The notes under the pieces: model-generated
Databases searched by the model: none
The model's input: only the letters and a program-made list of their open reading frames with translations
Told to the model about the DNA's origin: nothing
Translations under genes and position numbers: made by a program
Part shown: positions 1 through 64,000 of the stretch, piece by piece
Layout: the number at the start of each line of letters is the position of its first letter
Numbering within the stretch: position 1 is the first letter of the stretch
Origin: Takakia lepidozioides
Taxonomy: Eukaryota; Plantae; Bryophyta
DNA length: 64,000 nucleotides
Direction of reading: 5' to 3'
Assembly: GCA_030704615.1 (NCBI GenBank)
Contig: CM060732.1
Coordinates: 67,580,001 to 67,644,000 of the forward strand

Positions 1-1049
1 TCCTGTTGCTCCAAAACAAACAATTGAATAAAGCAGAACCACAACCTCTATTTTTGCATTTTTCTTCCTCTTGATACCTATTTCTATGCTCACATGTAAG
101 CATCCGTTTCAGTAGCTGACTGTTTTACTGGTCCCATGTTAGTGACAAAAGAATCTGAATGATCCCTATGTTAAGTAAAAGAGCAGTGGACCACTTTAGT
201 TTGTCACAGTCTTGTTGTACATCTACATATACATATATGCATTTGAAAAAATGATGAAGGGTCATTTAGTTAAAGGCGGGAATAAGACAATACTGTAACA
301 GCTAAAAACTTCTTTGTGAAATCTTCAGGAGTAAAAACAGAGATAACAAACAAAGAGGGTTGACAGATGTGGAGGGAACATTTAAGGAGGGTGGACTGCA
401 TAGCAAGAAGCACTCTCTAATCATGAAGAAAACAGGGATGATGAACATGATCCATGCGTCCAAGCATTCCAGTAACCAGAAAAAGCTTTATATAAATTTG
501 CGCATCAAATTGGCAGCAGTGTAGTTCCGATCCAAAACACGGTCATACATCCTCTTAATTGGAGCAACCTTCTATAAGCGGACACTTGATGTCTTAAATG
601 AATGCGTTGCCGAGTCACTAGTCCCGTCTCTCAACTAGAATGAAAATCGGGACCCTCCATCTATAATACATCAATAGTTTTCTCTATAGAGATGTTCAAA
701 GTGCTGATTTCTTCGTATGAACATCGAACTTCCACAAATGGGCGTTGGCGTCATTGGGATGGATCGCTGCCTTGCCATTTCAAAGCTTTCCGCATCCCAC
801 CCGATAACCGCTATATTACTCCAGCTTTCTAATCGATTGCACATTTTCTCAGAGATGCTTCTGTCCAAGGATGTTATGAGCTGTGTCCAGCACTGGTGAC
901 TAGCCGTTGTGGATCACTGGGATCAACCGCCACACAGGTAATTTTATACACGAAAAGTGGCCATCAACGCACCTGCAATTTCTTATGCATAGCGGAGTTG
1001 GAAGGACCAGCATTAGCTAATCGTGACGGTGATGGAAATTCGGATTGGC

Positions 1050-4000
1050 TCAAGCAACTCTACTTCGTAGCATATGGGGCGCAGTGGTGAACGCACGTGA
1101 AGGGGCCTTGGAGGCTTTGCTGAGAAGAGAATGACATCCTCGCATGTGCACCTTTAATGAATCTGGCTTGAATGTTCTACCACATTGCCTGCACCACAGT
1201 GTACATTGGGCCACTTTAAAAAAGTGCTGAAGTGTCAAATTATACACATAGCCTCGCCAGTTCTACTCCAGACAGCCCTGGAATGGCTGCAAGAAGCAGT
1301 TTATTAAAGACCAACTGAGACCAACAGCACACATGAGGATCATACATCTGTTTTCCAATAACCCAGTGTGATGTTGTCATCAAGGAAGTCCTTCTGTAGT
1401 AGCATCACATAACCAGACTCAGGGAATAGTTTCTTGGCAATGCATTTTGATGATTTGCTTGAATTCAGTACACTTATAGGAAATAGAGTGCACAAGAGAA
1501 GCTGAAATGGAGATAAAGGGCATCATGTGAGTACAAATACTTACGAGCACTCTTGTAAGATTTGTTTGAATCCGGGAGGTGGTAAGCTGTTGTTTACAGC
1601 CTCTTGAAGAGTCTTCTCCCAGTCTAGATTTGTTAATCCAGGTGTCAATAGCCTGCAGGACATAATAAACATTTATCAGACTTTTGGTATGTGGTGCAAG
1701 GAAACAAAATTTAGCACCTTGGTGATGCAAAGATTGGTACGTGGACGGAAGCATGACCATCAACCATAGCCATGTTAGAGGGAGTTTTTGAGCCCAGCAA
1801 CTATGATCGAAACGACCTTATCATCAACGTACTGAGTTGCAAGCTATTTTCCATCAGTCTGGGGGGGTAAGCAAAACCAGTGGCCTCTTCCTTGTAAATC
1901 ATGGCAAATGACAGAGATATGTGGTTTCCACCAGTTAACAAACACATTACTCCAACCTCCTTATTCATGGTGCACTTAGCCAACAATCATGCACAAAATT
2001 CTAGAAGTATCTGATTTTCATTATTGGCATCCCAGTCCTTCCAAGGCATGCTGCTCTCTTGTGACTCTTCAATAAAGAGAGAACCTGCATAACTTTATAA
2101 AGGTACTCTCCTTCTCTCTTTGTGATCTGGACCAAGGAATCACAAGCAAACATACAATAAAGTGGTAGAAGCTAATAGTTCAGAATCTGCACCTTTCATC
2201 TCTGCTTTTGAAGTCTTTCGGCTTTGGAGGATTTGGCACCACTTCTGACCATGGTACACTCACTATGGCACTTCTTTCTGTAGAGACAGTTGATTGCTTC
2301 ACTGTGCCACCACTATGTTTGTTGATGGAAAGTGAGGTTGGAGACACCTGAGTTGTAGATTCTTTTGAAGTGTGTCTTGAGGTTGGCAGTCTGGTGTCAT
2401 TGGTGCCTTTATGGAAGCCTGGAGGAAATGTCTTCACTTGAGTGGCAGAGATGTCCTTTGCAACTCCAGATTTTCTCTGTGGGGCCTTCACCGTCCTGGA
2501 TCCAGCACAGTAAGCTGACGTCAGATACATGGAAAAACCATTCTTCAGTGCAACTGATTTCAATTGAAACAGAAAGCAGTAACATCAAATACAATCAAAG
2601 GTGATCATGCTAAGGAAGTAACATGGCAACAAAGACATTTACCTGGTTATGGAGGTGCCCAAGTCCGCATTAGTAGACACAGATTCAGCTGATGTCTGTC
2701 GAGCTGCAGTCCTCTCCATGATGGTACAGTTTGATATTTCTTGCATTCTAGGCTGACTGGGAATGCAGCCAGCTTGTACTACTGTTTCAGCTTGGTGGGG
2801 GGAGTCTGCAGCTTTGGAGATATTTTGGGTGCATGTGACTGGCGTAGAGGGGGTCACAGGCCGCGAGGTCTTCATTTCAGACTTAAGCTTGACGGATTCA
2901 TCAGCAGCTTCTCTTTTACTATGTGGCACAATAACTTCCTCGATTATCCCAACATCTTTGCAGCCAAGGTCAAAGCCTTTATTGTCAATCACTTGGCAGC
3001 TAGATCCTCCGGAGCCTCCCAACGCGTGATTTTCTAAGATTTCATAGGCACACACCTTGCTCATCTTCCCAGATCTTTCAGAGGACGACTTGATCTCCTT
3101 AACCAATTTTGCAGATGCAGAGTTCCCCTCATCCTCCCATATGTCACAGGTCAGATTGCTCTCCTGTGATGATCTTTCAGAGACAGAGATAGATCTAAAA
3201 GGGGAGGGACGGAGAGTAGGATAGCTGGGGACAGGAACAACAGAAACAGATGGCTTCCGCATAGACATGCTCCCTGGTTTTCCAGGGGCAGACTTGTTCC
3301 TTGTCTGCTTGGACTTGCCTCCAGTACGCCACAGTGCCCAGATCGACCTGGCCGTGGAGGAAGACTTGGAAGATGGTTGCTCCAATTCTCGTGATATAGA
3401 CTGTGCTTTCAAAGAGTCGACCCCGCTGCTGCACATTAGCCTTGGCCGGAATACACCCAAGCAGGAAGGTTTCTGGCCTATGATTGAGACTGCTTCATCA
3501 TCCTTTAGTGAATCTAACGGAGGGCTCTTGCCGTCTAGGAATCCAAAAATACGCCTATCGACATCTTCTAAACTAAATACAGGAGGTACTTTCATGTTTT
3601 GAGTTCCAAATACAGCCCTCTGCACGGTACTCCTCTTACAAGTTTTCCTCTGTAAGGGGATTTCTGGTGCTGATGAAGCTAGGGCGAATGAGAAAGATGA
3701 GACAGCTTTCTTGGTGTGAGAGAGTTTCGTGGGGGCAACGACCTTTCCTGATTCTGCGGTGACCTCTTCATGGGGAGGGGACACGTCTCCCTCAGATGGA
3801 AAGGAACGGTAGTACATCGCTGGGGTGGAAACGCTATTTTTTCCTGCAACAAATGTTGATATTGTTGACCTCTTGACGATAATGTTGTCATTTAAATTGT
3901 TCCGCTCATTGAATTCGTCAAAAGGAACAGTCTCGCAGCTTGATGCATCACTCTGCTCTATGCTGCAAGCTTCGGGTGCAGATTTGGACTGTGAAAGGCT

Positions 4001-5208
4001 GTCCATAATCTGCTGGTTCAGATTCATGCTGCTATCTGAGGAGAGCTTTTTTACATCATCGTTCAGCAAGAAACTGCCAGAATGCGCTGAAGATGTGTTG
4101 CCTTCTAGTTGAAAATGCTTGGATTCAGTGCTGCGGATTGCAGACGTGATGCAGGAATCAGCTGCCCGAGACTTCCTTGAAATTCTCTTGCTTAGCGACT
4201 GGTACTCCTCATCGTGTTGTTCTCCTTTATCTGTCCAAAATAACTGACTTACAACACGTCCCTGCAGTACTCACTCTCCATGACATAGCTATATTTTCCC
4301 TGGTTCACATGGCCAGGCCACAGCTACATCTCTGACCAACTAGTACTCCTTGATCAACTGCTGAGACTGATTTTTCCTTGGTTTCAAATCATCCCTCAGC
4401 AGAATCCCCTACTCAAAATCAAAACATGAGGAACAGCATGCTGTAAATTACCTTGCCAGCCGTCAATAAGTTCTGAAGCTTTGAGGACAAATTCACCACT
4501 CCCCTGTAGAGGGCGAATTTCATCGTCTTCGCTCAAATCATGCCAAATGAAGGTGCTCTTATAGTTCCTGCAAGTACAAGGGGAATACAATTATGCGTGC
4601 AAGAAAGGTCCCCGGGTTCAACCTCAGAATGCCCCTACTTAAAAAGGTATGACTGTAGATCAATGCTGGCAGTACCAGGGATAATGTGATGCTCCTCACT
4701 GGCGAGTAGAGTTCAAACAGGTTTCGCTCGGACCTCTTAAGTAGTGCTGCTCAGCAGTATTGGAGGAGAAAGGGAACGAATTCAAAGATGACAGGGCCAC
4801 AGTCAAGCAGACCGGCCTCAAATAGCACAATCATTCAGCTAGCACAAGCAGATAGTTACCTTTGGTACGACCAAGAAAAAGAATCTGGCATTCCTTTTCC
4901 ACGAAGTGTCGTCAATCGTTTCTTCACATCTGCAATTTTGCGTAAAGCAATGCCAGCACTCAGTACGCCCTTTGTTTGGCAAACAATTGAATGTGGAAGT
5001 GATTAGACTGTTGAATCGGCAGTACTGGTTCTTAATTATAAAAGAGAACAGAAACCTAAAGAATGTCATAGTGATTTGTACCTCTCAAGCAAAGGCCCTC
5101 TTGGTCAGAGGGATAGTGGACCTCAATCATATGCGGATGCTCCAGTTGGCCACCCCGGCTCAGCTGATATACCACCTGCACCTTCGTCGAGGGCACTTGA
5201 CCTTTCAT
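1050..5208 (-). CDS. SOK: SOSEKI family polarity protein (N-terminal DIX-like/DUF966 domain, C-terminal C2HC zinc finger), 7 exons
   Basis: Phase-compatible GT-AG exons at 5208-5082, 4929-4860, 4567-4452, 4230-2643, ~2495-2193, 1652-1545 and 1188-1050. They splice to MKGQVPSTKVQVVYQLSRGGQLEHPHMIEV...LRDVKKRLTTLRGKGMPDSFSWSYQRNYKSTFIWHDLSEDDEIRP...EFVLKASEL (SOSEKI DIX-like) and ...LPPPGFKQILQECSQCGRTFKPDSLKVHMRGCH (zinc finger). The exon 5 acceptor is the least certain. Confidence 0.9.
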
Positions 5209-5865
5209 CGCAGCTTCTCAGACAAATGATCCTTAAGTAGCACGTAACGAATCTGACTTGGTCAATCTAAGGGAGCTCGAAGGTCGATATTTGTCAGAAG
5301 AGATTGTAAGCTCATGAGAGTTCAAAAAAACTTCAAAAACCCTGGATACTGAAGAACTGAAGGGATTTCAGACCAGCATTACGAGCGAGAACTAACCAGC
5401 AACCGTACGTCTAAAAACTGACTCTTAAGACAGGAGGAGTTGGCAGTTGGCTCGACAACTGTGGACATTAAACACAGGGTCTCCTCAGCTTCTCTCGCTC
5501 GGGTAAGCGACTGGCAAACTTAAATGCCTGCAAGAGTGGAAGTCAGAAACGACTGATCAAGTGATTGCCGGGTAGCATTCGTCAAAAAGAGCAACCCTTG
5601 GTTCCGTTCACAGAATGAAGACGAGATATATATTCCGAGTCTCCCTCGAACAAGCATTGCGAAACTGAATAACTGCGAAACATTCAGACGAATAATTTAC
5701 TCAAATGATGATTTTGCAGGTACTCTTCAGCACAGAAACGGGTAAGTCCTATCCTCACGGGTCCAGACACTGCGTCAATCGACAGGCATTCCCAGCTCGT
5801 TTATCACTAGTACACAGGCCCAGGAGAGGCAAAGACAGTCACGAATTGCTCCAAACCATCGCCTG

Positions 5866-5868
<3 letters not shown>

Positions 5869-5908
<40 letters not shown>
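5869..5908. repeat. (GA)20 microsatellite upstream of SOSEKI
   Basis: Perfect GA run seen directly. Confidence 0.95.
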
Positions 5909-5910
<2 letters not shown>

Positions 5911-7259
5911 CCACACTGCACCGATCAACTGCGGATCTTACAAAAAGCAGTATCTCTCTTCAAAGCGCAGCTCAATTGCACGCACCTCAGTGTATTGACA
6001 CTGCAATGCAACGCCACCCGTGCGAGTGATCAATGAAAGCGCGATGCAGAGAAGAGAGAGGCACAAGGAAAGAGGCCGGTGCGCTGCTGCTTTCATACAC
6101 TCCCTTTGCTGCCACCTTCTGACAACCCCCCACAGGCACCAACCGCGGCTCATCCATCATCCAACAGAGAGTGGGGCAGTCAGCATCATTCAATGCGCCG
6201 CATTCATCCAGAGAGAGATTCTGGAGAATGCCACCTGGCATTTCGCCACTACATACCCGCCTAATTCCGGTCCTACCTGTCAATTATTTTTCGGCGCCAA
6301 ATGCACACTCCCCGTCGAACCCTTGTTTACACATTTAATTGGCTGCTTCACGCCGTCTTATCATTTAATTATCCCATATCGTTTGGCGCACAGTGTACGT
6401 GGAAGAAACAAACGATAGGCCACCGACGTCCGTCCGGGGCCCACCACTGACGGCACTGCTTCTCGTTGAGCCCTACTTCCGTCCACTACCTGTGGCAACG
6501 TCCAGAGCTCAAATCTCGTTACAATCCCCATTTAGCAAAGCCGATATCGGATGCTCCGATGCTGTAAGAGTGTCTGACGCTAGACATTCACCGGGCCCGC
6601 AATTTAGAGCCTGGAGCTTTTAATATTACAATGAACACGCTCCCCAATACGACAAGGGAAATCAACTGTGACGATAACAATTGCTTTTTTATTTAATTGT
6701 TTATTTATTTTAACTTAAACTAATTTTGTCTATCTTACAATCACTATCTCAACTTTTCAGTTTTTGTCCCCTAATAATAATAATCCCGTGACCGTACGCC
6801 CCGGCCAAAATTCAACTTGTAAAGAAACCGTAACAAAAGCAAATTTACTTACTTACATACTCGGTACTTGCGGCAGTGTCAGCCATGCAATCATTCATCC
6901 AGCTGGGGTCTCAAGTACGAAATAAATTTTTCATCCATCCTGCGCATCACAAGAATAGGCTAGTACAAGCCCTTTCTGCGAAGGACGAATGTACAGACAG
7001 TCGTGCATCGCGGACTTCTGTCAGGTAACAGCGGACGAAGTTAGGTCACCGGCGCAAGTACGCGCCTCACAGATCTCGGCAGACTTCCATAATAGACTGG
7101 AGCGCTGCCGTCCGTCGCCGTCAGCTGCCATCCCTGAGAAATCATTAGGTCATGCACCGGCCGCGTGTCGGAGCACGGGCCGGTGGACGGCGTCCACGGA
7201 GTCTGTCCGACGCTGTCGCGAACTGGAGGCAGCAGTCCGGTCAGACGGCAGGAGCCCAG

Positions 7260-7865
7260 TCAACTGGTTTTTGCTCAGATTCCCTCTCCAAAGCAAATTT
7301 CCGAGTTCTCTGCCTCCACAGATTGTCCGTTCGGTAAAGTATTCTATTTGGGCAGCTTGGAACGCGCATGTGCCAGAGAGATGCAATAAAGCCTACCCCA
7401 CCCCTCCCAAATTCAGTCAACACAGGGAGAGCAATCTTCTTGGCTGTGAAGAGGAGAAGTGTCCCTACACTCTCCCTCTCCCTGTGTGGTGGGACTGTGA
7501 GGAGTCCCAGTGTCCCTACACTCTCCCACTGTCCTGATGGTGTTCCAGTGGGGAGGTTTGCTTGCACAGGTGGTTGGGACAAATTATTGACTACAGTCCC
7601 GATTTGCAAAAGGCCTGCCATCAAGGAGGCCAGATGGCATCCATCCAAATGATTGGACTCGATTCAAGCAGGAGTGTATGATTGCCTGCCACTCTCCCAA
7701 ATTTGGAACAAAATGGAGTTGTCAATGATCCAAGGTGGTGAGCAGCAGGTGATGTGGAGCTCAAATCCTGCTGGGCTGGTCCCAGATGCTGGCCCCCCAA
7801 CAAAAGAAAAGAGGAAAGGAAGCCATGAATCTGAGAGGACCCGATGGATCGCTAGGGCCCGCTAA
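7260..7865 (+). mobile_element. Possible decayed 3' end of a LINE (L1-like ORF2 C-terminus)
   Basis: Trp-rich fragments (SIWAAWNAHVPERC; QIWNKMELS...QVMWSSNP) are broken by stops and by a local duplication of gtgtccctacactctccc. No RT core is visible. Confidence 0.3.
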
Positions 7866-8501
7866 ATCTCTGTGGTTGTTTGAAAAGCTGGTTGCTTTTG
7901 ATGATTGTGTAGCGCTGAAATATATATTTTTCGTTGCATACATACCTCTCCAGATGGAGTGAGAGATGCTGAGTCCCTGACACTCAATGATGGTGCTCTT
8001 ATTGTTCATTCGTGAACTGTTATTCTTTCATTCACAACTCGCTTCAGTCATCTTCTTCTTCATAAATTTCCCGCTATACAGTTACAAACTTAACTGTAGC
8101 CGAAGGTCCCTCATTAGTATAGGCAGAATTAATATTGCACATAACATTAAACAGAGGAGTCTTTGAATCCGAACTCACTTATGCATTTCAAAAATATAGA
8201 GTGTTTAAGATCACATTTAATGCGCTGTTTAGTTGTTCTAGACACGTTGTGTTGATTAGAGGAGACAATCTCGGTCCATTCATTACTGAAATGGTTTTCC
8301 CCCAGATGATCTGAATATGTAGATAAGGGTCCCAAATTGGCCAGGGTTATTTTTAACGTACAAAATGAGGATTGGGGTGGGACTAGGGGACTTTTCAAGG
8401 TCTCCAGAGTGGGACAGTGGACTCTCAGTGTTTTAAAATGTGGCGAAAAAACGCCAGATTTCCATCTGGAAAAGGGGTGAGCTACTTTTACAAGGGAATT
8501 A

Positions 8502-8684
8502 CCAACAGTCAGTAGCTCAGTTGGTAAAGTGCCATCCGGATGACCCTGGGGTCAAATCCTGCTACTTGACGGGTGTTGGTACGCTCTTCTCCCCCTCTTC
8601 TCCCCCTCTTCTCCTCTCTCTATCAAGGGGCCTGATTTGTGAATTGTCGCTCCCAGGTGTTTCCCCTTTTTATTTTATTTTTAA
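8502..8684 (+). mobile_element. tRNA-derived SINE with 10-bp target-site duplication
   Basis: Pol III A-box TAGCTCAGTTGG (~8513), B-box-like GGTCAAATCC (~8550) and a T-rich tail. AAGGGAATTA lies on both sides (8492-8501 and 8685-8694), and the flanks join into a copy of the dispersed repeat seen at ~19150-19390. Confidence 0.75.
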
Positions 8685-11129
8685 AAGGGAATTATGGGAG
8701 TAAAAATAAAAAAATTGGCCAGAACGTGCCAATGGTTAAACATCAGGAGCCATATTTCTTCTACGTGGACCTGTTAGAATGTGCCACCTGTTATAAAGCC
8801 ACTTCTATAACCCCTCCAATTGTTACTCTCGCCACATGGGCGCTGGGTAAAATTTACATGTGGCCCTTGTGGGGATTTTGGAAAAGTGGAAAAAACACGG
8901 GTGGATAGGCTAGGAACTGATTTACCACTACACAAAGAAAGGTAGGAAATTAAGGTTCAGGTTAGTATTTAGTGGTAAATAAATATAACTATACTGAAAC
9001 ATTTTCCGAACTCTTCAAATTCCTTTACCACCGGACATTCACTCTGTTTGGGCTTCTAGCTTAACGTTTCAAAATATTCCATGTATGAAATCAAGGCTAC
9101 AATTTGCCGGAAGAGAACGGACCGGAAAAAGCGACGAACAAGACGATAGGTCCATGGAAGACGTTTGCTTCCATTTTCATTGATTGAACTAGAGGATGAT
9201 TGCACATAGCAAGTAAGTATATCCATCTCTTTTGCAAGCTACCCCATGGAGTACTGAGTTATTAGTTACCTCTCAGGCCATGTCAGCTGTATTCTCCATG
9301 GAACATTTGCCATAGAGGTAAGGCAAAACGTTTAAGAGTCAGCGTTGAACTTAACTTAACTTAACCCTAGTATGGGGCCCCATTTTCACAACATACTGTG
9401 AAAGATAAAAGATAAAGATAAAGTTTATTTAACGTAAAGAAAGGACCCTGGGCCCTAAGTCTTTTTAATCTCACAGATTTCTGAGTCCCTGTAAAAGTGA
9501 CCATGGAATTTAATGCCCACCTAACCAATCTATTACCTCAAAAAATCTCAGCCATCTTATCCAACTGCCAGAATTAGAAGATTATACATAATATAAGTTC
9601 AGATGTGGCCCAAAACGAATCCTTCTTAAAAATGAAGAGCATAAAAAACCCAAGAAATTTGCCAAATTTGGGCAATGTCTTAATTGCATGATATGAAATT
9701 CTTGGGAATAGTGTACCTCACATGGTAACACAGCTTCCTTGAAATTTCCTTTTTTTTTTTACCTGTTTTTGTGGGCTGCTTTGTACTCACTGGACGTTAA
9801 AATTTCTGACACGACGTTAGAGAAAAAACTTTATCCTTACCTTTATCTTTCACTCATAAATTGGGGGGTCAAAAAACCCAATTTGCAGTGGGCAGGCCAA
9901 TATTGGGCTGCGAAAATTACCTAGGACAAATCTACCCTCCAAGAGTGGTCCATGTCATCCTTGCATGCAATAGAAAAATTTCAATCCAATGGGGCAATGC
10001 TTTAGGTTATTTTGGGGGCCCTCCCTGCTACTTCCCAGCCCAATCTATATTTTAGCTTGCAGCCCTACGATATTTCCTACTCTAGCCTTTGTACCTAGTG
10101 GGTTTTGAGTTTTGAGACCTTTTGCCCCTGTGCTCATTCAGGGGATGATGAGGGTTTGTGGACAACCCCATTGGAGCAGAACCCTTTAAGAACCTTTGCT
10201 CAGATTTGGTGTCACCCTTCCTTTTACCAGCCCATCTCCTCTACCCATCCTACACCTTTATGGCTAGCCTGCCCTGGGACCGAACGTCCACAGCTCTCCA
10301 CGTGCTTCGGATCGGATGGCTGACATGCATGCTGCGCATCATGGGGTATTGTGGGCTAGCCGACTTAGGAAGTGGTGGAAACCAGGCTTTCCCTAACCTG
10401 ACCGTGGTTGCCATGCAAGCAACTCGAGCAAAATGACTCAGCAAAAACATGCGAGAAACGCTGACTTAGCCCCAGATTGGGGGATCTAGTACTGCATGTA
10501 TAACATTTTTTTTGAAAGTTTGGCCAATGCCATTGTGTATAAAAATCCTTTTCCTACCTAATGAGCCAAAATTGACTCGAACTGGAGGGAATCCTAGTTA
10601 GAACTGGATGGTTCACCTAACTTGACCCATTTGGGTCGGTGACATTTTAAGGGCTAATATGTTCCAGGTGGCTAGGTGGTGTTGTCACCAAATTTCATAA
10701 GCAAACTCCAAATTCCTGAAGGGGGCTCCTTTGTTGGGGGGTAAAATTGCCCTCCAACTATATTATAACCGGAAAGCATTCCAAGGTTCAGATGTTCCTT
10801 TTAGTGATTTCCGAATCCCATTCTACTCAAGCATTGTATTGCCTGACTTGGCGGCAACATGTTGGTGAACCGAATTTTGTATTGAATTCATGGGACCATC
10901 CATGGCTTTACTTACAAGTACATGCATATCTCCCATCTATACATTAAATTTGGTAGTTTGTTGGCTCCCTTGTAGAGAGAGACTTTGCGGAGAGGTGCAA
11001 GTCAATGGAGAAAATGTGGTCAAAGTACCTTACACCGTTTAAAGGCGCTGATTGGTGTGTTGTGCTGAGTCATGCTCCCTTTTCTTACCTTCCTCTTATG
11101 TTGTACCAAAGCAAAGCAAGAGAGCCAAT

Positions 11130-11900
11130 TGCCGTTTGAGGCTTGTTTGGTATTGCATTGTTTTGTTTGTAGCGTCATTGAGATCTCCACAAGGCCTCTG
11201 CCAAGGGTCTTGTACCCCTAAAAAGCCTGATGAGTAGGGGTGCATCTAGATAGTTCTATAATTTTTGGACCTATGATGTGGGAGATATTGTGTTTCAAGT
11301 CTTTTTCGTCACTAGGAATTCATGAAAAATAGCAAATTGGGTTTTTTTTATAGTTGAAATACATATATATTTACAATGTATGCTCAAGACTCAGTCTTAA
11401 CAATAATGTTAACACCAATATTCCAGAAAAACCCAATTTACTATTATTCATGAGTTTCCAACGACAAAAAATACTTGAAATTCAATATCTCCCACACCGC
11501 AAGTCCAAAAATTATGAAACTGTCTGGATGCATTCATCAAACGCTTTCCAGTGGTATGAAGACCTTGGGCAGGGGCCTTGCGGCTTGGGAGACCTCAACG
11601 ATGCTACAAAACAAAACAAAACAAACTACCAAGCTTAATAAGATTGACTACTGTTGTGATATGTGCCATTGAGCACATATAATCATTCTATATATTAAAA
11701 AACCCAATTTGCTATTTTCCATGAGTTTTAATGACAAAAAAACACTTGAAATCCAATATCTCCCACACGGCAGGTCCAAAAATTACGAAACCGCCTCGAT
11801 GCACCCTATTCATCGAGGGCTTTCCAGCGGTTCAAGACCCTGAGCGCATGCCTTGCGATTTGGGAGATCTCAACGACGCTACAATAACCAAAACAAAATG
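11130..11900. repeat. Cluster of ~220-bp dispersed repeat modules (one inverted, two direct); non-autonomous TE family
   Basis: The module aaaaacccaatttgctatttt...aatatctcccacac...ttatgaaac...ttgggagatctcaacga...caaaacaaaacaaac occurs at ~11130-11350 (rc), ~11428-11635 and ~11697-11900, and again at ~12660-12860 (rc) and ~18285-18490. Confidence 0.8.
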
Positions 11901-11984
11901 AGGTAGCATGTGCGCAGGCTCACGCCTCAGTAAGCGTGCTCACTCACGTGAGCACAAGAGGATATTCAAAAGTTCCAAGAATAT

Positions 11985-12650
11985 TTTCATAAGATACTTA
12001 AGCGAAACTAAAATATAAGCACGCCATACCTAATGTGAAACCTTTCGAAATATTTACTCACGTGAACATAAACCTCACAACTAGGGCTTAGAGAATTTTC
12101 TATATGGCCAATTCCTCAAACATGCCTGTTGATTAATAGTTGTATTTTTTAATCAAATGATGTAGCAATATCTAATATGCGAAAGTAGATGTAGTTCATT
12201 TTGTTTCATCCACAAAATTGTCATGGACGAGGATGTTATCCAATTTTCCTTAATACAATCTTGAAAAATCTATATTCTTGATTTATTTCGCTGGCGAAAC
12301 CTGTGGTCTGCTTTACTGCATTAAATTGTTGAACTCATTATTTGATTATTTGTGTGTTTTGGATGGTGTTGGTATTTGTGACTTTGTTTTCCCTACTATG
12401 TTATTCTTTTGCAAAATACCAATTTATAAATATATGGAACTTTGAACTTGTAAATATATAGTAAGAGAGCCTCTTCGTGTGAGGAATCCTATGTCTGTCC
12501 TTCATGTTCTATTTCCATGGAAACATAGGTACCCTATTGGCCTTTTCTGTGCTCACACCTTCATTTTTCTGCACTCACATCAACTGTGCTCACGCTCTAT
12601 CAAACCCCAGCAAAACAAAACAAACTACCAAATTTAATAATGTATTGATA
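11985..12650 (+). repeat. ~650-bp direct repeat, copy 1 (copy 2 at ~20130-20765)
   Basis: Co-linear near-identity from tttcataagatactta...cacgccatacctaatgtgaaac to aaacaaactaccaaatttaataatgtatt. Confidence 0.85.
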
Positions 12651-12659
12651 TTAAACAAA

Positions 12660-13896
12660 TGTAGTTTGTTTGTTTGTTTTTGTTTCGTTGATATCTCCCA
12701 AACCGCAGAGACTCCATCCGTGGTCTTGATACTGCTGGAAAGCGCTTGATGAGTCGGGGTGCACCGAGACGGTTTCATAATATTTGGACCAAAGATGTGG
12801 GAGATATTTTTTGTCACTGGAAATTCATGAAAAATAGCAAATTGGGGTTTTTCTGGAATATGTGCTCAACAGAGCATGCCACACTAGTCTCTATTAAGTT
12901 AGCATACGAAAAATTATAACATTTCACCATTGATTTAAGAATATTATAATTTTATAGGGATCACATGCCAATTTCAGTGAAGTACAACCTATATCTTTGA
13001 CCAAGCATTTTCTTTGAGCTAGATTACTGCTCTAGATGCAACACTGTACCAAAGTTTTTACCAAAGTTTTTCCCAAACCCCCAAAGGTGGCAAATTGCAA
13101 AATATAGTACAATTCTGTCTACCGCCTGGGACAGTCGAGGTTATAGGGTTAGAAAAGTGGCTATATACCAAGTGGCACATTTTAACTGGTCCATGTCGGC
13201 AAAATTAGGCTCCTGATATTCAACTACTGGTGCTTTTTGGTGAAATTGTCAGATTCTACCCACTATAATTCCTTTGTACAAGTAGGTGACCCATCTTCCA
13301 GGTCAAAAATCTGGCAATTTTTTGCCAAAAAACAAAACTGCACAGCCCAACATTTTCTTTATTGGCAATTTTCTGCCAGATTTCGACCTCAAGAAATAAA
13401 ATGCAATATTCTGTCACAAATTCCCTGCTTTTTTATGGATGAAATCGTCAAACTTCTCCAAATAAAAAATGAATTATGGATGTCAAATTTGCCAAATATA
13501 GATCATAGAAATGGATTAAAGTACATAGGTGGATGATTTATCCTAATTTCAGTGGATGAACAAAACGTACGGCTATTTTTTGCAAGACTCTGTAGCCACT
13601 CGTGTTGTGTTCCAAATTCCATTAAAAAAACGCTAGCACAACTGCGTTTACAAAAAGAGGTGTATCAAATTTGACCCAAAAGCTCTGAAAAATCAAGAGA
13701 AGTTGGTCAAGAGAGTCGTGTGACATTCTAATCACGTTGAATTGGGTTTCAATTGGTATTTTAACAGATTTGTGAATTTGTTTCCTACTTTGGAGAGGTT
13801 GCAAAAATATTTTATGCTCACAAAACAATTATAAGAAAAAAAAATATATGAGACTTTCATTCCGACGGCAAAATACGATGAAAATTTAGGTGAAGG
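12660..13896 (+). repeat. Left arm of a long inverted repeat (partner ~17487-18490; further partial inverted copy ~18500-19555)
   Basis: The reverse complement aligns by eye over ~1 kb, and both arms stop at the same inner sequence (ccttcacctaa at 13896 and 17487). Confidence 0.85.
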
Positions 13897-15101
13897 CAGG
13901 GGACATACTTAGCAACATGAATCAACGGTCAACTTACTCAAATTGCATGCTCCACATTTTATTTCTCCACTACCCAACCTCCAATGATTTCAAGCTCTAA
14001 TAGAGCAATTCATAGGGGATGTCTTCTTTTTCTTCTCCTCCTCCTGGTCCTTCCAGTTGCAAGCCAACTCAGGCCCCAAGTTATGGTTATCTTCTGAACG
14101 GTGGCAAATTGTTCATCAGTCAAGTAATGCGGTGGTCATTGGGATTCCAGCTTGGAAGGCTCCCCGCAATCTCACCAAGGCCGGAATTGGAAGGCTCCCG
14201 TAGGTATGTGTTATCGTACTCATACGTGTGACTCAATTCTTTCACTAAGCCACACCTTTTGTATTTCCAACTCTCAAGTTTCACTTATTGTCGCTTTTCA
14301 CTGTTGTAGTCACGAACAATACTAAGATAATAGACACAGTGAATTATTTTCACTGCAATAGGGGCAATAATTACAGATGTAGTGAAACATATTCACTACC
14401 TGACACCACGAACTGACACCACTAATAAAAGTTGGCCACGTGTTTTAATGATATATATATATATATTCTCACTCTTGGTAAATCACTTTGCCTGAAAAAA
14501 TGTCAGCAATCTATGTTTATACGATGTGTGATTCTCCCACATTAATGCTGAAAGGTGTAAAATTGCATTTAGTCTGCTGATTTATAGCTCATGCTACATA
14601 TGGGTTTGATGTTGGGGGTGGGAGACACCACCACCTCTCATCATCTTAACTGTGCTCATTCATGTCAAGGCTGTGGCTTAGTAAGGCCAACAAACCAGGT
14701 ATCATGAACCCTTACAATTTCCCTTAACCTGCAAGTGAACTGACCGTTGGCAAGTTTCAGACTTAACCTTGCCCTTTCTGGGACTGCAATGTTAAAATGG
14801 ACCTACCTTAGAGGGGCCCTTGGCCAAGCCCAAATACTCATGGGAATTGTTGAATGCCATAGACCGCAGGCTTGTGGGGGTGTGAGATTTTGACTCAACC
14901 TCAACTTCACCAGCATCCACAGCCTGAAAGGCCTCATGGCACGGGTGGGGATTGAACCCACAAAATTTGCCCAATGCAGCCGCGTGCCTCAACCCCCCCC
15001 CTCCCCAAAAAAATAAAAATAAAAATAAAAACCCCCCAGCATAGTCCACCACTACCCCCTGCCCCATTCCTATCACCTCCTATTTCCTCCATCTTTTCCC
15101 T

Positions 15102-16050
15102 CTATTGATCAGCTCGAGCTCCACCGACAGACTCTTCATCTTCAGCCTCAATAACAATCCTGTGAAACCGTAGGTCTTTCTGCAACACAACCTTCCATCC
15201 CCGCAGGTTAGTGTCATCAGAAAAGAACACATGTTCTACCTGTGAGGGATAAACGAAGGATTGATCATACTCTCGAAGTGTTCGTGCAAAATTTGCAAGC
15301 AATAATCCATCCTCGTCCATTTTCATTGTAGCATTGCGATCTGTCGTGATGGCCTTCACCCATGTACACTTGAATAGAACAGGTCGTAGGTATCCTGCAT
15401 ATAATCAAACTCCATAATCTCATCGATAACCCCCATATATTTAGTAGATGCCACAATATGATTGCAATCACTTCCACCACTTCCTTCGAACTCAAAGACT
15501 GAAGTTACCCCTGAATCAAAGGTTATTTGTTCACGGGAACCAGTGGGTGACTTCCTGTAATGGTTGGTAAATATCATCACGGAGTTGTATGATTTTACAT
15601 GCAAAGAAGGTCGCAAACTAAGGCGGCGTATGTCCAACTCAACATTCAGCCCATTTCTAATATCATTGTCCATTGCCTCTAATAACCACTCCATAAAAGA
15701 AGACACTTCCTCTCCAACAACAAGGGCATTTGCTTTCAGGATATTATACCTTTGCAAATATGAAACAATGACTTCAGTATTCTGCAGCACATATGTGTGG
15801 GCTATATCCCTCAACAAGGGCGATATGTCTTTCTCAAGCTGACGTCCTTCCAAGACCTCACCACTTACTGACTCATCCTCGTTTTCGTCCCAAACACGAC
15901 GGACGGTGTGTTGGTATCTTGCAAGGTATTCAGTACCAAAATACAAGGGCTTTGTCTTTGGCGTAACCTTCTGCCATAGAGCCTCACCTTCATGTCCTTT
16001 AGAAACCTATCCATGGGATAGCACCATCTTGCCCCTACTGGCCCGCAATG
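15102..16050 (-). mobile_element. CACTA/En-Spm transposase C-terminal fragment (DUF4218/DUF4216-like), frameshifted
   Basis: ORFs YFGTEYLARYQHTVRRVWDENEDESVSGEVLEG...YMGVIDEIMEFDY and DEDGLLLANFARTL...FVYPSQVEHVFFSDD...GWKVVLQK resemble the CACTA TnpD C-terminus. No termini were found nearby. Confidence 0.75.
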
Positions 16051-16189
16051 TCCAGCTCGTCCACCATAAAAAAAAAAATCGGGAATTTGAATTTAGTGGG
16101 TCAATGGATATGGCTAGGTCAAATTTCTTTTTCATATTCATGTTGAGCCCGTTCACATGAAAAATATTGGTTTGACAGGATGGAAGGGC

Positions 16190-16970
16190 ACTTGATCGGG
16201 GTCCAAGGGGTCCACAGGTTCTTGCAGTGCATCTACTTGTTGCAAGAGGAAACGCTGAAGGCGTACGACTATTGTTGGAGAGCAAAGAATTTGATCCATT
16301 CAAGGAAGATGAAGATGGTCACACTGCTCTCCATTTTGCAACAGATGTCTTTTGGATGAATATAGATTTGCGTTGCATCTATGATTTCTCAAGCAAAAAA
16401 CACATAAAACGGGATATTTATCTCATGAAAAAAGAACTGGCGGTGATTATAGTGGGAAGAAATGATGCATGAACTTCTTGTTGCAAGCATGTCTCGACAT
16501 TTCAAAACCCAACAAAAATAACTTAACTCCGGATACTGGAGGCTCAGCATTGTGGGAAGACCGCGCATGGTGGTTTGAGAAGGTGACTACTGTAGCTATG
16601 GATATTAAGAGTAATCTCAGATCTGCTGCAAATGCAATTTCAATAACAACAGCATTAGTGGCGACGACGTCTTATGTGGGCTCATTGACACCACCTCTTG
16701 GCTATGCTATCTAGGGTGATACCGTATCACTGGAATTCCAAAATCTCGTAGTGAAAATCTTCATATTTTGTGATAGTATGTCATTTTATCTCGCCATGGC
16801 ATCCATGGTGTTCTCTATGATTCCGTCATTTTCACTCCAGTACGAGGAGCTGAACCGGACTCGAATATATGTAGGTTGCACAACATGTGTACTTTCAGCT
16901 TCTATCATTTGTATTTAAGTCGCTTTTGCAGCATCCCATTGCGGTATTGCCAACAACATGGAATCATAGA
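16190..16970 (+). pseudogene. Ankyrin-repeat plus PGG-domain membrane protein fragment (ACD6/ITN1-like), disrupted
   Basis: Ankyrin motif HLLVARGNAEGVRLLL...DEDGHTALHFA, then PGG-like ANAISITTALVATTSYVGSLTPPLGY and hydrophobic segments, with frameshifts and stops. Confidence 0.7.
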
Positions 16971-17486
16971 GGTTTAAGATACTTACGAAAGAAACACATA
17001 TAGAACGGGCTTTGCCAACCTTTTAAAAATCTTTCAAAGACATGAAACTTGAAAGAGCATCTTAGAGCATCTGGGGCTCCTTTACCGTTGCCGTTGCATT
17101 TAAGGACCCCCGGTGGAGATGCTCTAATACTCTGGAGATGGGGAAGAAACACGTATAGGGGCTACCTAGCCTAGATAGTGGTGCTTTGCCTGAACACAAC
17201 CAAGTGATGTTGGGTACGGTCCTTCAAGAATGTTATTGCACTGATATCCATTCGTCCCTCGTCGGTCTTAGCCAACGTTTTGAAAATCTTTGGACATGAA
17301 ACAAATATTTATATCTAAATCTCTCTACTCGGATGTAAATTACAAGCGATGCACTCTAATATAAATGCATTTGTTTCAGAGAAATTTGTTTTCGTTTTTT
17401 TTTTTTTTTTTTTTTTTCAAACCCTTATGGCTTTTCAATCAACTTTGACTATTTGATTTTAAGAAGTCAAGATTCAGTTGTTTATA

Positions 17487-18490
17487 CCTTCACCTAAGTT
17501 TTCATGGTATAATCTTATAATTGTTTTGCGAGCATGAAATTTTTGTGCAACCTCTCCAAAGTATGAAACAAATTCACGAATCTGTTGGAATCTGTCAAAC
17601 CAATTGAAACCCAATTCAACGTGATCTAAATGCCACATGACTCCGTTGACCAACTTTTGTTGATTTTTCAGAGTTTTTGGGTCAAATTTGATATACATCT
17701 TTTGTAATGTGGAACTATGTAGTGTTTTTTTTTTCTTTGGCGAGAAAATTGCCAGATTTTGACATGGAAAATGGGTCAGTTACCTGTACAAATGAACTAT
17801 AATGGGTAGAATCTGAAAATTTCGCCAAAAAACACCAATAGTTGAATAATATCAGGAGCCTAATTTTGCACCATGGACCAGTTAAAACGTGCCACCTGAT
17901 ATATAGCCACTTTTCTAACCCTATAACCTCGTTATTGTCGCCACATGGGCATTAGATAGAAATCACATGTTGCCCCGCCTACGATTTTGAAAAGATGAAA
18001 AGAAAAACACTAATGTTGTGTCCCAGAAGGGTAGTAGACTGAATTGTATTGTATTTTTGCAATTTGCGACATTTTGGGGTTTGGGGAACTTTGGTGTGTT
18101 GCATCTAGAGCAATAATCTGGGTCACGGAAAACGCTTGGTCAAAGATATAGGTTGAACTTCATTGAAACTGGCATGTGATCCCTAGAAGAAATATATATA
18201 ATATCTTGAAATCAACGGTGAAATGTTCTAATGTATGCTAACTTAGTACAGACTAGCGTGGCCTACACCGTTGAACATATTCCAGAAAAAACCCAATTTG
18301 CTATTTTTCATCAATTTCCAGTGACAAAGAAAACTGAAAAAAACTTGAAAAAACTTCCACATTGCTGGTCTAAAAATTATGAAACCACATCAATGCACCC
18401 CTACTCATGGAGTGCTTTCCAGCAATATCAAGACCACGATGGAGACTTTGTGGTTTGGGAGATATCAACGATGCTACGAAACAAACTAAC
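17487..18490 (-). repeat. Right arm of the long inverted repeat
   Basis: Reverse complement of ~12660-13896, with an internal deletion of ~280 bp relative to the left arm. Confidence 0.85.
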
Positions 18491-18571
18491 TGGTTTAATA
18501 TCAATAAAAAATCTGTTCAAACCAATTCAACGTAATCTGAATGTCACACGACTCTGTTGACCAACTTCTCT

Positions 18572-18766
18572 AAACAACCAAGATGTAGCCTAGTGGTAAG
18601 GGCATATATCCTCTTATGAGTGATTGTGGGTTCAAACCACCATGTTGGTTGTTACAAAGGTGTCCACCTTCCTACCGGAAGGCAGTAGCCCTTCTGGGTC
18701 AAGTGACACCATAAGTTATGCTTGCTTCGGCAACGCGTCCATCTTTTTTTTTTTCTTTTTTTTCCG
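18572..18766 (+). mobile_element. tRNA-derived SINE inserted in the dispersed repeat
   Basis: A-box TAGCCTAGTGG (~18586), B-box GGTTCAAACC (~18629) and a poly-T tail. The flanks gaccaacttctct and gactgacttctct match at 11/13. The host repeat is uninterrupted at ~13680-13715 (rc) and ~17645-17690. Confidence 0.72.
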
Positions 18767-19559
18767 GACTGACTTCTCTTTTTTTTCAAAGTTTTTGGGT
18801 CAAATTTGATACACCTCTTTTGTAATGCGCAGTTGTGTCAGCATTTTTTTAATGAAATTTGGAACACAACACGCGTGGCTACAAAGTTTTGCAAAAAATA
18901 GCCATACATTCTGTTCATCCACTGAAATTATGATAGAATCATCCACCTCTGTACTTTAATCCATTTATATAATCATATTTGACAAATTCATCCATAATTT
19001 ATTTTTTATTTGGAGAAGTTTGACGACTTCATCCATGAAAAAACAGGGAATTTGTGACAGAATATTCCCTTTATTTCTTGAGATCGAAATCTGGCAAAAA
19101 TTTGCAAAAAAAAAAAAAAAATGCTAGGCTGTGCAGTGCTTTTTTTTTTAGCAAACAATTGCCAGATTTCGACCTGGAAAATGGGTCACTTACTTGTACA
19201 AAGGAATTATAGTGGGTAAAATCTGACAATTACGCCAAAAAGCACCAGTAGTTGAATATCAGGAGCCTAATTTTGCCGACATGGGCCAGTTAAAATGTGC
19301 CACCTGGTATATAGCCACTTTTCTAATCCTGTAACATTGTTATTCTCGCCATATGGGCACTAGATAGAAATCACATGTGGCCCCGCCTGCGATTTTGAAA
19401 AAATGAAAAAAAAAACACTAATGTCTCGAAAGGGTGGTAGATAGAATTGTACTATATTTTGCAATTTGCCACCTTTGGGGGTTTGGGAAAAACTTTGGTA
19501 CGATGTTGCAACAAAAAATGCTTGGTCAAAGATATAGGTTGTACTTCACTGAAATTAAA

Positions 19560-19769
19560 AACCGATCAAAAATTTAATATATTTTTTAAAATTCAAAAAA
19601 TCGAACCAGAACCGGAAACTGGAACCGGCGGTTCCTTCCCAAAAAATACCCGGAACCGGAACCGGAATCTGCTCATGAATTTTGGAACCGGAACTGGAAC
19701 CGGAACCGCCTCTTTAATATACCAAGAAACCGGAGGTTCCTTCAATATGGCAAGAACCGCACAACACTG
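19560..19769 (-). mobile_element. End of a hAT-like MITE with (GGAACC)n subterminal repeats
   Basis: The terminus reads CAGTGTTGTG on the minus strand and is followed by many GGAACC/GGTTCC units. The same terminal 10-mer occurs at 53315. Confidence 0.5.
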
Positions 19770-20129
19770 GAATTTACGACAAAATATTCGATTATTTTTT
19801 TTAGGTCGAAAAAGTGCAAAATTTCGCCAGAAATTAAAACACACTCGCTCTCGCTATTCCACATAGCGGTCTCTCTAGCATGGCTCGTCCCTCACGCATG
19901 TAGGGTAACATGTTTATTGTGTATAGGTGTTACTTGTTTCTTAAGTGATGTTGTGAGGGCCTATGTGAGCAGTTAAAAAAAGTTTCGCAAAGTTTTTAGT
20001 TTCTCAATTTTAGTTTCACTGGAGAATATCCTTAATATTCGCTTTGCTCACACGCCACCCAACCTCTTGAACAGCATGCCACTGTCCAGAAGATAACCAT
20101 AACATGCGGCCTAAACTTGATCGGCATGA

Positions 20130-20765
20130 TTTCATAAGATACTTAGGCAAAACTAAAATGTAAGCACGCCATACCTAATGTGAAACTTTTCAAAATGTTT
20201 ACTCACATGAACACAATCCACACAAGTAGGGCTTAGAGAATTTTCTATCAAGGCCAGTTCCTCAAACATTAATGGTTGTATTTCTTATCATGGATGTAAT
20301 ATGCGAAAGTAGTTGTAGTTATTTTGTTTCGTCCACAAAATTGTCATGGACGAGGATGTTATCCAATTTTCTTTAATATAATCTTGGAAAATCTATATTC
20401 TTGATTTATTTCACTGGCGAACCCCATGGTCTGCTTTAGTACTACATTAAATTGTTGAACTCATTATTTGATTATTTGTGTGTTTTGGATGGTGTTGGTA
20501 TTTGTGACTTTGTTTTCCCTACTATGTTATTCGATACCAATTTGTAAATATATGGAACTTGAACTTGTAAATATACAATGAGAGAGCCTCTTCGCGTGTA
20601 GGAATCCTATGGCTGTCCTTCATGTTCTATTTCCGTGGAAACATGGGTACCCTATTGGCCATTTTTGTGCTCACGCCTTCATTTTTTTGCACTCATGTGA
20701 ACTGTGCTCACGTTCTATCAACCCCCAAAAAAACAAAACAAACTACCAAATTTAATAATGTATTT
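20130..20765 (+). repeat. ~650-bp direct repeat, copy 2
   Basis: Matches ~11985-12650 in the same orientation. Confidence 0.85.
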
Positions 20766-21507
20766 TATTTCTTTTTTCTTTTTTAAACTAAGGGCATGAA
20801 GCCATTTAGTTTATTAGAGTGAAAAAATAAACCCACTGGCACCATGAGGAGGAATAACATATTCAGAGAAGGGTTTCCCCACGTTATGCGAACCGGATAC
20901 CCCAGAAAACCTCAGAAAAACAAAAATCGTCAGTTTAAGCCCTAGAAAAGTTATTTTTGCACCGAGAAAATAAATCTGAAGGTACTCATATGCACCGTGC
21001 CTGTTAACATGTAATTCCTATGACCGCGGTTTGAAAACATTTAACCCCTATGACCGCGGGTTGTGCTCACGCCGTGCTCACGTGAGCATGCTTATGTTGT
21101 GCTCACATGATACCAACCCCCACTGTTCAACAGTCGAGTAATGCGGAACCGTTTGGGCCTTGGGGATTCCAGCTTGGAAGGCTCCCGCAAATCTCACCAG
21201 GCCCGGAATTCTATCCAGGAATCCATGGCTAGAATACAAAGGAAACCACACCAATGGATTATAGATTGAATTGTTGTTCAGTCACCAGGTGTCTTGCTTG
21301 CTTCACCTTTTGCTTTGAGAACAGGAGCTCCACCTTCCAACAACACAAGAGGTCGACGGATTAGGGTAGGAGACAAGGGCAAGACATACTTACAAAAAGA
21401 TAAGTTTTAGACAGTCTTTAACGATTCCATTAAGAAAAAGCTTTATTAGTTAGCTTAATCTCCAATCGGACTGCATACATTCGACGGTTGAGATCCTGGT
21501 AACAGTC

Positions 21508-21516
21508 TTAGGGTTT
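21508..21516 (-). promoter_or_regulatory. Telo-box (AAACCCTAA) upstream of RPL22
   Basis: TTAGGGTTT lies about 90 bp before the ATG. Telo-boxes are typical of plant translation-machinery genes. Confidence 0.5.
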
Positions 21517-21602
21517 CATCAACCGATTAGGGTCTGGGAGATGGGTCTGTGTCTGCTCTCTTTGCAGGTTTGACTCTCCGCTCTCCCCCGATCTGCAGCG
21601 CG

Positions 21603-22552
<950 letters not shown>

Positions 22553-23339
22553 GGCTCAAACTGCTAGGAGTTGCGGTTGGCAAAGGACCATTTCCAAGGA
22601 GACATTACATGCTGTGCAAGGGAACAGCAGTGGTCAGCTTATTTTGGCGACCTAATTCATTACTTGTAAAAGATTTAGTTGATGTGAATTGGGCATCCTC
22701 TTGCCCGGGTATTTTGCTCACATGTCTCAAGGTGCTTGAATATAATGCTTCAACAAAAATCAAAGCACAAGCCAGGTTTCATTTGGGCACTTACTCTAAT
22801 TCAAAACAATTCTTGCGCGTTTTATGTGGTTGGGGTTGCTCAAGGTAGCTCCTTATTATGCTCGAAGCAATGGTATTGAGGAGTTGATTGATATGGTCTC
22901 ACTGAATCAGGCTGACTTTATTTTACTCTTGTCCCTAGAAGAATAGTGTCATTTTGTCACCATACTTGTATGCCCTCTAGAAGAATAACCTGCTGATAGC
23001 CGTTACCCCAGCTTTCTCTTTTCTTAGAGACCTACTTCATCATTCAGCTGTCATGTAAGTGACTTAGACACCCAGTCCTTGGATGGAGGCATGCTCGATA
23101 CTGTCCTGTTGAGAGGCAGGCCAGGTAACTGAAGCCGGATCCACCTAGTCCCCCAAGACTTCACCAAGTGGCAGTTGCAAGCCCTCCACACACTCTGGTA
23201 CCAAATGAGTTTCGTTGTTCCTTGTACACTCAGCCCGTCCCTATGGCTGGCTCTTTGTAGCTGGGTATATCAGCTCTCCCTCCAAGGTAAAGCCTCCCAC
23301 ATCTAAAGCAAACAGAGGTCCTACTTATATATCGCTCAT

Positions 23340-23830
23340 CTTCTGTGGAGGCTTTCAGGGGAGGGTGGTCACTGTCAAGACAACAACAGGGATGACACTG
23401 TCAAAGACTTGGGGCATAACTCACATGGGGCAGTACCACAGCTGTTGCCTGCAATGAGCCTTTCTGCTCACACATCTCTATGCTGCAAATATACATGCAT
23501 ATCAATCAGCAACTCTCAAATCACAGAAGAGCGAAAGTGGTAGCTCAATTCAACACACGAGATCTCACATTGAGCATCTCAGTCTCCAGCAGAGCTCCTT
23601 GAACTTCACCCGAGGCAACCTACCTACTTTGGAACCACGAGTAAGCATCACATAGACAGTGAAGAATGACCCCGGAATGTGACTGCAAAATTCTGAAATC
23701 GGGACCTCATGACGCCATAACAGCACATGGACGAAGTGATCCTTGGAGTCTCGGAAGGCGATGCAGGTGCTCCAATGCCTTGTGCAAATGGATACTCGTG
23801 GAATTTGGAGGCTCCGTCAGAGTTGCGAAG
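23340..23830 (-). pseudogene. Decayed partial duplicate of the 5' part of EXO1 (exons 2-3 and introns)
   Basis: Co-linear similarity to ~32380-33070, including intron sequence, e.g. gagcatctcagtctccagca.agctccttgaa, gtgactgcaaaattctgaaat, atgagcctttctgctcaca and acaacagggatgacac. Confidence 0.8.
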
Positions 23831-23978
23831 TTAAGCTAGCACTGAAAGTATGAGATTATAGAAATCGAAGTAGAACCGAATGGAATCTCCTTGGCGCCGA
23901 GAGCCTCTTTCTCTCGCTTTTGTGCACTGCAGAATTGAGCGTGAAGATCTTGCAGATGGGTTGAACACAACCTAAGAA

Positions 23979-25095
23979 ATGAAAGCAGAAGAAGCGATGA
24001 AAAGTGCAGCTGGTTCGCTGAGTGGGAAAGGGAATCCGAAAGGAAAGCTGCTGAAGAAACAAGCAAGGAAACGAGAGATGCCGCCCTCAGACGATACTCC
24101 TCCACCGGTCAGTGCTTCTCATTCAACCCAACAACGAGCATAATTAGGGTTTTAAATTGCGCCATAGGTTGCTGATCGTACCCCAGGTTTCTTACGAGCG
24201 TAGAGAAGTATTCGCAGTTTCATCTTGCTTCGGGGAAAACCAAACAGATCAGCTGAGAAGATGTGGCTTGTGGTCCAATTGTGCACATCTTTGTTGGCTT
24301 GATACAATAGTCCCCGTTATTGACCTTCGTGTATCTATTTGTGTTGCTGCGGATGTCTCCTTCCTTTCTTCAAGTCTCATTCCAAATCAAGTGGATTGCG
24401 TGGTGCGGTCAATTGTCCTGTTGGTAGACATGAGCAGCAATATGCGAAGGTATTGGGAAGCGATTGTGTGTGTTTCTGTGTGACAGAGACACACAGAGAT
24501 TCTTGTAATCACCATTGGGTTTAGAATGTAGTCATGCCGTTCCCAGCGAGCGTTGGCTGGCTATTAGGTTTTGGAAGAGAGAGAGAGAGAGATTTCTGTC
24601 TCCATGACCCCATGCCACAGAAGAATCTGCACAAAGTGAACGATATGAATGGCCAATTCACAGGCTTTGGATTGGTAGACAACCTTGTGGTAGTTCCAGT
24701 AGGTGCTCTAATTGATTTCTACATTTTGAAATTTGCAGAAGGTTAAGTCTGGGAAAGTGCCACATTATCCGGTGGGGACTAATTCAGAGCAATTTCAAGC
24801 TGACAAGAAACAGCCAGCGAAAGAAAGTGTACTTGCAGCAGTGTGGGAGCAAGAGGCAGAAAATTCAGATCTTGAGAGGTATAAGACAACACAGGTGCTC
24901 AGGGAGAAGTACAGGGCATTGGAAGAAGAGAGTTCATGGATTAGGGAAGAACTGAGGCAATCAGACTGTGAATTGAGGCAGCTCCAACAGAAAAAATATG
25001 CCCTCTTGGATGAACTGCTGGTTTTTGAGGGCTTTGCCGTCGACCCCGTACCACCCTTCAAGATTCTCTCTGGGTGTAACACCTCTGCTTCTTAA
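23979..25095 (+). CDS. Small (161 aa) basic, coiled-coil protein; conserved plant family, possibly INO80 subunit E/TFPT-like
   Basis: Exons 23979-24107 and 24739-25095 join in phase 0 (GT-AG). The N-terminus is NLS-like (KKQARKR) and the C-terminus is a coiled coil, LREKYRALEEES...KKYALLDELLVFEG. The family call is from memory only. Confidence 0.7.
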
Positions 25096-26852
25096 CAGTC
25101 AGATTTGATGGCCTGGTTGTGAGAGTTTCAGGCGGTGGCAGTTGTCACCTGCTGACCATTTAAATTTTGGTGAGAACCACCGGGTGGGCCCTTTCCCTGC
25201 TTCACAGCTTTTCTTTTAGCTTGACATGGAAAGCTTATGAATGTCCAGCTGGCTGGGAATAGCATTGCTATAGAACATTTCCCCCATTTTGTTTACCACC
25301 TCTTGGCTTCTTTGATTAGGCAGTTTCAAGTTTTCAATTCTGATGTTGTGATACATGCAGACTCTCATTAAATGCTGTAATGTAAAATACTTTTTGAGTG
25401 TAATGAAGAAGGGCCAAGGGCTTTAATTTCATAGGCTCCGGAGCACCTTGTTGAGAAATCTTTGCATGCTATACCATCTACATGTGAGCTTGACCAGCTG
25501 TGAATAGGATGGATCAACTGCAAGGTTTTTTGCCTGCAACTAGAGTGAAAGTGAACTATCTCAGAAGCTTGGAATGTATTCTAATCAGGTGTGATTATAC
25601 ACTTGGCACTGAACTGTTCAAGCAAGACAGCTTTCTGATTGGTAGAGGACACTACTGTACCTGGCTTACTCAAGAGTCACAGTTCAGAGACACACATGTG
25701 CACAAAGATTTGTCTATTTCTTTCTCTGTGATCCCTGGAGGCTGGGGAGTCATCATAGTCATCTATTGCAAGGGTCAAGTGCCGGTTGCAAGCCCTTCTT
25801 GACAGACTTTCATATCCTAAATAAAGGTAAGCCGTACCTTGTAAAGGATCTGAGAAGAACTATCACCAGAGATGTCCTCTGCTGGTTGTTAGGTCTGCCT
25901 GCAAACTACCACTTAAATCACACATAATCACAGCTAGGACATATAAAGCAATATAAGCGTGGGTCTCCAAATCTGCCTTTCCCACTAGATAGCATGTAGT
26001 TACCTCCTTTTTCCAATTCTTTATTTAGTTTGAGGATCCAAAGCGGTTAGAGGACCTACATGAGGCAGTTCATATCTGCATAATGTCTATGCGTTTTCTC
26101 TGTTCTTTAGTCTCTCTAGTTCCGTGTTGCTCTACTGGCCCATGGCAGCTATGAATTTCTTCTTGATCTCCATGTTTATTATTCTGTGCACCCCACCTTT
26201 CTCAAACACAGCATGACAGGAGTGCAATCACATGTATCTGTGATGTCTGCTTTTGTGAGCGTGTCCAGAGCGGCTAAAGTCGCGTCCAGCACTTGCCTGC
26301 AGATTACTGGAGGATTGGGCAGAATGCTGTTCTCCAGCATGATGTCTGCACTAGTGCTCACATCAGTACACACATGTTTGGTGGTGTGAGCACGAAGAGT
26401 TGCCATACGTTGTAGACTCCGCCCAAACTTGTAGAAACCCCATGGCGGGCACTTTCAAGTGCCTTCAAGATCTTCCTTTCTGCCCTCATCAAACCCTCAG
26501 AGAGTGACTGACTGGCTCCATTGTGGCCACAACAATGTGTGTCAGGGCAACCACCAGTGCCACTTCAAGTGAACTCACAGTACTTGCAGCTCATGGAATT
26601 TGAAGTGGGATTTTTTGGGTATGTGCACTGTCATACATTCACACTCTAGCATTACATGCTGGCCATTTCCTCCAAAGAGGGGGAATGAGAAAGACTGAGA
26701 GGTTAAGCTCCAAAGAGCTGTAAAGCTGAATGTGATCCTCACCCCTTTATTAATCTTTGTTGTAGCCGATGATGGTAATCCAAAACTCGGTACATTGTCA
26801 CCAGCACATTACAATGCTAACCGCTCACTACAATGAATTCAACAGATAATCT

Positions 26853-29122
26853 CTAATCTACAATGTTTTCTCTATTGGAGGTTGACTGAAAGTATTTCCG
26901 GATGCCGAGTTCAGGCACAATCTTTACTTTTAGAGGTTTCTTGGTAACTATTTGCCTTGCATTTCTAGGCTTGAGCACCTTCCTATCCAGCTGGCTTTCA
27001 GACTTACTTGCAGAAGTGATGTTATTCACAAGAGGTTCGCACACGCCCGACCTTACTTTTCTAGCCAGAGTGCCTTGCCGGCACATTACCTCTGGCACAG
27101 GACTTTCTGCCGGTGCAGAATTTTTTTCCTGAGATTCAGTGGGGAGGATGGAAGTAAACTTGGCAAGCTGCCTACATTGGCTTGACGAGGGATATACCCT
27201 TCTTGGACTACAGTGATTGTGAGGAGGTTTATGAGGCATGGTAGAATAAAGGACTTGAGTGGTGCTTGATACCTGGCTGTTGATTTCACCAGGCAATTTA
27301 GAATCCCTAGAGGTCTGGCAGGGGAGCAAAAAGCAGCTCTCTTCCAAGGCTGAAACCACCCTCGTTCCAGGTACACCTTGCAGTGCTGGTTCAGAAGATA
27401 ATGGGGCACCCTCAAAGGTTTCAACATGAAATGTAGTCCTTGCTGAGCATGGATCACTCCAGTTGAGTTCTTCCTCCTGCCATAAATCCATTGAAGTCAT
27501 CATGCACAAATCTTCCTTGCCTGCCTGTTCACAATCCATCTTGCCAGCCATGTCATCTCCTTCCTTTGCAGAGCTTTCCACCACCAGTGTACCTGGATTT
27601 AGCATCTGTTAGGATTTACTCACCAAAAGCTCCCCAAAGCTGCAGTCTTCCTCACAGCACATTGGAAATTGCGTAACTGTTTACTACTGAATAGATATAC
27701 TCAGTTGGAAGCATAATAAAACATGTGGAATGTGACCAGGTAGCTTCAGAGAATGACTAGAAGTTTTTGTAACATCTGGAATTTCAAGCTTAATGCTTCC
27801 TGGATGTTCCATTGCTGAAGTGAACAAGCATATGGCACTACCTTCTTCAGTATGGCTCGGTGCTAGTGGCCAGCCTTCGCTCTGACATAAGAGTGTTTCA
27901 ATCTTCTGTATCTTGAAAGGATTGTTGTTATGTACGACTGGAGATCTCTGGATCTGCGCATCTCTAGTCCCCTCACGTTGAGGGCTTCCCATTTTCCAGC
28001 CACTGTCTTGGGCTGACGAATCAAGTGACCATGCCCACACATCCTCACTTGCACTCTTGGCTTTCATGTTGGTAGCAATCAACTCAAGTTGCGCAAGAAA
28101 CGACTTGTCAGGCACCACTGGGAGTGGAGGAGGATCAGCCAGTGGGTGGGTTGCCTCTGGCAAGGCCTGCGGAAACTTGATCCCATTGTACCCTCTTTCT
28201 GCACATTTAAGAACCACAGGTGACTAAGCAAATAAGAAGACTCAATAAGATCATGTCTACTGTTCCAATGAACAATTATGTCTTGTTGTGCTAATTGATG
28301 GATCTCGGACTCATCAATCAGATCACTGCTTTAACTGAAGTTCATGTTTACAAGACATCCATTTCTTGTATGTCAGGGAATTTTGTGGTATGGTTGCTTT
28401 GGCTCAGGCACTCCAACGGCTGCAGCTAGCTCAAGCATCAGAATCAGCAGAGCCTGAATCAGTCGCAGGAGCTGCCAGGATCTGCAGGACCCAACCCCAT
28501 CGATGAAGGCTGTCTCTATACTTTGAATTTGCCCTGCCACACAGCAGAACCATGTTCTGAGAATGGTGGTCTACGGACCTGCAGCAAGACAAGTTAGGAT
28601 GGGCAGGGTGAGAGAAAGAGCAAATGTCCTGGAGCTCACCAAGAGGCCTGACAGTTCTTGGTCTTTTAGAAGCAGCCGGTGCTGTGACTAATGTGCAGTC
28701 CGGGCCTTCCTCACTGTCTGACAAATCAACCACCTGCGCGAATGCCAGAGACACATGTCAGCTATAAAAGCGAACACGAAAGTTGTTATCAGTAAGAGCA
28801 GGGCGTGGGTTTTATGCTATACTTACAGAGAAAGGAAAGGAAAGGAACTTCATGATGTCCAGGGGAAATCAAAAGAAAGATACAAGGCGGAAGCATGCCA
28901 AAACAAGCATGCCAAAAATAACCATTCGTCATGCAGAGAGTCTCTCAGATGGAGAGCCTCATGTAGGTATGCTGCCAGCCATTTCTGGTTCTTCTCAGCC
29001 AGGGATTGGCTGCACCGAACAGGCAATAGTATTGACCCAAGATCTCATAGTAGAGAAGACTAGAAAGTCCAATCATGAGAGAGAGAGAGTGTGTACTCAT
29101 AAGACATTGTTTGCCGTAGCCT

Positions 29123-29158
<36 letters not shown>

Positions 29159-32100
29159 GAGGATGAAAGAGGAATCAATAAGAAAGAGGCCTACCTCAAG
29201 GATACTTGTTGGTGAGCAAATGAGATCTCCTTTGTTTTGTAGGGGAGTTGCTGCACAAGGGTGTGGCAGGTCCAAGTCGAAAGCGCACATGGTTATTGGG
29301 TCCAGTTGCCCCACAGCTATTGCTTTTGCCCTCGAAGGTGGTAAATCTCTGGCCGGAACAGTCAAGAAAGATGGGACTTTTTCGACATTGTTGGTTCTAT
29401 GTGAACACAATTAGAATTCTGAGGCCTCAATCATTCAAATAACATCTGGGAGGATACGGCCCAAGAAAATCTATACAGCCATCGAAACATTCCTCGAAAC
29501 CTTCAGGGAGTGGGTTCAAAAAAGTGAGTGCCCGTTTGTTTGTATCGTAACTGCGAACATGGCCACATAAGTATGAGTTTCAATGGCTTATCTGATTTCA
29601 AAGATGAACTGCAATCAAGGTTCACTAGCTGGGCTGAAGCCTGGGTTACTGAGGACCAGTCGTACTGGAAAAGACCCACATGCACTTGTGCTGCTATTCA
29701 CTTTGAGAGGAACCTTTCATCCACGACAAAATAAAACAGATTTACCTGTATTCAACTTTTCAGGTGGCATTTGACATGTTAGATTGACACTGGCCTGCTC
29801 CAGTCTAAAGAGAATCAGATATCAAAGATGCCTGTCATATGTTCACCCATCGTCTAGCTTGACCAAACATATGTTGTTTCCAGTAGCTGAAGTTTGGGGC
29901 TTTAGTTGGTACAACTCACACATGAGCATGAAGAAAGATGGACATGGCCTGCTTGAAACCAGCAGCATATCCCTCAGGGTAGGAAGCCTTCTTATCCCAT
30001 CGTAAAATGCTCAACACCTGTCAATTACCATTTCCATGCTGTCACTTTTAACCATGGTCTTGCCTACTTATCAAGCTCAAACCCGTCCACAGGAAGTCCA
30101 GCCTATGGTGTCAACCCATTAGCTTCAACGGGGACAACACTCTTTAGTAACCAACAACAAATCTCAAGGTGAGCTGTTTAGTATGAGGTGAATTCTGTGA
30201 GGGAAGTTCTCTCTGGTCAGAGGTGCCATACACACAAAGCGGTATCCAAAGTTTTGAGCTTACCCTGTCAAGTTTCCGATATTTCAAAACAAGGCCATGT
30301 GCTTTCTTGATTCCTATACCAGGGATTGAAGGTAAAAAGTCGCAACCTGCCATTATACACATCCCTGCGATCACATATGTTTTAACTCTTATTAATTCTC
30401 AAGTATTGATGGTTAGAGGTTTGCAAGTCATCAAAGTACTATGAAGAGTCCTTTGGACTTTCACTCCTTTTGGATTTTGTGAGGATTAGTGTTTGTTGAC
30501 TGTGAGCGACTGTGTAGCATGGCAGAGCACAATATAAGGGAAATATCATTTGCATTACTTCCAAGATAATAGGCAACGCTACAGGAGTCTTGTTATTTGA
30601 GGAATATGGAAAGAGGGCTACCCAGAAAGAGCTCATGTGTGAATCTTTGGAATGACAGTTCACAGGTAGCAGCAGGTTTACTAAACAGTGCATCTCGCCT
30701 TATCTCCTCTCCATTGCCGTATTTATCCATCTTGAAGATCACCTACATTCATTCCATCGAGATCATGTTAGTAAGATGGATCTCTGTCGTGTTACACTTC
30801 AATTTTGTAATGCAGGATCTTGTCAGACTTCCTGGCTCTGACAATGTTTGAAATTCACCTCTGACCTATTTCTTTCCTCAAGCCCAGTAATCCAGTGGGG
30901 AAAAGGGAAACACATTTGCCCAACTTGCAGGCATGAGGAGAAGGATAATATCTATTGTCTGATTCAAGACGACGAGGATGGAAAATTGCAGCTATACAAG
31001 GATGTCACTGCACCTTCATTGCCAAGCTTGAGACAACCTTGGGATTTGGGGAGGCTTTTTCTGGAATGTCAGAACCAATGTTAATTACAAAAGCAGGTCC
31101 TGCTAGAGGATCAAGCCTTTTGACAATGGTAGGGGCCACCATTCTGCCATCCCTCCTTAACCCTTCTGCAGAGTTCTCTGGCTTTCTTTCCCTCTCAAAT
31201 TCTTTCTCCCTTGCATCAGATGGGGACAATCACAATGGTCTAATTTGTCTTGCATGAACTGAACCCAGCCTCAAAGGGAGAAACAAAGTCAATGGTTCAT
31301 GTAACAGCAAAGCCAGAATAATCCCCTTACAATGTGGAAATTACAGAAGACTCTAGCGCAAGGCAGAGCCTCCACCCCAAACTCTGCTGCTCAAAGTACT
31401 GTGTTTTGGCCCATGATTGCCAACACAAGTTCACATGGGATGCAAGTTGGTGATTACCACAGGACAGCCATAGGCAAGAAGATCACTGTCTTCACTGATG
31501 ACAGCAGACACACCTCCCATGAGGGGATCCAACTTAGCCAGCCATGCTAGTTGTGCATCTGCCTCGTATGGTGCTACTACAAACTCCACTCCTTCTGCTC
31601 TTAACACCTGGATACAAAGTAGTAGAATCCATCAGGAGAGGTCAGGTCAGTACTCCAAATGGTTCCATTCTTTCAAGAATTTAAGCATATGTATGAGGAG
31701 TTTGCATCAGCTCTCTAAGATGCCTATCCATTGGTTTGATACATGCAGTTTCTCAGAGCTCTCCCCTCGTTGGTTCTGAGGCGAATAACAGATCGCATCG
31801 AAGTTAGATGCTATGGAAGCTGGCGCTAACAACTTCAGCTACAAAAATAGGCTACACTCCTAAAGTAGGACTGTGTTGGAATGTGCAGTTTAAAACAACT
31901 ACATCAGAAGAAGGTTAAGATGTCACCTTAACAAGCTCATTGGCCATAGCTGGTGAGATATCAACCGCCCTCTGTATTTAACAAGACACAGTGGCTTCGT
32001 TAGCATCTTGCAATTAGGTACCATTACTCAAAGCTGAGATGAAATGTACCAGTTTGGCTAAACAAGACAGTGGCGTACCTGAAAGAGTTCATTAGAACCA

Positions 32101-33247
32101 TCAATGTCACCTTGGGACAGCTTGAAGCGTGCTTGCTCAAGATTCATTTCTCGTCTCCTGCCAGTCCATCCAATCTTAGACAAGCTTACACGGTCGTTGA
32201 TGCTTACAAAGGTACTGCCGATTTACCAATTTCAATCTGAAAAACTTGGCCCAGGCTTGGAAACTGTTGTTCTGATAAAGTGAGAATAAAAGGTAATCCA
32301 GTATATCAGCTCTCCCTACAAGGTATAGCCAGATCTCAAGCACAGGAGAGGTCCTACCTGCGGCGCTCATGTTCTGTGGAAGCTTTCATGGGAAGGTAGC
32401 CACCATCAAAGACGACAACAGGGATGACACCATTGAACCGCAGCAGATTGACACGGTGCATGGAATAGCTCACGTAGGGGGATACCATAGCTGACCCTGT
32501 TGCCTGCCATGAGCCTTTCTGCTCACAAATCTCCATGCTGCAAGCATATGCTGTACAAACCAGCAACATTTACAAAATGTTGTTGTAATAGTGAAGTGAT
32601 GGAGTCTAATGACCTTGACAGTGAAATGGTAGCTCAATACAACAGAAATGATTTCATGTGGAGCATCTCAGTCTCCAGCAAAGCTCCTTGAATTTCAGTC
32701 CATGCAAAATTGTTGGACTAAAATCAGCTACTACCCAAGGTCTACTGATTGTTTCATTCAAAGAGTGTCATGGTCACCAGCTCACGTACCTCCCTTGTGG
32801 AGCCATGAGTAAGCATCAATGCCCACCTGTCCCCAACAACCCAGGTGGATTAGTAACTAACCCTGAACCCCATATTCATAAACAGTGAAGGATGACCCCA
32901 GAACGTGACTGCAAAATTCTGAAATTCGGGACCTCATTATCATAAGAAGCACATGGACCGACTGATCCTTACTAGCGAGTCTCCTAAGATGATGCAGCTG
33001 CTCCAATTCTTTGTCATCACCCATAGCGTCCCCAACATGGATACTCCTGAGCTTTGGAGGCCTACATCAGTGTGCCCTACCAGAGTTGGAAGCACATGTG
33101 TTACTTTGTTCCAAGAAGGAAATGGGCAGAGAAATTCAGCCTGACAATGCCAAGTGGGTTCCCACTCACCCGCTTCCCTGAATACTTTTTCATGTGCACA
33201 GGCTCCGTGTAAGGCTTGAGAGCTGATAGTAGTCCCTTTATGCCCAT
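26853..33247 (-). CDS. EXO1: Exonuclease 1 (XPG/RAD2 family), multi-exon
   Basis: Exons encode [12 protein letters not shown] (33247-33170), [12 protein letters not shown] (32826-32790), [40 protein letters not shown]...[17 protein letters not shown] and [22 protein letters not shown]. The low-complexity C-terminal exons down to 26853 are approximate. Confidence 0.92.
29122..29160. repeat. (GA)n microsatellite in an EXO1 intron
   Basis: Seen directly. Confidence 0.9.
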
Positions 33248-36228
33248 ATCGGCACAACCAGATTCTTTTGTGTTCTGTTGAAAATAAATCCTGCATTATT
33301 TATCACCCACCCTTCACATAAATGTACAATCTAGAAAGAAGATGGTAGATTTCACAGTGACTAATCTACCCTGTCACTGCTTCGTAAGCATTATTCCCAA
33401 TCAGCTACCACCTGCAGCGCAGTCACCTTTCACATGAACCTTATGGAACACATGTGAAAAATACACAAGAGGGGTAGCTTCAGACTCCACCATTGGCATA
33501 ATGACTGGCTAGAATTGGAACCAAAGACTCTCCCTTCCTCATACTGGGCGAGATAGAGAGTTCATACCAGAGATCTGTTCTTGGACGATTGGGGTCATAA
33601 AAAGTGCAGCTGGCATGATTTCATACTGAGCGAGGTGCTGCTCCAGGCAAATTTCATTTTTCGTAGCTGCCAGGTTACCAGCCTCAACAGTTGATCCCTT
33701 CAATCTAGAGACGGAGATGAACTCGGTGGCAGCCGAATCAGTGAAGGTTTAAACGTACTGAATCTTATTACAAACACGTTCGCTTGCATGCACACTGTGT
33801 ATGTCACTGAGAGATAAGATATGCACTTGAATCCCAACCAACACGACTGCAAAATGCAATACGAGATACACAAGAATGAGGGAAATTCAAAAGAATCTCG
33901 TTTGCGCGGGAAATTTTCCTGGTTTAGAACAACGTGTTTGTCTCTCATTGGGGGAGGAAAAAACGATTTTGGTTGTATTGTATGATGTTTAGATCTCCTC
34001 ATGTTTTCGAGCCTTTGGATTGGAGATCGAAGATGGATACGTCCTTGAAGGTGAGCCTTCACAGAACAACACTTACTCTCTGATGAATGTGCACAGAGTA
34101 CAGACGGCTTGCGGATGATGTCTGCAAACCGCATTTCCTCGAGAGAAGCCATACCAAGGCTTGTTGCAGCCGACGGGCGGGAGGCCACACATCATGCAGC
34201 AGGCTAATGGTTCAGGCTTTGGAGTGGAATTGGGTCTCTGGCTTGGCAATGCTGAGCCCGAGATGCTTGCAAGAGATGGATATTTCATATCCCCTGCCTC
34301 CAGGGAAATTAAAGAAAGGTAAACCATGCCACTCTCTCCTTATTCTGTTGGGTCCCAAGGTTGTATGCAAATAGGCGACGCTGGCCCTTGATCCATAGCA
34401 GTGTAAATTACATCCGTCATATGGTCGAAGAACACAAAGTGCGAGGATGCAAGGCTGCTGAAGAACGTGAGCGTGTTTTGAGGAAAATAGTCCACCTGGT
34501 TTTCTCTCAGGATGGAATATATCACAAGCATAGCTTTCCCGCTTCGAAGTGGTGCAGGCTTTTGTAACTCGGTCCTGAATGTATGTAGGGCTAGTTAACT
34601 CATGTGACTCACATTCTGGAGCAGTACAGAGCCACAATTGTTCTAGACAAAGGGTGAGGGATATCGCGATTGACCGTTTCCCAGTAGTCTCGGTGCATAT
34701 CAATCCTTCCAGAGCCAACTGTGATGCTTCTACCACCGGAAATTCAGCCGGGAAAAACATATCGGTTGCGCACAGCCAGAAACTATCCGATTACAGGGAA
34801 TTGAAGGCTGATTAAAGGGCGTCTAGAATCACAATTTCGATTCCTTCACTGCCACTTTGTTCTCCAACCTAGATCTGGACACACGTGGGTTGATTGGACT
34901 GTCAGTCCACACACGCTAAGAGAGAATGAAATGAAATGAAATGAGAGAGAGAGCAAATTATAACGGCCCTGGGAGTCCAGATGGCCATCGGACAACTTAA
35001 AATGGCAAGAGAAAAAAGTGGAGAAGAAAGAAACAAATGTATGTTATGTCTGCTTAAGGACAGAAGGCATATGGGACTGCAGTAGAGAGGTTCATGTCTT
35101 GGAGAGCTCATACCATCATCCCTCAGTAAGAAGTTAATGAGGATCTATCTTCTAGTGGTGTTTGATTGCAGGCCAAGCAGTAAGAAGAGAATGGCTTTGG
35201 CCGGAGTTTATGTCAGATCCTATGCAATGGTGGGACAACAGGTCTGACAAGGTGAGTTGATATTATTTGGTAATCAGATTATTTTAGGTTTCTAGGAAGT
35301 TGGCCATAAATCTTGTTGTCGGTGAAGCTGGTATGATTATGTTCTGTAGACTGACCATGGTTTCAATTGCTTTTGGTGAAGCCTAAGATTCTTGCTGGAG
35401 TGGTTTGTGTTGTTGAATGCTGGATTGTTGGTTGAAGTTGGAATATTAGAAGTTGTGATCTGTCGTCCGAAGTGACCCTTGTGATACTTTGGTGGTTGTA
35501 GCCTGGTCTTTAGGAGGCCGTGGTTAAAAGCCATGGTCACTCAGCTGGACACTCATAGCTTTCACATATAAACCTGAGAGCATCAGACTCACACATAAGG
35601 AGATCCTTTGAGAGTTTGTGGATCCGTCCCTGGTTGAAAGCAGAGGTAGTTGCCAGGATCCATACACTGTTCACACTACCTGGCACTTGCAGTCACGCAG
35701 CACCTGCCATGGCCATTTAAAAGTGTCGTTGTCAGTTGTTTTGGGCCTGGTGTTCACAACTGATACATCAATGGCAACGGCAAAACTCTACTGGCAGTAT
35801 GGATAACCACATTTCAGGAATTCTCACACTCAACTGCAACTGTAACTGCTGGGGAAGGTCTGGCATAAAACTTCTGCCCAGCGGCACTTTTCTGCCTGTC
35901 ATTGTGTAGTGTGAAGACTCTACCGAGGTCAGGCACAATGGAATGGTTGATGCCTCAGATTATGGCTCTAGCTGTGTTGGTGCTCACATTGGAACTCCAT
36001 TGAAGACTTAAGATTCTCGTGCGATTACAGATTATGGTCAAATGAGAGTCTGCACAAAGGAGACCTTGGCTACCACGATCTCCTTGAGCAAGTATGTTTG
36101 TGAATTTCTTGTGTCAAGAAAGATCCAAGAGTAATTTTCAAAATTGTTCTGCAAAGCTATGATAGCCCAATGGAGACTAAGGCAATTGGAAGCTATTGAA
36201 AATCTGATGTTGTTGTTCTTGTACACAG

Positions 36229-36778
36229 GTCAAGCAATGAGTCTAGGACAGCTCTGGCAGGAGTTCTGCAAAGATCCTTCACACTGGTGGGACATCATGT
36301 CTGCTATGATGAGGCTATCTTTGTTTAGGATGTGAAATAGACCGGCAAAGAGGGCTTGTGACTGAAGCTGGAAATCAGTTTTCTGATCTGGATTTCATCT
36401 CTGGCTTCTGATGATTTGCCCTCCTTGGGGATTAGTAGCAAAAGCAAACCTTACTGTTGCTGCCAGTACGTTTCATTGCTAGCAGGGCTTGCACCACGTT
36501 GTTTGCTGCTATTTAGAAGTTGGGGTGTGGGTGGTTGAAGCCTGATCTATGCAAGCTGGGATTGAAGCTATGGTTGCGCAGCTGTCATCGTGGGTTTCAC
36601 AGAAAAGTCCAAGATCACCAGACTTAAGCCATAATCCCACAAAGGACATCCTTTGGATGATGGAGAATTGGTCGTACCCTCCTTGTGTGAAAGCAGAGTT
36701 AGCTGCCCTGACACAAAATCAAGCACCATCTGGTGAAGGTTGCAGTGTGAATGGACCTCCAGACCAAGAATATGATAG
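36229..36778 (+). other. Two upstream exons of the PPR gene encoding a degenerate OSB-type PDF motif
   Basis: 36229-36308 gives QLWQEFCKDPSHWWD and 36603-36778 gives KSPRSPDLSHNPTKDILW...PPCVKAEL. The second exon ends in phase 2 and splices in frame to the acceptor at 36950/36951 of the PPR ORF. The expected donor after 36308 reads ATGAGG, not GTGAGG. Confidence 0.6.
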
Positions 36779-36950
36779 GTATTGTTTTGTTCAATGGTTG
36801 CAAATCAGAATTGTACATTTTGAGTTTGGTGACCCTGTTAAGTGTGGCAAGAATCTTGTTGTCATGACAAACCTTTGTATGAGTATCGAGGAGCCTCGAC
36901 ATATTATATGTGAATTCGAGCATAAACAGCTGTAATTCTTAGTCATGCAG

Positions 36951-39315
36951 GAGGGCAGAGTTGAATCAGGCACAGCCCGCCGTTGGACATCAGACTGGGT
37001 GCAGAGGTAGCACCTGCACCCTCACCACTGCCTTTGAAAGAGGAGCACGAGGGGGAGTAGACAAGAACTTGTCCGACACTTGTTGGGATGTGAGGACACT
37101 ATGTAGGGCAGGAAAACTGAAAGAGGCGCCACACATTTTGAATCAAGGAGGAATTCGGGCCGACTCCAACACATATGCTTGTATCTTGCAGGTGTGCATC
37201 AATGCAAAAGACCTAGCAGTGGGAAAGCAGGTGCACGTGCATTTAGTCCAAAGCAGATTCAAGCCAAACATCTTTCTACTCAACACCCTTCTCAATATGT
37301 ATGCTAAGTGTGGGAGCATGCTAGATGCACGTCAACTGTTTGACGAAATACCTGCACGAGATGTATCAACGTGGAATATATTGATATCAGGATATGCCAA
37401 GCATGGGTGTGGTAGGGAGGCTTTCAAGATCTATGAGCAAATGCAGTGGGAAGGTGTGACACCCAACGGGGTCACATTCATCTGCATTCTCAATGCATGT
37501 AGCAGCCTAGGAGCTCTGGAAAAGGGCAAAGAGGTCCATGCTGACATCATCAAATCTGGACTTGTGCCTGATATCATTCTGGAAACTGCCCTTGCTGACA
37601 TGTATGCCAAATGCAGGAGCCTACTAGATGCACGTCAAGTATTTGACAATATGGCCAAACGAAATGTGGTCTCATGGAATGCCATGATTGCAGGATATGC
37701 TCGGCATGGGTGTGGTGGGGAGGCGTTTGAGCTCTATGAGAAAATGCAACGGGACAGGGTCACTCCCAATAAGATTACATTCATTTGTGTTCTCAATGCA
37801 TGTGCCATCCTAGGGGACCTCGATAAGGGAAAGGGTGTCCATGCTGACATTCTCTCAGCTGGAATTGCACCAAATATTGTGTTGGAGACTGCCCTTGCTA
37901 ACATGTATGCCAAATGCGGAAGCATGAAGGATGCACATCAAGTGTTCAACTGTATGGCCAAACGAAACGTAGTCTCATGGAACACCATGATTTCTGGATA
38001 TGCTCAGCATGGCTGTGGTAGAGAGGCTTTTGCAATCTTTGAGGAGATGCAACAGGAAAGGGTGGAGCCCAACACAGTCACCTTCACTTCTGTTTTCAAT
38101 GCGTGTGCCATCTTGGGAGCCCTGGAATTGGGCAAGGAGGTCCATGCTGACACCATCAGAGCTGGAATTGTGCCAGATATCATTCTGGAGACTGCACTCG
38201 CTGACATGTATGCCAGATGTGGGAGCATGAAGGATGCATGTCAAGTTTTTGACAGTATGGCTCAACGAAATGTGGTCTCATTTAATGCCATGATGGCTGG
38301 ATATACTCAGCAGGGGTGTGGTAGGGAGGCTTTCAAGATATATGAGCAAATGCAACGGGAAGGGGTGACGCCCAACAGCGTTACATTCGTTTGTGCTCTC
38401 AATGCTTGTGCCAGCCTAAGAGACCTGGAAAAGGGCAAAGAGATCCATGCTGACATCATGAAATCGGGGTTTGTGTCAAATCTTAGTGTGGGGATTACAG
38501 TTGTTAACATGTATGCCAAATGCGGTAGCATAAAGGATGCACGTCAGGTATTTGACAACATGGCTGAACGAGATGTGGTCTCATGGACTGCAATGATGGC
38601 AGGATATGCACAGCAAGGTTGTGATAGGGAGGCTTTTGAGATCTATGAGCAAATGCAGCGGGAAGGGGTGACGCCCAATGGGATCACATTCATTTGTGTT
38701 CTCAATGTTTGTGCCAGCCTAGGAGCCCTGCAGAAGGGCAAAGAAGTCCATGCTGACATCATGAAAGTAGGGATTGCTTCAAATATTAACTTGGAGAATA
38801 GCATTGTCGACATGTATGCCAAATGCGGGAGCTTAGAGGATGCACGCCAAATTTTCATGGAGATGTCTAAACGAGATATTGTCTCATGGAATGCCATGAT
38901 CGCTGGATGTGCCCAGCATGGTTGTGGGAGGGAGGCACTACAATTACTTGAACAAATGGAGCAGGAAGGCTTGAAGCCAACTGCAATCACCTTCATCTCT
39001 CTTCTCTCTGCATGTAGCCATGTGGGCCTAGTGGATGAAGGCCGTCACTACTTCGAATCCATGAGTCGTGATCATGGCCTCACCCATGACTTGGAGCATC
39101 TTGGCTGCATGGTGGACGTTCTCGGCCGTGCAGGGCGATTGGAAGAAGCAGAAGACTTCATTAATGGAATGCCAATCAAACCTCATGCTGGGCTATGGAG
39201 GGCCTTGCTTGGTGCCTGCAAAACTCATGGCAACTTGGAGGTAGCAGAACGTGTGGCGAAGAGCATTCTCAAGAGTGATCCACAGGAATCCACAGATTAT
39301 GTGGCTCGATTATGA
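36951..39315 (+). CDS. PLS-class pentatricopeptide repeat protein with truncated E domain and no DYW (organellar RNA-editing factor type)
   Basis: 784-aa ORF with six L-S-P triplets (MYAKCGS..DA...F..M..RNVVSWN.MI.GYA.HG) at 303-nt period, then L2/S2 (LSACSHVGLVDEG; CMVDVLGRAGRL) and E1 (WRALLGACKTHGN). It stops within the E region. Confidence 0.93.
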
Positions 39316-42181
39316 CAACAATGGCTGGCAGGAACGTGTGGCTGGCAGGTGCACAGTAGTAGTAAGGTGACACGATGACAGGAGGATGGGTACTTTTCTG
39401 ACACTTAATTTGTGGTGCATGATTTTGAGGGAGAGCAGAAGGAATACTTTCTTTGCCACCACGGGGAAGCTAATGTGACAGTCAACACTGCACTTTAAGA
39501 GTGGCACCCATAGTGATGATGTGAACTCAAGTATGACAGCTGAAGAGCATCAAGGAAGTTACTGAAACCTTATAGCGATGGAGTTGTTGCAGATTGCAGA
39601 GGCAGGCAGGCATGAAATAAAGTGGAGGGAAGACAGGTTCTACAAGGTTCCTTTTCTATCAAGTAATTCCGTTCTATAGGCCAAGAGCCTTCAATTACCT
39701 TCTGATAGAACAGCGACACAAGAACTACTGAGGGTCTTGGGCTTTTCCTGTTTGTGGGAGGGTAAGTGGGAAAGGTAAAAAGACGTCAATCCCAGGTTTC
39801 TCCGACATAGCCCTTTTCCCAAACTGGAAAGTTAGAATTCAGCGACACTTCCTTCACAAATCGTCTTTGATTCCTATAAGATAGGGAAACACTTTGCTTA
39901 TAGCGATCACTTGGTTAGTGATGACCAAGCCATTCAAGCAGAACTAAGTGTTGAGAGACTGCAGGAGACTACCTGGCCCTCTGTGGTTTGGCCAACTTAA
40001 ATTTCTGGGCGTGGATGAAAACTTGTAGATGTCTAAGATGTGACACTTCAATTGGAGGAATCCCTGACCGGCAGTGGATGCGGAGGTTTCTCTGTAGGAA
40101 CATGGAAGATTGAGCAGGCAGTGCAGTATTGTGTTGTACAGAGGCACTGATGTGTTGGCCACCACTTGGGTACCTGTGTCCAACCTACCCGAAACTACTG
40201 GATGGCTTGCAAATGTCCGGAGTGTGAACATGAAGATAAAGTTTACTTCACATCCAGTGAATTCATCACCCCACACACAACGGCCAATGGACAGTTGAAG
40301 TTACATTTACAAGCATTGTGTTGGTTATGCACACAGGCAAGGCACACCACAACCATTCGGCAACCTGCCCAAGCACAAGTGTAAAAGGACTGGGAGTTAG
40401 GATCAGAGCTCAAGGAAGTCAATGTGTACCTCATATTTAAGTTCTCTACCGTTGCGCTGCAGCCCCCGATGTGGTTATTAATCTGAAAGGTGCACTTAGA
40501 AGAGCATATGGGATTTGAAAGGTATAGATGTATACATTGACCAATCTGAGGGAATATCGATGGCAGCATACTAACCCCTTTGGAATTGCTTGTAGATCTG
40601 GAAGGCAAACTGAGAAACCCAGCAGAAAAGAAGCAACACCCCTCCACTGTACTGTGAGTTGTCAGAAAAAAAGTGCACCCACAAAGCATGTTCTGAACTG
40701 TTGACCAAATATGCTAAAACTACCTTCAAGGAACCAAGAACTAGGTGCTTTTAGGGAAACATCCACACAATCTGAACGAAACTAACTGCCTAGAGTTTGG
40801 CCACAATTGCGACCAAGATATTAAACCCTAGTTAGTAGGCACAAAAGTGGGATGTTAGCCTCCAGTCACCCTGTACTTATTGTACAACAGCTGCATCTGT
40901 ATAGCAATCTGGAGGTGCATCTTCATAAAAATTCACACTAGGAGAGTAATTTGGTGAGTCATTGAGCACAGCCCAGTAATACCTTCCCATTTATATCCAA
41001 GCAAAAAAGCTTAACGCACATGGTGCGAAACAAAGATACAGCAATCATTCAAACAGAGTACACATTGGGAACTGAGCACCCAAAGATACTCTGAGCACTG
41101 TTGGAAAGCTGCCAATCACAGTGCTAATTGTTGAGAGCACTCCAATATCTGACCATGACATGTCCTTCTTTGGAAGTGGAAGGACTAGGGTGGAGGACAC
41201 CGGGAAATGTTGCCCTGATGTTGCAGGCCTTGAAGTTACAAATCCTGGGTGGTCAAGAATTGACAGGGTAATATGCCCCAGGGTTGCATTTTACTGCCCC
41301 ATGCTCATAATATGCCATGATACAGCTCTCAACTGGTGCAACTGCGGATGGGCCAAGAAGAAAGGGGAAGCTACGCATTTGTCTATATTGAGCGCAAGAT
41401 CTCACTCTCTCACATGCAGGCCACAAGGCTCCAGCAAACAACGTCATATGAGTATATTCTCTCTCTCTCTCTCTCTCCCTCCAACCTAATTGTTTATATC
41501 AAGGTTACTGGGTGAGCCCCTCACAAAAGTATGTTTCTGTCCAAACTGCAGGAGGGGTCTATGGCGGGTCTATGGCCACAAGGTGACACCAAACAGAAGT
41601 CTTATGAGGACATTCTCTCTCACCAACACACACTCTCTCTCACATACACCAGAAGTAAAAGAACGTATGCATCACTTTGATGATAGAGTAAAGACCTTCC
41701 TCGAGGTTTAAAAGTCAGAACCAACCTAATTTCGGTAGGTCTATCCAACTACTTCAGAAACGCAGTGAACCCAAATCTGCTCCTCTCCCACCCCTCCTTC
41801 CTGATGTGCCCCAACTGAGTGCGAGTAGGGCCTCCAGTGATTACAGAATCTCATTCTCTCTCAGTTGCATTTTCAAACGGGATTCTCTTCAAAACACTTG
41901 AACAGAGAGGCCTCAATCAACAAAAAAGTGGAGTATCACCTGCGGATTGCCTGCACTCCAGTGAAAGAGGAGCTTGCAGGCTTGGATTTAATTTGTTGCA
42001 TCCCCAGAGCAGCCATTACAAGTACACCGGGGTCGCAGGTCTGACGACCCACAACCGAAATGGCTACAATCAATTGGAATAGCTAACCACTGGGGCGATG
42101 GCACTGAGGAGTCAATTCTTATTACAGTTTCAAATCCTTCTCTTAACCAACCTCGTTGCTCCTGCCTGAATTGCCAATTCT

Positions 42182-42958
42182 CTACACTGAAATATTAAAG
42201 GACTCCCGCAGGCGCTCCAGCTCCAAATACGCGGTACTGTATGGCAGAAACATCGCTGAGTGCTCGTCCGCAAGCTCCCGAACACCACCCGCGAGCTTAG
42301 GAATCGCTGCAATCTCGTCATAGGTCAACTCCCTGACAAATCGAGCAGGGTTTCCAGCCCACAGCTCGCCAGATGGAACGCGCCGGCCAGGGGCCAATGT
42401 CGACCCCGACCCGAGCACGGCATGGGTCTCCACTAAGGAACCCTCCATCAACACGCACCGCTGGCCCACCACACTTTCATCATCTATTGTACATGATCTA
42501 AGCGTGCTGAAGGCCCCCACTGTCACAAATTTGCCGATCGAGGTTTCCGCAGGGAGCCCAGTTGGAGAAGTGGCTGCAGCATGGAGGACACACTTGTCCC
42601 CGATATTGGACGAGAAACCAACAACAATGCGGTTCAGATCCCCTCGCAGCACACACCCATACCACACACAAGCCTTGTCCTGCACGTCCACAGCGCCAGC
42701 AAGCACGGCGTTGGGGGCAACCCAAGCATCCACAGCCACAGTGGGTACTAAGGTCCCCAAAGGCAGCTTGCTTCTTTGCCCCTTATAGTCCCACTCAACG
42801 TGATACTTTGTCGACGCCTGCCGAGACTGTTGGGTTGATGGAGGGGACGGTGATGAGGAGGAAGATAACAGCGACAGTGAGGAAGAGGAATGTGCTGAGG
42901 TACTCCGAATAAGGGTGCGAAGCAGCTTCAATCTCCCACGCAGTGCCAGTGCCGCCAT
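42182..42958 (-). CDS. GAMMACAL: Gamma carbonic anhydrase-like protein, mitochondrial complex I subunit; intronless
   Basis: Arg/Ser-rich presequence, then WDYKGQR, VAVDAWVAPNAVLAG, VLRGDLNRI, SPTGLPAET, ELWAGNPARFVR and FLPYSTAYLE, which are characteristic of the CAL subclass. Confidence 0.93.
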   Translation of the reverse strand: MAALALRGRLKLLRTLIRSTSAHSSSSLSLLSSSSSPSPPSTQQSRQASTKYHVEWDYKGQRSKLPLGTLVPTVAVDAWVAPNAVLAGAVDVQDKACVWYGCVLRGDLNRIVVGFSSNIGDKCVLHAAATSPTGLPAETSIGKFVTVGAFSTLRSCTIDDESVVGQRCVLMEGSLVETHAVLGSGSTLAPGRRVPSGELWAGNPARFVRELTYDEIAAIPKLAGGVRELADEHSAMFLPYSTAYLELERLRESFNISV

Positions 42959-43943
42959 AGCTGAGCTCCCGAAGCTCTCTCGTCTTCGTCTCTCTCGTCT
43001 TCACAGGGAAAGGGCCCCACTTCCTTATTCCAACAGCATTTTCTCTCTCTAATTTTCCATTCCCTTGTTTGATTTCTGGAGACTCATTGGTGGGTTATTA
43101 GTGAGTTCTTAGGGGCTTAGTAATCACAGTGGGATTTGTGATATAAGAAATCACTTGATCCGCGGAGATATATTGTTGGGCTCTGAAGTGGGGAGCATTT
43201 ACATGTCACCCCAGAACTGTGTTCCTTTTGGGGTTAACATGATACCTAGGTTAACATGATACCCTACCATACATACTTCCATGGCAGCGCTCAGAATCAC
43301 AGACAATTGTGAATAACTTGGGATGGATTCCTCTTGCTTTGAAACACAGTAAGTAGTTAGCAAGATGAATTTGCTCAGTTGGTTCAAACTCCGAGTTCAG
43401 GTGGAGTTTGCAGTGCTTGCCTGTGGACTTACTACAATAGCTACTTGACACTCTTTCAAGACAGCCAAGTTTGGTCTAATTGCATATCAATATTCATGAC
43501 AGAAGACAAGAAGCACAACTGGTGAACATGAGCATTCAAGACTCCACTTCAGATCTCAAATGGGGATGAAAGATGGTACAGCCATGGTGCCAGTATAGTG
43601 AAGATATACCGTGCACTGCATTGATTCTCAGGCCGTCTAGAATTAATTTTCTTGAAAACCATTTTACATTTGTGTGCTTTGTCACATGAATTCTGCAACA
43701 TCCCAAGATTAACACAGATGCTACAAGGCTTTAAAGAATATCATTACAACTTCATGACTGTATAATACTGCGCTCTCCATCACTAATAATACAGAGGACT
43801 TCCCAAGTGCATAAGAATAACAGGCGGGGTAGCATTTCAGGTAGGTCAGATGCCACCCCATGTCATTCTTGGCAGATTGGAAGGGATCTCCAACAAACGT
43901 AACTTTTCACATAGCTGATAATTTGAAGGAAAACCTAGCCAAA

Positions 43944-46900
43944 TCAATGTTTCGTCAGGTCTTCAGGAACAATCGGATAGGATGCGCATGTTGCCACACC
44001 TGAATCAAGTTCATCCACCAAGTTTACACCACATTAGCGACGGGCTTCCTCTTTCTAAACATTTATTTCAGAATCAGATGGGAAGGAAGAGCTAGAAAAA
44101 GAATCCCATCTTTGACAGGAGTCGGCATGCCAAGGAAACTTGTTTGTGTTATACGACACTATCAAAATAGCAGAGATCAGCAGCTTGGACTCCCCACTGA
44201 CTACACCTGCTCCAACAGGGACAAACCTGAGGGTTGAACATGACAACATGGGATAGATGCTCATATAACAGTGGGATTTGTTACATGATTAGATTTGTCA
44301 CTGAAAATCAAATTTCCAGGTTAAACTTTTCTTTGAAACAGTTGTGTTGGCGCATCCTCGTGTTGATCAACAACATGCACACTGAAAAAAAAGGACTTGA
44401 TCATGCATGGAGCCCTTAAACATGAACTGTTGCTGTGGGGTTCTGCTAAGAGATAATTGGAACAATGAACCATCAAGGGAGAGGTATTTTGGCTTGAAAT
44501 GGAGACAGGAAGAAGAGTACATACCACACATATTTTTGCCCATTTCGATATGGAAGTAGCCATCCAATCCCCACAATTCACCCCATGAGTTTTTAATAGT
44601 CCAGTAAGGGATTCCCTTGGCATCCACACCATAGCCCACTGCCAACACTGCGTGGTTCACGGTCTGCACAAAGCCCAAACTGCACCTGTTACACATCCTC
44701 ACTAATTTGCTATCAGGCTGCAGAGGGTACTAGAGCTGTATGCCTCTATTGTCTACTCTAAGGCATGAATTGAACTTGACAGGAGTCTGCAAAGCTGTGC
44801 AAGGAACTGAATAGTGATCACAATCTCAAGATTGACCCCAAAAGCATAGGAGCAATCCCTCACCTGAGGACCATCGTGACAGAGAGGGCTAGAGTACACG
44901 CCATCGCTGTAGAGTTGGAAGCTGTCAAGGACCTCAAATGCCACACTAACTGGCCTCACCAGCCCCACTGCATGCTTTAACTCGTGCTCAGCTCCCTGTT
45001 CCACCCAGACGTTAGAGTACAGTATCTCTCAATTTAACAGTCACTCTCTTCAAATGTTATTACCAAAAAAGCATGGGGTGAATGTGTACATAGAATCAAA
45101 CAAGCAAGTAAGCTCTATACTGTCCATAGGGGTCCCCCAGAGACCCCATGGTACAAAGTAGAATGACAAGAACCCACTTCAGAAAATATTGAATGACATC
45201 TGAAGGCGTAGTGCCTCGTGCAGGTATGAGGCTAGACACTTTGGGGTCCTCAAAGCTGAACGCTTCAGACAACGATACAGAAACAAACAAGGACAGAGAA
45301 TCACCTCTGTGATGTTGACAACATCATAAACTTGGGCACCAACAGTGTTGTCAAGATACTTGCATGTACCATCTTGTGCAGAGTATGGGTACGACTCCTC
45401 AGTGTCAAGACCCCCATTATACCTTATATACTCAAATGCTTGTGAGGGAAGCCCTCCTCCACAACCAAAGTTGTTGAATTCGCCAGCACAATCGACCAAT
45501 TGCTGCTCGGAAAGAAGAACCATTTTTCCAGTAGCCTGTGCATGTGCTGATTCCAAAGAACCTGTTGTACTGCACAGGAAACAGGATAATCAGCTTCTCC
45601 CCCCACATGAACATTTAAAGGTGCCAAATACTTCAAGGGACTATCTTCTTCGATCCCCTCTGTATCAACAATGTAAAGGTGTGTGCTTCCATACATCCAA
45701 ACCCTCCTCACAAACCAAAGCAGATCACATATTGCCCAATTGATAGTTACCTAAACAATAAGCCTTAAACGATCTACCTTTGAAGTTCATATGTGCCGAT
45801 TTACACAGATGCTCTATTATGAAAGAAAATGTCTCTTGAAGGACAACAACCAATTCAAACTACTGCTTTTACCTTCCAGCCAAAAGTGCCACTTGTCTAC
45901 TACAGTCAAGTCATTAAAAAATCTCAGAAGGGATATGTTCAATTCCACAAGACCAATGGGAGACCAGTGGCAACCATGAGTTTGACCAGATGATATGAAA
46001 TCATATTATGAGAAGAATTGCGAGTGCCATATCAGGTTTCAAGTTTGCCTCCCAAGGAAACACTTAAATGCAAAAAGTTGGAAGCAAGGATTAGACCTGA
46101 ATGTCCAGCAGGAGCCACAGCTAGCTTGATTCTTGACTGGACTAACAATTCCATCCTTCCGCCAGTCTTTCTGCAGCCACAGATCCATAGTCTCAACCAC
46201 AGATCTTCTACAAGGCAACAAAATTAGCCAGGTGCAATTTGTCCTGGATGCTTCTGCAGCCTTGTCAGCTCACCCAGGGAGTTCCATTCTATAGAGGCCG
46301 AGGGACCATGCAGCCCCTACATCCAAGGCAAACAGTGCAACCAGAAAACTCACTACTAACCTGCCAAAAACTCCAACAATAAGGCTTGCTCCTTCAAACA
46401 ATGGTAATATCGAAAGAAAGACTGGTCAATCAACAATGTCTTGTAGATAGCAATTATGTGTCTAAAGAGAACCAGTGGGGAACACACCTCCTCTGGCAGC
46501 TTGGCATCAGTGAGGTGGTGGTTGCCCTTGGTAGCTGAGCAGTTCTGTGAAGATTTCAACAGATGAGTGCTCCTGAACTCCTCAAATGCCACATCCGCAA
46601 ACTCTGTACATTTAGAAGCCACCAGTCAGCTCAACCACATCAAAGTTATCAACATCTTTGCATCTGCAAGTGCATGCTGTCTATGGGATAGTTGAGTCTT
46701 ACAGCCAATGAAGAAAACTAGTGAGTCTGCAAAAAAAATTGATCGGGACCGACGCCCGAAATGCAGTGAAATGTTAAACAACCTTTCTAGGGTGTGCAGT
46801 GGTCGACATACTCTTCAATGCTACCAAGCACTGCAAGCTTTATTATAGTTGCATAAGATACAATCCTTGCTCCAATCTATCCAAACTACTGATTCTCTAG

Positions 46901-48029
46901 AACTCCCGGCAATGCATCTTACATAAGAATTATTCCAAAGACTCAAAGTGGGTTACTCAATGAACCCACCATCAAGTAACAACCCACCTAAAAAGCGAGG
47001 GGGGTTGTTTAGAATAAAGTTGCAACATGCTAAAACATGTTAAGTTGACTTGCACGAGCAGGTGAGAACCTTCAATGGCTTATCCTTATTGCTTATCATT
47101 CACAAAACAACTTATGATAGAATTGCGTGCCATACGATTAATAGCAAGAGTGTAAGAGAGCTTCTTCTTGTTGGTGGCCTCGATAACCTCCACATTCTTC
47201 ACAAATACACCAAACCGATGCTTCAGCTCTGCAAGGGTCTTATACACCTTCCCATATCTGCATCCATCACCACAAACCTTCTTTTTTGAGAAGAGCTACA
47301 TCACCTTACTGCGAGAGGAGCCATCTCCGTAAGGGATCACCGATTAGCTCAGGAACTTAACCTCCTCCCCAAAAGCTGTCAAGCTTACACATAGCAACAA
47401 AGAGCGTCTGACTAAGGAGACAATTGGCAAACAGCTGACTTAAGCTCAGGCACGAAACTGACAACAGTAAACTCTTTGCAACGTCAGAGGACGCCTTGGA
47501 GAGGAACAGGCAGGAAGACACATGCCGACAGAAGAAATGAATGAAAAACACGTCTACACGGCGGAAACTGGAGAAATCATTATCCTCACAAAAAACAGAA
47601 AGAGATCAAGTACACAGTTACAATCTACACTGCTGGAAGTAAAGACATCGAAGACACAATAACAGGTAAGCGATTTCAGCTAAGCCGGGTCCAAGTGCTA
47701 GCCAACACAGAGAATGACAGACAAAGTAACGAAGGTAGGACGACCCACAAACAAGTCACGAACTGCTTTCAAGAGAGAGACAGATGCTCCATTGGGACAA
47801 AGAAAGCAGCCCAGAGAGACGAACAGACATACTTGGCAGCAAACCCTGCGAAAGCAAACGCAGAAGGAGAATTTCCCAAAAGTTCTGTGAAGCGGCCGCT
47901 CCTGATGGCATTCTCCGCCTCCCCGTCTGTAACCATGGCAATGTCCCCATTCAGAGCACGACCCGAAACCACCGCAGAAAACACACTCAACCCCAACACA
48001 AGGTACACCAGATTGGAGATCGACGCCAT
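43944..48029 (-). CDS. Aleurain/cathepsin H-like papain-family cysteine protease, 8 exons
   Basis: Signal peptide (exon 48029-47833), I29 propeptide, QNCSAT mini-chain, and catalytic motifs [22 protein letters not shown] and KNSWG. The last exon is [18 protein letters not shown]. Confidence 0.95.
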
Positions 48030-49902
48030 CGCTGTGGATTCCCGAGCTCTGTCTGTGTCTCTCTCTCTCTCTCTCTTTTCTGTCTTCTCTGAGAGCAAGC
48101 GGCGAACGAGAAGGAAGTATAGCCAGAAGTATAGCCAGATATTTGGTGGATTTGTGGCGACCCTATTAATGGCGAAACTGGCTCAGCTCTGAATCTGGTC
48201 TCCCTACAGTTACGTTTCTTTCTCGCTCTGTTCGTTCGTCAACTCAGGTGTGGATAGATGAGAACTGGATGACGAGCGACCTACGTCATCCAACGCTGTT
48301 CATGATTATCGGATGAAATGAGCTGCTGTAGATGAAACATTCCGTCCGGAAGTTATTCGTCTGAGCTGGGCCCGCACTGGCTTTTAGTCCTTTCGTTCCT
48401 CACGTTGAACGGTTAAGATCGTTGTTGGAATCCATCTGACGACGTAGAATTTCACAACGAGAAGCTAGTTTACGCGACCGGAAACTGCTCCGCGAAACAA
48501 TTCCAGAATTGTCGGCGACTTTTGACCGTGCGGCGGATTCGATCCGATGTCCCTTCCGTCCGATAACTTCGCCCAGTTTCCTGGGGATGAGCGTTAGATC
48601 TGGACAGAATTTTTGGATGAGTTCGTCTGTTCATCTTGTTGGCGACTGTATGGATGCGGATAGACGAATCGCTAGATCTTGTCTGTGCCTCTTGAATGAA
48701 TGCGGATTCTCCGTGTGGATGAATGTTTGTGCAGGTATTCTCTGTTGGCCTTGATGGATGGGTTCTGGATGGATGTTTATATTGGACGGTTTTTGGCTTT
48801 TGGTTTAGATGGATATCGACTTGTGTTGATGGATGAGTTATGGTAGTGCGGTCCCTTTGTCGCCAAACTGAGGGGGATTGATTTTTGTCTAGTGCAGCGC
48901 GTCATGAAGAGATCTTTGGGTGACGTGGCGAAATGCCATTGCTTATGAGGATGAGCCCTATATTTGATAGGCTCCACATTTTCTGGATGCGCTGTGACAT
49001 GCGTGGATGTAAAGTAGCAAAATATGGATGTAAAGTACACTCCTCATGACAGACTATGTCCAATAGAGTTCAAGGGCGCACTCTGCTACGGGCCGTAGCA
49101 GGAGCTGTGCGTGCCAGTGAGGCGTCGAGCCAGTCACAGCGACCTGCTACAGCCCGTAGCGGTCGCGCTCCAGTGCGCTACAGAAGGATGGAGCAGGTCA
49201 TAAAGTGACCTGCTGAGTCTGTCGAAGGGGTCCGAGAAGTGGGCGGTGGAAGACATCAAATTAGATGTGTGTGTGTGCAAGCTGATTAAATTGGCGGGTG
49301 GAGGATCACGGCCAAGTATGAAGGCCAGTGAAATCTCGCGGCAGCCACAATAGAAAGAGCCTGTCAATTTTTGTATAACTCAACATCGTTGTAATGGGCA
49401 CACCACATCTTCATGGAGATAATTGCGTCAGTACTTAGAGTTGTTTTGTTTGTAGGGGAATTTTCATAACTACCTCCATGCAGATACTTTCACGACTAAG
49501 TAGTTGCAAAAACTTGGTAGATTACCTTTAAGGAGGTAGTTCTACTCAAATAAACTCCATCCACGTTCTGAAATTCGAACCCAAAACCTCAGGTCATTCA
49601 TCCTTTTTTTGTTTCTTTTTTCTTTTCTTTTTTTTTAAGGGAAAGGTGACATAGGCCCTTTTAATCAATTTTCTTTTCATATCACTACACTCTACTTGGA
49701 TTTTTTTGTTGCAAATCTAGTATCTTTTTTTAATGTATATTAGGGCTTTGCGTTGCTTCACACTACTAGAGATAACTTAAACATGTCGAAGGAAATATAA
49801 TAGATTCAAGGGTATAAAATGCATGTGTGAGGGGGTAGTTTAATATGTCGACGTCTAATGAATTGGTCTCCAATGCCACTTCTACTATTTTCATTGAGGC
49901 TT

Positions 49903-49928
49903 GTATATATATATATATATATATATAT
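49903..49928. repeat. (TA)n microsatellite
   Basis: Seen directly. Confidence 0.9.
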
Positions 49929-52900
49929 AATGATTAGTATGGTTCATCACACATATTTTCATGCCAATTTCGTCTCAACTAGTGTAATTGAACTGGTATG
50001 TTGCTAGCTAATAGCAGACCAATTTGGTATTAGCAAGCGCCACTACCTAGCATATATCCAAAGTGGCCCGATATTGTGTTTACCGGACTAAAACTCAGGG
50101 CAATATCCTACCAGCCTCGTAGGTGGTTGAAAATTTGGTATCAGATCCATTTTGTGAGGAAAAAACCAAGGTATGAGTATCGACGGCACACACAATATGG
50201 ATGTGGCTCTTTCAGTAAGCAAAGTGGAAATCAGGTTTTGATGTATTGGTGGGGTGTTACTTGTACCAATATCAAAGAGCCTCCATATGCTTGTTAGTAT
50301 CATTCCATGATTTTGATCAAGTGCACAAGGAATATCAATATATAACAAGTTTTGTAAAATATCATACCAGTATTGATGATGCCCTAGTATCGATTTTTCA
50401 AAACTCTTGCTTTTGATACTAGTAAAGCACCACACCAATATTATATTATTGATACCACCATGGTATTCAAATATCAGATTTTCATGATACTATGCTTCCT
50501 TGGTCACAATCGGACGAAGACCTCTATACCAATACTAGTCTGGTATGTTCAAAATACAATATTAGTCCAACATTGGTCTCAACTATACTACTCGTGCATC
50601 TATGCATTTCAAACCACACAATCCACGTAAATGTAAATGCTTTGAAGTACTTCGAGGAAATTTTGGACAATCATGTTGTCCCACTTGTGACCATATATTC
50701 CAGTAGAAAATAGAACATATTTTTATGAAACTCTCTGTCATGATACCATTTTTTAAATTAAAATCTATTTTCAGTTTCAAAACAATTCAATTGATGGTAC
50801 AGTTTTATTAATCCAAATCCTAACAAGTAAATGCAAAATATTTAAACATAAAGACTAAATAAATACATATATCTATTATGTAGTTGTTAATCTACAATTG
50901 GATCCTAGACTTGATCTAAACTTAAATCTTTATGCAACATAATTCTTACAAATTTCGGACTAGCAATAGTAAGACTCGCTTTAATTTTGGATCATTTCTT
51001 TTTTTTGGTGTGGTATGGGCCTTGAAAGTTTTCAAGCTGTCTTATGTCAACATCAGTGTCGTTGTTACTAAAGAAACCCCCTGCCTTCTTTGGCGAGACG
51101 AGCCCATGGATCAAAAACTGCAAACAATGCACCTTCAGCCCCACTCCACATGACTGATTTTTCCTGAGCCTCAAGTGTAGCTTGTGGACTCTTGGCTAAA
51201 TTCTTGAGGAGGATCTCTTCCTTGACAAGTCAATAAGTACCTTCATGTCCCCTCCATCCTCTAAACTAAACAAGTCATTAGGATAAAGAAAGCAAAATTC
51301 ATGTTACATGTGTTGTGCACCTGCGGTGACTCATTGCAGTACAGTTGTCGATGAACTAGAGACGAGCTACAACGGGAGTGAAATATATTTCATTGATCTA
51401 GTTCCTGAGACGGCGGCGTCTCCTACTCTTTTGGAAAAGCAGAGGGAGGGGAAGCCACTGATCCCTGTCTTGGATAACAATTCGGTTAGGAAATTGTTGT
51501 GTGATACTGATTATCCGCCAGCAAGAGATGTGTTAGAGGCGTTGCAAGAATTGAGGAAAGACAACCATGAGTTGAAGGGGAGGATGGAGGAGGTTGAGTT
51601 GCGGTCACGCTCATCATGGAGGATGACTTATGCCCCTCTAAGGCATTTTCTCCTGCAATTGACGATGGAGGCGGTGGAGGTTGCCACCAAGAACGTGTAG
51701 GAGAGTGACAACCACACATTGTTTGTGGCTTATGCAAGATTTGCTTCAGAACTGGTACAGTTTGTTATTTGGCACCATGGCGAAGGTGCGCCAAGGAGAT
51801 AACTCCTTCATTGCCTCCCCTGACCTGCTTTGGTTGAATTGAAGGATGAGGTAATCACCAAGTCTCTGAAGCGGCAACGAAACACTTGACTACCGTGTTG
51901 TGCTTGGGCTAGATCGGATGAAGAGGCAAAAAGTTTGAGAATTGCATACTTAGCCAAGCTGTTGGCTACATTTGCTGAGATGGACCACGTTTCAGCTGTG
52001 TCCTTACCAGTTAAATGTATAGGGATCCCAGGCACAGGTTCATTTTATATCTGGGGTGGGTTGAACTCAAAGAGAGTCCCCTCATAACTAAAGAACAAAT
52101 AATCGTAAATGTTTTTTTGTCCTTGACATATGGGGTCTCATGTTGATCCTTCTTCTATTTTTATAATAAAAACATTTGCTCTATTAGTATGTGTAATGAC
52201 TTTCATTCTTTGAGTCAATTATTTTAACAATGGGTTGCACATATAGCAGCTAATTGTTTGAGCCAATTATTTTAAGAACGAGTTGCACATACAACTCAAA
52301 TTGACACTTTGAGCTACCAAACGACAATATTCGTTGGGTTTCCAAACATCTTCCCGCACCTCGTGAGAAAATAAAAATTCATATGCCAATCGTGCATCAC
52401 CCATAGATGAGTTATCCCGATAGAAAAAACCATTTGAAACATGTTTTCTGGAGATTCCATAAGCCTCTTGAGTAGTGTAGATGTCATGAGTGGCGAGAGT
52501 TGTGTCCGATGATCCCTGGATCGAAAGGCCACCCATGAGAGGGATGGCAAAGTGCACTGCCATTCTTGCTTGCATATTTGAGCCGGTTGTGTGGGTGTGG
52601 CCGTTCGTCCAATTGGCTTTCATATTTTTTCCCATATCAAGCATGATATACGTTTCAAGAACAACACTATCATCCTCTATACACTTCAAAGACAGCTATA
52701 TTTGATGAAACATGTTAGTGACAATTCATGTGAAGATGAACAAGGAGCTAGAGGATGTCATATTTAATTTAGCATGTTTTACTATGATAGTTAGGTTAGG
52801 TTAGTTGCGAGAGTTGGAGGCCAATGTGTGCTTGTGTGAGGTCAAGGTCTGGTTTGCAAGTATATTCAAGCCATCCTGCTTTGTGTGATTATTACATTTG

Positions 52901-53079
52901 GTGTGAAGAAACACGCACATGATCATCCCTCATATTATTCATAACATATGATACAACTTATTAGCCAGTCTCGTACTAAACCAAAAAATAGACCAAAAAT
53001 TAATTACCTTAAATTATTTAGTCATATTTTTTGAGTTGAGCATAACAAACAAAAAAAACCTATATATCCTTCAATATAT

Positions 53080-53315
53080 CCTTTATTTAAAGGTGAATCG
53101 TTTATCCTTACCCGATATTTATCCTTATCCGGTCAAAAATATTGGCCTTTACTTTTTATCCGTAGGATAAATAAATGGACATATAAATAATCTACCCTTA
53201 TCCGGAATGGACATATAGATAATTTACCCAAGTTACCTGGAGGATAAATAATCCTTTGAGTCCTATTTATCCTTACCCGGAGGATAAGCAAAATCTACCT
53301 ACCCACACAACACTG
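53080..53315 (-). mobile_element. hAT-like MITE end with TTATCCTTA-type subterminal repeats
   Basis: CAGTGTTGTG terminus at 53315 (minus strand) and repeated ttatccttacccg/ggataa units. Confidence 0.4.
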
Positions 53316-53419
53316 GTACATACCTATGATGCATAGATACATAAGTTGTTGAAACAACACAACTTTAGAGAGAGATTGGTCATGACAAGTTTTGTCAAAA
53401 TTACTTTAGAGCTTCACCA

Positions 53420-53852
53420 GTCATAAACAAACAAAATAAAAAATGGAAGAGGACAGATTTTGGGATCTAACTTTTTGACATCTACAATTTGGTTCGCAAT
53501 GAACCTTGAAAAATACTTAGAAAATCAAGCTACCCTTCCAAAGACATATCACGCACTATCGTGAATGGATATAACAATAAACAAGGGGCCAAAATGTAAA
53601 ACAAACTCAAACTGCCATAAACAAACAAGATGAAAATGGATGGGTTCAAATTTTGGGATCTAACTTTCTGACATCAATCTGGTGGGCAATGAAACTTGAA
53701 AACAAAGTAGACAACCAAGCTACATCTCCAAAGATGTTTGTCAATTTTGCCTTACTTCTGGCCTCTTCTTTCTTGTCAACTCTATCAATGCAAGTATATG
53801 ATATGTATTTGGAAAGATAGCTTGGTTGTCTAATTTTGTTTTCAAGTTCATT
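53420..53852. repeat. Tandem plus inverted (foldback/MITE-like) repeat, cut off at the CACTA terminus
   Basis: Two direct ~120-bp units at ~53420 and ~53613. 53688-53733 is the reverse complement of 53808-53852. Confidence 0.65.
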
Positions 53853-54480
53853 CACTACAACAGATGAGCGTTTTTATGACTTCACATATGACTATTTTTT
53901 CAGTCTTATATGCGTTCATGACTACATCACTCTGTAGTGAAAAAAAACCCTGTCATAGCGACTAGTCTTTAGGACTGCGTTTTGCAAGTCATATCTGTGA
54001 CTGCTTGCGTGGCACCTGGTGTCCTGCTGCAGAGAGGGTTGCAGTCACAACTATATGACTAATATATGACTACATTGTCTGTTGAGCGCTGCCTACATGG
54101 AGAGGCTTCAGCGGGACACGTGCGCCACTGCGCAAGCGACACGTCATGCATTCGTCAGGGGATCATATGACTATATGTCTGCAAAGTGATGCCTACATGG
54201 AGAGGCGATGGATGGACACGTGCGCCACTGCGAATTTGACATGTCACGACTTCTTGCCATGATCATATGACTACATGTCTGCACAGTGACTGGAGAGTTG
54301 TTAGCGGGACACCTATTGCACTTGAAATGTGACATGTGGCACACAGACAAATATATGACTAGCATATATGACTACGGATCTTTACACGTGGTGAAAATAT
54401 GGATAAAGAATGACGTGTCACATACTGCCACGTGTTCTGGTTTGAGCAGGAGTGATGCCACGTGTCATCAAGATTGTTTT
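53853..54480 (+). mobile_element. CACTA-type DNA transposon terminus with subterminal repeats (element extends rightwards)
   Basis: Begins CACTACAACAGA exactly where the flanking hairpin arm stops, followed by repeated ATATGACTA/TAGTCAT units in both orientations. The other end is not seen in the window. Confidence 0.7.
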
Positions 54481-55012
54481 CCGAAATAGTTTATATTTTT
54501 AATGTTTATATTTTAATTTTTAGTTTTTATTTAATATTTAAAAGAACAGGGTGCAGCCTTGGAAAATTTTATTAAATGGTATTATTTTTAATATTATTAT
54601 TTAAAATGAAAGTGAATTAAATGATTTAAATTCTTCATTACATGGTAAAATTCCAACATGAAAACAGAATGGATCCCTCCTGCATACTATCAACCACAAG
54701 GAGAATGAAAATAGTCAACTACAGGGGGGCTACTTGCCGGGTCGACACTCTTACCCCTGGTCTGTATCGGCTTGTCGACAATATCACATTTCTTTGTCAC
54801 AAGCTCCTGTGTCACAGACCAGAGAACAACCAGGAAAGCAATGAGCAAACAGGAATAGTGAATAGAAACAAAATCCCAAGTATGAATCAAACAAAAAAAG
54901 CCAACATGAAAACCTGCAAAGAAAACCTAGCATTAATCAAGCAACCGAGGAGAAGCATCCAGGAAAGCAATGCAATGAATGAACCCACAAAATTGTAGCC
55001 TCTGGAGCACTG

Positions 55013-56206
55013 TCAGAATGTTTGTACCTTCACAGTAGCAGTGTTGTATGGTTGTTGTCCGAAAACAGGCTGAGACTCCAAAAACTTGGGAATACTGGCA
55101 GCTTTCGATGCCTTCCACAAAAAAGGCCACAACACCTCTGTTAGATACTCATCAGTTCGTGAATCTGGTTGCACTTTCCATGGCTCTGGAAAAATCCCAC
55201 TGAAGGGAGGATTGTTTGCCGCCTTTCTTGGTGTGTCGTCAACAAGAACAGTGTCCTCATAAGTCCATTCTGGCCAGTCTGCCCACACTCTAGACAAGTT
55301 CTTGAAATATAATGGTTTTGAATCAGACCCCTTACGGCATGGGAGGACTGGATCCTCGTCACAGTGAAGAGCATCCCACTGGAAAACCAGCTTAGTGTGG
55401 GCTGCAAAAATATAGTCCACCATTGGGAAGAAGTTGCGAGCTTGGCAACAAGACCACACCGCCACCTCAAAGTGTTCAAAACACTTTTGCAAAAAGTCAT
55501 AACAATGTGGTCTCAAAACTACCATCTTCTTGCCACACATCTTCCCCACAAAACCTTTGGGAAGGGATGCAGGCCCATTAGCAGAATGAAAAGATTCACA
55601 TAACAGACCATTTAAGTCCAGAATTAGTAAATGCTTCCTCGCTGGTCCAGGAAGTAAACTGTCATTTGGCTTCAACATGTGAGCAGGAGAAATTAAAGCA
55701 ACCTGCTTGTTTGTTTTGTCCCCGTCTGCATCTTCCTCCCCATTTAAACTCCCACATACCTGCATACCAGAATCCAGTGTGCCCGGCAGCTCTGTCACCA
55801 TTGCCCCCTGGACTGCTACTGCCTTTGTACGTGGCAAGGGCTGAATTTCCACGTGTACCTCACAGTTGGCCTTCCCTGTATCCTGCTGCTGCTCGGTCAA
55901 ATTCAAAAGATCATTAGTGACAGGAAGACATAAGGGCTTAGAGTGAGCACTAGTTACCGTCTGAAATTGGGATTCCAAACATTTTGATACTGTCACAGCA
56001 GACGCATCCATCGTAGATGTCACTGGTCCTACGCCTGGTAGATTAATCCCCAATCTGGCCACAATGGCTTTCTGGTACTCAATCATGTTCTGCATCTGTA
56101 ATTTTAAGTCTGCCATGTCACGTCCTTGTGATTCCACCAGTTTGTCCAAGCCATCCATCCTGCCAACTACTGTAGAATATGCGAGACTTCCCTCCTGCCA
56201 ATCCAT
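55013..56206 (-). CDS. FCP1/SCP (NIF, HAD-superfamily) phosphatase-like ORF inside the transposon nest
   Basis: HLLILDLNGLL (motif I variant), LRPHCYDFLQKCFEHFEVAVWS, KPLYFKNLSRVW and TVLVDDTPRKAANNP, with an N-terminal short coiled coil and low-complexity region. Confidence 0.82.
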   Translation of the reverse strand: MDWQEGSLAYSTVVGRMDGLDKLVESQGRDMADLKLQMQNMIEYQKAIVARLGINLPGVGPVTSTMDASAVTVSKCLESQFQTVTSAHSKPLCLPVTNDLLNLTEQQQDTGKANCEVHVEIQPLPRTKAVAVQGAMVTELPGTLDSGMQVCGSLNGEEDADGDKTNKQVALISPAHMLKPNDSLLPGPARKHLLILDLNGLLCESFHSANGPASLPKGFVGKMCGKKMVVLRPHCYDFLQKCFEHFEVAVWSCCQARNFFPMVDYIFAAHTKLVFQWDALHCDEDPVLPCRKGSDSKPLYFKNLSRVWADWPEWTYEDTVLVDDTPRKAANNPPFSGIFPEPWKVQPDSRTDEYLTEVLWPFLWKASKAASIPKFLESQPVFGQQPYNTATVKVQTF

Positions 56207-56608
56207 GAAAACTTGCCCAAGTATCAGCGTAGCTATGGCGTGAGCCCAGCCCCGTGAGCCTGGGAGCTGAGCTCACATTGCAAAGCGTGAGCGGCACAAA
56301 TCTGCTGGAGAAGCAGGCCTATAGGCGAGGATTGCAAGAAGAGGGCCTATTACCGTGGACAAAACAAAGAGGGCCACCATGCACCATGTCTGCAATGCCT
56401 GCACAAAAAGAGGAATATGAAAATATGGCAGAATTGAGCTCAGAATGATTGACAAACTTTATTTCAATTCACAGATAGACGCTTACAATGAATGGCATGT
56501 GCATTTGCCCTGGTTCCGTGAACGAAATATATGTGTTTGTCCTAAATGCAAAGTCTTCACACGGTAACCTGGAAACCAGCGTGGGAAGCGGGCATGGCTC
56601 GTATGTGT

Positions 56609-58543
56609 TCAAAGAGAATTTGGCGGAGCCCTACGTGAGGTGTCCCGCTGCAGAAGGGTGATGACTTCTCCGTAGCCTAGTGTGGCTTGGTGAATGAATT
56701 GGTCTCTCTTACCGTCGCAACACATAATTACAAGGTATATGTAATATTGATGCTTGCAGGGGACCCACTTCCCTCTCATGCCGAGAGCGCCCTCACGCAT
56801 CGTTACAAAATCCGGACAAGTGCAAGTAGGAAAATTCCCCACGGTAACCTGATATTCTTTGCCATGAAGAACTGAGCCAATAGACGGCACTGTGTAAATC
56901 CGTCCATACCCCAGGGCAGGGACTTCGGTGATACGAGCCACCCGAGCCTGCAAAATTCTAGCCGATTCCATCTTGCATTCGTGATCTGCACCCGAAGCGA
57001 CACGGCGCACTGTTTTTCCATCTCTTTTTGTTGGGTGGGAGTCGGCACCGGGTGGAGGCATTGCCGGAGCATGTGGCACATCTATTCCGACAGTGCACAA
57101 GGGCATCACCCGGGACCATGCAAGACAAAACCCTCCCTCCTCCAGCATGCTTATCTCGGTTGTTGACAGCGACGTCCCAAGTTTCACAGGCCAAATTGCG
57201 GGGGGAGGGGGTTTCATTATCACCGAAGGACGAACTGTTCCCTTGACGCATCATGCCATATCATCTGGGCAGAACCAAAACTTGTGGTCCTTTGACTCCC
57301 CACTATGATAAGGTCGGAACAACCCTGTGAATGTTGGAGCTGGAGTCCCCCTGGAGCCTTTGCATATTTTTTATTTGCATTTCTTGAAAGAGGGGGTCCG
57401 AATTGCCATGCAAGCAACTCTAGATCCTGGTGGGGTGCGTTCTATATGCCACTCACTATCAATGCAATCAAATTCCTGCACCATGGCCACCACCTCCTCC
57501 AATGGGATTCCTGCTGCTGTGCTTACATGTTCTGCACCTGCTCCACTAGAGGAGGACCCACCTGGGAAGGGGCTGGCACACGACTTAGTCTGCACTGGCG
57601 ACACCTTTGGCACAGAGAAATTGACCATGTCTGGGCGATGGGAATCTCCATCTGACCCTGGAAGAGTGTTCAATTTCCTTTTGCATGATCCAAATCTTTC
57701 CTCGCCTTCCAAATGAGGGAGCCTGGATTGCAAAGGGGAGCATTCAGTGCACCTGTTCAGAGCTCTGGCCATCTTCGATGGGTCTCCGGACCTACTCGCA
57801 GCCCTTAGCATCAACAAAGTCGTACCGGGGCCCTTGCCTCCACCCCGTCCCATCAGAAAATTGCGGTACCTGGTTTGTTGTGTAAGTGCCCGCACCATGT
57901 CATCTCCTCCAAGGACATGTCCTATAGGAGGCATAGCACGGAAATGTGAGGAACGAAAGGAAATGGAAGAGGTTCTGCAAGCGACAATCCAAGAACCCCA
58001 AATGAAGAGGCACGATGCAAAATTTGTGATTTTGGGATTCAAGAGGCTTACCGTCGTCATGAAAGCTCCCCACTGTCTGAATCTGAAGTGCCAGAAAACC
58101 AACCAGTCCTCCAACTCCTTCAGGTGGATACCAGTAGCAGCACCAGAGGAGAACCACCAAGCCCGGATTGCATGGTAAGTGCTCTCAGCTTCTCCCATTG
58201 AGGTGGCATTTTTGTACTTGAGACAGAGCCTTCTGTGCTCCAACTGAAGGTCAGGGCGAATGCAGCGCGCGCCGCACTGCATTGAAATTTGCCTGTGCAC
58301 TATCAGCCATGAAGCCCGCAAAATTTGTGTTCTGTACTCCATTGCGCTGCATGACGGCCAGGAGCGAATTCCACATGAGCATCTGGGATTCAGTGTCCTG
58401 CGACTGCATATCACAAATTGCTATTGAGAGCACACGCTGGTACGCTGGATCATACACATGGCACGCCATGGTTGTCCAACCCTTCACCCGTTTGCAGTGA
58501 TCAAACATCAACCAACATTTAGCCAAATCCTGCTGATTGTCTT
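56609..58543 (-). mobile_element. SWIM zinc-finger (MULE-like) transposase, disrupted; 5' part displaced by the LTR retrotransposon
   Basis: WLMFDHCKRVKGWTTMACHVYD...CDMQSQD...FMADSAQANFNAVR (candidate catalytic Asp motifs), WLVFWHFRFRQWG, and SWIM CTCPDF...WVPCKH. There are frameshifts between segments. Confidence 0.75.
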
Positions 58544-59026
58544 TGTCGTGCGCATACATATCGCTACACAACTACACCGCTGTCCAAACCACACCACAAA
58601 CCAACGAACACACTGTTTACACAAAACATGAAAACCAAACCATCACTCTTAGAAATAGTAGTCGAGCCAGGGGCACCCCAAGCTATGGGGACTCCACCCC
58701 ACAACAACCTACACTCCCATCATGAGTACACTCAGATCTAAACGCATGCAGGAGCTCGGTCGCGCAGGCTCAACTCGAGAAAGATGAGCCGCGCGACTGC
58801 CGCTCTTGTGAAGATAAGACGGACCAGGTGTCAAACTAAACTTGACATCTGATTTAACACTTGACCTAAATCCAAGTGTTAAATACAAATAACTAGTTTT
58901 ATTCTAGCTGTTTTCACACTGTGCTTATTTAACTTGACAGGTGTCGTGCGCATACATATCGCTACACAACTACATCGCTGTCCAAACCACACCACACATA
59001 TATGCACAATAAAGTAGTCTGCCACA
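58544..59026 (-). repeat. 3' LTR (483 bp) of the Ty3/gypsy element
   Basis: On the minus strand it starts TGTGGC directly after the polypurine tract GCTAGGGGGGCGAT (59040-59027) and ends ...GCACGACA. Transposase codons resume immediately afterwards. Confidence 0.75.
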
Positions 59027-59286
59027 ATCGCCCCCCTAGCTGGTGGATAGGTCCCTCTACCTCCAGATAGCTACAAGATGAAATAGCCACAACCGTACTA
59101 AGTCCTCCATCACTGTCCCTATTGTACTCAAACTCTATAGACCAAGAGGCCGGGTACAAGAGTAGCCCCATCGTTAGTCGCCGTCTTGCAATCTGTGAAC
59201 TTGAGCCAGGATCTCGTGTGTTCAAGGTCTCCTAGTAGCTGGGCCTTGCGTTTCTTGTTAGCCTTCCATGGTTGTATCCACTCCCA

Positions 59287-62200
59287 CTATCCAATGCAAT
59301 GTGGACATAACCAATCCCCATCTGGAACCATCTCAAGAGGTGGAGTCAAGCATCCCATATGCCAACCTCTAGAGCGTCGATCACACACCAACATGGTGGC
59401 TGCCCCTTTAGCAGACCCACACAACATGCACCTCAAACCTGCAGATACCACTGCCAGGTTTGGGTCAATCCTGCCATCGACATTTGGAAGGTGACATGGC
59501 GCACAATTACGCACATGGTCCTTCCAAGTTATGTCATCCCGACCCTCCAAGACCAAGACGCCTGAGGGCAAGACCTCTCGAACCCTCAAAATAACACGTC
59601 ATGCAGTCACATCCAGGGTTGTAGGAGCAGTCTGCTGCAGATAGACATAGTCACCAGGGTTGAATCTCCGAACCCCAGGACGATAGCCCCCACCACGTAT
59701 GGTAGCATACCTCAACGTATCACGGTGTTGTGCAATGGGCAAGGTTCTCGAAAGCCATGGGCATGACTCTCTTGAACAACTCTGCACGCTGCTCACATGC
59801 ACGTGCCCACACGTCCGGATCGTCAAGGTTAAGAACTGTAGCAGCTTCTCTGCGAATGGATGTAGGCAAATCCGGCTCTCGGCCAAAGAGAAGAAAGTAT
59901 GGTGAGAAGGAGGCAAGTGATGCTTGCTTGCTGAACCTGTAGCCCATGGCTAACCAGGGTAACTGAAGGTCCCAATCTCCTAGGTGTCCCTTCTGCAAGC
60001 CATACTTGCGCAAACCCCTCTTTACTGTCTGAACAACTCTCTCTGCCAAGCCATCGGCCTCAGGATGATCCCGAGAAGTGGTGCGGTGGTCTATCAAGGC
60101 CTTGTCACACAAAGCCTGAAACTCCCCCAAGAACTCTCTCCCTTGGTCCGTGAGTACCTCAGCTGGAGCACCGAATCGGCTAAGCACACAATCCAGGAAT
60201 GCATACGCAGCTCCCTCACTAGCCTTATCAGGCAATGGAACCAATTCAATCCACTTGGAGAAGTGCTCCACCATCACCAACACGTACTTGTTGTGGCGCA
60301 TGGTCAGTGGCAACGGCCCTGCGAAGTCAAGACTCCACCTGTAGCCCAATCCCATGATCGGAAGAGGGTGCAATTGTGGAGTAGGGGCGTTGAATGAAGC
60401 ACGCACCCTGTCACACACCATGCACCTAGCCACAAATTGTTGCACCTCTGTGTGCATACCACGCCACCAATACTGCCCCTGCAGTAGACTATGAGTGCGT
60501 CGCACCCCAAAATGCCCCAACTCCTCATGGGCATGGCGCACTAACCGTGCCCGCTGTGTTGGGTGAGGCACAATCCTCACTCGACCATCCTCCCACACTC
60601 GGAGCAGGTGTGTCCCCTCCCACTTGAACCTCTTGGCTCGTTGTAGGATCCGATCCCTCTCCTTGGCAGTCACAGTGGCTGTCGTGTCTCCAGTGCGGAG
60701 GTAGTCCAACACAACTGAATCCTCATGTATATCTTTGGCGCCACCTTGCTCATTGCTGGCCTCAGGGTCCTCAGACACTTGATCTACAGTCATCCCTGTT
60801 GCAGGTCCAACCTGGCCTTCCGCTGCCAAGATACACAGAAATGCAGATGCATGCCATCCGGGCACCATCTCCTCGTCCGTCTCACCATGCCACCGAGCTC
60901 CAGTGTCATCCTGTTGGCTCGTGCATGGATTGCGACTCAACCCATCTGCATTGCGATTGACCAAACCCGGTCGATGCACCACCTGAAAGTCATACTCTTG
61001 AAGGATGAGTGCCCACCGTGCAAGCTTCCCCGTAAGCTTGTCTGACTCCATCAACCACTTGAGTGGTTGGTGATCCGTGACAAGGGTGAAGAGATTGCCG
61101 TATAGATAGCACCTGAAGTGTGCCACGGCCCACACTGCAGCTAAGCATTCTCCCTCATATGAGCTATACTTAGACTCTGCAGCATTGTTCGAGCGGCTAG
61201 CATAAGCCACTACGAACTCTCTTCCCTCATCATCCACATGTGTGAGCACCGCTCCAAGCCCCAGCATGCTCCAATCTGTATGCAGCTGAAAAGGACGCCC
61301 CCTGATAGGTCGTCTCAAGATGGGCGCCGAGGTCAACCTCGCCTTGAGCTCTTGAAAAGCTTGTTCTTGCTCATCTTCCCACTGCCACTCCTGGTCCACC
61401 TTGGTCAGCTTGGTTAGAGCCTTTGCAATGGCACTAAATCCCTTAACAAACCGTCTGTAATAGTTTGCTAACCCCATGAAAGCTCGAACTCGGCTCACAT
61501 CCGTGGGGCGTGGAACCTGTGCAATGGACTCTACCTTAGTCTGCTGTACCCCCAATCCTCCAGGATATATCATGTGACCCAGATACTCAATCTGGTTGTG
61601 GAAAAACTTGCACTTTCCCGGATGTAACTTCAATCCGTGCCCTCAAGCGCTCAAATACCCCTGAAGGTGTCTCTCATGCTCCTCCACCGTAGCACTAAAG
61701 ATGATGATGTCATCTATGTAGCACCGAGCAAACTCCACCCCTGCTAGAATCCTGTCCATGACTCTTTGAAACTCAGCGGGAGCGTTTTTAAGCCCAAATG
61801 GTAAGAACCGCCACTGGTATAGGCAATCCTTCCCGTGCTCATTGATCCCCCAGAATGCCGTCTTTTGCTTATCCGCCTCCTTGATCGGCAACTGGTGATA
61901 TCCGGATCGTAAATCCAACGTGCTAAAGACCTTGGAATGCCCAATGGCATCAAAGATCTCCTCTGGTGTCGGCATGGCATACCTATCGGACTTGGTCTGA
62001 CGATTTACAGGCCGGTAATCACCGCACATACGTCTCTCCGTCCAATTGCCATAGACATCCTTCTTAGCTGGCATCACTGTGGCTGAAGCATACTCTCCAC
62101 CAGAGAGCTCCACCAAACCTGCCTCCCAGAGATCTTGAGTCCTCATCTGAATCAAAGACCTCTCCATGTCACTGTATCTATAGGGTCTCCGAAAGATTGG

Positions 62201-62419
62201 CGTGTCAGTGGCCAACTCAATACGGATCTCTTGACCCTTCAGTGCTCCCAAGTCCTTCAAACTGAAGGCAAAGCAATTCCTGTAAGCCCTCAGGAACCGC
62301 CGTATACGTCGTCTCTCTCCTCCGGTGACAATGGGTCCAATGTCAGGCTCCCAATTGTCCTCCGTAACTGCAACCTTAAGTCCAGTGGGCTTAGAGGTAG
62401 AGGACGCGTCCCGTGGTTG
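59287..62419 (-). pseudogene. Pol region RT-RNaseH-integrase-PHD finger with three disruptions
   Basis: ORFs 61643-62260 and 59720-61633 are in the same frame (TGA at 61643). There is a 1-nt frameshift near 59740, an in-frame TGA at 59599, and a PHD at ~59290-59435. Confidence 0.9.
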
Positions 62420-63991
62420 CTATGCTGCAACCTCTTGAGCAGTACTCCCTTCCTGCTCAGTCAATGACAAGGCCTCATCCTGCCCCATCATCTCATCATT
62501 GAGAACCTCCTCATCCCGAGAAGAATCCCCAACCTCATCCATCACAGCTGCCTTCGCTGCCAACTCCCTCTGAACCTCGAGCACCTCCCACGTGTGCCAT
62601 GGATGTCTACACCCCGTGGTCCTCACCGGCTCGCCCCCACTCGCTGCCTGTACCGTCTCGGTAGGCAGAGAGACCGTCAAGGGAAGTGCACTCCGCACTC
62701 TACGTTGCTCAGCCATAGCCAAGCTGACAATCCAGGTCAAGCAATTGAGATCCATTGCTTGCCCCAACACCTGACGACGTGATGCCTCAGAAAGAGAAGG
62801 CACCGCCGTGGTCCCAGTGGAAAACCCCATAGCCCGCTCTCGCTCGTCGGCATTAGGCTCCACTAACTGCTGCAACTGAGCATCCCACAGGAGGCCAGGT
62901 CCACCATCCCGAAAAGCATGGGATCCTGGGAAGCTGAGCAGTGTAGGTAATGCTGCTCGTGGTTGACCCACCCTGTTGACCACTGCCAAAGGCGAACGGT
63001 CATCGTGTCTCACACGTTGAGACTGCCTTCCTGTGTCCAAAATGCCATCCACGGTGAGGTGTGCTGGCCGCTGCACCCCATCAAATGCACGCTTGAGCAG
63101 TGCGGGTGGCATCAAGTTAGTCCACCATAGTCGTGGACGATGAGCCCGTGACCCCACTGCAGCTGCATCCAGCAATACTGCTGACCCAAGCCACGACCGG
63201 ACTTGATGCACACTGGCCATCACCCTGGCCCGAGAATCACCCATCAGTGGTACATTCTCCAAGATGTATGCTGGAGATACAGCTTGATGAAGCTGCAAGC
63301 AGCGCAAAATCCGCACCATCTCCCAAAACAGACCCGTCCTCGAGTCTCGCAATCCATTGCCATGCCCGGCTGATGAATGCCCTTGGCAGGGCCAACCTGC
63401 CACTATCAGATCAATGGAGCCAACCTGCTCCAAATCTTGCGCCCCCAACAAGGAAATGTCTGCTGGCAAGGCTTGTTGGTATCCACGAACTGCAGACACA
63501 GGCAACAAGTCAGGGTACTGCTGTACCAACTGAGCCACATGGCGCAGTGAGACGCGTCGTGCAGTCTCATCCCTCTCCACATACAGGTAACGCCTTACCC
63601 GCACACCTGCCTGTAGCACAGCAGCCAATCCGGTGCTGATCCCGCCAAACAAGTCCAGAAGGCAAATGCCTTCATCCGGCCGCTGCCACACAAGAGGTGT
63701 GGTGTCCAATGGCGACAACTGAGGTGGCCCTGGTGCAATCACCGCACTCTCCTCCTCTCCTGACGGTACAAAAGCTTCTACCCAAGCTTGTTGCACCCGT
63801 CCATCAGCAGCTTGCTGCAAATCCTTGCTCGTACCCCACAACGGAGTGTGAGCAACCATGGCAGGCAACTCCGCCGTACCATGCATGTCATCCTGCTCTG
63901 CTGGAGGTGGCACATCCTCTGCATGGGCATTGCCTTCCAGCAACTCTCCAGGCCAACTAACTGCAGCTGTGAAGGCGGCTAGTGTTGGCAT
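62420..63991 (-). CDS. Retrotransposon-encoded C5 cytosine DNA methyltransferase domain (~62730-63670), DNMT3-like motifs; ORF open to the window edge
   Basis: Motifs in canonical order: I LLDLFGGISTG, II YVERD, III ADI, IV IVAGWPCQGHSSAG, V RTGLFWEMVRIL, VI YILENV, VII LDAAAV, VIII AHRPRLWWTN, IX ERERAMGF, X RRQVLGQAM. Confidence 0.92.
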   Translation of the reverse strand: MPTLAAFTAAVSWPGELLEGNAHAEDVPPPAEQDDMHGTAELPAMVAHTPLWGTSKDLQQAADGRVQQAWVEAFVPSGEEESAVIAPGPPQLSPLDTTPLVWQRPDEGICLLDLFGGISTGLAAVLQAGVRVRRYLYVERDETARRVSLRHVAQLVQQYPDLLPVSAVRGYQQALPADISLLGAQDLEQVGSIDLIVAGWPCQGHSSAGHGNGLRDSRTGLFWEMVRILRCLQLHQAVSPAYILENVPLMGDSRARVMASVHQVRSWLGSAVLLDAAAVGSRAHRPRLWWTNLMPPALLKRAFDGVQRPAHLTVDGILDTGRQSQRVRHDDRSPLAVVNRVGQPRAALPTLLSFPGSHAFRDGGPGLLWDAQLQQLVEPNADERERAMGFSTGTTAVPSLSEASRRQVLGQAMDLNCLTWIVSLAMAEQRRVRSALPLTVSLPTETVQAASGGEPVRTTGCRHPWHTWEVLEVQRELAAKAAVMDEVGDSSRDEEVLNDEMMGQDEALSLTEQEGSTAQEVAA

Positions 63992-64000
63992 CTTGCCCCG

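Follow-up and report, generated by a model that had tools for sequence, protein, structure and literature searches.

The end of the analyzed 64,000-nt stretch of Takakia lepidozioides DNA (hereafter the window) carries, on the minus strand, a retrotransposon copy in which a cytosine methyltransferase domain precedes reverse transcriptase (RT), RNase H, integrase, and a PHD finger (Table 1). The gag, protease, and 5' end of this copy lie beyond position 64000. The Pfam domain order of RT, RNase H, integrase, and PHD finger is that of Gypsy elements, and the wider order of protease, RT, RNase H, and integrase was also found, with the protease read in relatives only. The first-pass annotation had described a Gypsy LTR retrotransposon; the Gypsy assignment stands on this domain order, whereas the repeats are split direct repeats and not ordinary LTRs. 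Its placement of the right element end at 58544 agrees with a 55-nt repeat (58544-58598 and 58942-58996). Among the neighboring host genes it had named, the PLS-PPR gene was recovered as a PPR protein by Pfam, while the SOSEKI assignment found no match for the open reading frame at 2639-4270; a host gene in the window groups among mosses and liverworts, in keeping with the proposed land-plant host.

Table 1. Features of the element copy in the window, listed from its open 5' side to its right end and flank.
Feature	Positions	Strand	Basis or remark
ORF1, 3' part, open at window edge	62423..64000	-	Gag-CCHC-protease-methyltransferase in intact relatives
DNMT3-type C5 cytosine methyltransferase domain	62690..63676	-	PF00145 E 3.5e-13; DNMT3A match; structure model
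Methyltransferase catalytic positions	Cys codon 63388-63386; ENV Glu 63259-63257; RxR 63139-63131	-	
In-frame amber TAG with downstream CAR-YYA hexamer (TAG CAA CCA), site of predicted programmed readthrough	62414..62422	-	sequence; conserved among relatives
ORF2 start: linker and reverse transcriptase	61646..62419	-	PF00078 E 9.7e-22; YIDD 61720-61709
RT lesion: two small indels flanking stop 61645-61643	61638..61657	-	other copies differ at this site
RNase H	60992..61381	-	PF17917 E 2.2e-35; PF17919 E 9.1e-33
Integrase zinc-binding domain (H2C2) and DDE core (rve)	60062..60562	-	PF17921 E 2.1e-16; PF00665 E 2.3e-14
Integrase C-terminal part, broken	59599..59737	-	frameshift near 59737; stop 59601-59599
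PHD finger, end of ORF2	59296..59430	-	PF00628 E 2.3e-9
G run resembling a polypurine tract, immediately ahead of repeat B1	59028..59040	-	
Repeat B1, ends in CA	58942..59027	-	final 55 nt match B2 at 98%
B1-A2 junction GACA-CC-TGTC, palindromic CA-NN-TG	58936..58945	-	halves equal both element ends in complete relatives
Repeat A2, predicted match to A1 beyond the window	58629..58939	-	lower border by analogy with relatives
Repeat B2, right element end (CA 58545-58544)	58544..58628	-	
Predicted 4-bp target-site duplication, partner beyond the window	58540..58543	-	analogy with relatives

Judged by its sequence, the window copy is dead: in addition to the breaks in RT and integrase, one zinc-ligand position of its PHD finger (59376) is altered. 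A 5,009-nt contig of another organism covers 59022-63978 unbroken at ∼95% identity, and this single contig, which spans the methyltransferase-RT region, rules out misassembly of the junction. Our comparison of element copies drew on the best 40 of 485 matches, with the stop site at 62422-62420 lying outside these. The element belongs, on sequence comparison, to a family of high-copy bryophyte Ty3/Gypsy elements with close relatives in Marchantia, Calypogeia, and Sphagnum; these relatives possess the methyltransferase, which speaks against a one-off capture. ORF1 of intact relatives is ∼1,250 to 1,450 amino acids long and reads Gag-CCHC-protease-methyltransferase. In locus L036, intact ORFs of 1,369 and 1,047 codons are separated by a single TAG, and the best solved match of the second is the Ty3-G Gag-Pol protein (E value of 4e-98). 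Retrotransposon-borne cytosine methyltransferases have previously been described from algae; our literature search found no report of DNMT-bearing Gypsy elements in land plants.

The methyltransferase is real, of DNMT3 type in both sequence and predicted fold, with its catalytic residues intact. As had been claimed from the raw sequence, its motifs I to X are in order and unpermuted and the PC, ENV, and RxR residues are present (C97, E140, R180, and R182), and all four of these residues are invariant in a 30-sequence alignment of the domain. The best solved-structure match in phmmer was DNMT3A (E value of 7e-11, at ∼21% identity), ahead of HhaI (3e-4) and DRM2 (6e-4). The predicted structure (pLDDT of 97) was likewise nearest in fold to DNMT3A/B in Foldseek (DNMT3A E value of 7.7e-20, TM 0.72/0.83), with only DNMT3 among the matches listed; the class assignment is that of the phmmer and Foldseek comparisons. 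Of the 39 ORF1-like proteins of full length, 38 have FGG, PC, ENV, and RxR together, although PC is no test because the set was selected by G-W/F-P-C. Between lineages the domain has dN/dS values of 0.13, 0.11, and 0.17, far from the value near 1 that would mark a domain free of constraint, and at 0.11 to 0.13 against 0.04 it evolves ∼3 times faster than RT. These sequence comparisons identify the methyltransferase as a conserved, selected part of the Gypsy element under purifying selection. Compared with host DNMT3 (DNMT3A/B and bryophyte DNMT3), the fold and catalytic motifs are alike, whereas the element enzyme lacks the PWWP and ADD domains, is intronless, and is joined to Gag-protease.

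The relation of this domain to pol differs from the initial description, which had placed it inside pol within a single open polyprotein. The methyltransferase does lie in the reading frame of RT, and the 53 codons between the two annotated ORFs read as quoted and are open; however, an in-frame TAG at 62422-62420 directly precedes those codons, between methyltransferase and RT, and the domain ends the gag-protease ORF. We surveyed 81 loci of relatives. In 53 of them the end of the methyltransferase and the beginning of RT were both retained, and 41 of these 53 were in frame; all 41 carry a stop, either TAG or TAA, at the homologous position, and an anchored search in the peat-moss-type family found a stop at 54 of 55 sites. 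Most of the surveyed loci are decayed members of a single family, and several represent the same insertion in different samples, so these counts overstate independence. Marchantia and Calypogeia proteins terminate 73 to 75 residues past the methyltransferase domain. Across the sequences compared, the TAG is a feature of the family and not a lesion.

The bases following the stop are also conserved. The hexamer CAR-YYA is exact in four of five lineages, and the contexts TAG CAA CCA (window and L015), TAG CAG TTA (L036 and L038), and TAG CAA TCA (L050) span three amino acids under a single nucleotide consensus; the peat-moss-type family, the commonest among the loci, matches five of six bases (CAA CCC) and has an AUG at codon 3. 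Flanks of the stop are only 22 to 52% identical in 9 of 10 pairs among the window, L015, L036, L050, and L006, and the background frequency of TAG-CARYYA in the window is 4 per 1,414 TAGs. No in-frame methionine precedes the RT start in the window copy or L036; the first after the stop is at codon 85 and codon 117, respectively, both within RT. Soybean SIRE1 has a similar signal ahead of its envelope-like ORF. UAG followed by CAR YYA is the type I readthrough signal, as in tobacco mosaic virus (PMC3542737), and is 6 to 10% efficient in plants (PMC3542737, PMC2754532); tobamoviruses, benyviruses, and pomoviruses resemble the bryophyte elements in having this signal with the polymerase downstream of the stop (PMC3542737, PMC2754532). 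The predicted bryophyte site differs in sitting in a retrotransposon; in gammaretroviruses, readthrough from gag into pol depends on another signal, a UAG-G pseudoknot (PMC3542737). The conserved stop and hexamer therefore point to an ORF1 of Gag-protease-methyltransferase, with RT-RNase H-integrase-PHD likely a minor product of readthrough of the conserved stop, by analogy with these viruses.

The ends of the element are equally distinctive. Repeats in relatives are split, as A...B-A-B or A...B, unlike two whole terminal LTRs, and B was absent ahead of A at all 24 of 24 5' ends; a simple two-LTR circle also predicts A-B-A...B, and its absence from these 24 ends counts against such a circle. 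In the window copy, B1 and B2 agree over the last 55 nt only. Relatives have TG...CA ends, the window showing the CA end only, and 4-bp target duplications that are perfect at five of seven distinct sites and match at three of four bases at the other two. The purine tract of the window copy precedes B in 14 peat-moss-type loci and follows ORF2 in L036 and L050. A 2-nt spacer occupies the B-A joint in seven of seven loci, and the A2-B2 joint consists of the A end and the first bases past the purine tract in six of six (one with a single change). A DIRS/PAT tyrosine-recombinase element was ruled out by the rve integrase and the 4-bp duplications, with no recombinase domain in the L036 ORFs. Pairing between the bases after the 5' repeat and an RNA start predicted from a TATA-like box reaches 18/18 in 5 of 24 loci and 17/18 in 2, with controls at ≤16, and is not above controls in the 17 remaining, decayed loci; in L036, the sequence at this position is unrelated but still matches perfectly over 16 nt, and no iMet-type tRNA primer site was present in five of five loci checked. 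The self-priming Ty3/Gypsy group is that of Tf1/Tf2, with which the pairing of the bases right after the 5' repeat with the predicted RNA start in bryophyte elements can be compared; Tf1 has ordinary LTRs and, to our knowledge, no methyltransferase. End-joined cDNA is normally considered a dead end for a retroviral-type integrase. The split repeats, 4-bp duplications, putative self-complementary primer site, and CA-NN-TG palindrome nevertheless suggest that the cDNA of these elements integrates from an end-joined form.

The closest known system is KnitGypsy-Dnmt3 of the charophyte Klebsormidium nitens, probable kin by its shared Gypsy, Dnmt3-type, and split-repeat features; the first-pass annotation had already pointed to DNMT-bearing retrotransposons in Klebsormidium. 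As described in the available portion of de Mendoza et al. 2018 (PMC5890265), it has Gypsy domains, a Dnmt3-type domain that is unpermuted, lacks introns, and evolves under purifying selection, and DIRS-like split repeats (A1...B1 A2 B2), as do the bryophyte elements, and its Dnmt is placed in the Pol ORF together with RT and RNase H. That portion makes no mention of readthrough, self-priming, or a palindromic junction, and no Klebsormidium-labelled sequence was among the matches listed in our searches. DNMT-bearing Gypsy elements are already known; the bryophyte family differs in that its DNMT closes the gag-protease reading frame ahead of a conserved stop, and in its land-plant host. The same text reports SymbioDIRS-Dnmt3 and SymbioLINE-Dnmt of Symbiodinium, also retrotransposon-borne but of DIRS or LINE class in dinoflagellate hosts and treated as an independent acquisition; SymbioDIRS-Dnmt3 methylates CG de novo in yeast (PMC5890265). 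EpiLTRs and DAM-LTRs likewise pair a DNA methyltransferase with a chromatin reader in LTR elements, but in these elements, from Cymbomonas and Euglena, a DNMT that groups as sister to DNMT4 is accompanied by DAM and a chromodomain, and the accessible text does not mention Marchantia, mosses, or bryophytes (Fernandez-Moreno et al., bioRxiv 10.64898/2026.05.21.726589).

We consider it probable, with some reserve, that these elements encode a Gag-protease-DNMT3-type ORF1 closed by a leaky stop, and that the enzyme enters particles in amounts like those of the capsid protein and methylates newly made cDNA of the element itself. If the stop behaves as in tobacco mosaic virus, ∼1 in 10 ribosomes would pass it. 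Joined to Gag in ORF1, the methyltransferase would therefore be packaged at the level of the capsid protein and could be freed by the protease inside the particle. Since the bases that immediately follow repeat A1 pair with the predicted 5' end of the RNA, the RNA would serve as its own primer for reverse transcription; the resulting cDNA (B-A...B-A) would be end-joined, and integrase would open it at the CA-NN-TG palindrome where B meets A to give A...B-A-B, with the PHD finger perhaps guiding integration on chromatin. Should the enzyme place 5-methylcytosine on element cDNA, a new insertion would therefore arrive premethylated and be handled as ordinary silenced DNA.

The same layout and readthrough could also serve an enzyme that acts in trans in the nucleus, on genomic copies or the target site, limiting the element or shaping host heterochromatin. 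We regard this as unlikely, if the most credible of the alternatives. In its favor, an enzyme made at Gag levels would presumably far exceed the need of one cDNA, host DNMT3 is the moss de novo methyltransferase (PMC10952607), and slowed transposition is among the possibilities listed by de Mendoza et al. (PMC5890265), but no chromatin-reading domain was detected in ORF1. Moreover, proteins fused to Gag are tied to the particle, where cDNA is the DNA at hand. It is more doubtful still that the domain is retained for some purpose besides DNA methylation, for instance nucleic acid binding in the particle, methylation of the RNA genome, or a decoy for host proteins. The invariant catalytic Cys, Glu, and both Arg residues, the motifs kept in ORF1-like proteins (PC being uninformative), and a fold nearest to DNMT3A/B weigh against such a role. 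In its favor are the faster evolution of the domain relative to RT and the CpG content of the element, whose observed/expected ratio of 0.53 is not below that of host DNA (0.25 to 0.94 in 2-kb bins of the window), so that mutation has left no sign of added self-methylation. The isolated KnitGypsy-Dnmt3 domain also gave no methylation in yeast, a result its authors call inconclusive (PMC5890265). The CpG content and the yeast result likewise count against methylation of the cDNA.

About equally doubtful is a stop that genuinely ends ORF1, in which case pol would come from reinitiation, splicing, or a transcript of its own, and something other than readthrough would account for the conserved hexamer. 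The AUG of the peat-moss-type family, another at codon 14 in L050, and the CAA CCC context would fit this, as would Marchantia gene models P0282 and P0286, which join both parts by predicted splicing; yet these models remove differing parts of the linker, the first methionine of the window copy and L036 falls within RT, 41 of 53 loci keep one frame on both sides of the stop, and the variation in the hexamer follows exactly the R and YY of the consensus. That the TAG is simply a mutation of a dead copy in one continuous polyprotein is very improbable: the window copy does have other private lesions, and the distant relatives P0015, P0052, P0314, and P0317 do fuse the methyltransferase to RT, but the stop is missing in none of the 41 in-frame close relatives and is retained in the intact L036, which refutes a continuous polyprotein for the bryophyte clade.

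Beyond a leaky stop supplying a cDNA-methylating enzyme with Gag, a broader picture can be offered only tentatively. It would be of an old streptophyte Gypsy lineage, still living in mosses and in liverworts, Marchantia among them, that may use a leaky stop of plant-virus type to make DNMT3 at capsid stoichiometry, prime without tRNA, and propagate only through end-joined circular cDNA opened by a DDE integrase at an internal palindrome; new copies would land methylated, giving bryophyte genomes a mobile de novo methyltransferase. A leaky stop at this conserved site would alter the expected dose, as enzyme synthesis would be coupled to Gag rather than to the scarce polymerase, and the end structure suggests a retroviral-type integrase that uses end-joined cDNA. 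Inventories of bryophyte methyltransferases include unrecognized transposon copies, annotated as hypothetical genes. The family is present in the genetic model Marchantia polymorpha, where several gene models cover the full length of ORF1, and the role of a transposon-borne DNMT is therefore directly testable there.

The element copy in the window is the downstream part of a Ty3/Gypsy retrotransposon on the minus strand, with its gag, protease and 5' end lying beyond position 64000. A Pfam search placed RT, RNase H, integrase and a PHD finger, in that order, after the C5 methyltransferase domain of the first open reading frame (ORF1). The first-pass annotation had read methyltransferase and RT as parts of one polyprotein; the two do lie in one frame, yet the 53 codons quoted for that reading are directly preceded by an in-frame TAG. 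Its identification of a C5 methyltransferase with catalytic residues was borne out by a PF00145 match (E = 3.5e-13), and the catalytic Cys, the ENV Glu and both RxR Arg are present in the copy and invariant in a 30-sequence alignment. The window copy itself is dead, since it is broken in RT, in a PHD ligand and at two further places.

Features of the window, with positions in window coordinates
Feature	Positions	Strand	Remark
ORF1, 3' part	64000-62423	-	open at window edge; contains C5 methyltransferase domain
In-frame TAG	62422-62420	-	between methyltransferase and RT
Lesions of the copy	RT ~61657-61638; near 59737; 59601-59599; PHD ligand 59376	-	other copies differ at these places
PHD finger	59296-59430		
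B1, divergent first bases	58997-59027		compared with B2
B2, divergent first bases	58599-58628		compared with B1
B|A palindrome	58945-58936		downstream of purine tract
Coding-like stretch	56609-58543	-	interrupted by element; resumes at 58543
419-codon ORF	55013-56272	-	NIF/FCP1-like phosphatase domain, E 6.6e-17
Dispersed repeats	53414-54390		spacing ~100 and 194 nt
45-nt inverted repeat	53688-53852		
Gamma-carbonic-anhydrase-like ORF	42182-43000	-	host gene; uninterrupted
Long PPR gene	36943-39315	+	host gene; Pfam
216-codon ORF	15356-16006	-	no Pfam match

The stop between ORF1 and ORF2 recurs widely among the relatives. Judged from methyltransferase and RT matches only, both the end of the methyltransferase and the start of RT are visible in 53 of 81 loci; 12 of these have a frameshift in the linker, and the 41 that are in frame all carry TAG or TAA at the homologous site, although many of the stop-bearing loci belong to one decayed family and several represent a single insertion recovered from more than one sample. 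An anchored search of the peat-moss-type family, the commonest among the relatives, found the stop at 54 of 55 sites. The clearest example is locus L036, where a single TAG separates a 1,369-codon ORF, which leads from a Gag-like region through a zinc knuckle and protease to the methyltransferase, from one of 1,047 codons running from RT to PHD, and the Calypogeia and Marchantia proteins likewise terminate 73 to 75 residues past the domain. The flanks of the stop are only 22 to 52% identical in 9 of 10 pairs. As read from the loci of relatives, the conserved stop is evidently part of the design of the element.

The bases that follow the stop suggest how ORF2 is expressed. They read TAG CAA CCA in the window and L015, TAG CAG TTA in L036 and L038, TAG CAA TCA in L050 and TAG CAA CCC in the peat-moss type, the commonest context being off consensus by one base; in the window as a whole, 4 of 1,414 TAGs are followed by CARYYA. 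The available part of PMC3542737 gives UAG CAR YYA as the type I readthrough consensus of tobamoviruses, and that of PMC2754532 reports readthrough of 6 to 10% in stable Arabidopsis lines. By analogy with these viral signals, readthrough at the conserved stop is very probable. The rival view, that the stop is not read through, can be set beside the in-frame Met before the start of RT in L006, L015 and L050; neither the window nor L036 has one. Folding of the RNA 3' of the stop gave z scores between -0.6 and -2.7 relative to mononucleotide shuffles; no structure was common to the sequences, and we propose neither a pseudoknot nor a stem.

The methyltransferase is of the DNMT3 type by several measures. 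Its top match among solved structures is DNMT3A (E = 7e-11, vs 6e-4 for DRM2 and 3e-4 for HhaI), and a structure model built from 76 sequences (pLDDT 97) matches DNMT3A at E = 7.7e-20 with TM scores of 0.72/0.83; a permuted enzyme of the DRM type is ruled out by the motif order, and an ESM Atlas search recovered generic C5-methylase clusters only. Between lineages the domain is under selection, with dN/dS of 0.13, 0.11 and 0.17, alongside 0.04 for RT in two computable pairs, dS being saturated in most pairs that include the window copy. Among decayed peat-moss-type copies the values rise to 0.34 to 0.94, which we read as decay after insertion because RT is also raised (0.16 to 0.60) in the same pairs. 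The PHD finger (L036:8053-8187 in that locus) has CHD4, PHF12 and PHF21A as its top solved matches; of these, CHD4 and PHF21A recognize H3K4 in its unmethylated state, as does the ADD domain of animal DNMT3.

Given the observed layout, conserved stop, selection and ends, a Gag-protease-methyltransferase protein would be the major product and would form the particle, with readthrough providing RT and integrase, and the methyltransferase would methylate new cDNA so that insertions arrive marked. The position of the domain in the Gag ORF, its intact catalytic core and the de novo CG methylation activity of SymbioDIRS-Dnmt3, a Symbiodinium DIRS element (described in the available part of PMC5890265), all argue for methylation of cDNA. 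Against it count the inactivity in yeast of the Klebsormidium Dnmt3 domain (same source) and the lack of extra CpG loss in the element: CpG and CHG depletion did not set it apart from host DNA (element CpG value 0.53). Two rival views are that the methyltransferase acts in trans and that the domain has a non-methylating role.

As for the ends of the element, complete relatives start with TG, finish with CA and have A1 first, then the internal region and a purine tract, and last B1, A2 and B2, where A (~340 nt) and B (~115 nt) are split direct repeats with 91 to 93% identity between A1 and A2 and 91 to 94% between B1 and B2. A 4-bp target duplication is perfect at 5 of 7 sites and matches at 3 of 4 bases at the other two, the 7 sites coming from 9 rows after L028 was dropped (its contig ends in A2) and L074 and L077 were counted as one; together with the DDE integrase, these duplications rule out a DIRS element. 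In all 7 loci two bases lie between B1 and A2, which makes a CA-NN-TG palindrome, its TG having changed to TA by decay in three of them, and this B|A palindrome also lies downstream of the purine tract in L036, L050 and the window. The bases right after A1 pair with A positions 160 to 179 at 18/18 in 5 of 24 loci and 17/18 in 2, where controls reach 16, and do no better than controls in the other 17; in L036, where the sequence is unrelated but the arrangement is alike, 16 nt pair perfectly, 26 nt past a TATAAT. No iMet-type primer site was present in the 5 loci checked. Tf1 is a self-priming element, and this pairing with A, in loci where no iMet-type site was seen, fits self-priming of that kind.

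Standard reverse transcription after self-priming would yield cDNA of the form B-A...B-A. In 6 of 6 loci the A2|B2 joint fuses the A end to the first bases past the purine tract, as expected if both cDNA ends joined, and cutting the B|A palindrome with a two-base stagger would then leave ends ready for integration. Only the B-A-B form retains A at either end, which could allow it another round of replication. The end-joined intermediate is somewhat favored; three observations are not accounted for by it. No A-B-A form occurs among 24 5' ends; 8 loci have A...B only, vs 6 with B-A-B, a form that could reflect cutting at both palindromes, B1 x B2 recombination or assembly collapse; and B1 and B2 of the window copy, 98% identical over their last 55 bases, differ wholly over the first 30 or so, an unexplained mismatch that looks as if B2 derived from another template.

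Contig pieces matching window positions 58300-64000 numbered 62,389 and 65,302 in two runs of one sample, with variants throughout, and we regard the family as high-copy, although these are contigs rather than long reads and their summed depth gives no copy number. A single 5,009-nt contig from another organism covers 59022-63978 with 238 differences, and this spanning contig and the relatives with the domain rule out misassembly or one-off capture; protein P0482 (from a 5,009-nt contig; 95% identical) stops before the methyltransferase-RT junction. A search with the domain returned 893 representatives at E<=1e-10, the named close relatives being Calypogeia fissa (75%), Marchantia polymorpha Mp4g09160 (75%), Mp8g17980 (72%) and many more, and Sphagnum (<=69%). 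A metagenome scan gave 194 relatives, 80 loci of which were retrieved, and viral contigs gave one weak match, L081. Also matching are P0414, labelled Chromochloris, and P0410 (51% identical), on a 2.4-kb contig in a bacterial genome bin that likely holds eukaryotic DNA. Marchantia models P0382, P0383, P0389 and P0390 (MpVg00370, MpVg00540, Mp5g06330 and Mp5g06860; 1,280 to 1,281 aa) fall into one cluster with Mp4g09160, a full-length ORF1; all are annotated as hypothetical, and two are located on the V sex chromosome.

A midpoint-rooted tree was built from 128 domains, all from elements and of clear layout (39 of unclear layout were set aside). In it, elements whose methyltransferase precedes RT make up one clade (support 0.998), within which the window domain groups with Marchantia and peat-moss-type loci (support 1.0); the grouping recurs in the RT tree. 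Sorted by layout, the 161 full-domain proteins include 29 that end no more than 200 residues past the domain (some perhaps at contig edges), 11 that continue into RT (two of them Marchantia models that omit part of the linker) and 39 that are undecided. In the other 82 (e.g., P0009 and P0019), a single ORF that also has a PHD finger carries the methyltransferase after RNase H and ahead of integrase, and this layout forms a larger separate group in the tree; one protein of that clade is labelled Scenedesmus. Another relative, P0018, has a PTM/DIR17-like Tudor domain after its PHD finger (E = 6e-8). The available parts of the literature on such elements do not describe the layout with the domain ahead of integrase.

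Bacterial contamination is ruled out by the neighboring host genes and by matches named as bryophytes. In a tree of 27 of the 120 listed matches, the gamma-carbonic-anhydrase-like protein falls among mosses and liverworts (support 96), with a weakly supported position as sister to mosses (support 52); it is 80% identical to a Sphagnum protein vs 65 to 72% to liverworts. This makes the host a bryophyte, probably a moss of an early-branching lineage. The coding-like stretch interrupted by the element is heavily covered by matching contigs, and one of the ORFs nearby has a subthreshold match to a SWIM-like zinc finger (E = 0.06); the stretch resembles a decayed Mutator-like DNA transposon. The phosphatase-like ORF adjoins the SWIM ORF and is possibly cargo of that element, and the dispersed repeats, together with the 45-nt inverted repeat, possibly mark where the neighboring element ends. 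By eye, the 216-codon ORF resembles part of a CACTA transposase.

The closest described system is KnitGypsy-Dnmt3 of Klebsormidium nitens, which likewise combines Gypsy domains and a Dnmt3 with DIRS-like repeats; its DNMT is described as sharing an ORF with RT and RNase H, whereas the bryophyte DNMT ends ORF1 (compared by description, from the available part of PMC5890265). The bryophyte element likely functions in the same way, and this one described difference is why we do not assign it to KnitGypsy-Dnmt3. In their available parts, a 2025 survey gives hosts only as "streptophytes and dinoflagellates" (PMC12344493), a 2026 preprint has "streptophytes (Gypsy-DNMT3)" and names no bryophyte host, and PMC10952607, PMC8557442 and bioRxiv 363937, the last on Marchantia met1 mutants with derepressed transposons, mention no such element; a literature search including Marchantia gene names, outside subscription journals and repeat databases, gave no land-plant report. 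What is new here is the extension of these elements to land plants, the Gag-side position of the methyltransferase behind a predicted leaky stop of the plant-virus type, and a predicted self-priming, palindrome-cut end structure.

Follow-up and report, generated by a model that had tools for sequence, protein, structure and literature searches.

The window analysed here, a 64,000-nucleotide stretch of Takakia lepidozioides DNA (Bryophyta; GenBank assembly GCA_030704615.1, contig CM060732.1, positions 67,580,001 to 67,644,000), contains towards its end a large portion of a retrotransposon encoded on the minus strand (Table 1). The order of its Pfam domains, reverse transcriptase (RT), RNase H (RH) and integrase (INT), is that of Ty3/gypsy elements, and these are accompanied by a DNMT3-like C5 cytosine methyltransferase (MTase) ahead of the RT and by a PHD finger at the integrase end. 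It is a high-copy Ty3/gypsy-DNMT3 retrotransposon, similar to KnitGypsy-Dnmt3. Its closest named proteins belong to liverworts and mosses (Marchantia, Calypogeia and Sphagnum, 65–78%), and a search of a viral sequence collection retrieved one weak locus (33%, E 5e-4) that we set aside. The MTase gene is intronless and unrearranged, with its catalytic motifs (LFGGIS, PCQ, ENV and RAHR) in place, as they also are in the loci of relatives. Its best match in the PDB was DNMT3A (E 7e-11), followed by DNMT3B (1.5e-7), HhaI (3e-4) and DRM2 (5e-4). Upstream, relatives encode Gag and a protease (protease in P0081 and P0090; zinc knuckle also in P0081).

Table 1. Features of the retrotransposon and of the region next to its 3′ end, in window coordinates.
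Feature	Positions	Strand	Evidence or remark
Broken high-copy MULE-like transposase region	56609..58529	minus	atlas 0.92; MULE in 72% of cluster
3′ terminal repeat block B1-A2-B2	58544..59026	minus	split-direct-repeat end
Polypurine-tract-like putative primer site	59028..59040	minus	sequence; same motif in locus L011
Stop codon TAG ending pol	59287..59289	minus	sequence; follows the PHD finger
PHD finger, C4HC3	59296..59430	minus	Pfam PF00628, E 2.3e-9; PDB matches KDM5B/KDM5A PHD1, CHD4, ATXR5, BHC80
Integrase C-terminal SH3-like barrel (five strands), with conserved CAPCH linker	59431..59650	minus	boundaries approximate, mapped from P0001
Integrase: HHCC zinc finger, DDE core, long C-terminal helix	59651..60562	minus	Pfam Integrase_H2C2 2e-16, rve 2e-14
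RNase H	60992..61381	minus	Pfam RT_RNaseH 2e-35, RT_RNaseH_2 9e-33
Reverse transcriptase, YIDD at 61720	61643..62413	minus	Pfam RVT_1 1e-21
In-frame stop, TAG CAA CCA (CAR-YYA context), candidate readthrough site	62414..62422	minus	conserved in relatives
DNMT3-like C5 cytosine methyltransferase	62681..63700	minus	Pfam DNA_methylase 3.5e-13; stop-free
Protease-MTase linker	63701..64000	minus	frame still open at window end

In the terminal repeat block, two 55-nt B copies (58942–58996 and 58544–58598) flank a 343-nt segment that starts with TGTCA. We rejected the idea that they result from a duplication inside an ordinary LTR because relatives show split repeats, with ends of the type A1...B1-A2-B2 in the loci L011, L035 and L062. 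Exact 4-bp target duplications were present in five of the seven relative loci for which both ends were available, with one mismatch in L035 and no duplication in L030. The 3′ end of the window element, at 58544, is only 14 bases away from the MULE-like frame, in which a SWIM-like finger was weakly recognised (Pfam SWIM E 0.06, below the cut-off). Other MULE-like copies continue past 58529, as seen from the sibling depth over 58400–58540 and the loose ends at 58529. The first-pass annotation of this DNA had placed the element inside another transposon: the adjacency of its 3′ end to the MULE-like frame agrees with that, whereas nesting as such does not follow, the 5′ end being outside the window. 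Of 34 sequences flanking relatives (33 of 36 ORFs scanned, three duplicates of L011 having been dropped), two lay in other transposons and one near a PPR gene, the flank matches being PIF1 (L004), RNase H (L060) and PPR (L021); this sample is too small and too assembly-biased to indicate targeting.

The PHD finger is a genuine domain in an element of a known kind. Seven of its ligand codons are found on the minus strand at 59428 (C1), 59419 (C2), 59383 (C3), 59359 (H), 59350, 59305 and 59296 (C), and the fourth ligand column (59374–59376) encodes Arg, so that the set of eight C4HC3 ligands is incomplete in this copy. The domain nevertheless scores 37.6 bits against a Pfam gathering cut-off of 24, and the codon positions together with this match bear out the initial description of a C4HC3 pattern with its fourth Cys read as Arg. 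A PDB sequence search gave 67 matches at E ≤ 0.001; all 60 of the 60 listed were PHD-type finger proteins, led by CHD4, the first PHD of KDM5B and KDM5A, PHF12, ATXR5 and BHC80. The same description had the finger ending the pol frame. This is true of intact relatives (e.g., P0037, P0043 and P0090), and in close relatives only a few residues separate the last PHD cysteine from the end of pol, but it does not apply to the window copy, where a stop (59599–59601) that interrupts the SH3-like barrel and a frameshift near 59737 cut off the integrase core and confine the PHD finger to a 103-amino-acid stop-to-stop piece (59287–59598). Other stops are located upstream, at 61643 and 62420.

We compared this copy with its siblings using contigs of public sequencing runs (X1, X4, X5 and X7, of which X1 and X4 correspond to one sample) and with metagenome loci. 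Run X1 yielded 11,801 contigs over 1.4 kb, whose summed depth we did not take as a copy number. At the first position of the Cys4 codon, siblings differed from the window copy in 1,021,155 of 1,021,540 units of word-depth (99.96%; X1, 99 contigs), and almost wholly so in X4, X5 and X7. Likewise, 97% of the sibling depth differed at the stop at 59601, and the frameshift base near 59737 was absent from 35% of the X1 depth (with additional loose ends at this point), from 62% of that of X5 and from a long X7 contig. The stop at 61643–61645 sits between two small indels (rows 61638 and 61657), one absent in 67% and the other in 17% of the X1 depth. At 62420–62422, no sibling difference appeared among the rows listed for the sequencing-run contigs. 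The frameshift and the stop that cut off the finger are mostly private to the window copy, which is a dead, ordinary member of a live-looking family.

Given the four breaks in this copy, the PHD finger might be regarded as a functionless vestige, or even as a chance Cys-rich pattern. Such a reading could also appeal to the 15 of 34 genomic relatives with at least one ligand missing or unaligned, and to the pN/pS ratio of the finger (0.41), which is above that of RT or INT (0.21–0.24). However, besides the Pfam score exceeding the cut-off, conservation largely refutes it. Of the proteins retrieved with the PHD finger, 51 of 59 have Cys4, as do 38 of 39 retrieved with the MTase and 32 of 34 genomic loci; the family therefore retains this ligand, in siblings as in relatives, and is not degenerate at it in most copies. 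All eight ligands were found in 31 of 51 close proteins, in 7/8 and 38/39 of the distant proteins and in 19 of 34 loci, and the motif was complete in 109 of the 120 proteins retrieved with the integrase, which come from green algae and land plants. In addition, pN is far below pS, both pooled over 32 non-independent loci (0.22 versus 0.54) and in the pair L025/L026 (0.07 versus 0.66), which indicates that the finger is under purifying selection in the family. We consequently attach very little credence to the vestige or chance explanation.

The predicted structure of P0001, an intact relative (mean pLDDT 79), has a long helix and an SH3-like barrel of five strands, with a linker leading to the PHD finger; the barrel strands (100–150) have pLDDT values of 76–92 per 10-residue block except for a loop at ~101–120, and the CAPCHLP motif of the linker is nearly invariant among relatives. 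In this model, the finger follows the SH3-like barrel of the integrase C-terminus and occupies the slot where chromoviruses have their chromodomain, as had been proposed from the window sequence. A fold search with the model returned Tudor and PHD matches; the Tudor ones stem from the SH3-like barrel and were rejected as a second reader. When superposed on the H3-bound PHD fingers of DPF3, ATXR5, BAZ2A and BHC80, the PHD part of the model gives an rmsd of 0.6–1.3 Å over 46–50 columns.

This resemblance to histone readers extends to some binding residues and not to others. Both the P-x-G-x-W of the A1 pocket and the Asp that follows Cys3 are kept (D189, P208 and W212 are nearly invariant), this Arg2-binding Asp being found in 29 of 31 sequences of the window's lineage, and the hydrophobic strand preceding Cys3 is retained. 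The column of the cage Trp, which we take, in line with PDB alignments, to be two residues before the His ligand, is occupied by G, A or P in all 76 complete motifs of one set and in all 109 of the integrase-retrieved set, and never by Trp. According to the accessible text of PMC3241642, PHD fingers that read K4me3 require a cage with an invariant Trp, and those that read K4me0 have acidic residues ahead of Cys1; an acidic wall is likewise given as a feature of K4me0 readers in that of PMC5415848. In the window's lineage, 28 of 31 fingers have no acidic residue before Cys1, none of the 31 has the acidic wall, and the mean charge is +2.9, whereas the fingers of distant relatives are acidic, with the wall in 27 of 38 and a mean charge of −5.3. 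Targeting by H3K4 state, as suggested in the first-pass annotation, is therefore doubtful in the window's lineage, which has no cage Trp and almost none of the acidic K4-reading residues; judging from these residues, it would be more plausible for the distant group. The finger of the window's lineage is predicted either to bind the tip of H3 with little K4 selectivity or to have lost histone reading; because the acidic residues of unmodified-H3 readers have disappeared, its H3 binding may be weak or nil. The acidic-to-basic shift between the distant and the land-plant branches makes them a natural pair for the study of reader specificity.

The second of these outcomes would mean that the land-plant PHD finger has ceased to read histones and works as a basic, zinc-stabilised part of the integrase C-terminus, in contact with DNA, with another intasome subunit or with a host protein. 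The loss of acidic residues and the resulting change of charge, the presence of a single Asp at the Arg2 site, the persistence of purifying selection and the location of the finger after the SH3-like barrel are all compatible with this possibility. Nevertheless, the finger still has its A1 pocket, as well as the hydrophobic strand ahead of Cys3 and the Asp that follows this residue, and in the PDB both its nearest sequences and its nearest folds belong to H3-tail readers. We regard this possibility as unlikely, though still worth keeping in mind.

The pairing of MTase and PHD finger pointed out in the first-pass annotation is borne out by their co-occurrence. In the window's lineage, both were present in 23 of 29 loci spanning the two regions, the six exceptions having internal deletions or also lacking the integrase, and DNMT3A was the closest PDB relative of the MTase. 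Their arrangement varies across the clade: the PHD finger is constant at the integrase end, and the MTase either precedes RT, sits between RH and INT or is missing altogether. The second arrangement, in a single ORF that also includes the PHD finger, was found in 26 of the 78 proteins retrieved with the MTase and in 29 of the 120 retrieved with the integrase. The MTase was in the same ORF in 48 of the 120 integrase-retrieved proteins, most others being too short to judge, and P0231 and P0232 have the architecture protease-RT-RH-INT-PHD without MTase. In a quick integrase tree, the sequences with MTase before RT formed the window's group (19 rows, SH-aLRT 93) and those with MTase between RH and INT its sister group (36 rows, SH-aLRT 92), with unsure placement of the long-branch rows P0129, P0134, P0137 and P0056. 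In the window's lineage, MTase and PHD finger are separated by ~1,080 codons and by a conserved stop.

This stop could be taken for simple decay, a reading that we rejected as it is conserved across lineages. Among 80 loci retrieved by RT alone, mostly of one lineage and some of them representing a single site in more than one sample, 73 extended far enough upstream; directly before RT, 61 of these had an in-frame TAR-CAR-YYN, two had it out of frame and ten lacked it, as compared with 205 of 16000 random windows containing this pattern. Moreover, TAGCA was the only invariant run across 10 junctions from 4 diverged lineages. The MTase was in frame with RT in 48 of 59 loci although it lies ahead of the conserved stop, so that the two would form one ORF through readthrough only, and at least 20 MTase ORFs end ~65–160 amino acids past the MTase, with RT-RH-INT-PHD ORFs called separately; in P0090, the ORF from MTase to RT is stop-free. 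In the accessible text of PMC2754532, UAG followed by CAR YYA is the readthrough signal of TMV, and rice gypsy elements including RIRE2 are named as readthrough candidates. The full CAR-YYA match occurred in 10 of the 61 stop contexts. The other 51 end in C or T, mostly followed by ATG (CAA CCC ATG in the dominant lineage), so reinitiation or a separate transcript might be possible in that lineage. For the window copy, readthrough is favoured by the position of the first in-frame Met, ~85 codons into RT. From its context and conservation, the stop is likely a leaky, TMV-type readthrough site. Our literature search found no published description of such a stop in Gypsy-DNMT3 elements.

The pairing had been interpreted in the first-pass annotation as a mobile reader-plus-writer combination, comparable to animal DNMT3 with its PHD-like ADD domain. 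In its strongest form, this would imply that the PHD finger reads unmethylated H3K4, steers or activates the MTase as ADD does in DNMT3, and directs insertion to silent chromatin. The co-occurrence of both domains, the one-ORF arrangement in the sister group, the DNMT3-like nature of the MTase and the acidic fingers of distant relatives, similar to those of K4me0 readers (accessible text of PMC3241642 and PMC5415848), can all be cited in its favour. However, no Pfam match to the ADD family was found in the window or in the relatives searched, the finger being a canonical C4HC3 PHD, and in every architecture seen it lies downstream of both MTase and integrase, unlike ADD, whose GATA-like and PHD-like fingers directly precede the MTase; the proposed likeness to ADD thus finds no support. 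The conserved stop and the long distance between the two domains, the changing slot of the MTase, the two relatives devoid of it, the lack of K4me0 determinants in the window's lineage and the legend describing Chlamydomonas Gypsy-7a, which gives a PHD finger and no MTase (PMC9940879), also speak against a coupled unit. Overall, the reader-plus-writer reading appears weakened by these comparisons, and we consider it improbable in this strong form. The position of the MTase beyond a conserved, likely leaky stop suggests instead that PHD finger and MTase probably have separate jobs.

The explanation that we favour, with some confidence, is that the PHD finger serves as a chromatin tether of the integrase through the H3 N-terminus, probably insensitive to K4, while the MTase is likely made separately with Gag, before the putatively leaky stop. 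The main product would be a Gag-protease-MTase polyprotein, and occasional ribosomal readthrough would extend it to RT-RH-INT-PHD. The protease would then free the integrase and its PHD finger from the MTase, the finger would tether the intasome to nucleosomes without any choice based on the H3K4 methylation state, whatever insertion bias might result, and the MTase may have its target in the cDNA of the element or in its newly made copies. Since a leaky stop would place the MTase with Gag, many copies of it per particle can be expected and self-methylation of cDNA is predicted, rather than chromatin-guided writing. On a wider scale, we tentatively envisage a gypsy clade extending over the whole green lineage and characterised by a DNMT3-like writer and an integrase PHD finger, in which the land-plant branch would dose its products by readthrough (MTase at Gag level in the particle, pre-methylating cDNA, and integrase at a few percent) and would have rewired the finger from a K4me0 reader into a K4-blind tether. 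We hold this broader scenario to be conceivable and rather less than probable.

Several components of this picture are already published, namely PHD-bearing gypsy elements, Gypsy-DNMT3 elements and, in a 2026 preprint, LTR elements that combine a chromodomain reader with MTases. The conserved, likely leaky stop, the mobile slot of the MTase and the loss of K4-reading residues in the window's lineage deserve a modest follow-up. The closest known system is KnitGypsy-Dnmt3, described with gypsy domains, DNMT3 and DIRS-like repeats (de Mendoza et al. 2018, PMC5890265); the name 'Gypsy-DNMT3' is applied to streptophyte elements in the accessible part of bioRxiv 10.64898/2026.05.21.726589. The window element shares with KnitGypsy-Dnmt3 the Ty3/gypsy domain set, a DNMT3-like MTase under purifying selection and DIRS-like split repeats, and a Klebsormidium protein with the RT-RH-INT-PHD order (P0165) is among its relatives. 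Two differences emerge from the accessible text of PMC5890265: the DNMT of KnitGypsy-Dnmt3 is in the pol ORF, whereas here the MTase, though mostly in frame with RT, appears to end the Gag-protease ORF before the conserved stop, and KnitGypsy-Dnmt3 was reported from Klebsormidium only, whereas the closest relatives here are from Marchantia, Calypogeia and Sphagnum. The main text and three supplementary files of that article do not mention a PHD finger, and we found no paper describing the PHD-DNMT3 pairing, which its Fig. 4c, not visible in the accessible version, may show. The same text leaves open why retrotransposons keep a DNA methyltransferase, a yeast assay of the KnitGypsy DNMT having been inconclusive.

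PHD fingers of retrotransposons have been called widespread, with a proposed role in targeting, in the accessible text of PMC6673714, PMC8557442, PMC9940879 and bioRxiv 10.1101/2021.11.30.470311, and PHD-guided integration is there a proposal rather than a demonstration (PMC6673714, PMC9940879); the accessible text of PMC6317226 mentions neither PHD nor methyltransferase. As in REM1 (Perez-Alegre 2005, known through citing papers) and Gypsy-7a_cRei (accessible text of PMC9940879), two gypsy elements of Chlamydomonas, the finger is a Gag-Pol accessory with a suggested role in directing insertions. According to the same source, which lists no MTase for Gypsy-7a, intergenic insertions of this element are 2.6 times more frequent than expected by chance. 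Chromoviruses also have a chromatin-reader fold after the SH3-like domain of the integrase (Gao et al. 2008, as cited in PMC6673714), but theirs is a chromodomain with targeting shown, whereas the window element carries a PHD finger with putative targeting, and no Pfam match to a chromodomain was obtained in the window or in 13 relatives. EpiLTRs, as presented in the accessible part of bioRxiv 10.64898/2026.05.21.726589, similarly join a histone reader with DNA methyltransferases in an LTR element, although these are a chromodomain, DAM and a DNMT4-like enzyme, in Cymbomonas and Euglena, instead of PHD and DNMT3-like domains.

Two further comparisons concern parts of the element. The PHD readers of unmodified H3 (KDM5A/B PHD1, CHD4, ATXR5, BHC80, BAZ2A/B and UHRF1) are the best sequence and fold matches of the finger and resemble it in lacking the cage Trp and in having the A1 pocket together with an Asp following Cys3; unlike them, the window's lineage has neither the acidic cluster before Cys1 nor the acidic wall. 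The stop, for its part, resembles the leaky stop of TMV and the RIRE2 candidate, as far as the accessible text of PMC2754532 describes them, in its UAG with CAR-YYA context, in frame and upstream of the polymerase, and differs from both in that the putative readthrough stop of the window element follows Gag-protease-MTase.

The in-frame TAG at the junction of the methyltransferase (MTase) and reverse transcriptase (RT) of the Ty3/gypsy-DNMT3 element, which lies in a CAR-YYA-type context, is conserved, with examples in related elements at loci L001, L002, L007, L011, L017, L025, L026, L041 and L048. Further downstream, in the part of the integrase (INT) that links its SH3-like barrel to its PHD zinc finger, a CAPCHLP motif that is nearly invariant across the entire clade possibly constitutes an extra zinc site. 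Precomputed Pfam annotations also place PF01585, which we take to be the G-patch domain, in three integrase-PHD proteins (P0164, P0171 and P0205).

Among the relatives, L017, L023, L024 and L010 end in a single B repeat, without the A2-B2 part of the 3′ split repeat block (B1-A2-B2), and relatives with such ends retain a perfect 4-bp target duplication. These ends likely reflect recombination between B1 and B2, the alternative being a second integration product. As for insertion sites, one relative immediately adjoins a PIF1 helicase frame (L004, 3110-4607) and another is inserted into the RNase H of a different element (L060, 13351-13869).

Directly downstream of the MULE-like region, the broken transposase frame adjoining the 3′ end of the element, we found a phosphatase frame that may be cargo of the MULE-like transposon. 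The window also holds other genes and repeats.

Features of the window
Feature	Position	Strand	Remarks
MTase/RT junction TAG with its context	62414-62422	-	
CAPCHLP motif	about 59493-59505	-	
NIF (FCP1-like) phosphatase domain frame	55013-56272	-	419 aa, intronless; Pfam E 7e-17
Papain-family protease exon	45182-45589	-	
Hexapeptide-repeat frame	42185-43000	-	
PPR gene	36943-39312	+	303-nt (101-aa) repeats and E motif, i.e., PLS-type
Densely nested repeats, both direct and inverted	11200-20800		100-200 nt, 80-97% alike; looks like several small non-autonomous transposon copies
Open frame	2642-4270	-	543 aa; no Pfam match at 0.001

In a large sister group (proteins P0095-P0134 and P0177-P0248), the MTase lies between RNase H (RH) and integrase. 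One RT-RH-MTase-INT-PHD protein, P0124, has a bacterial MAG ('Minisyncoccia bacterium') as its annotated source, likely through eukaryotic contamination. Since the named sister-group members come from Pleodorina, Haematococcus and Volvox, MTase-bearing gypsy elements extend beyond streptophytes.
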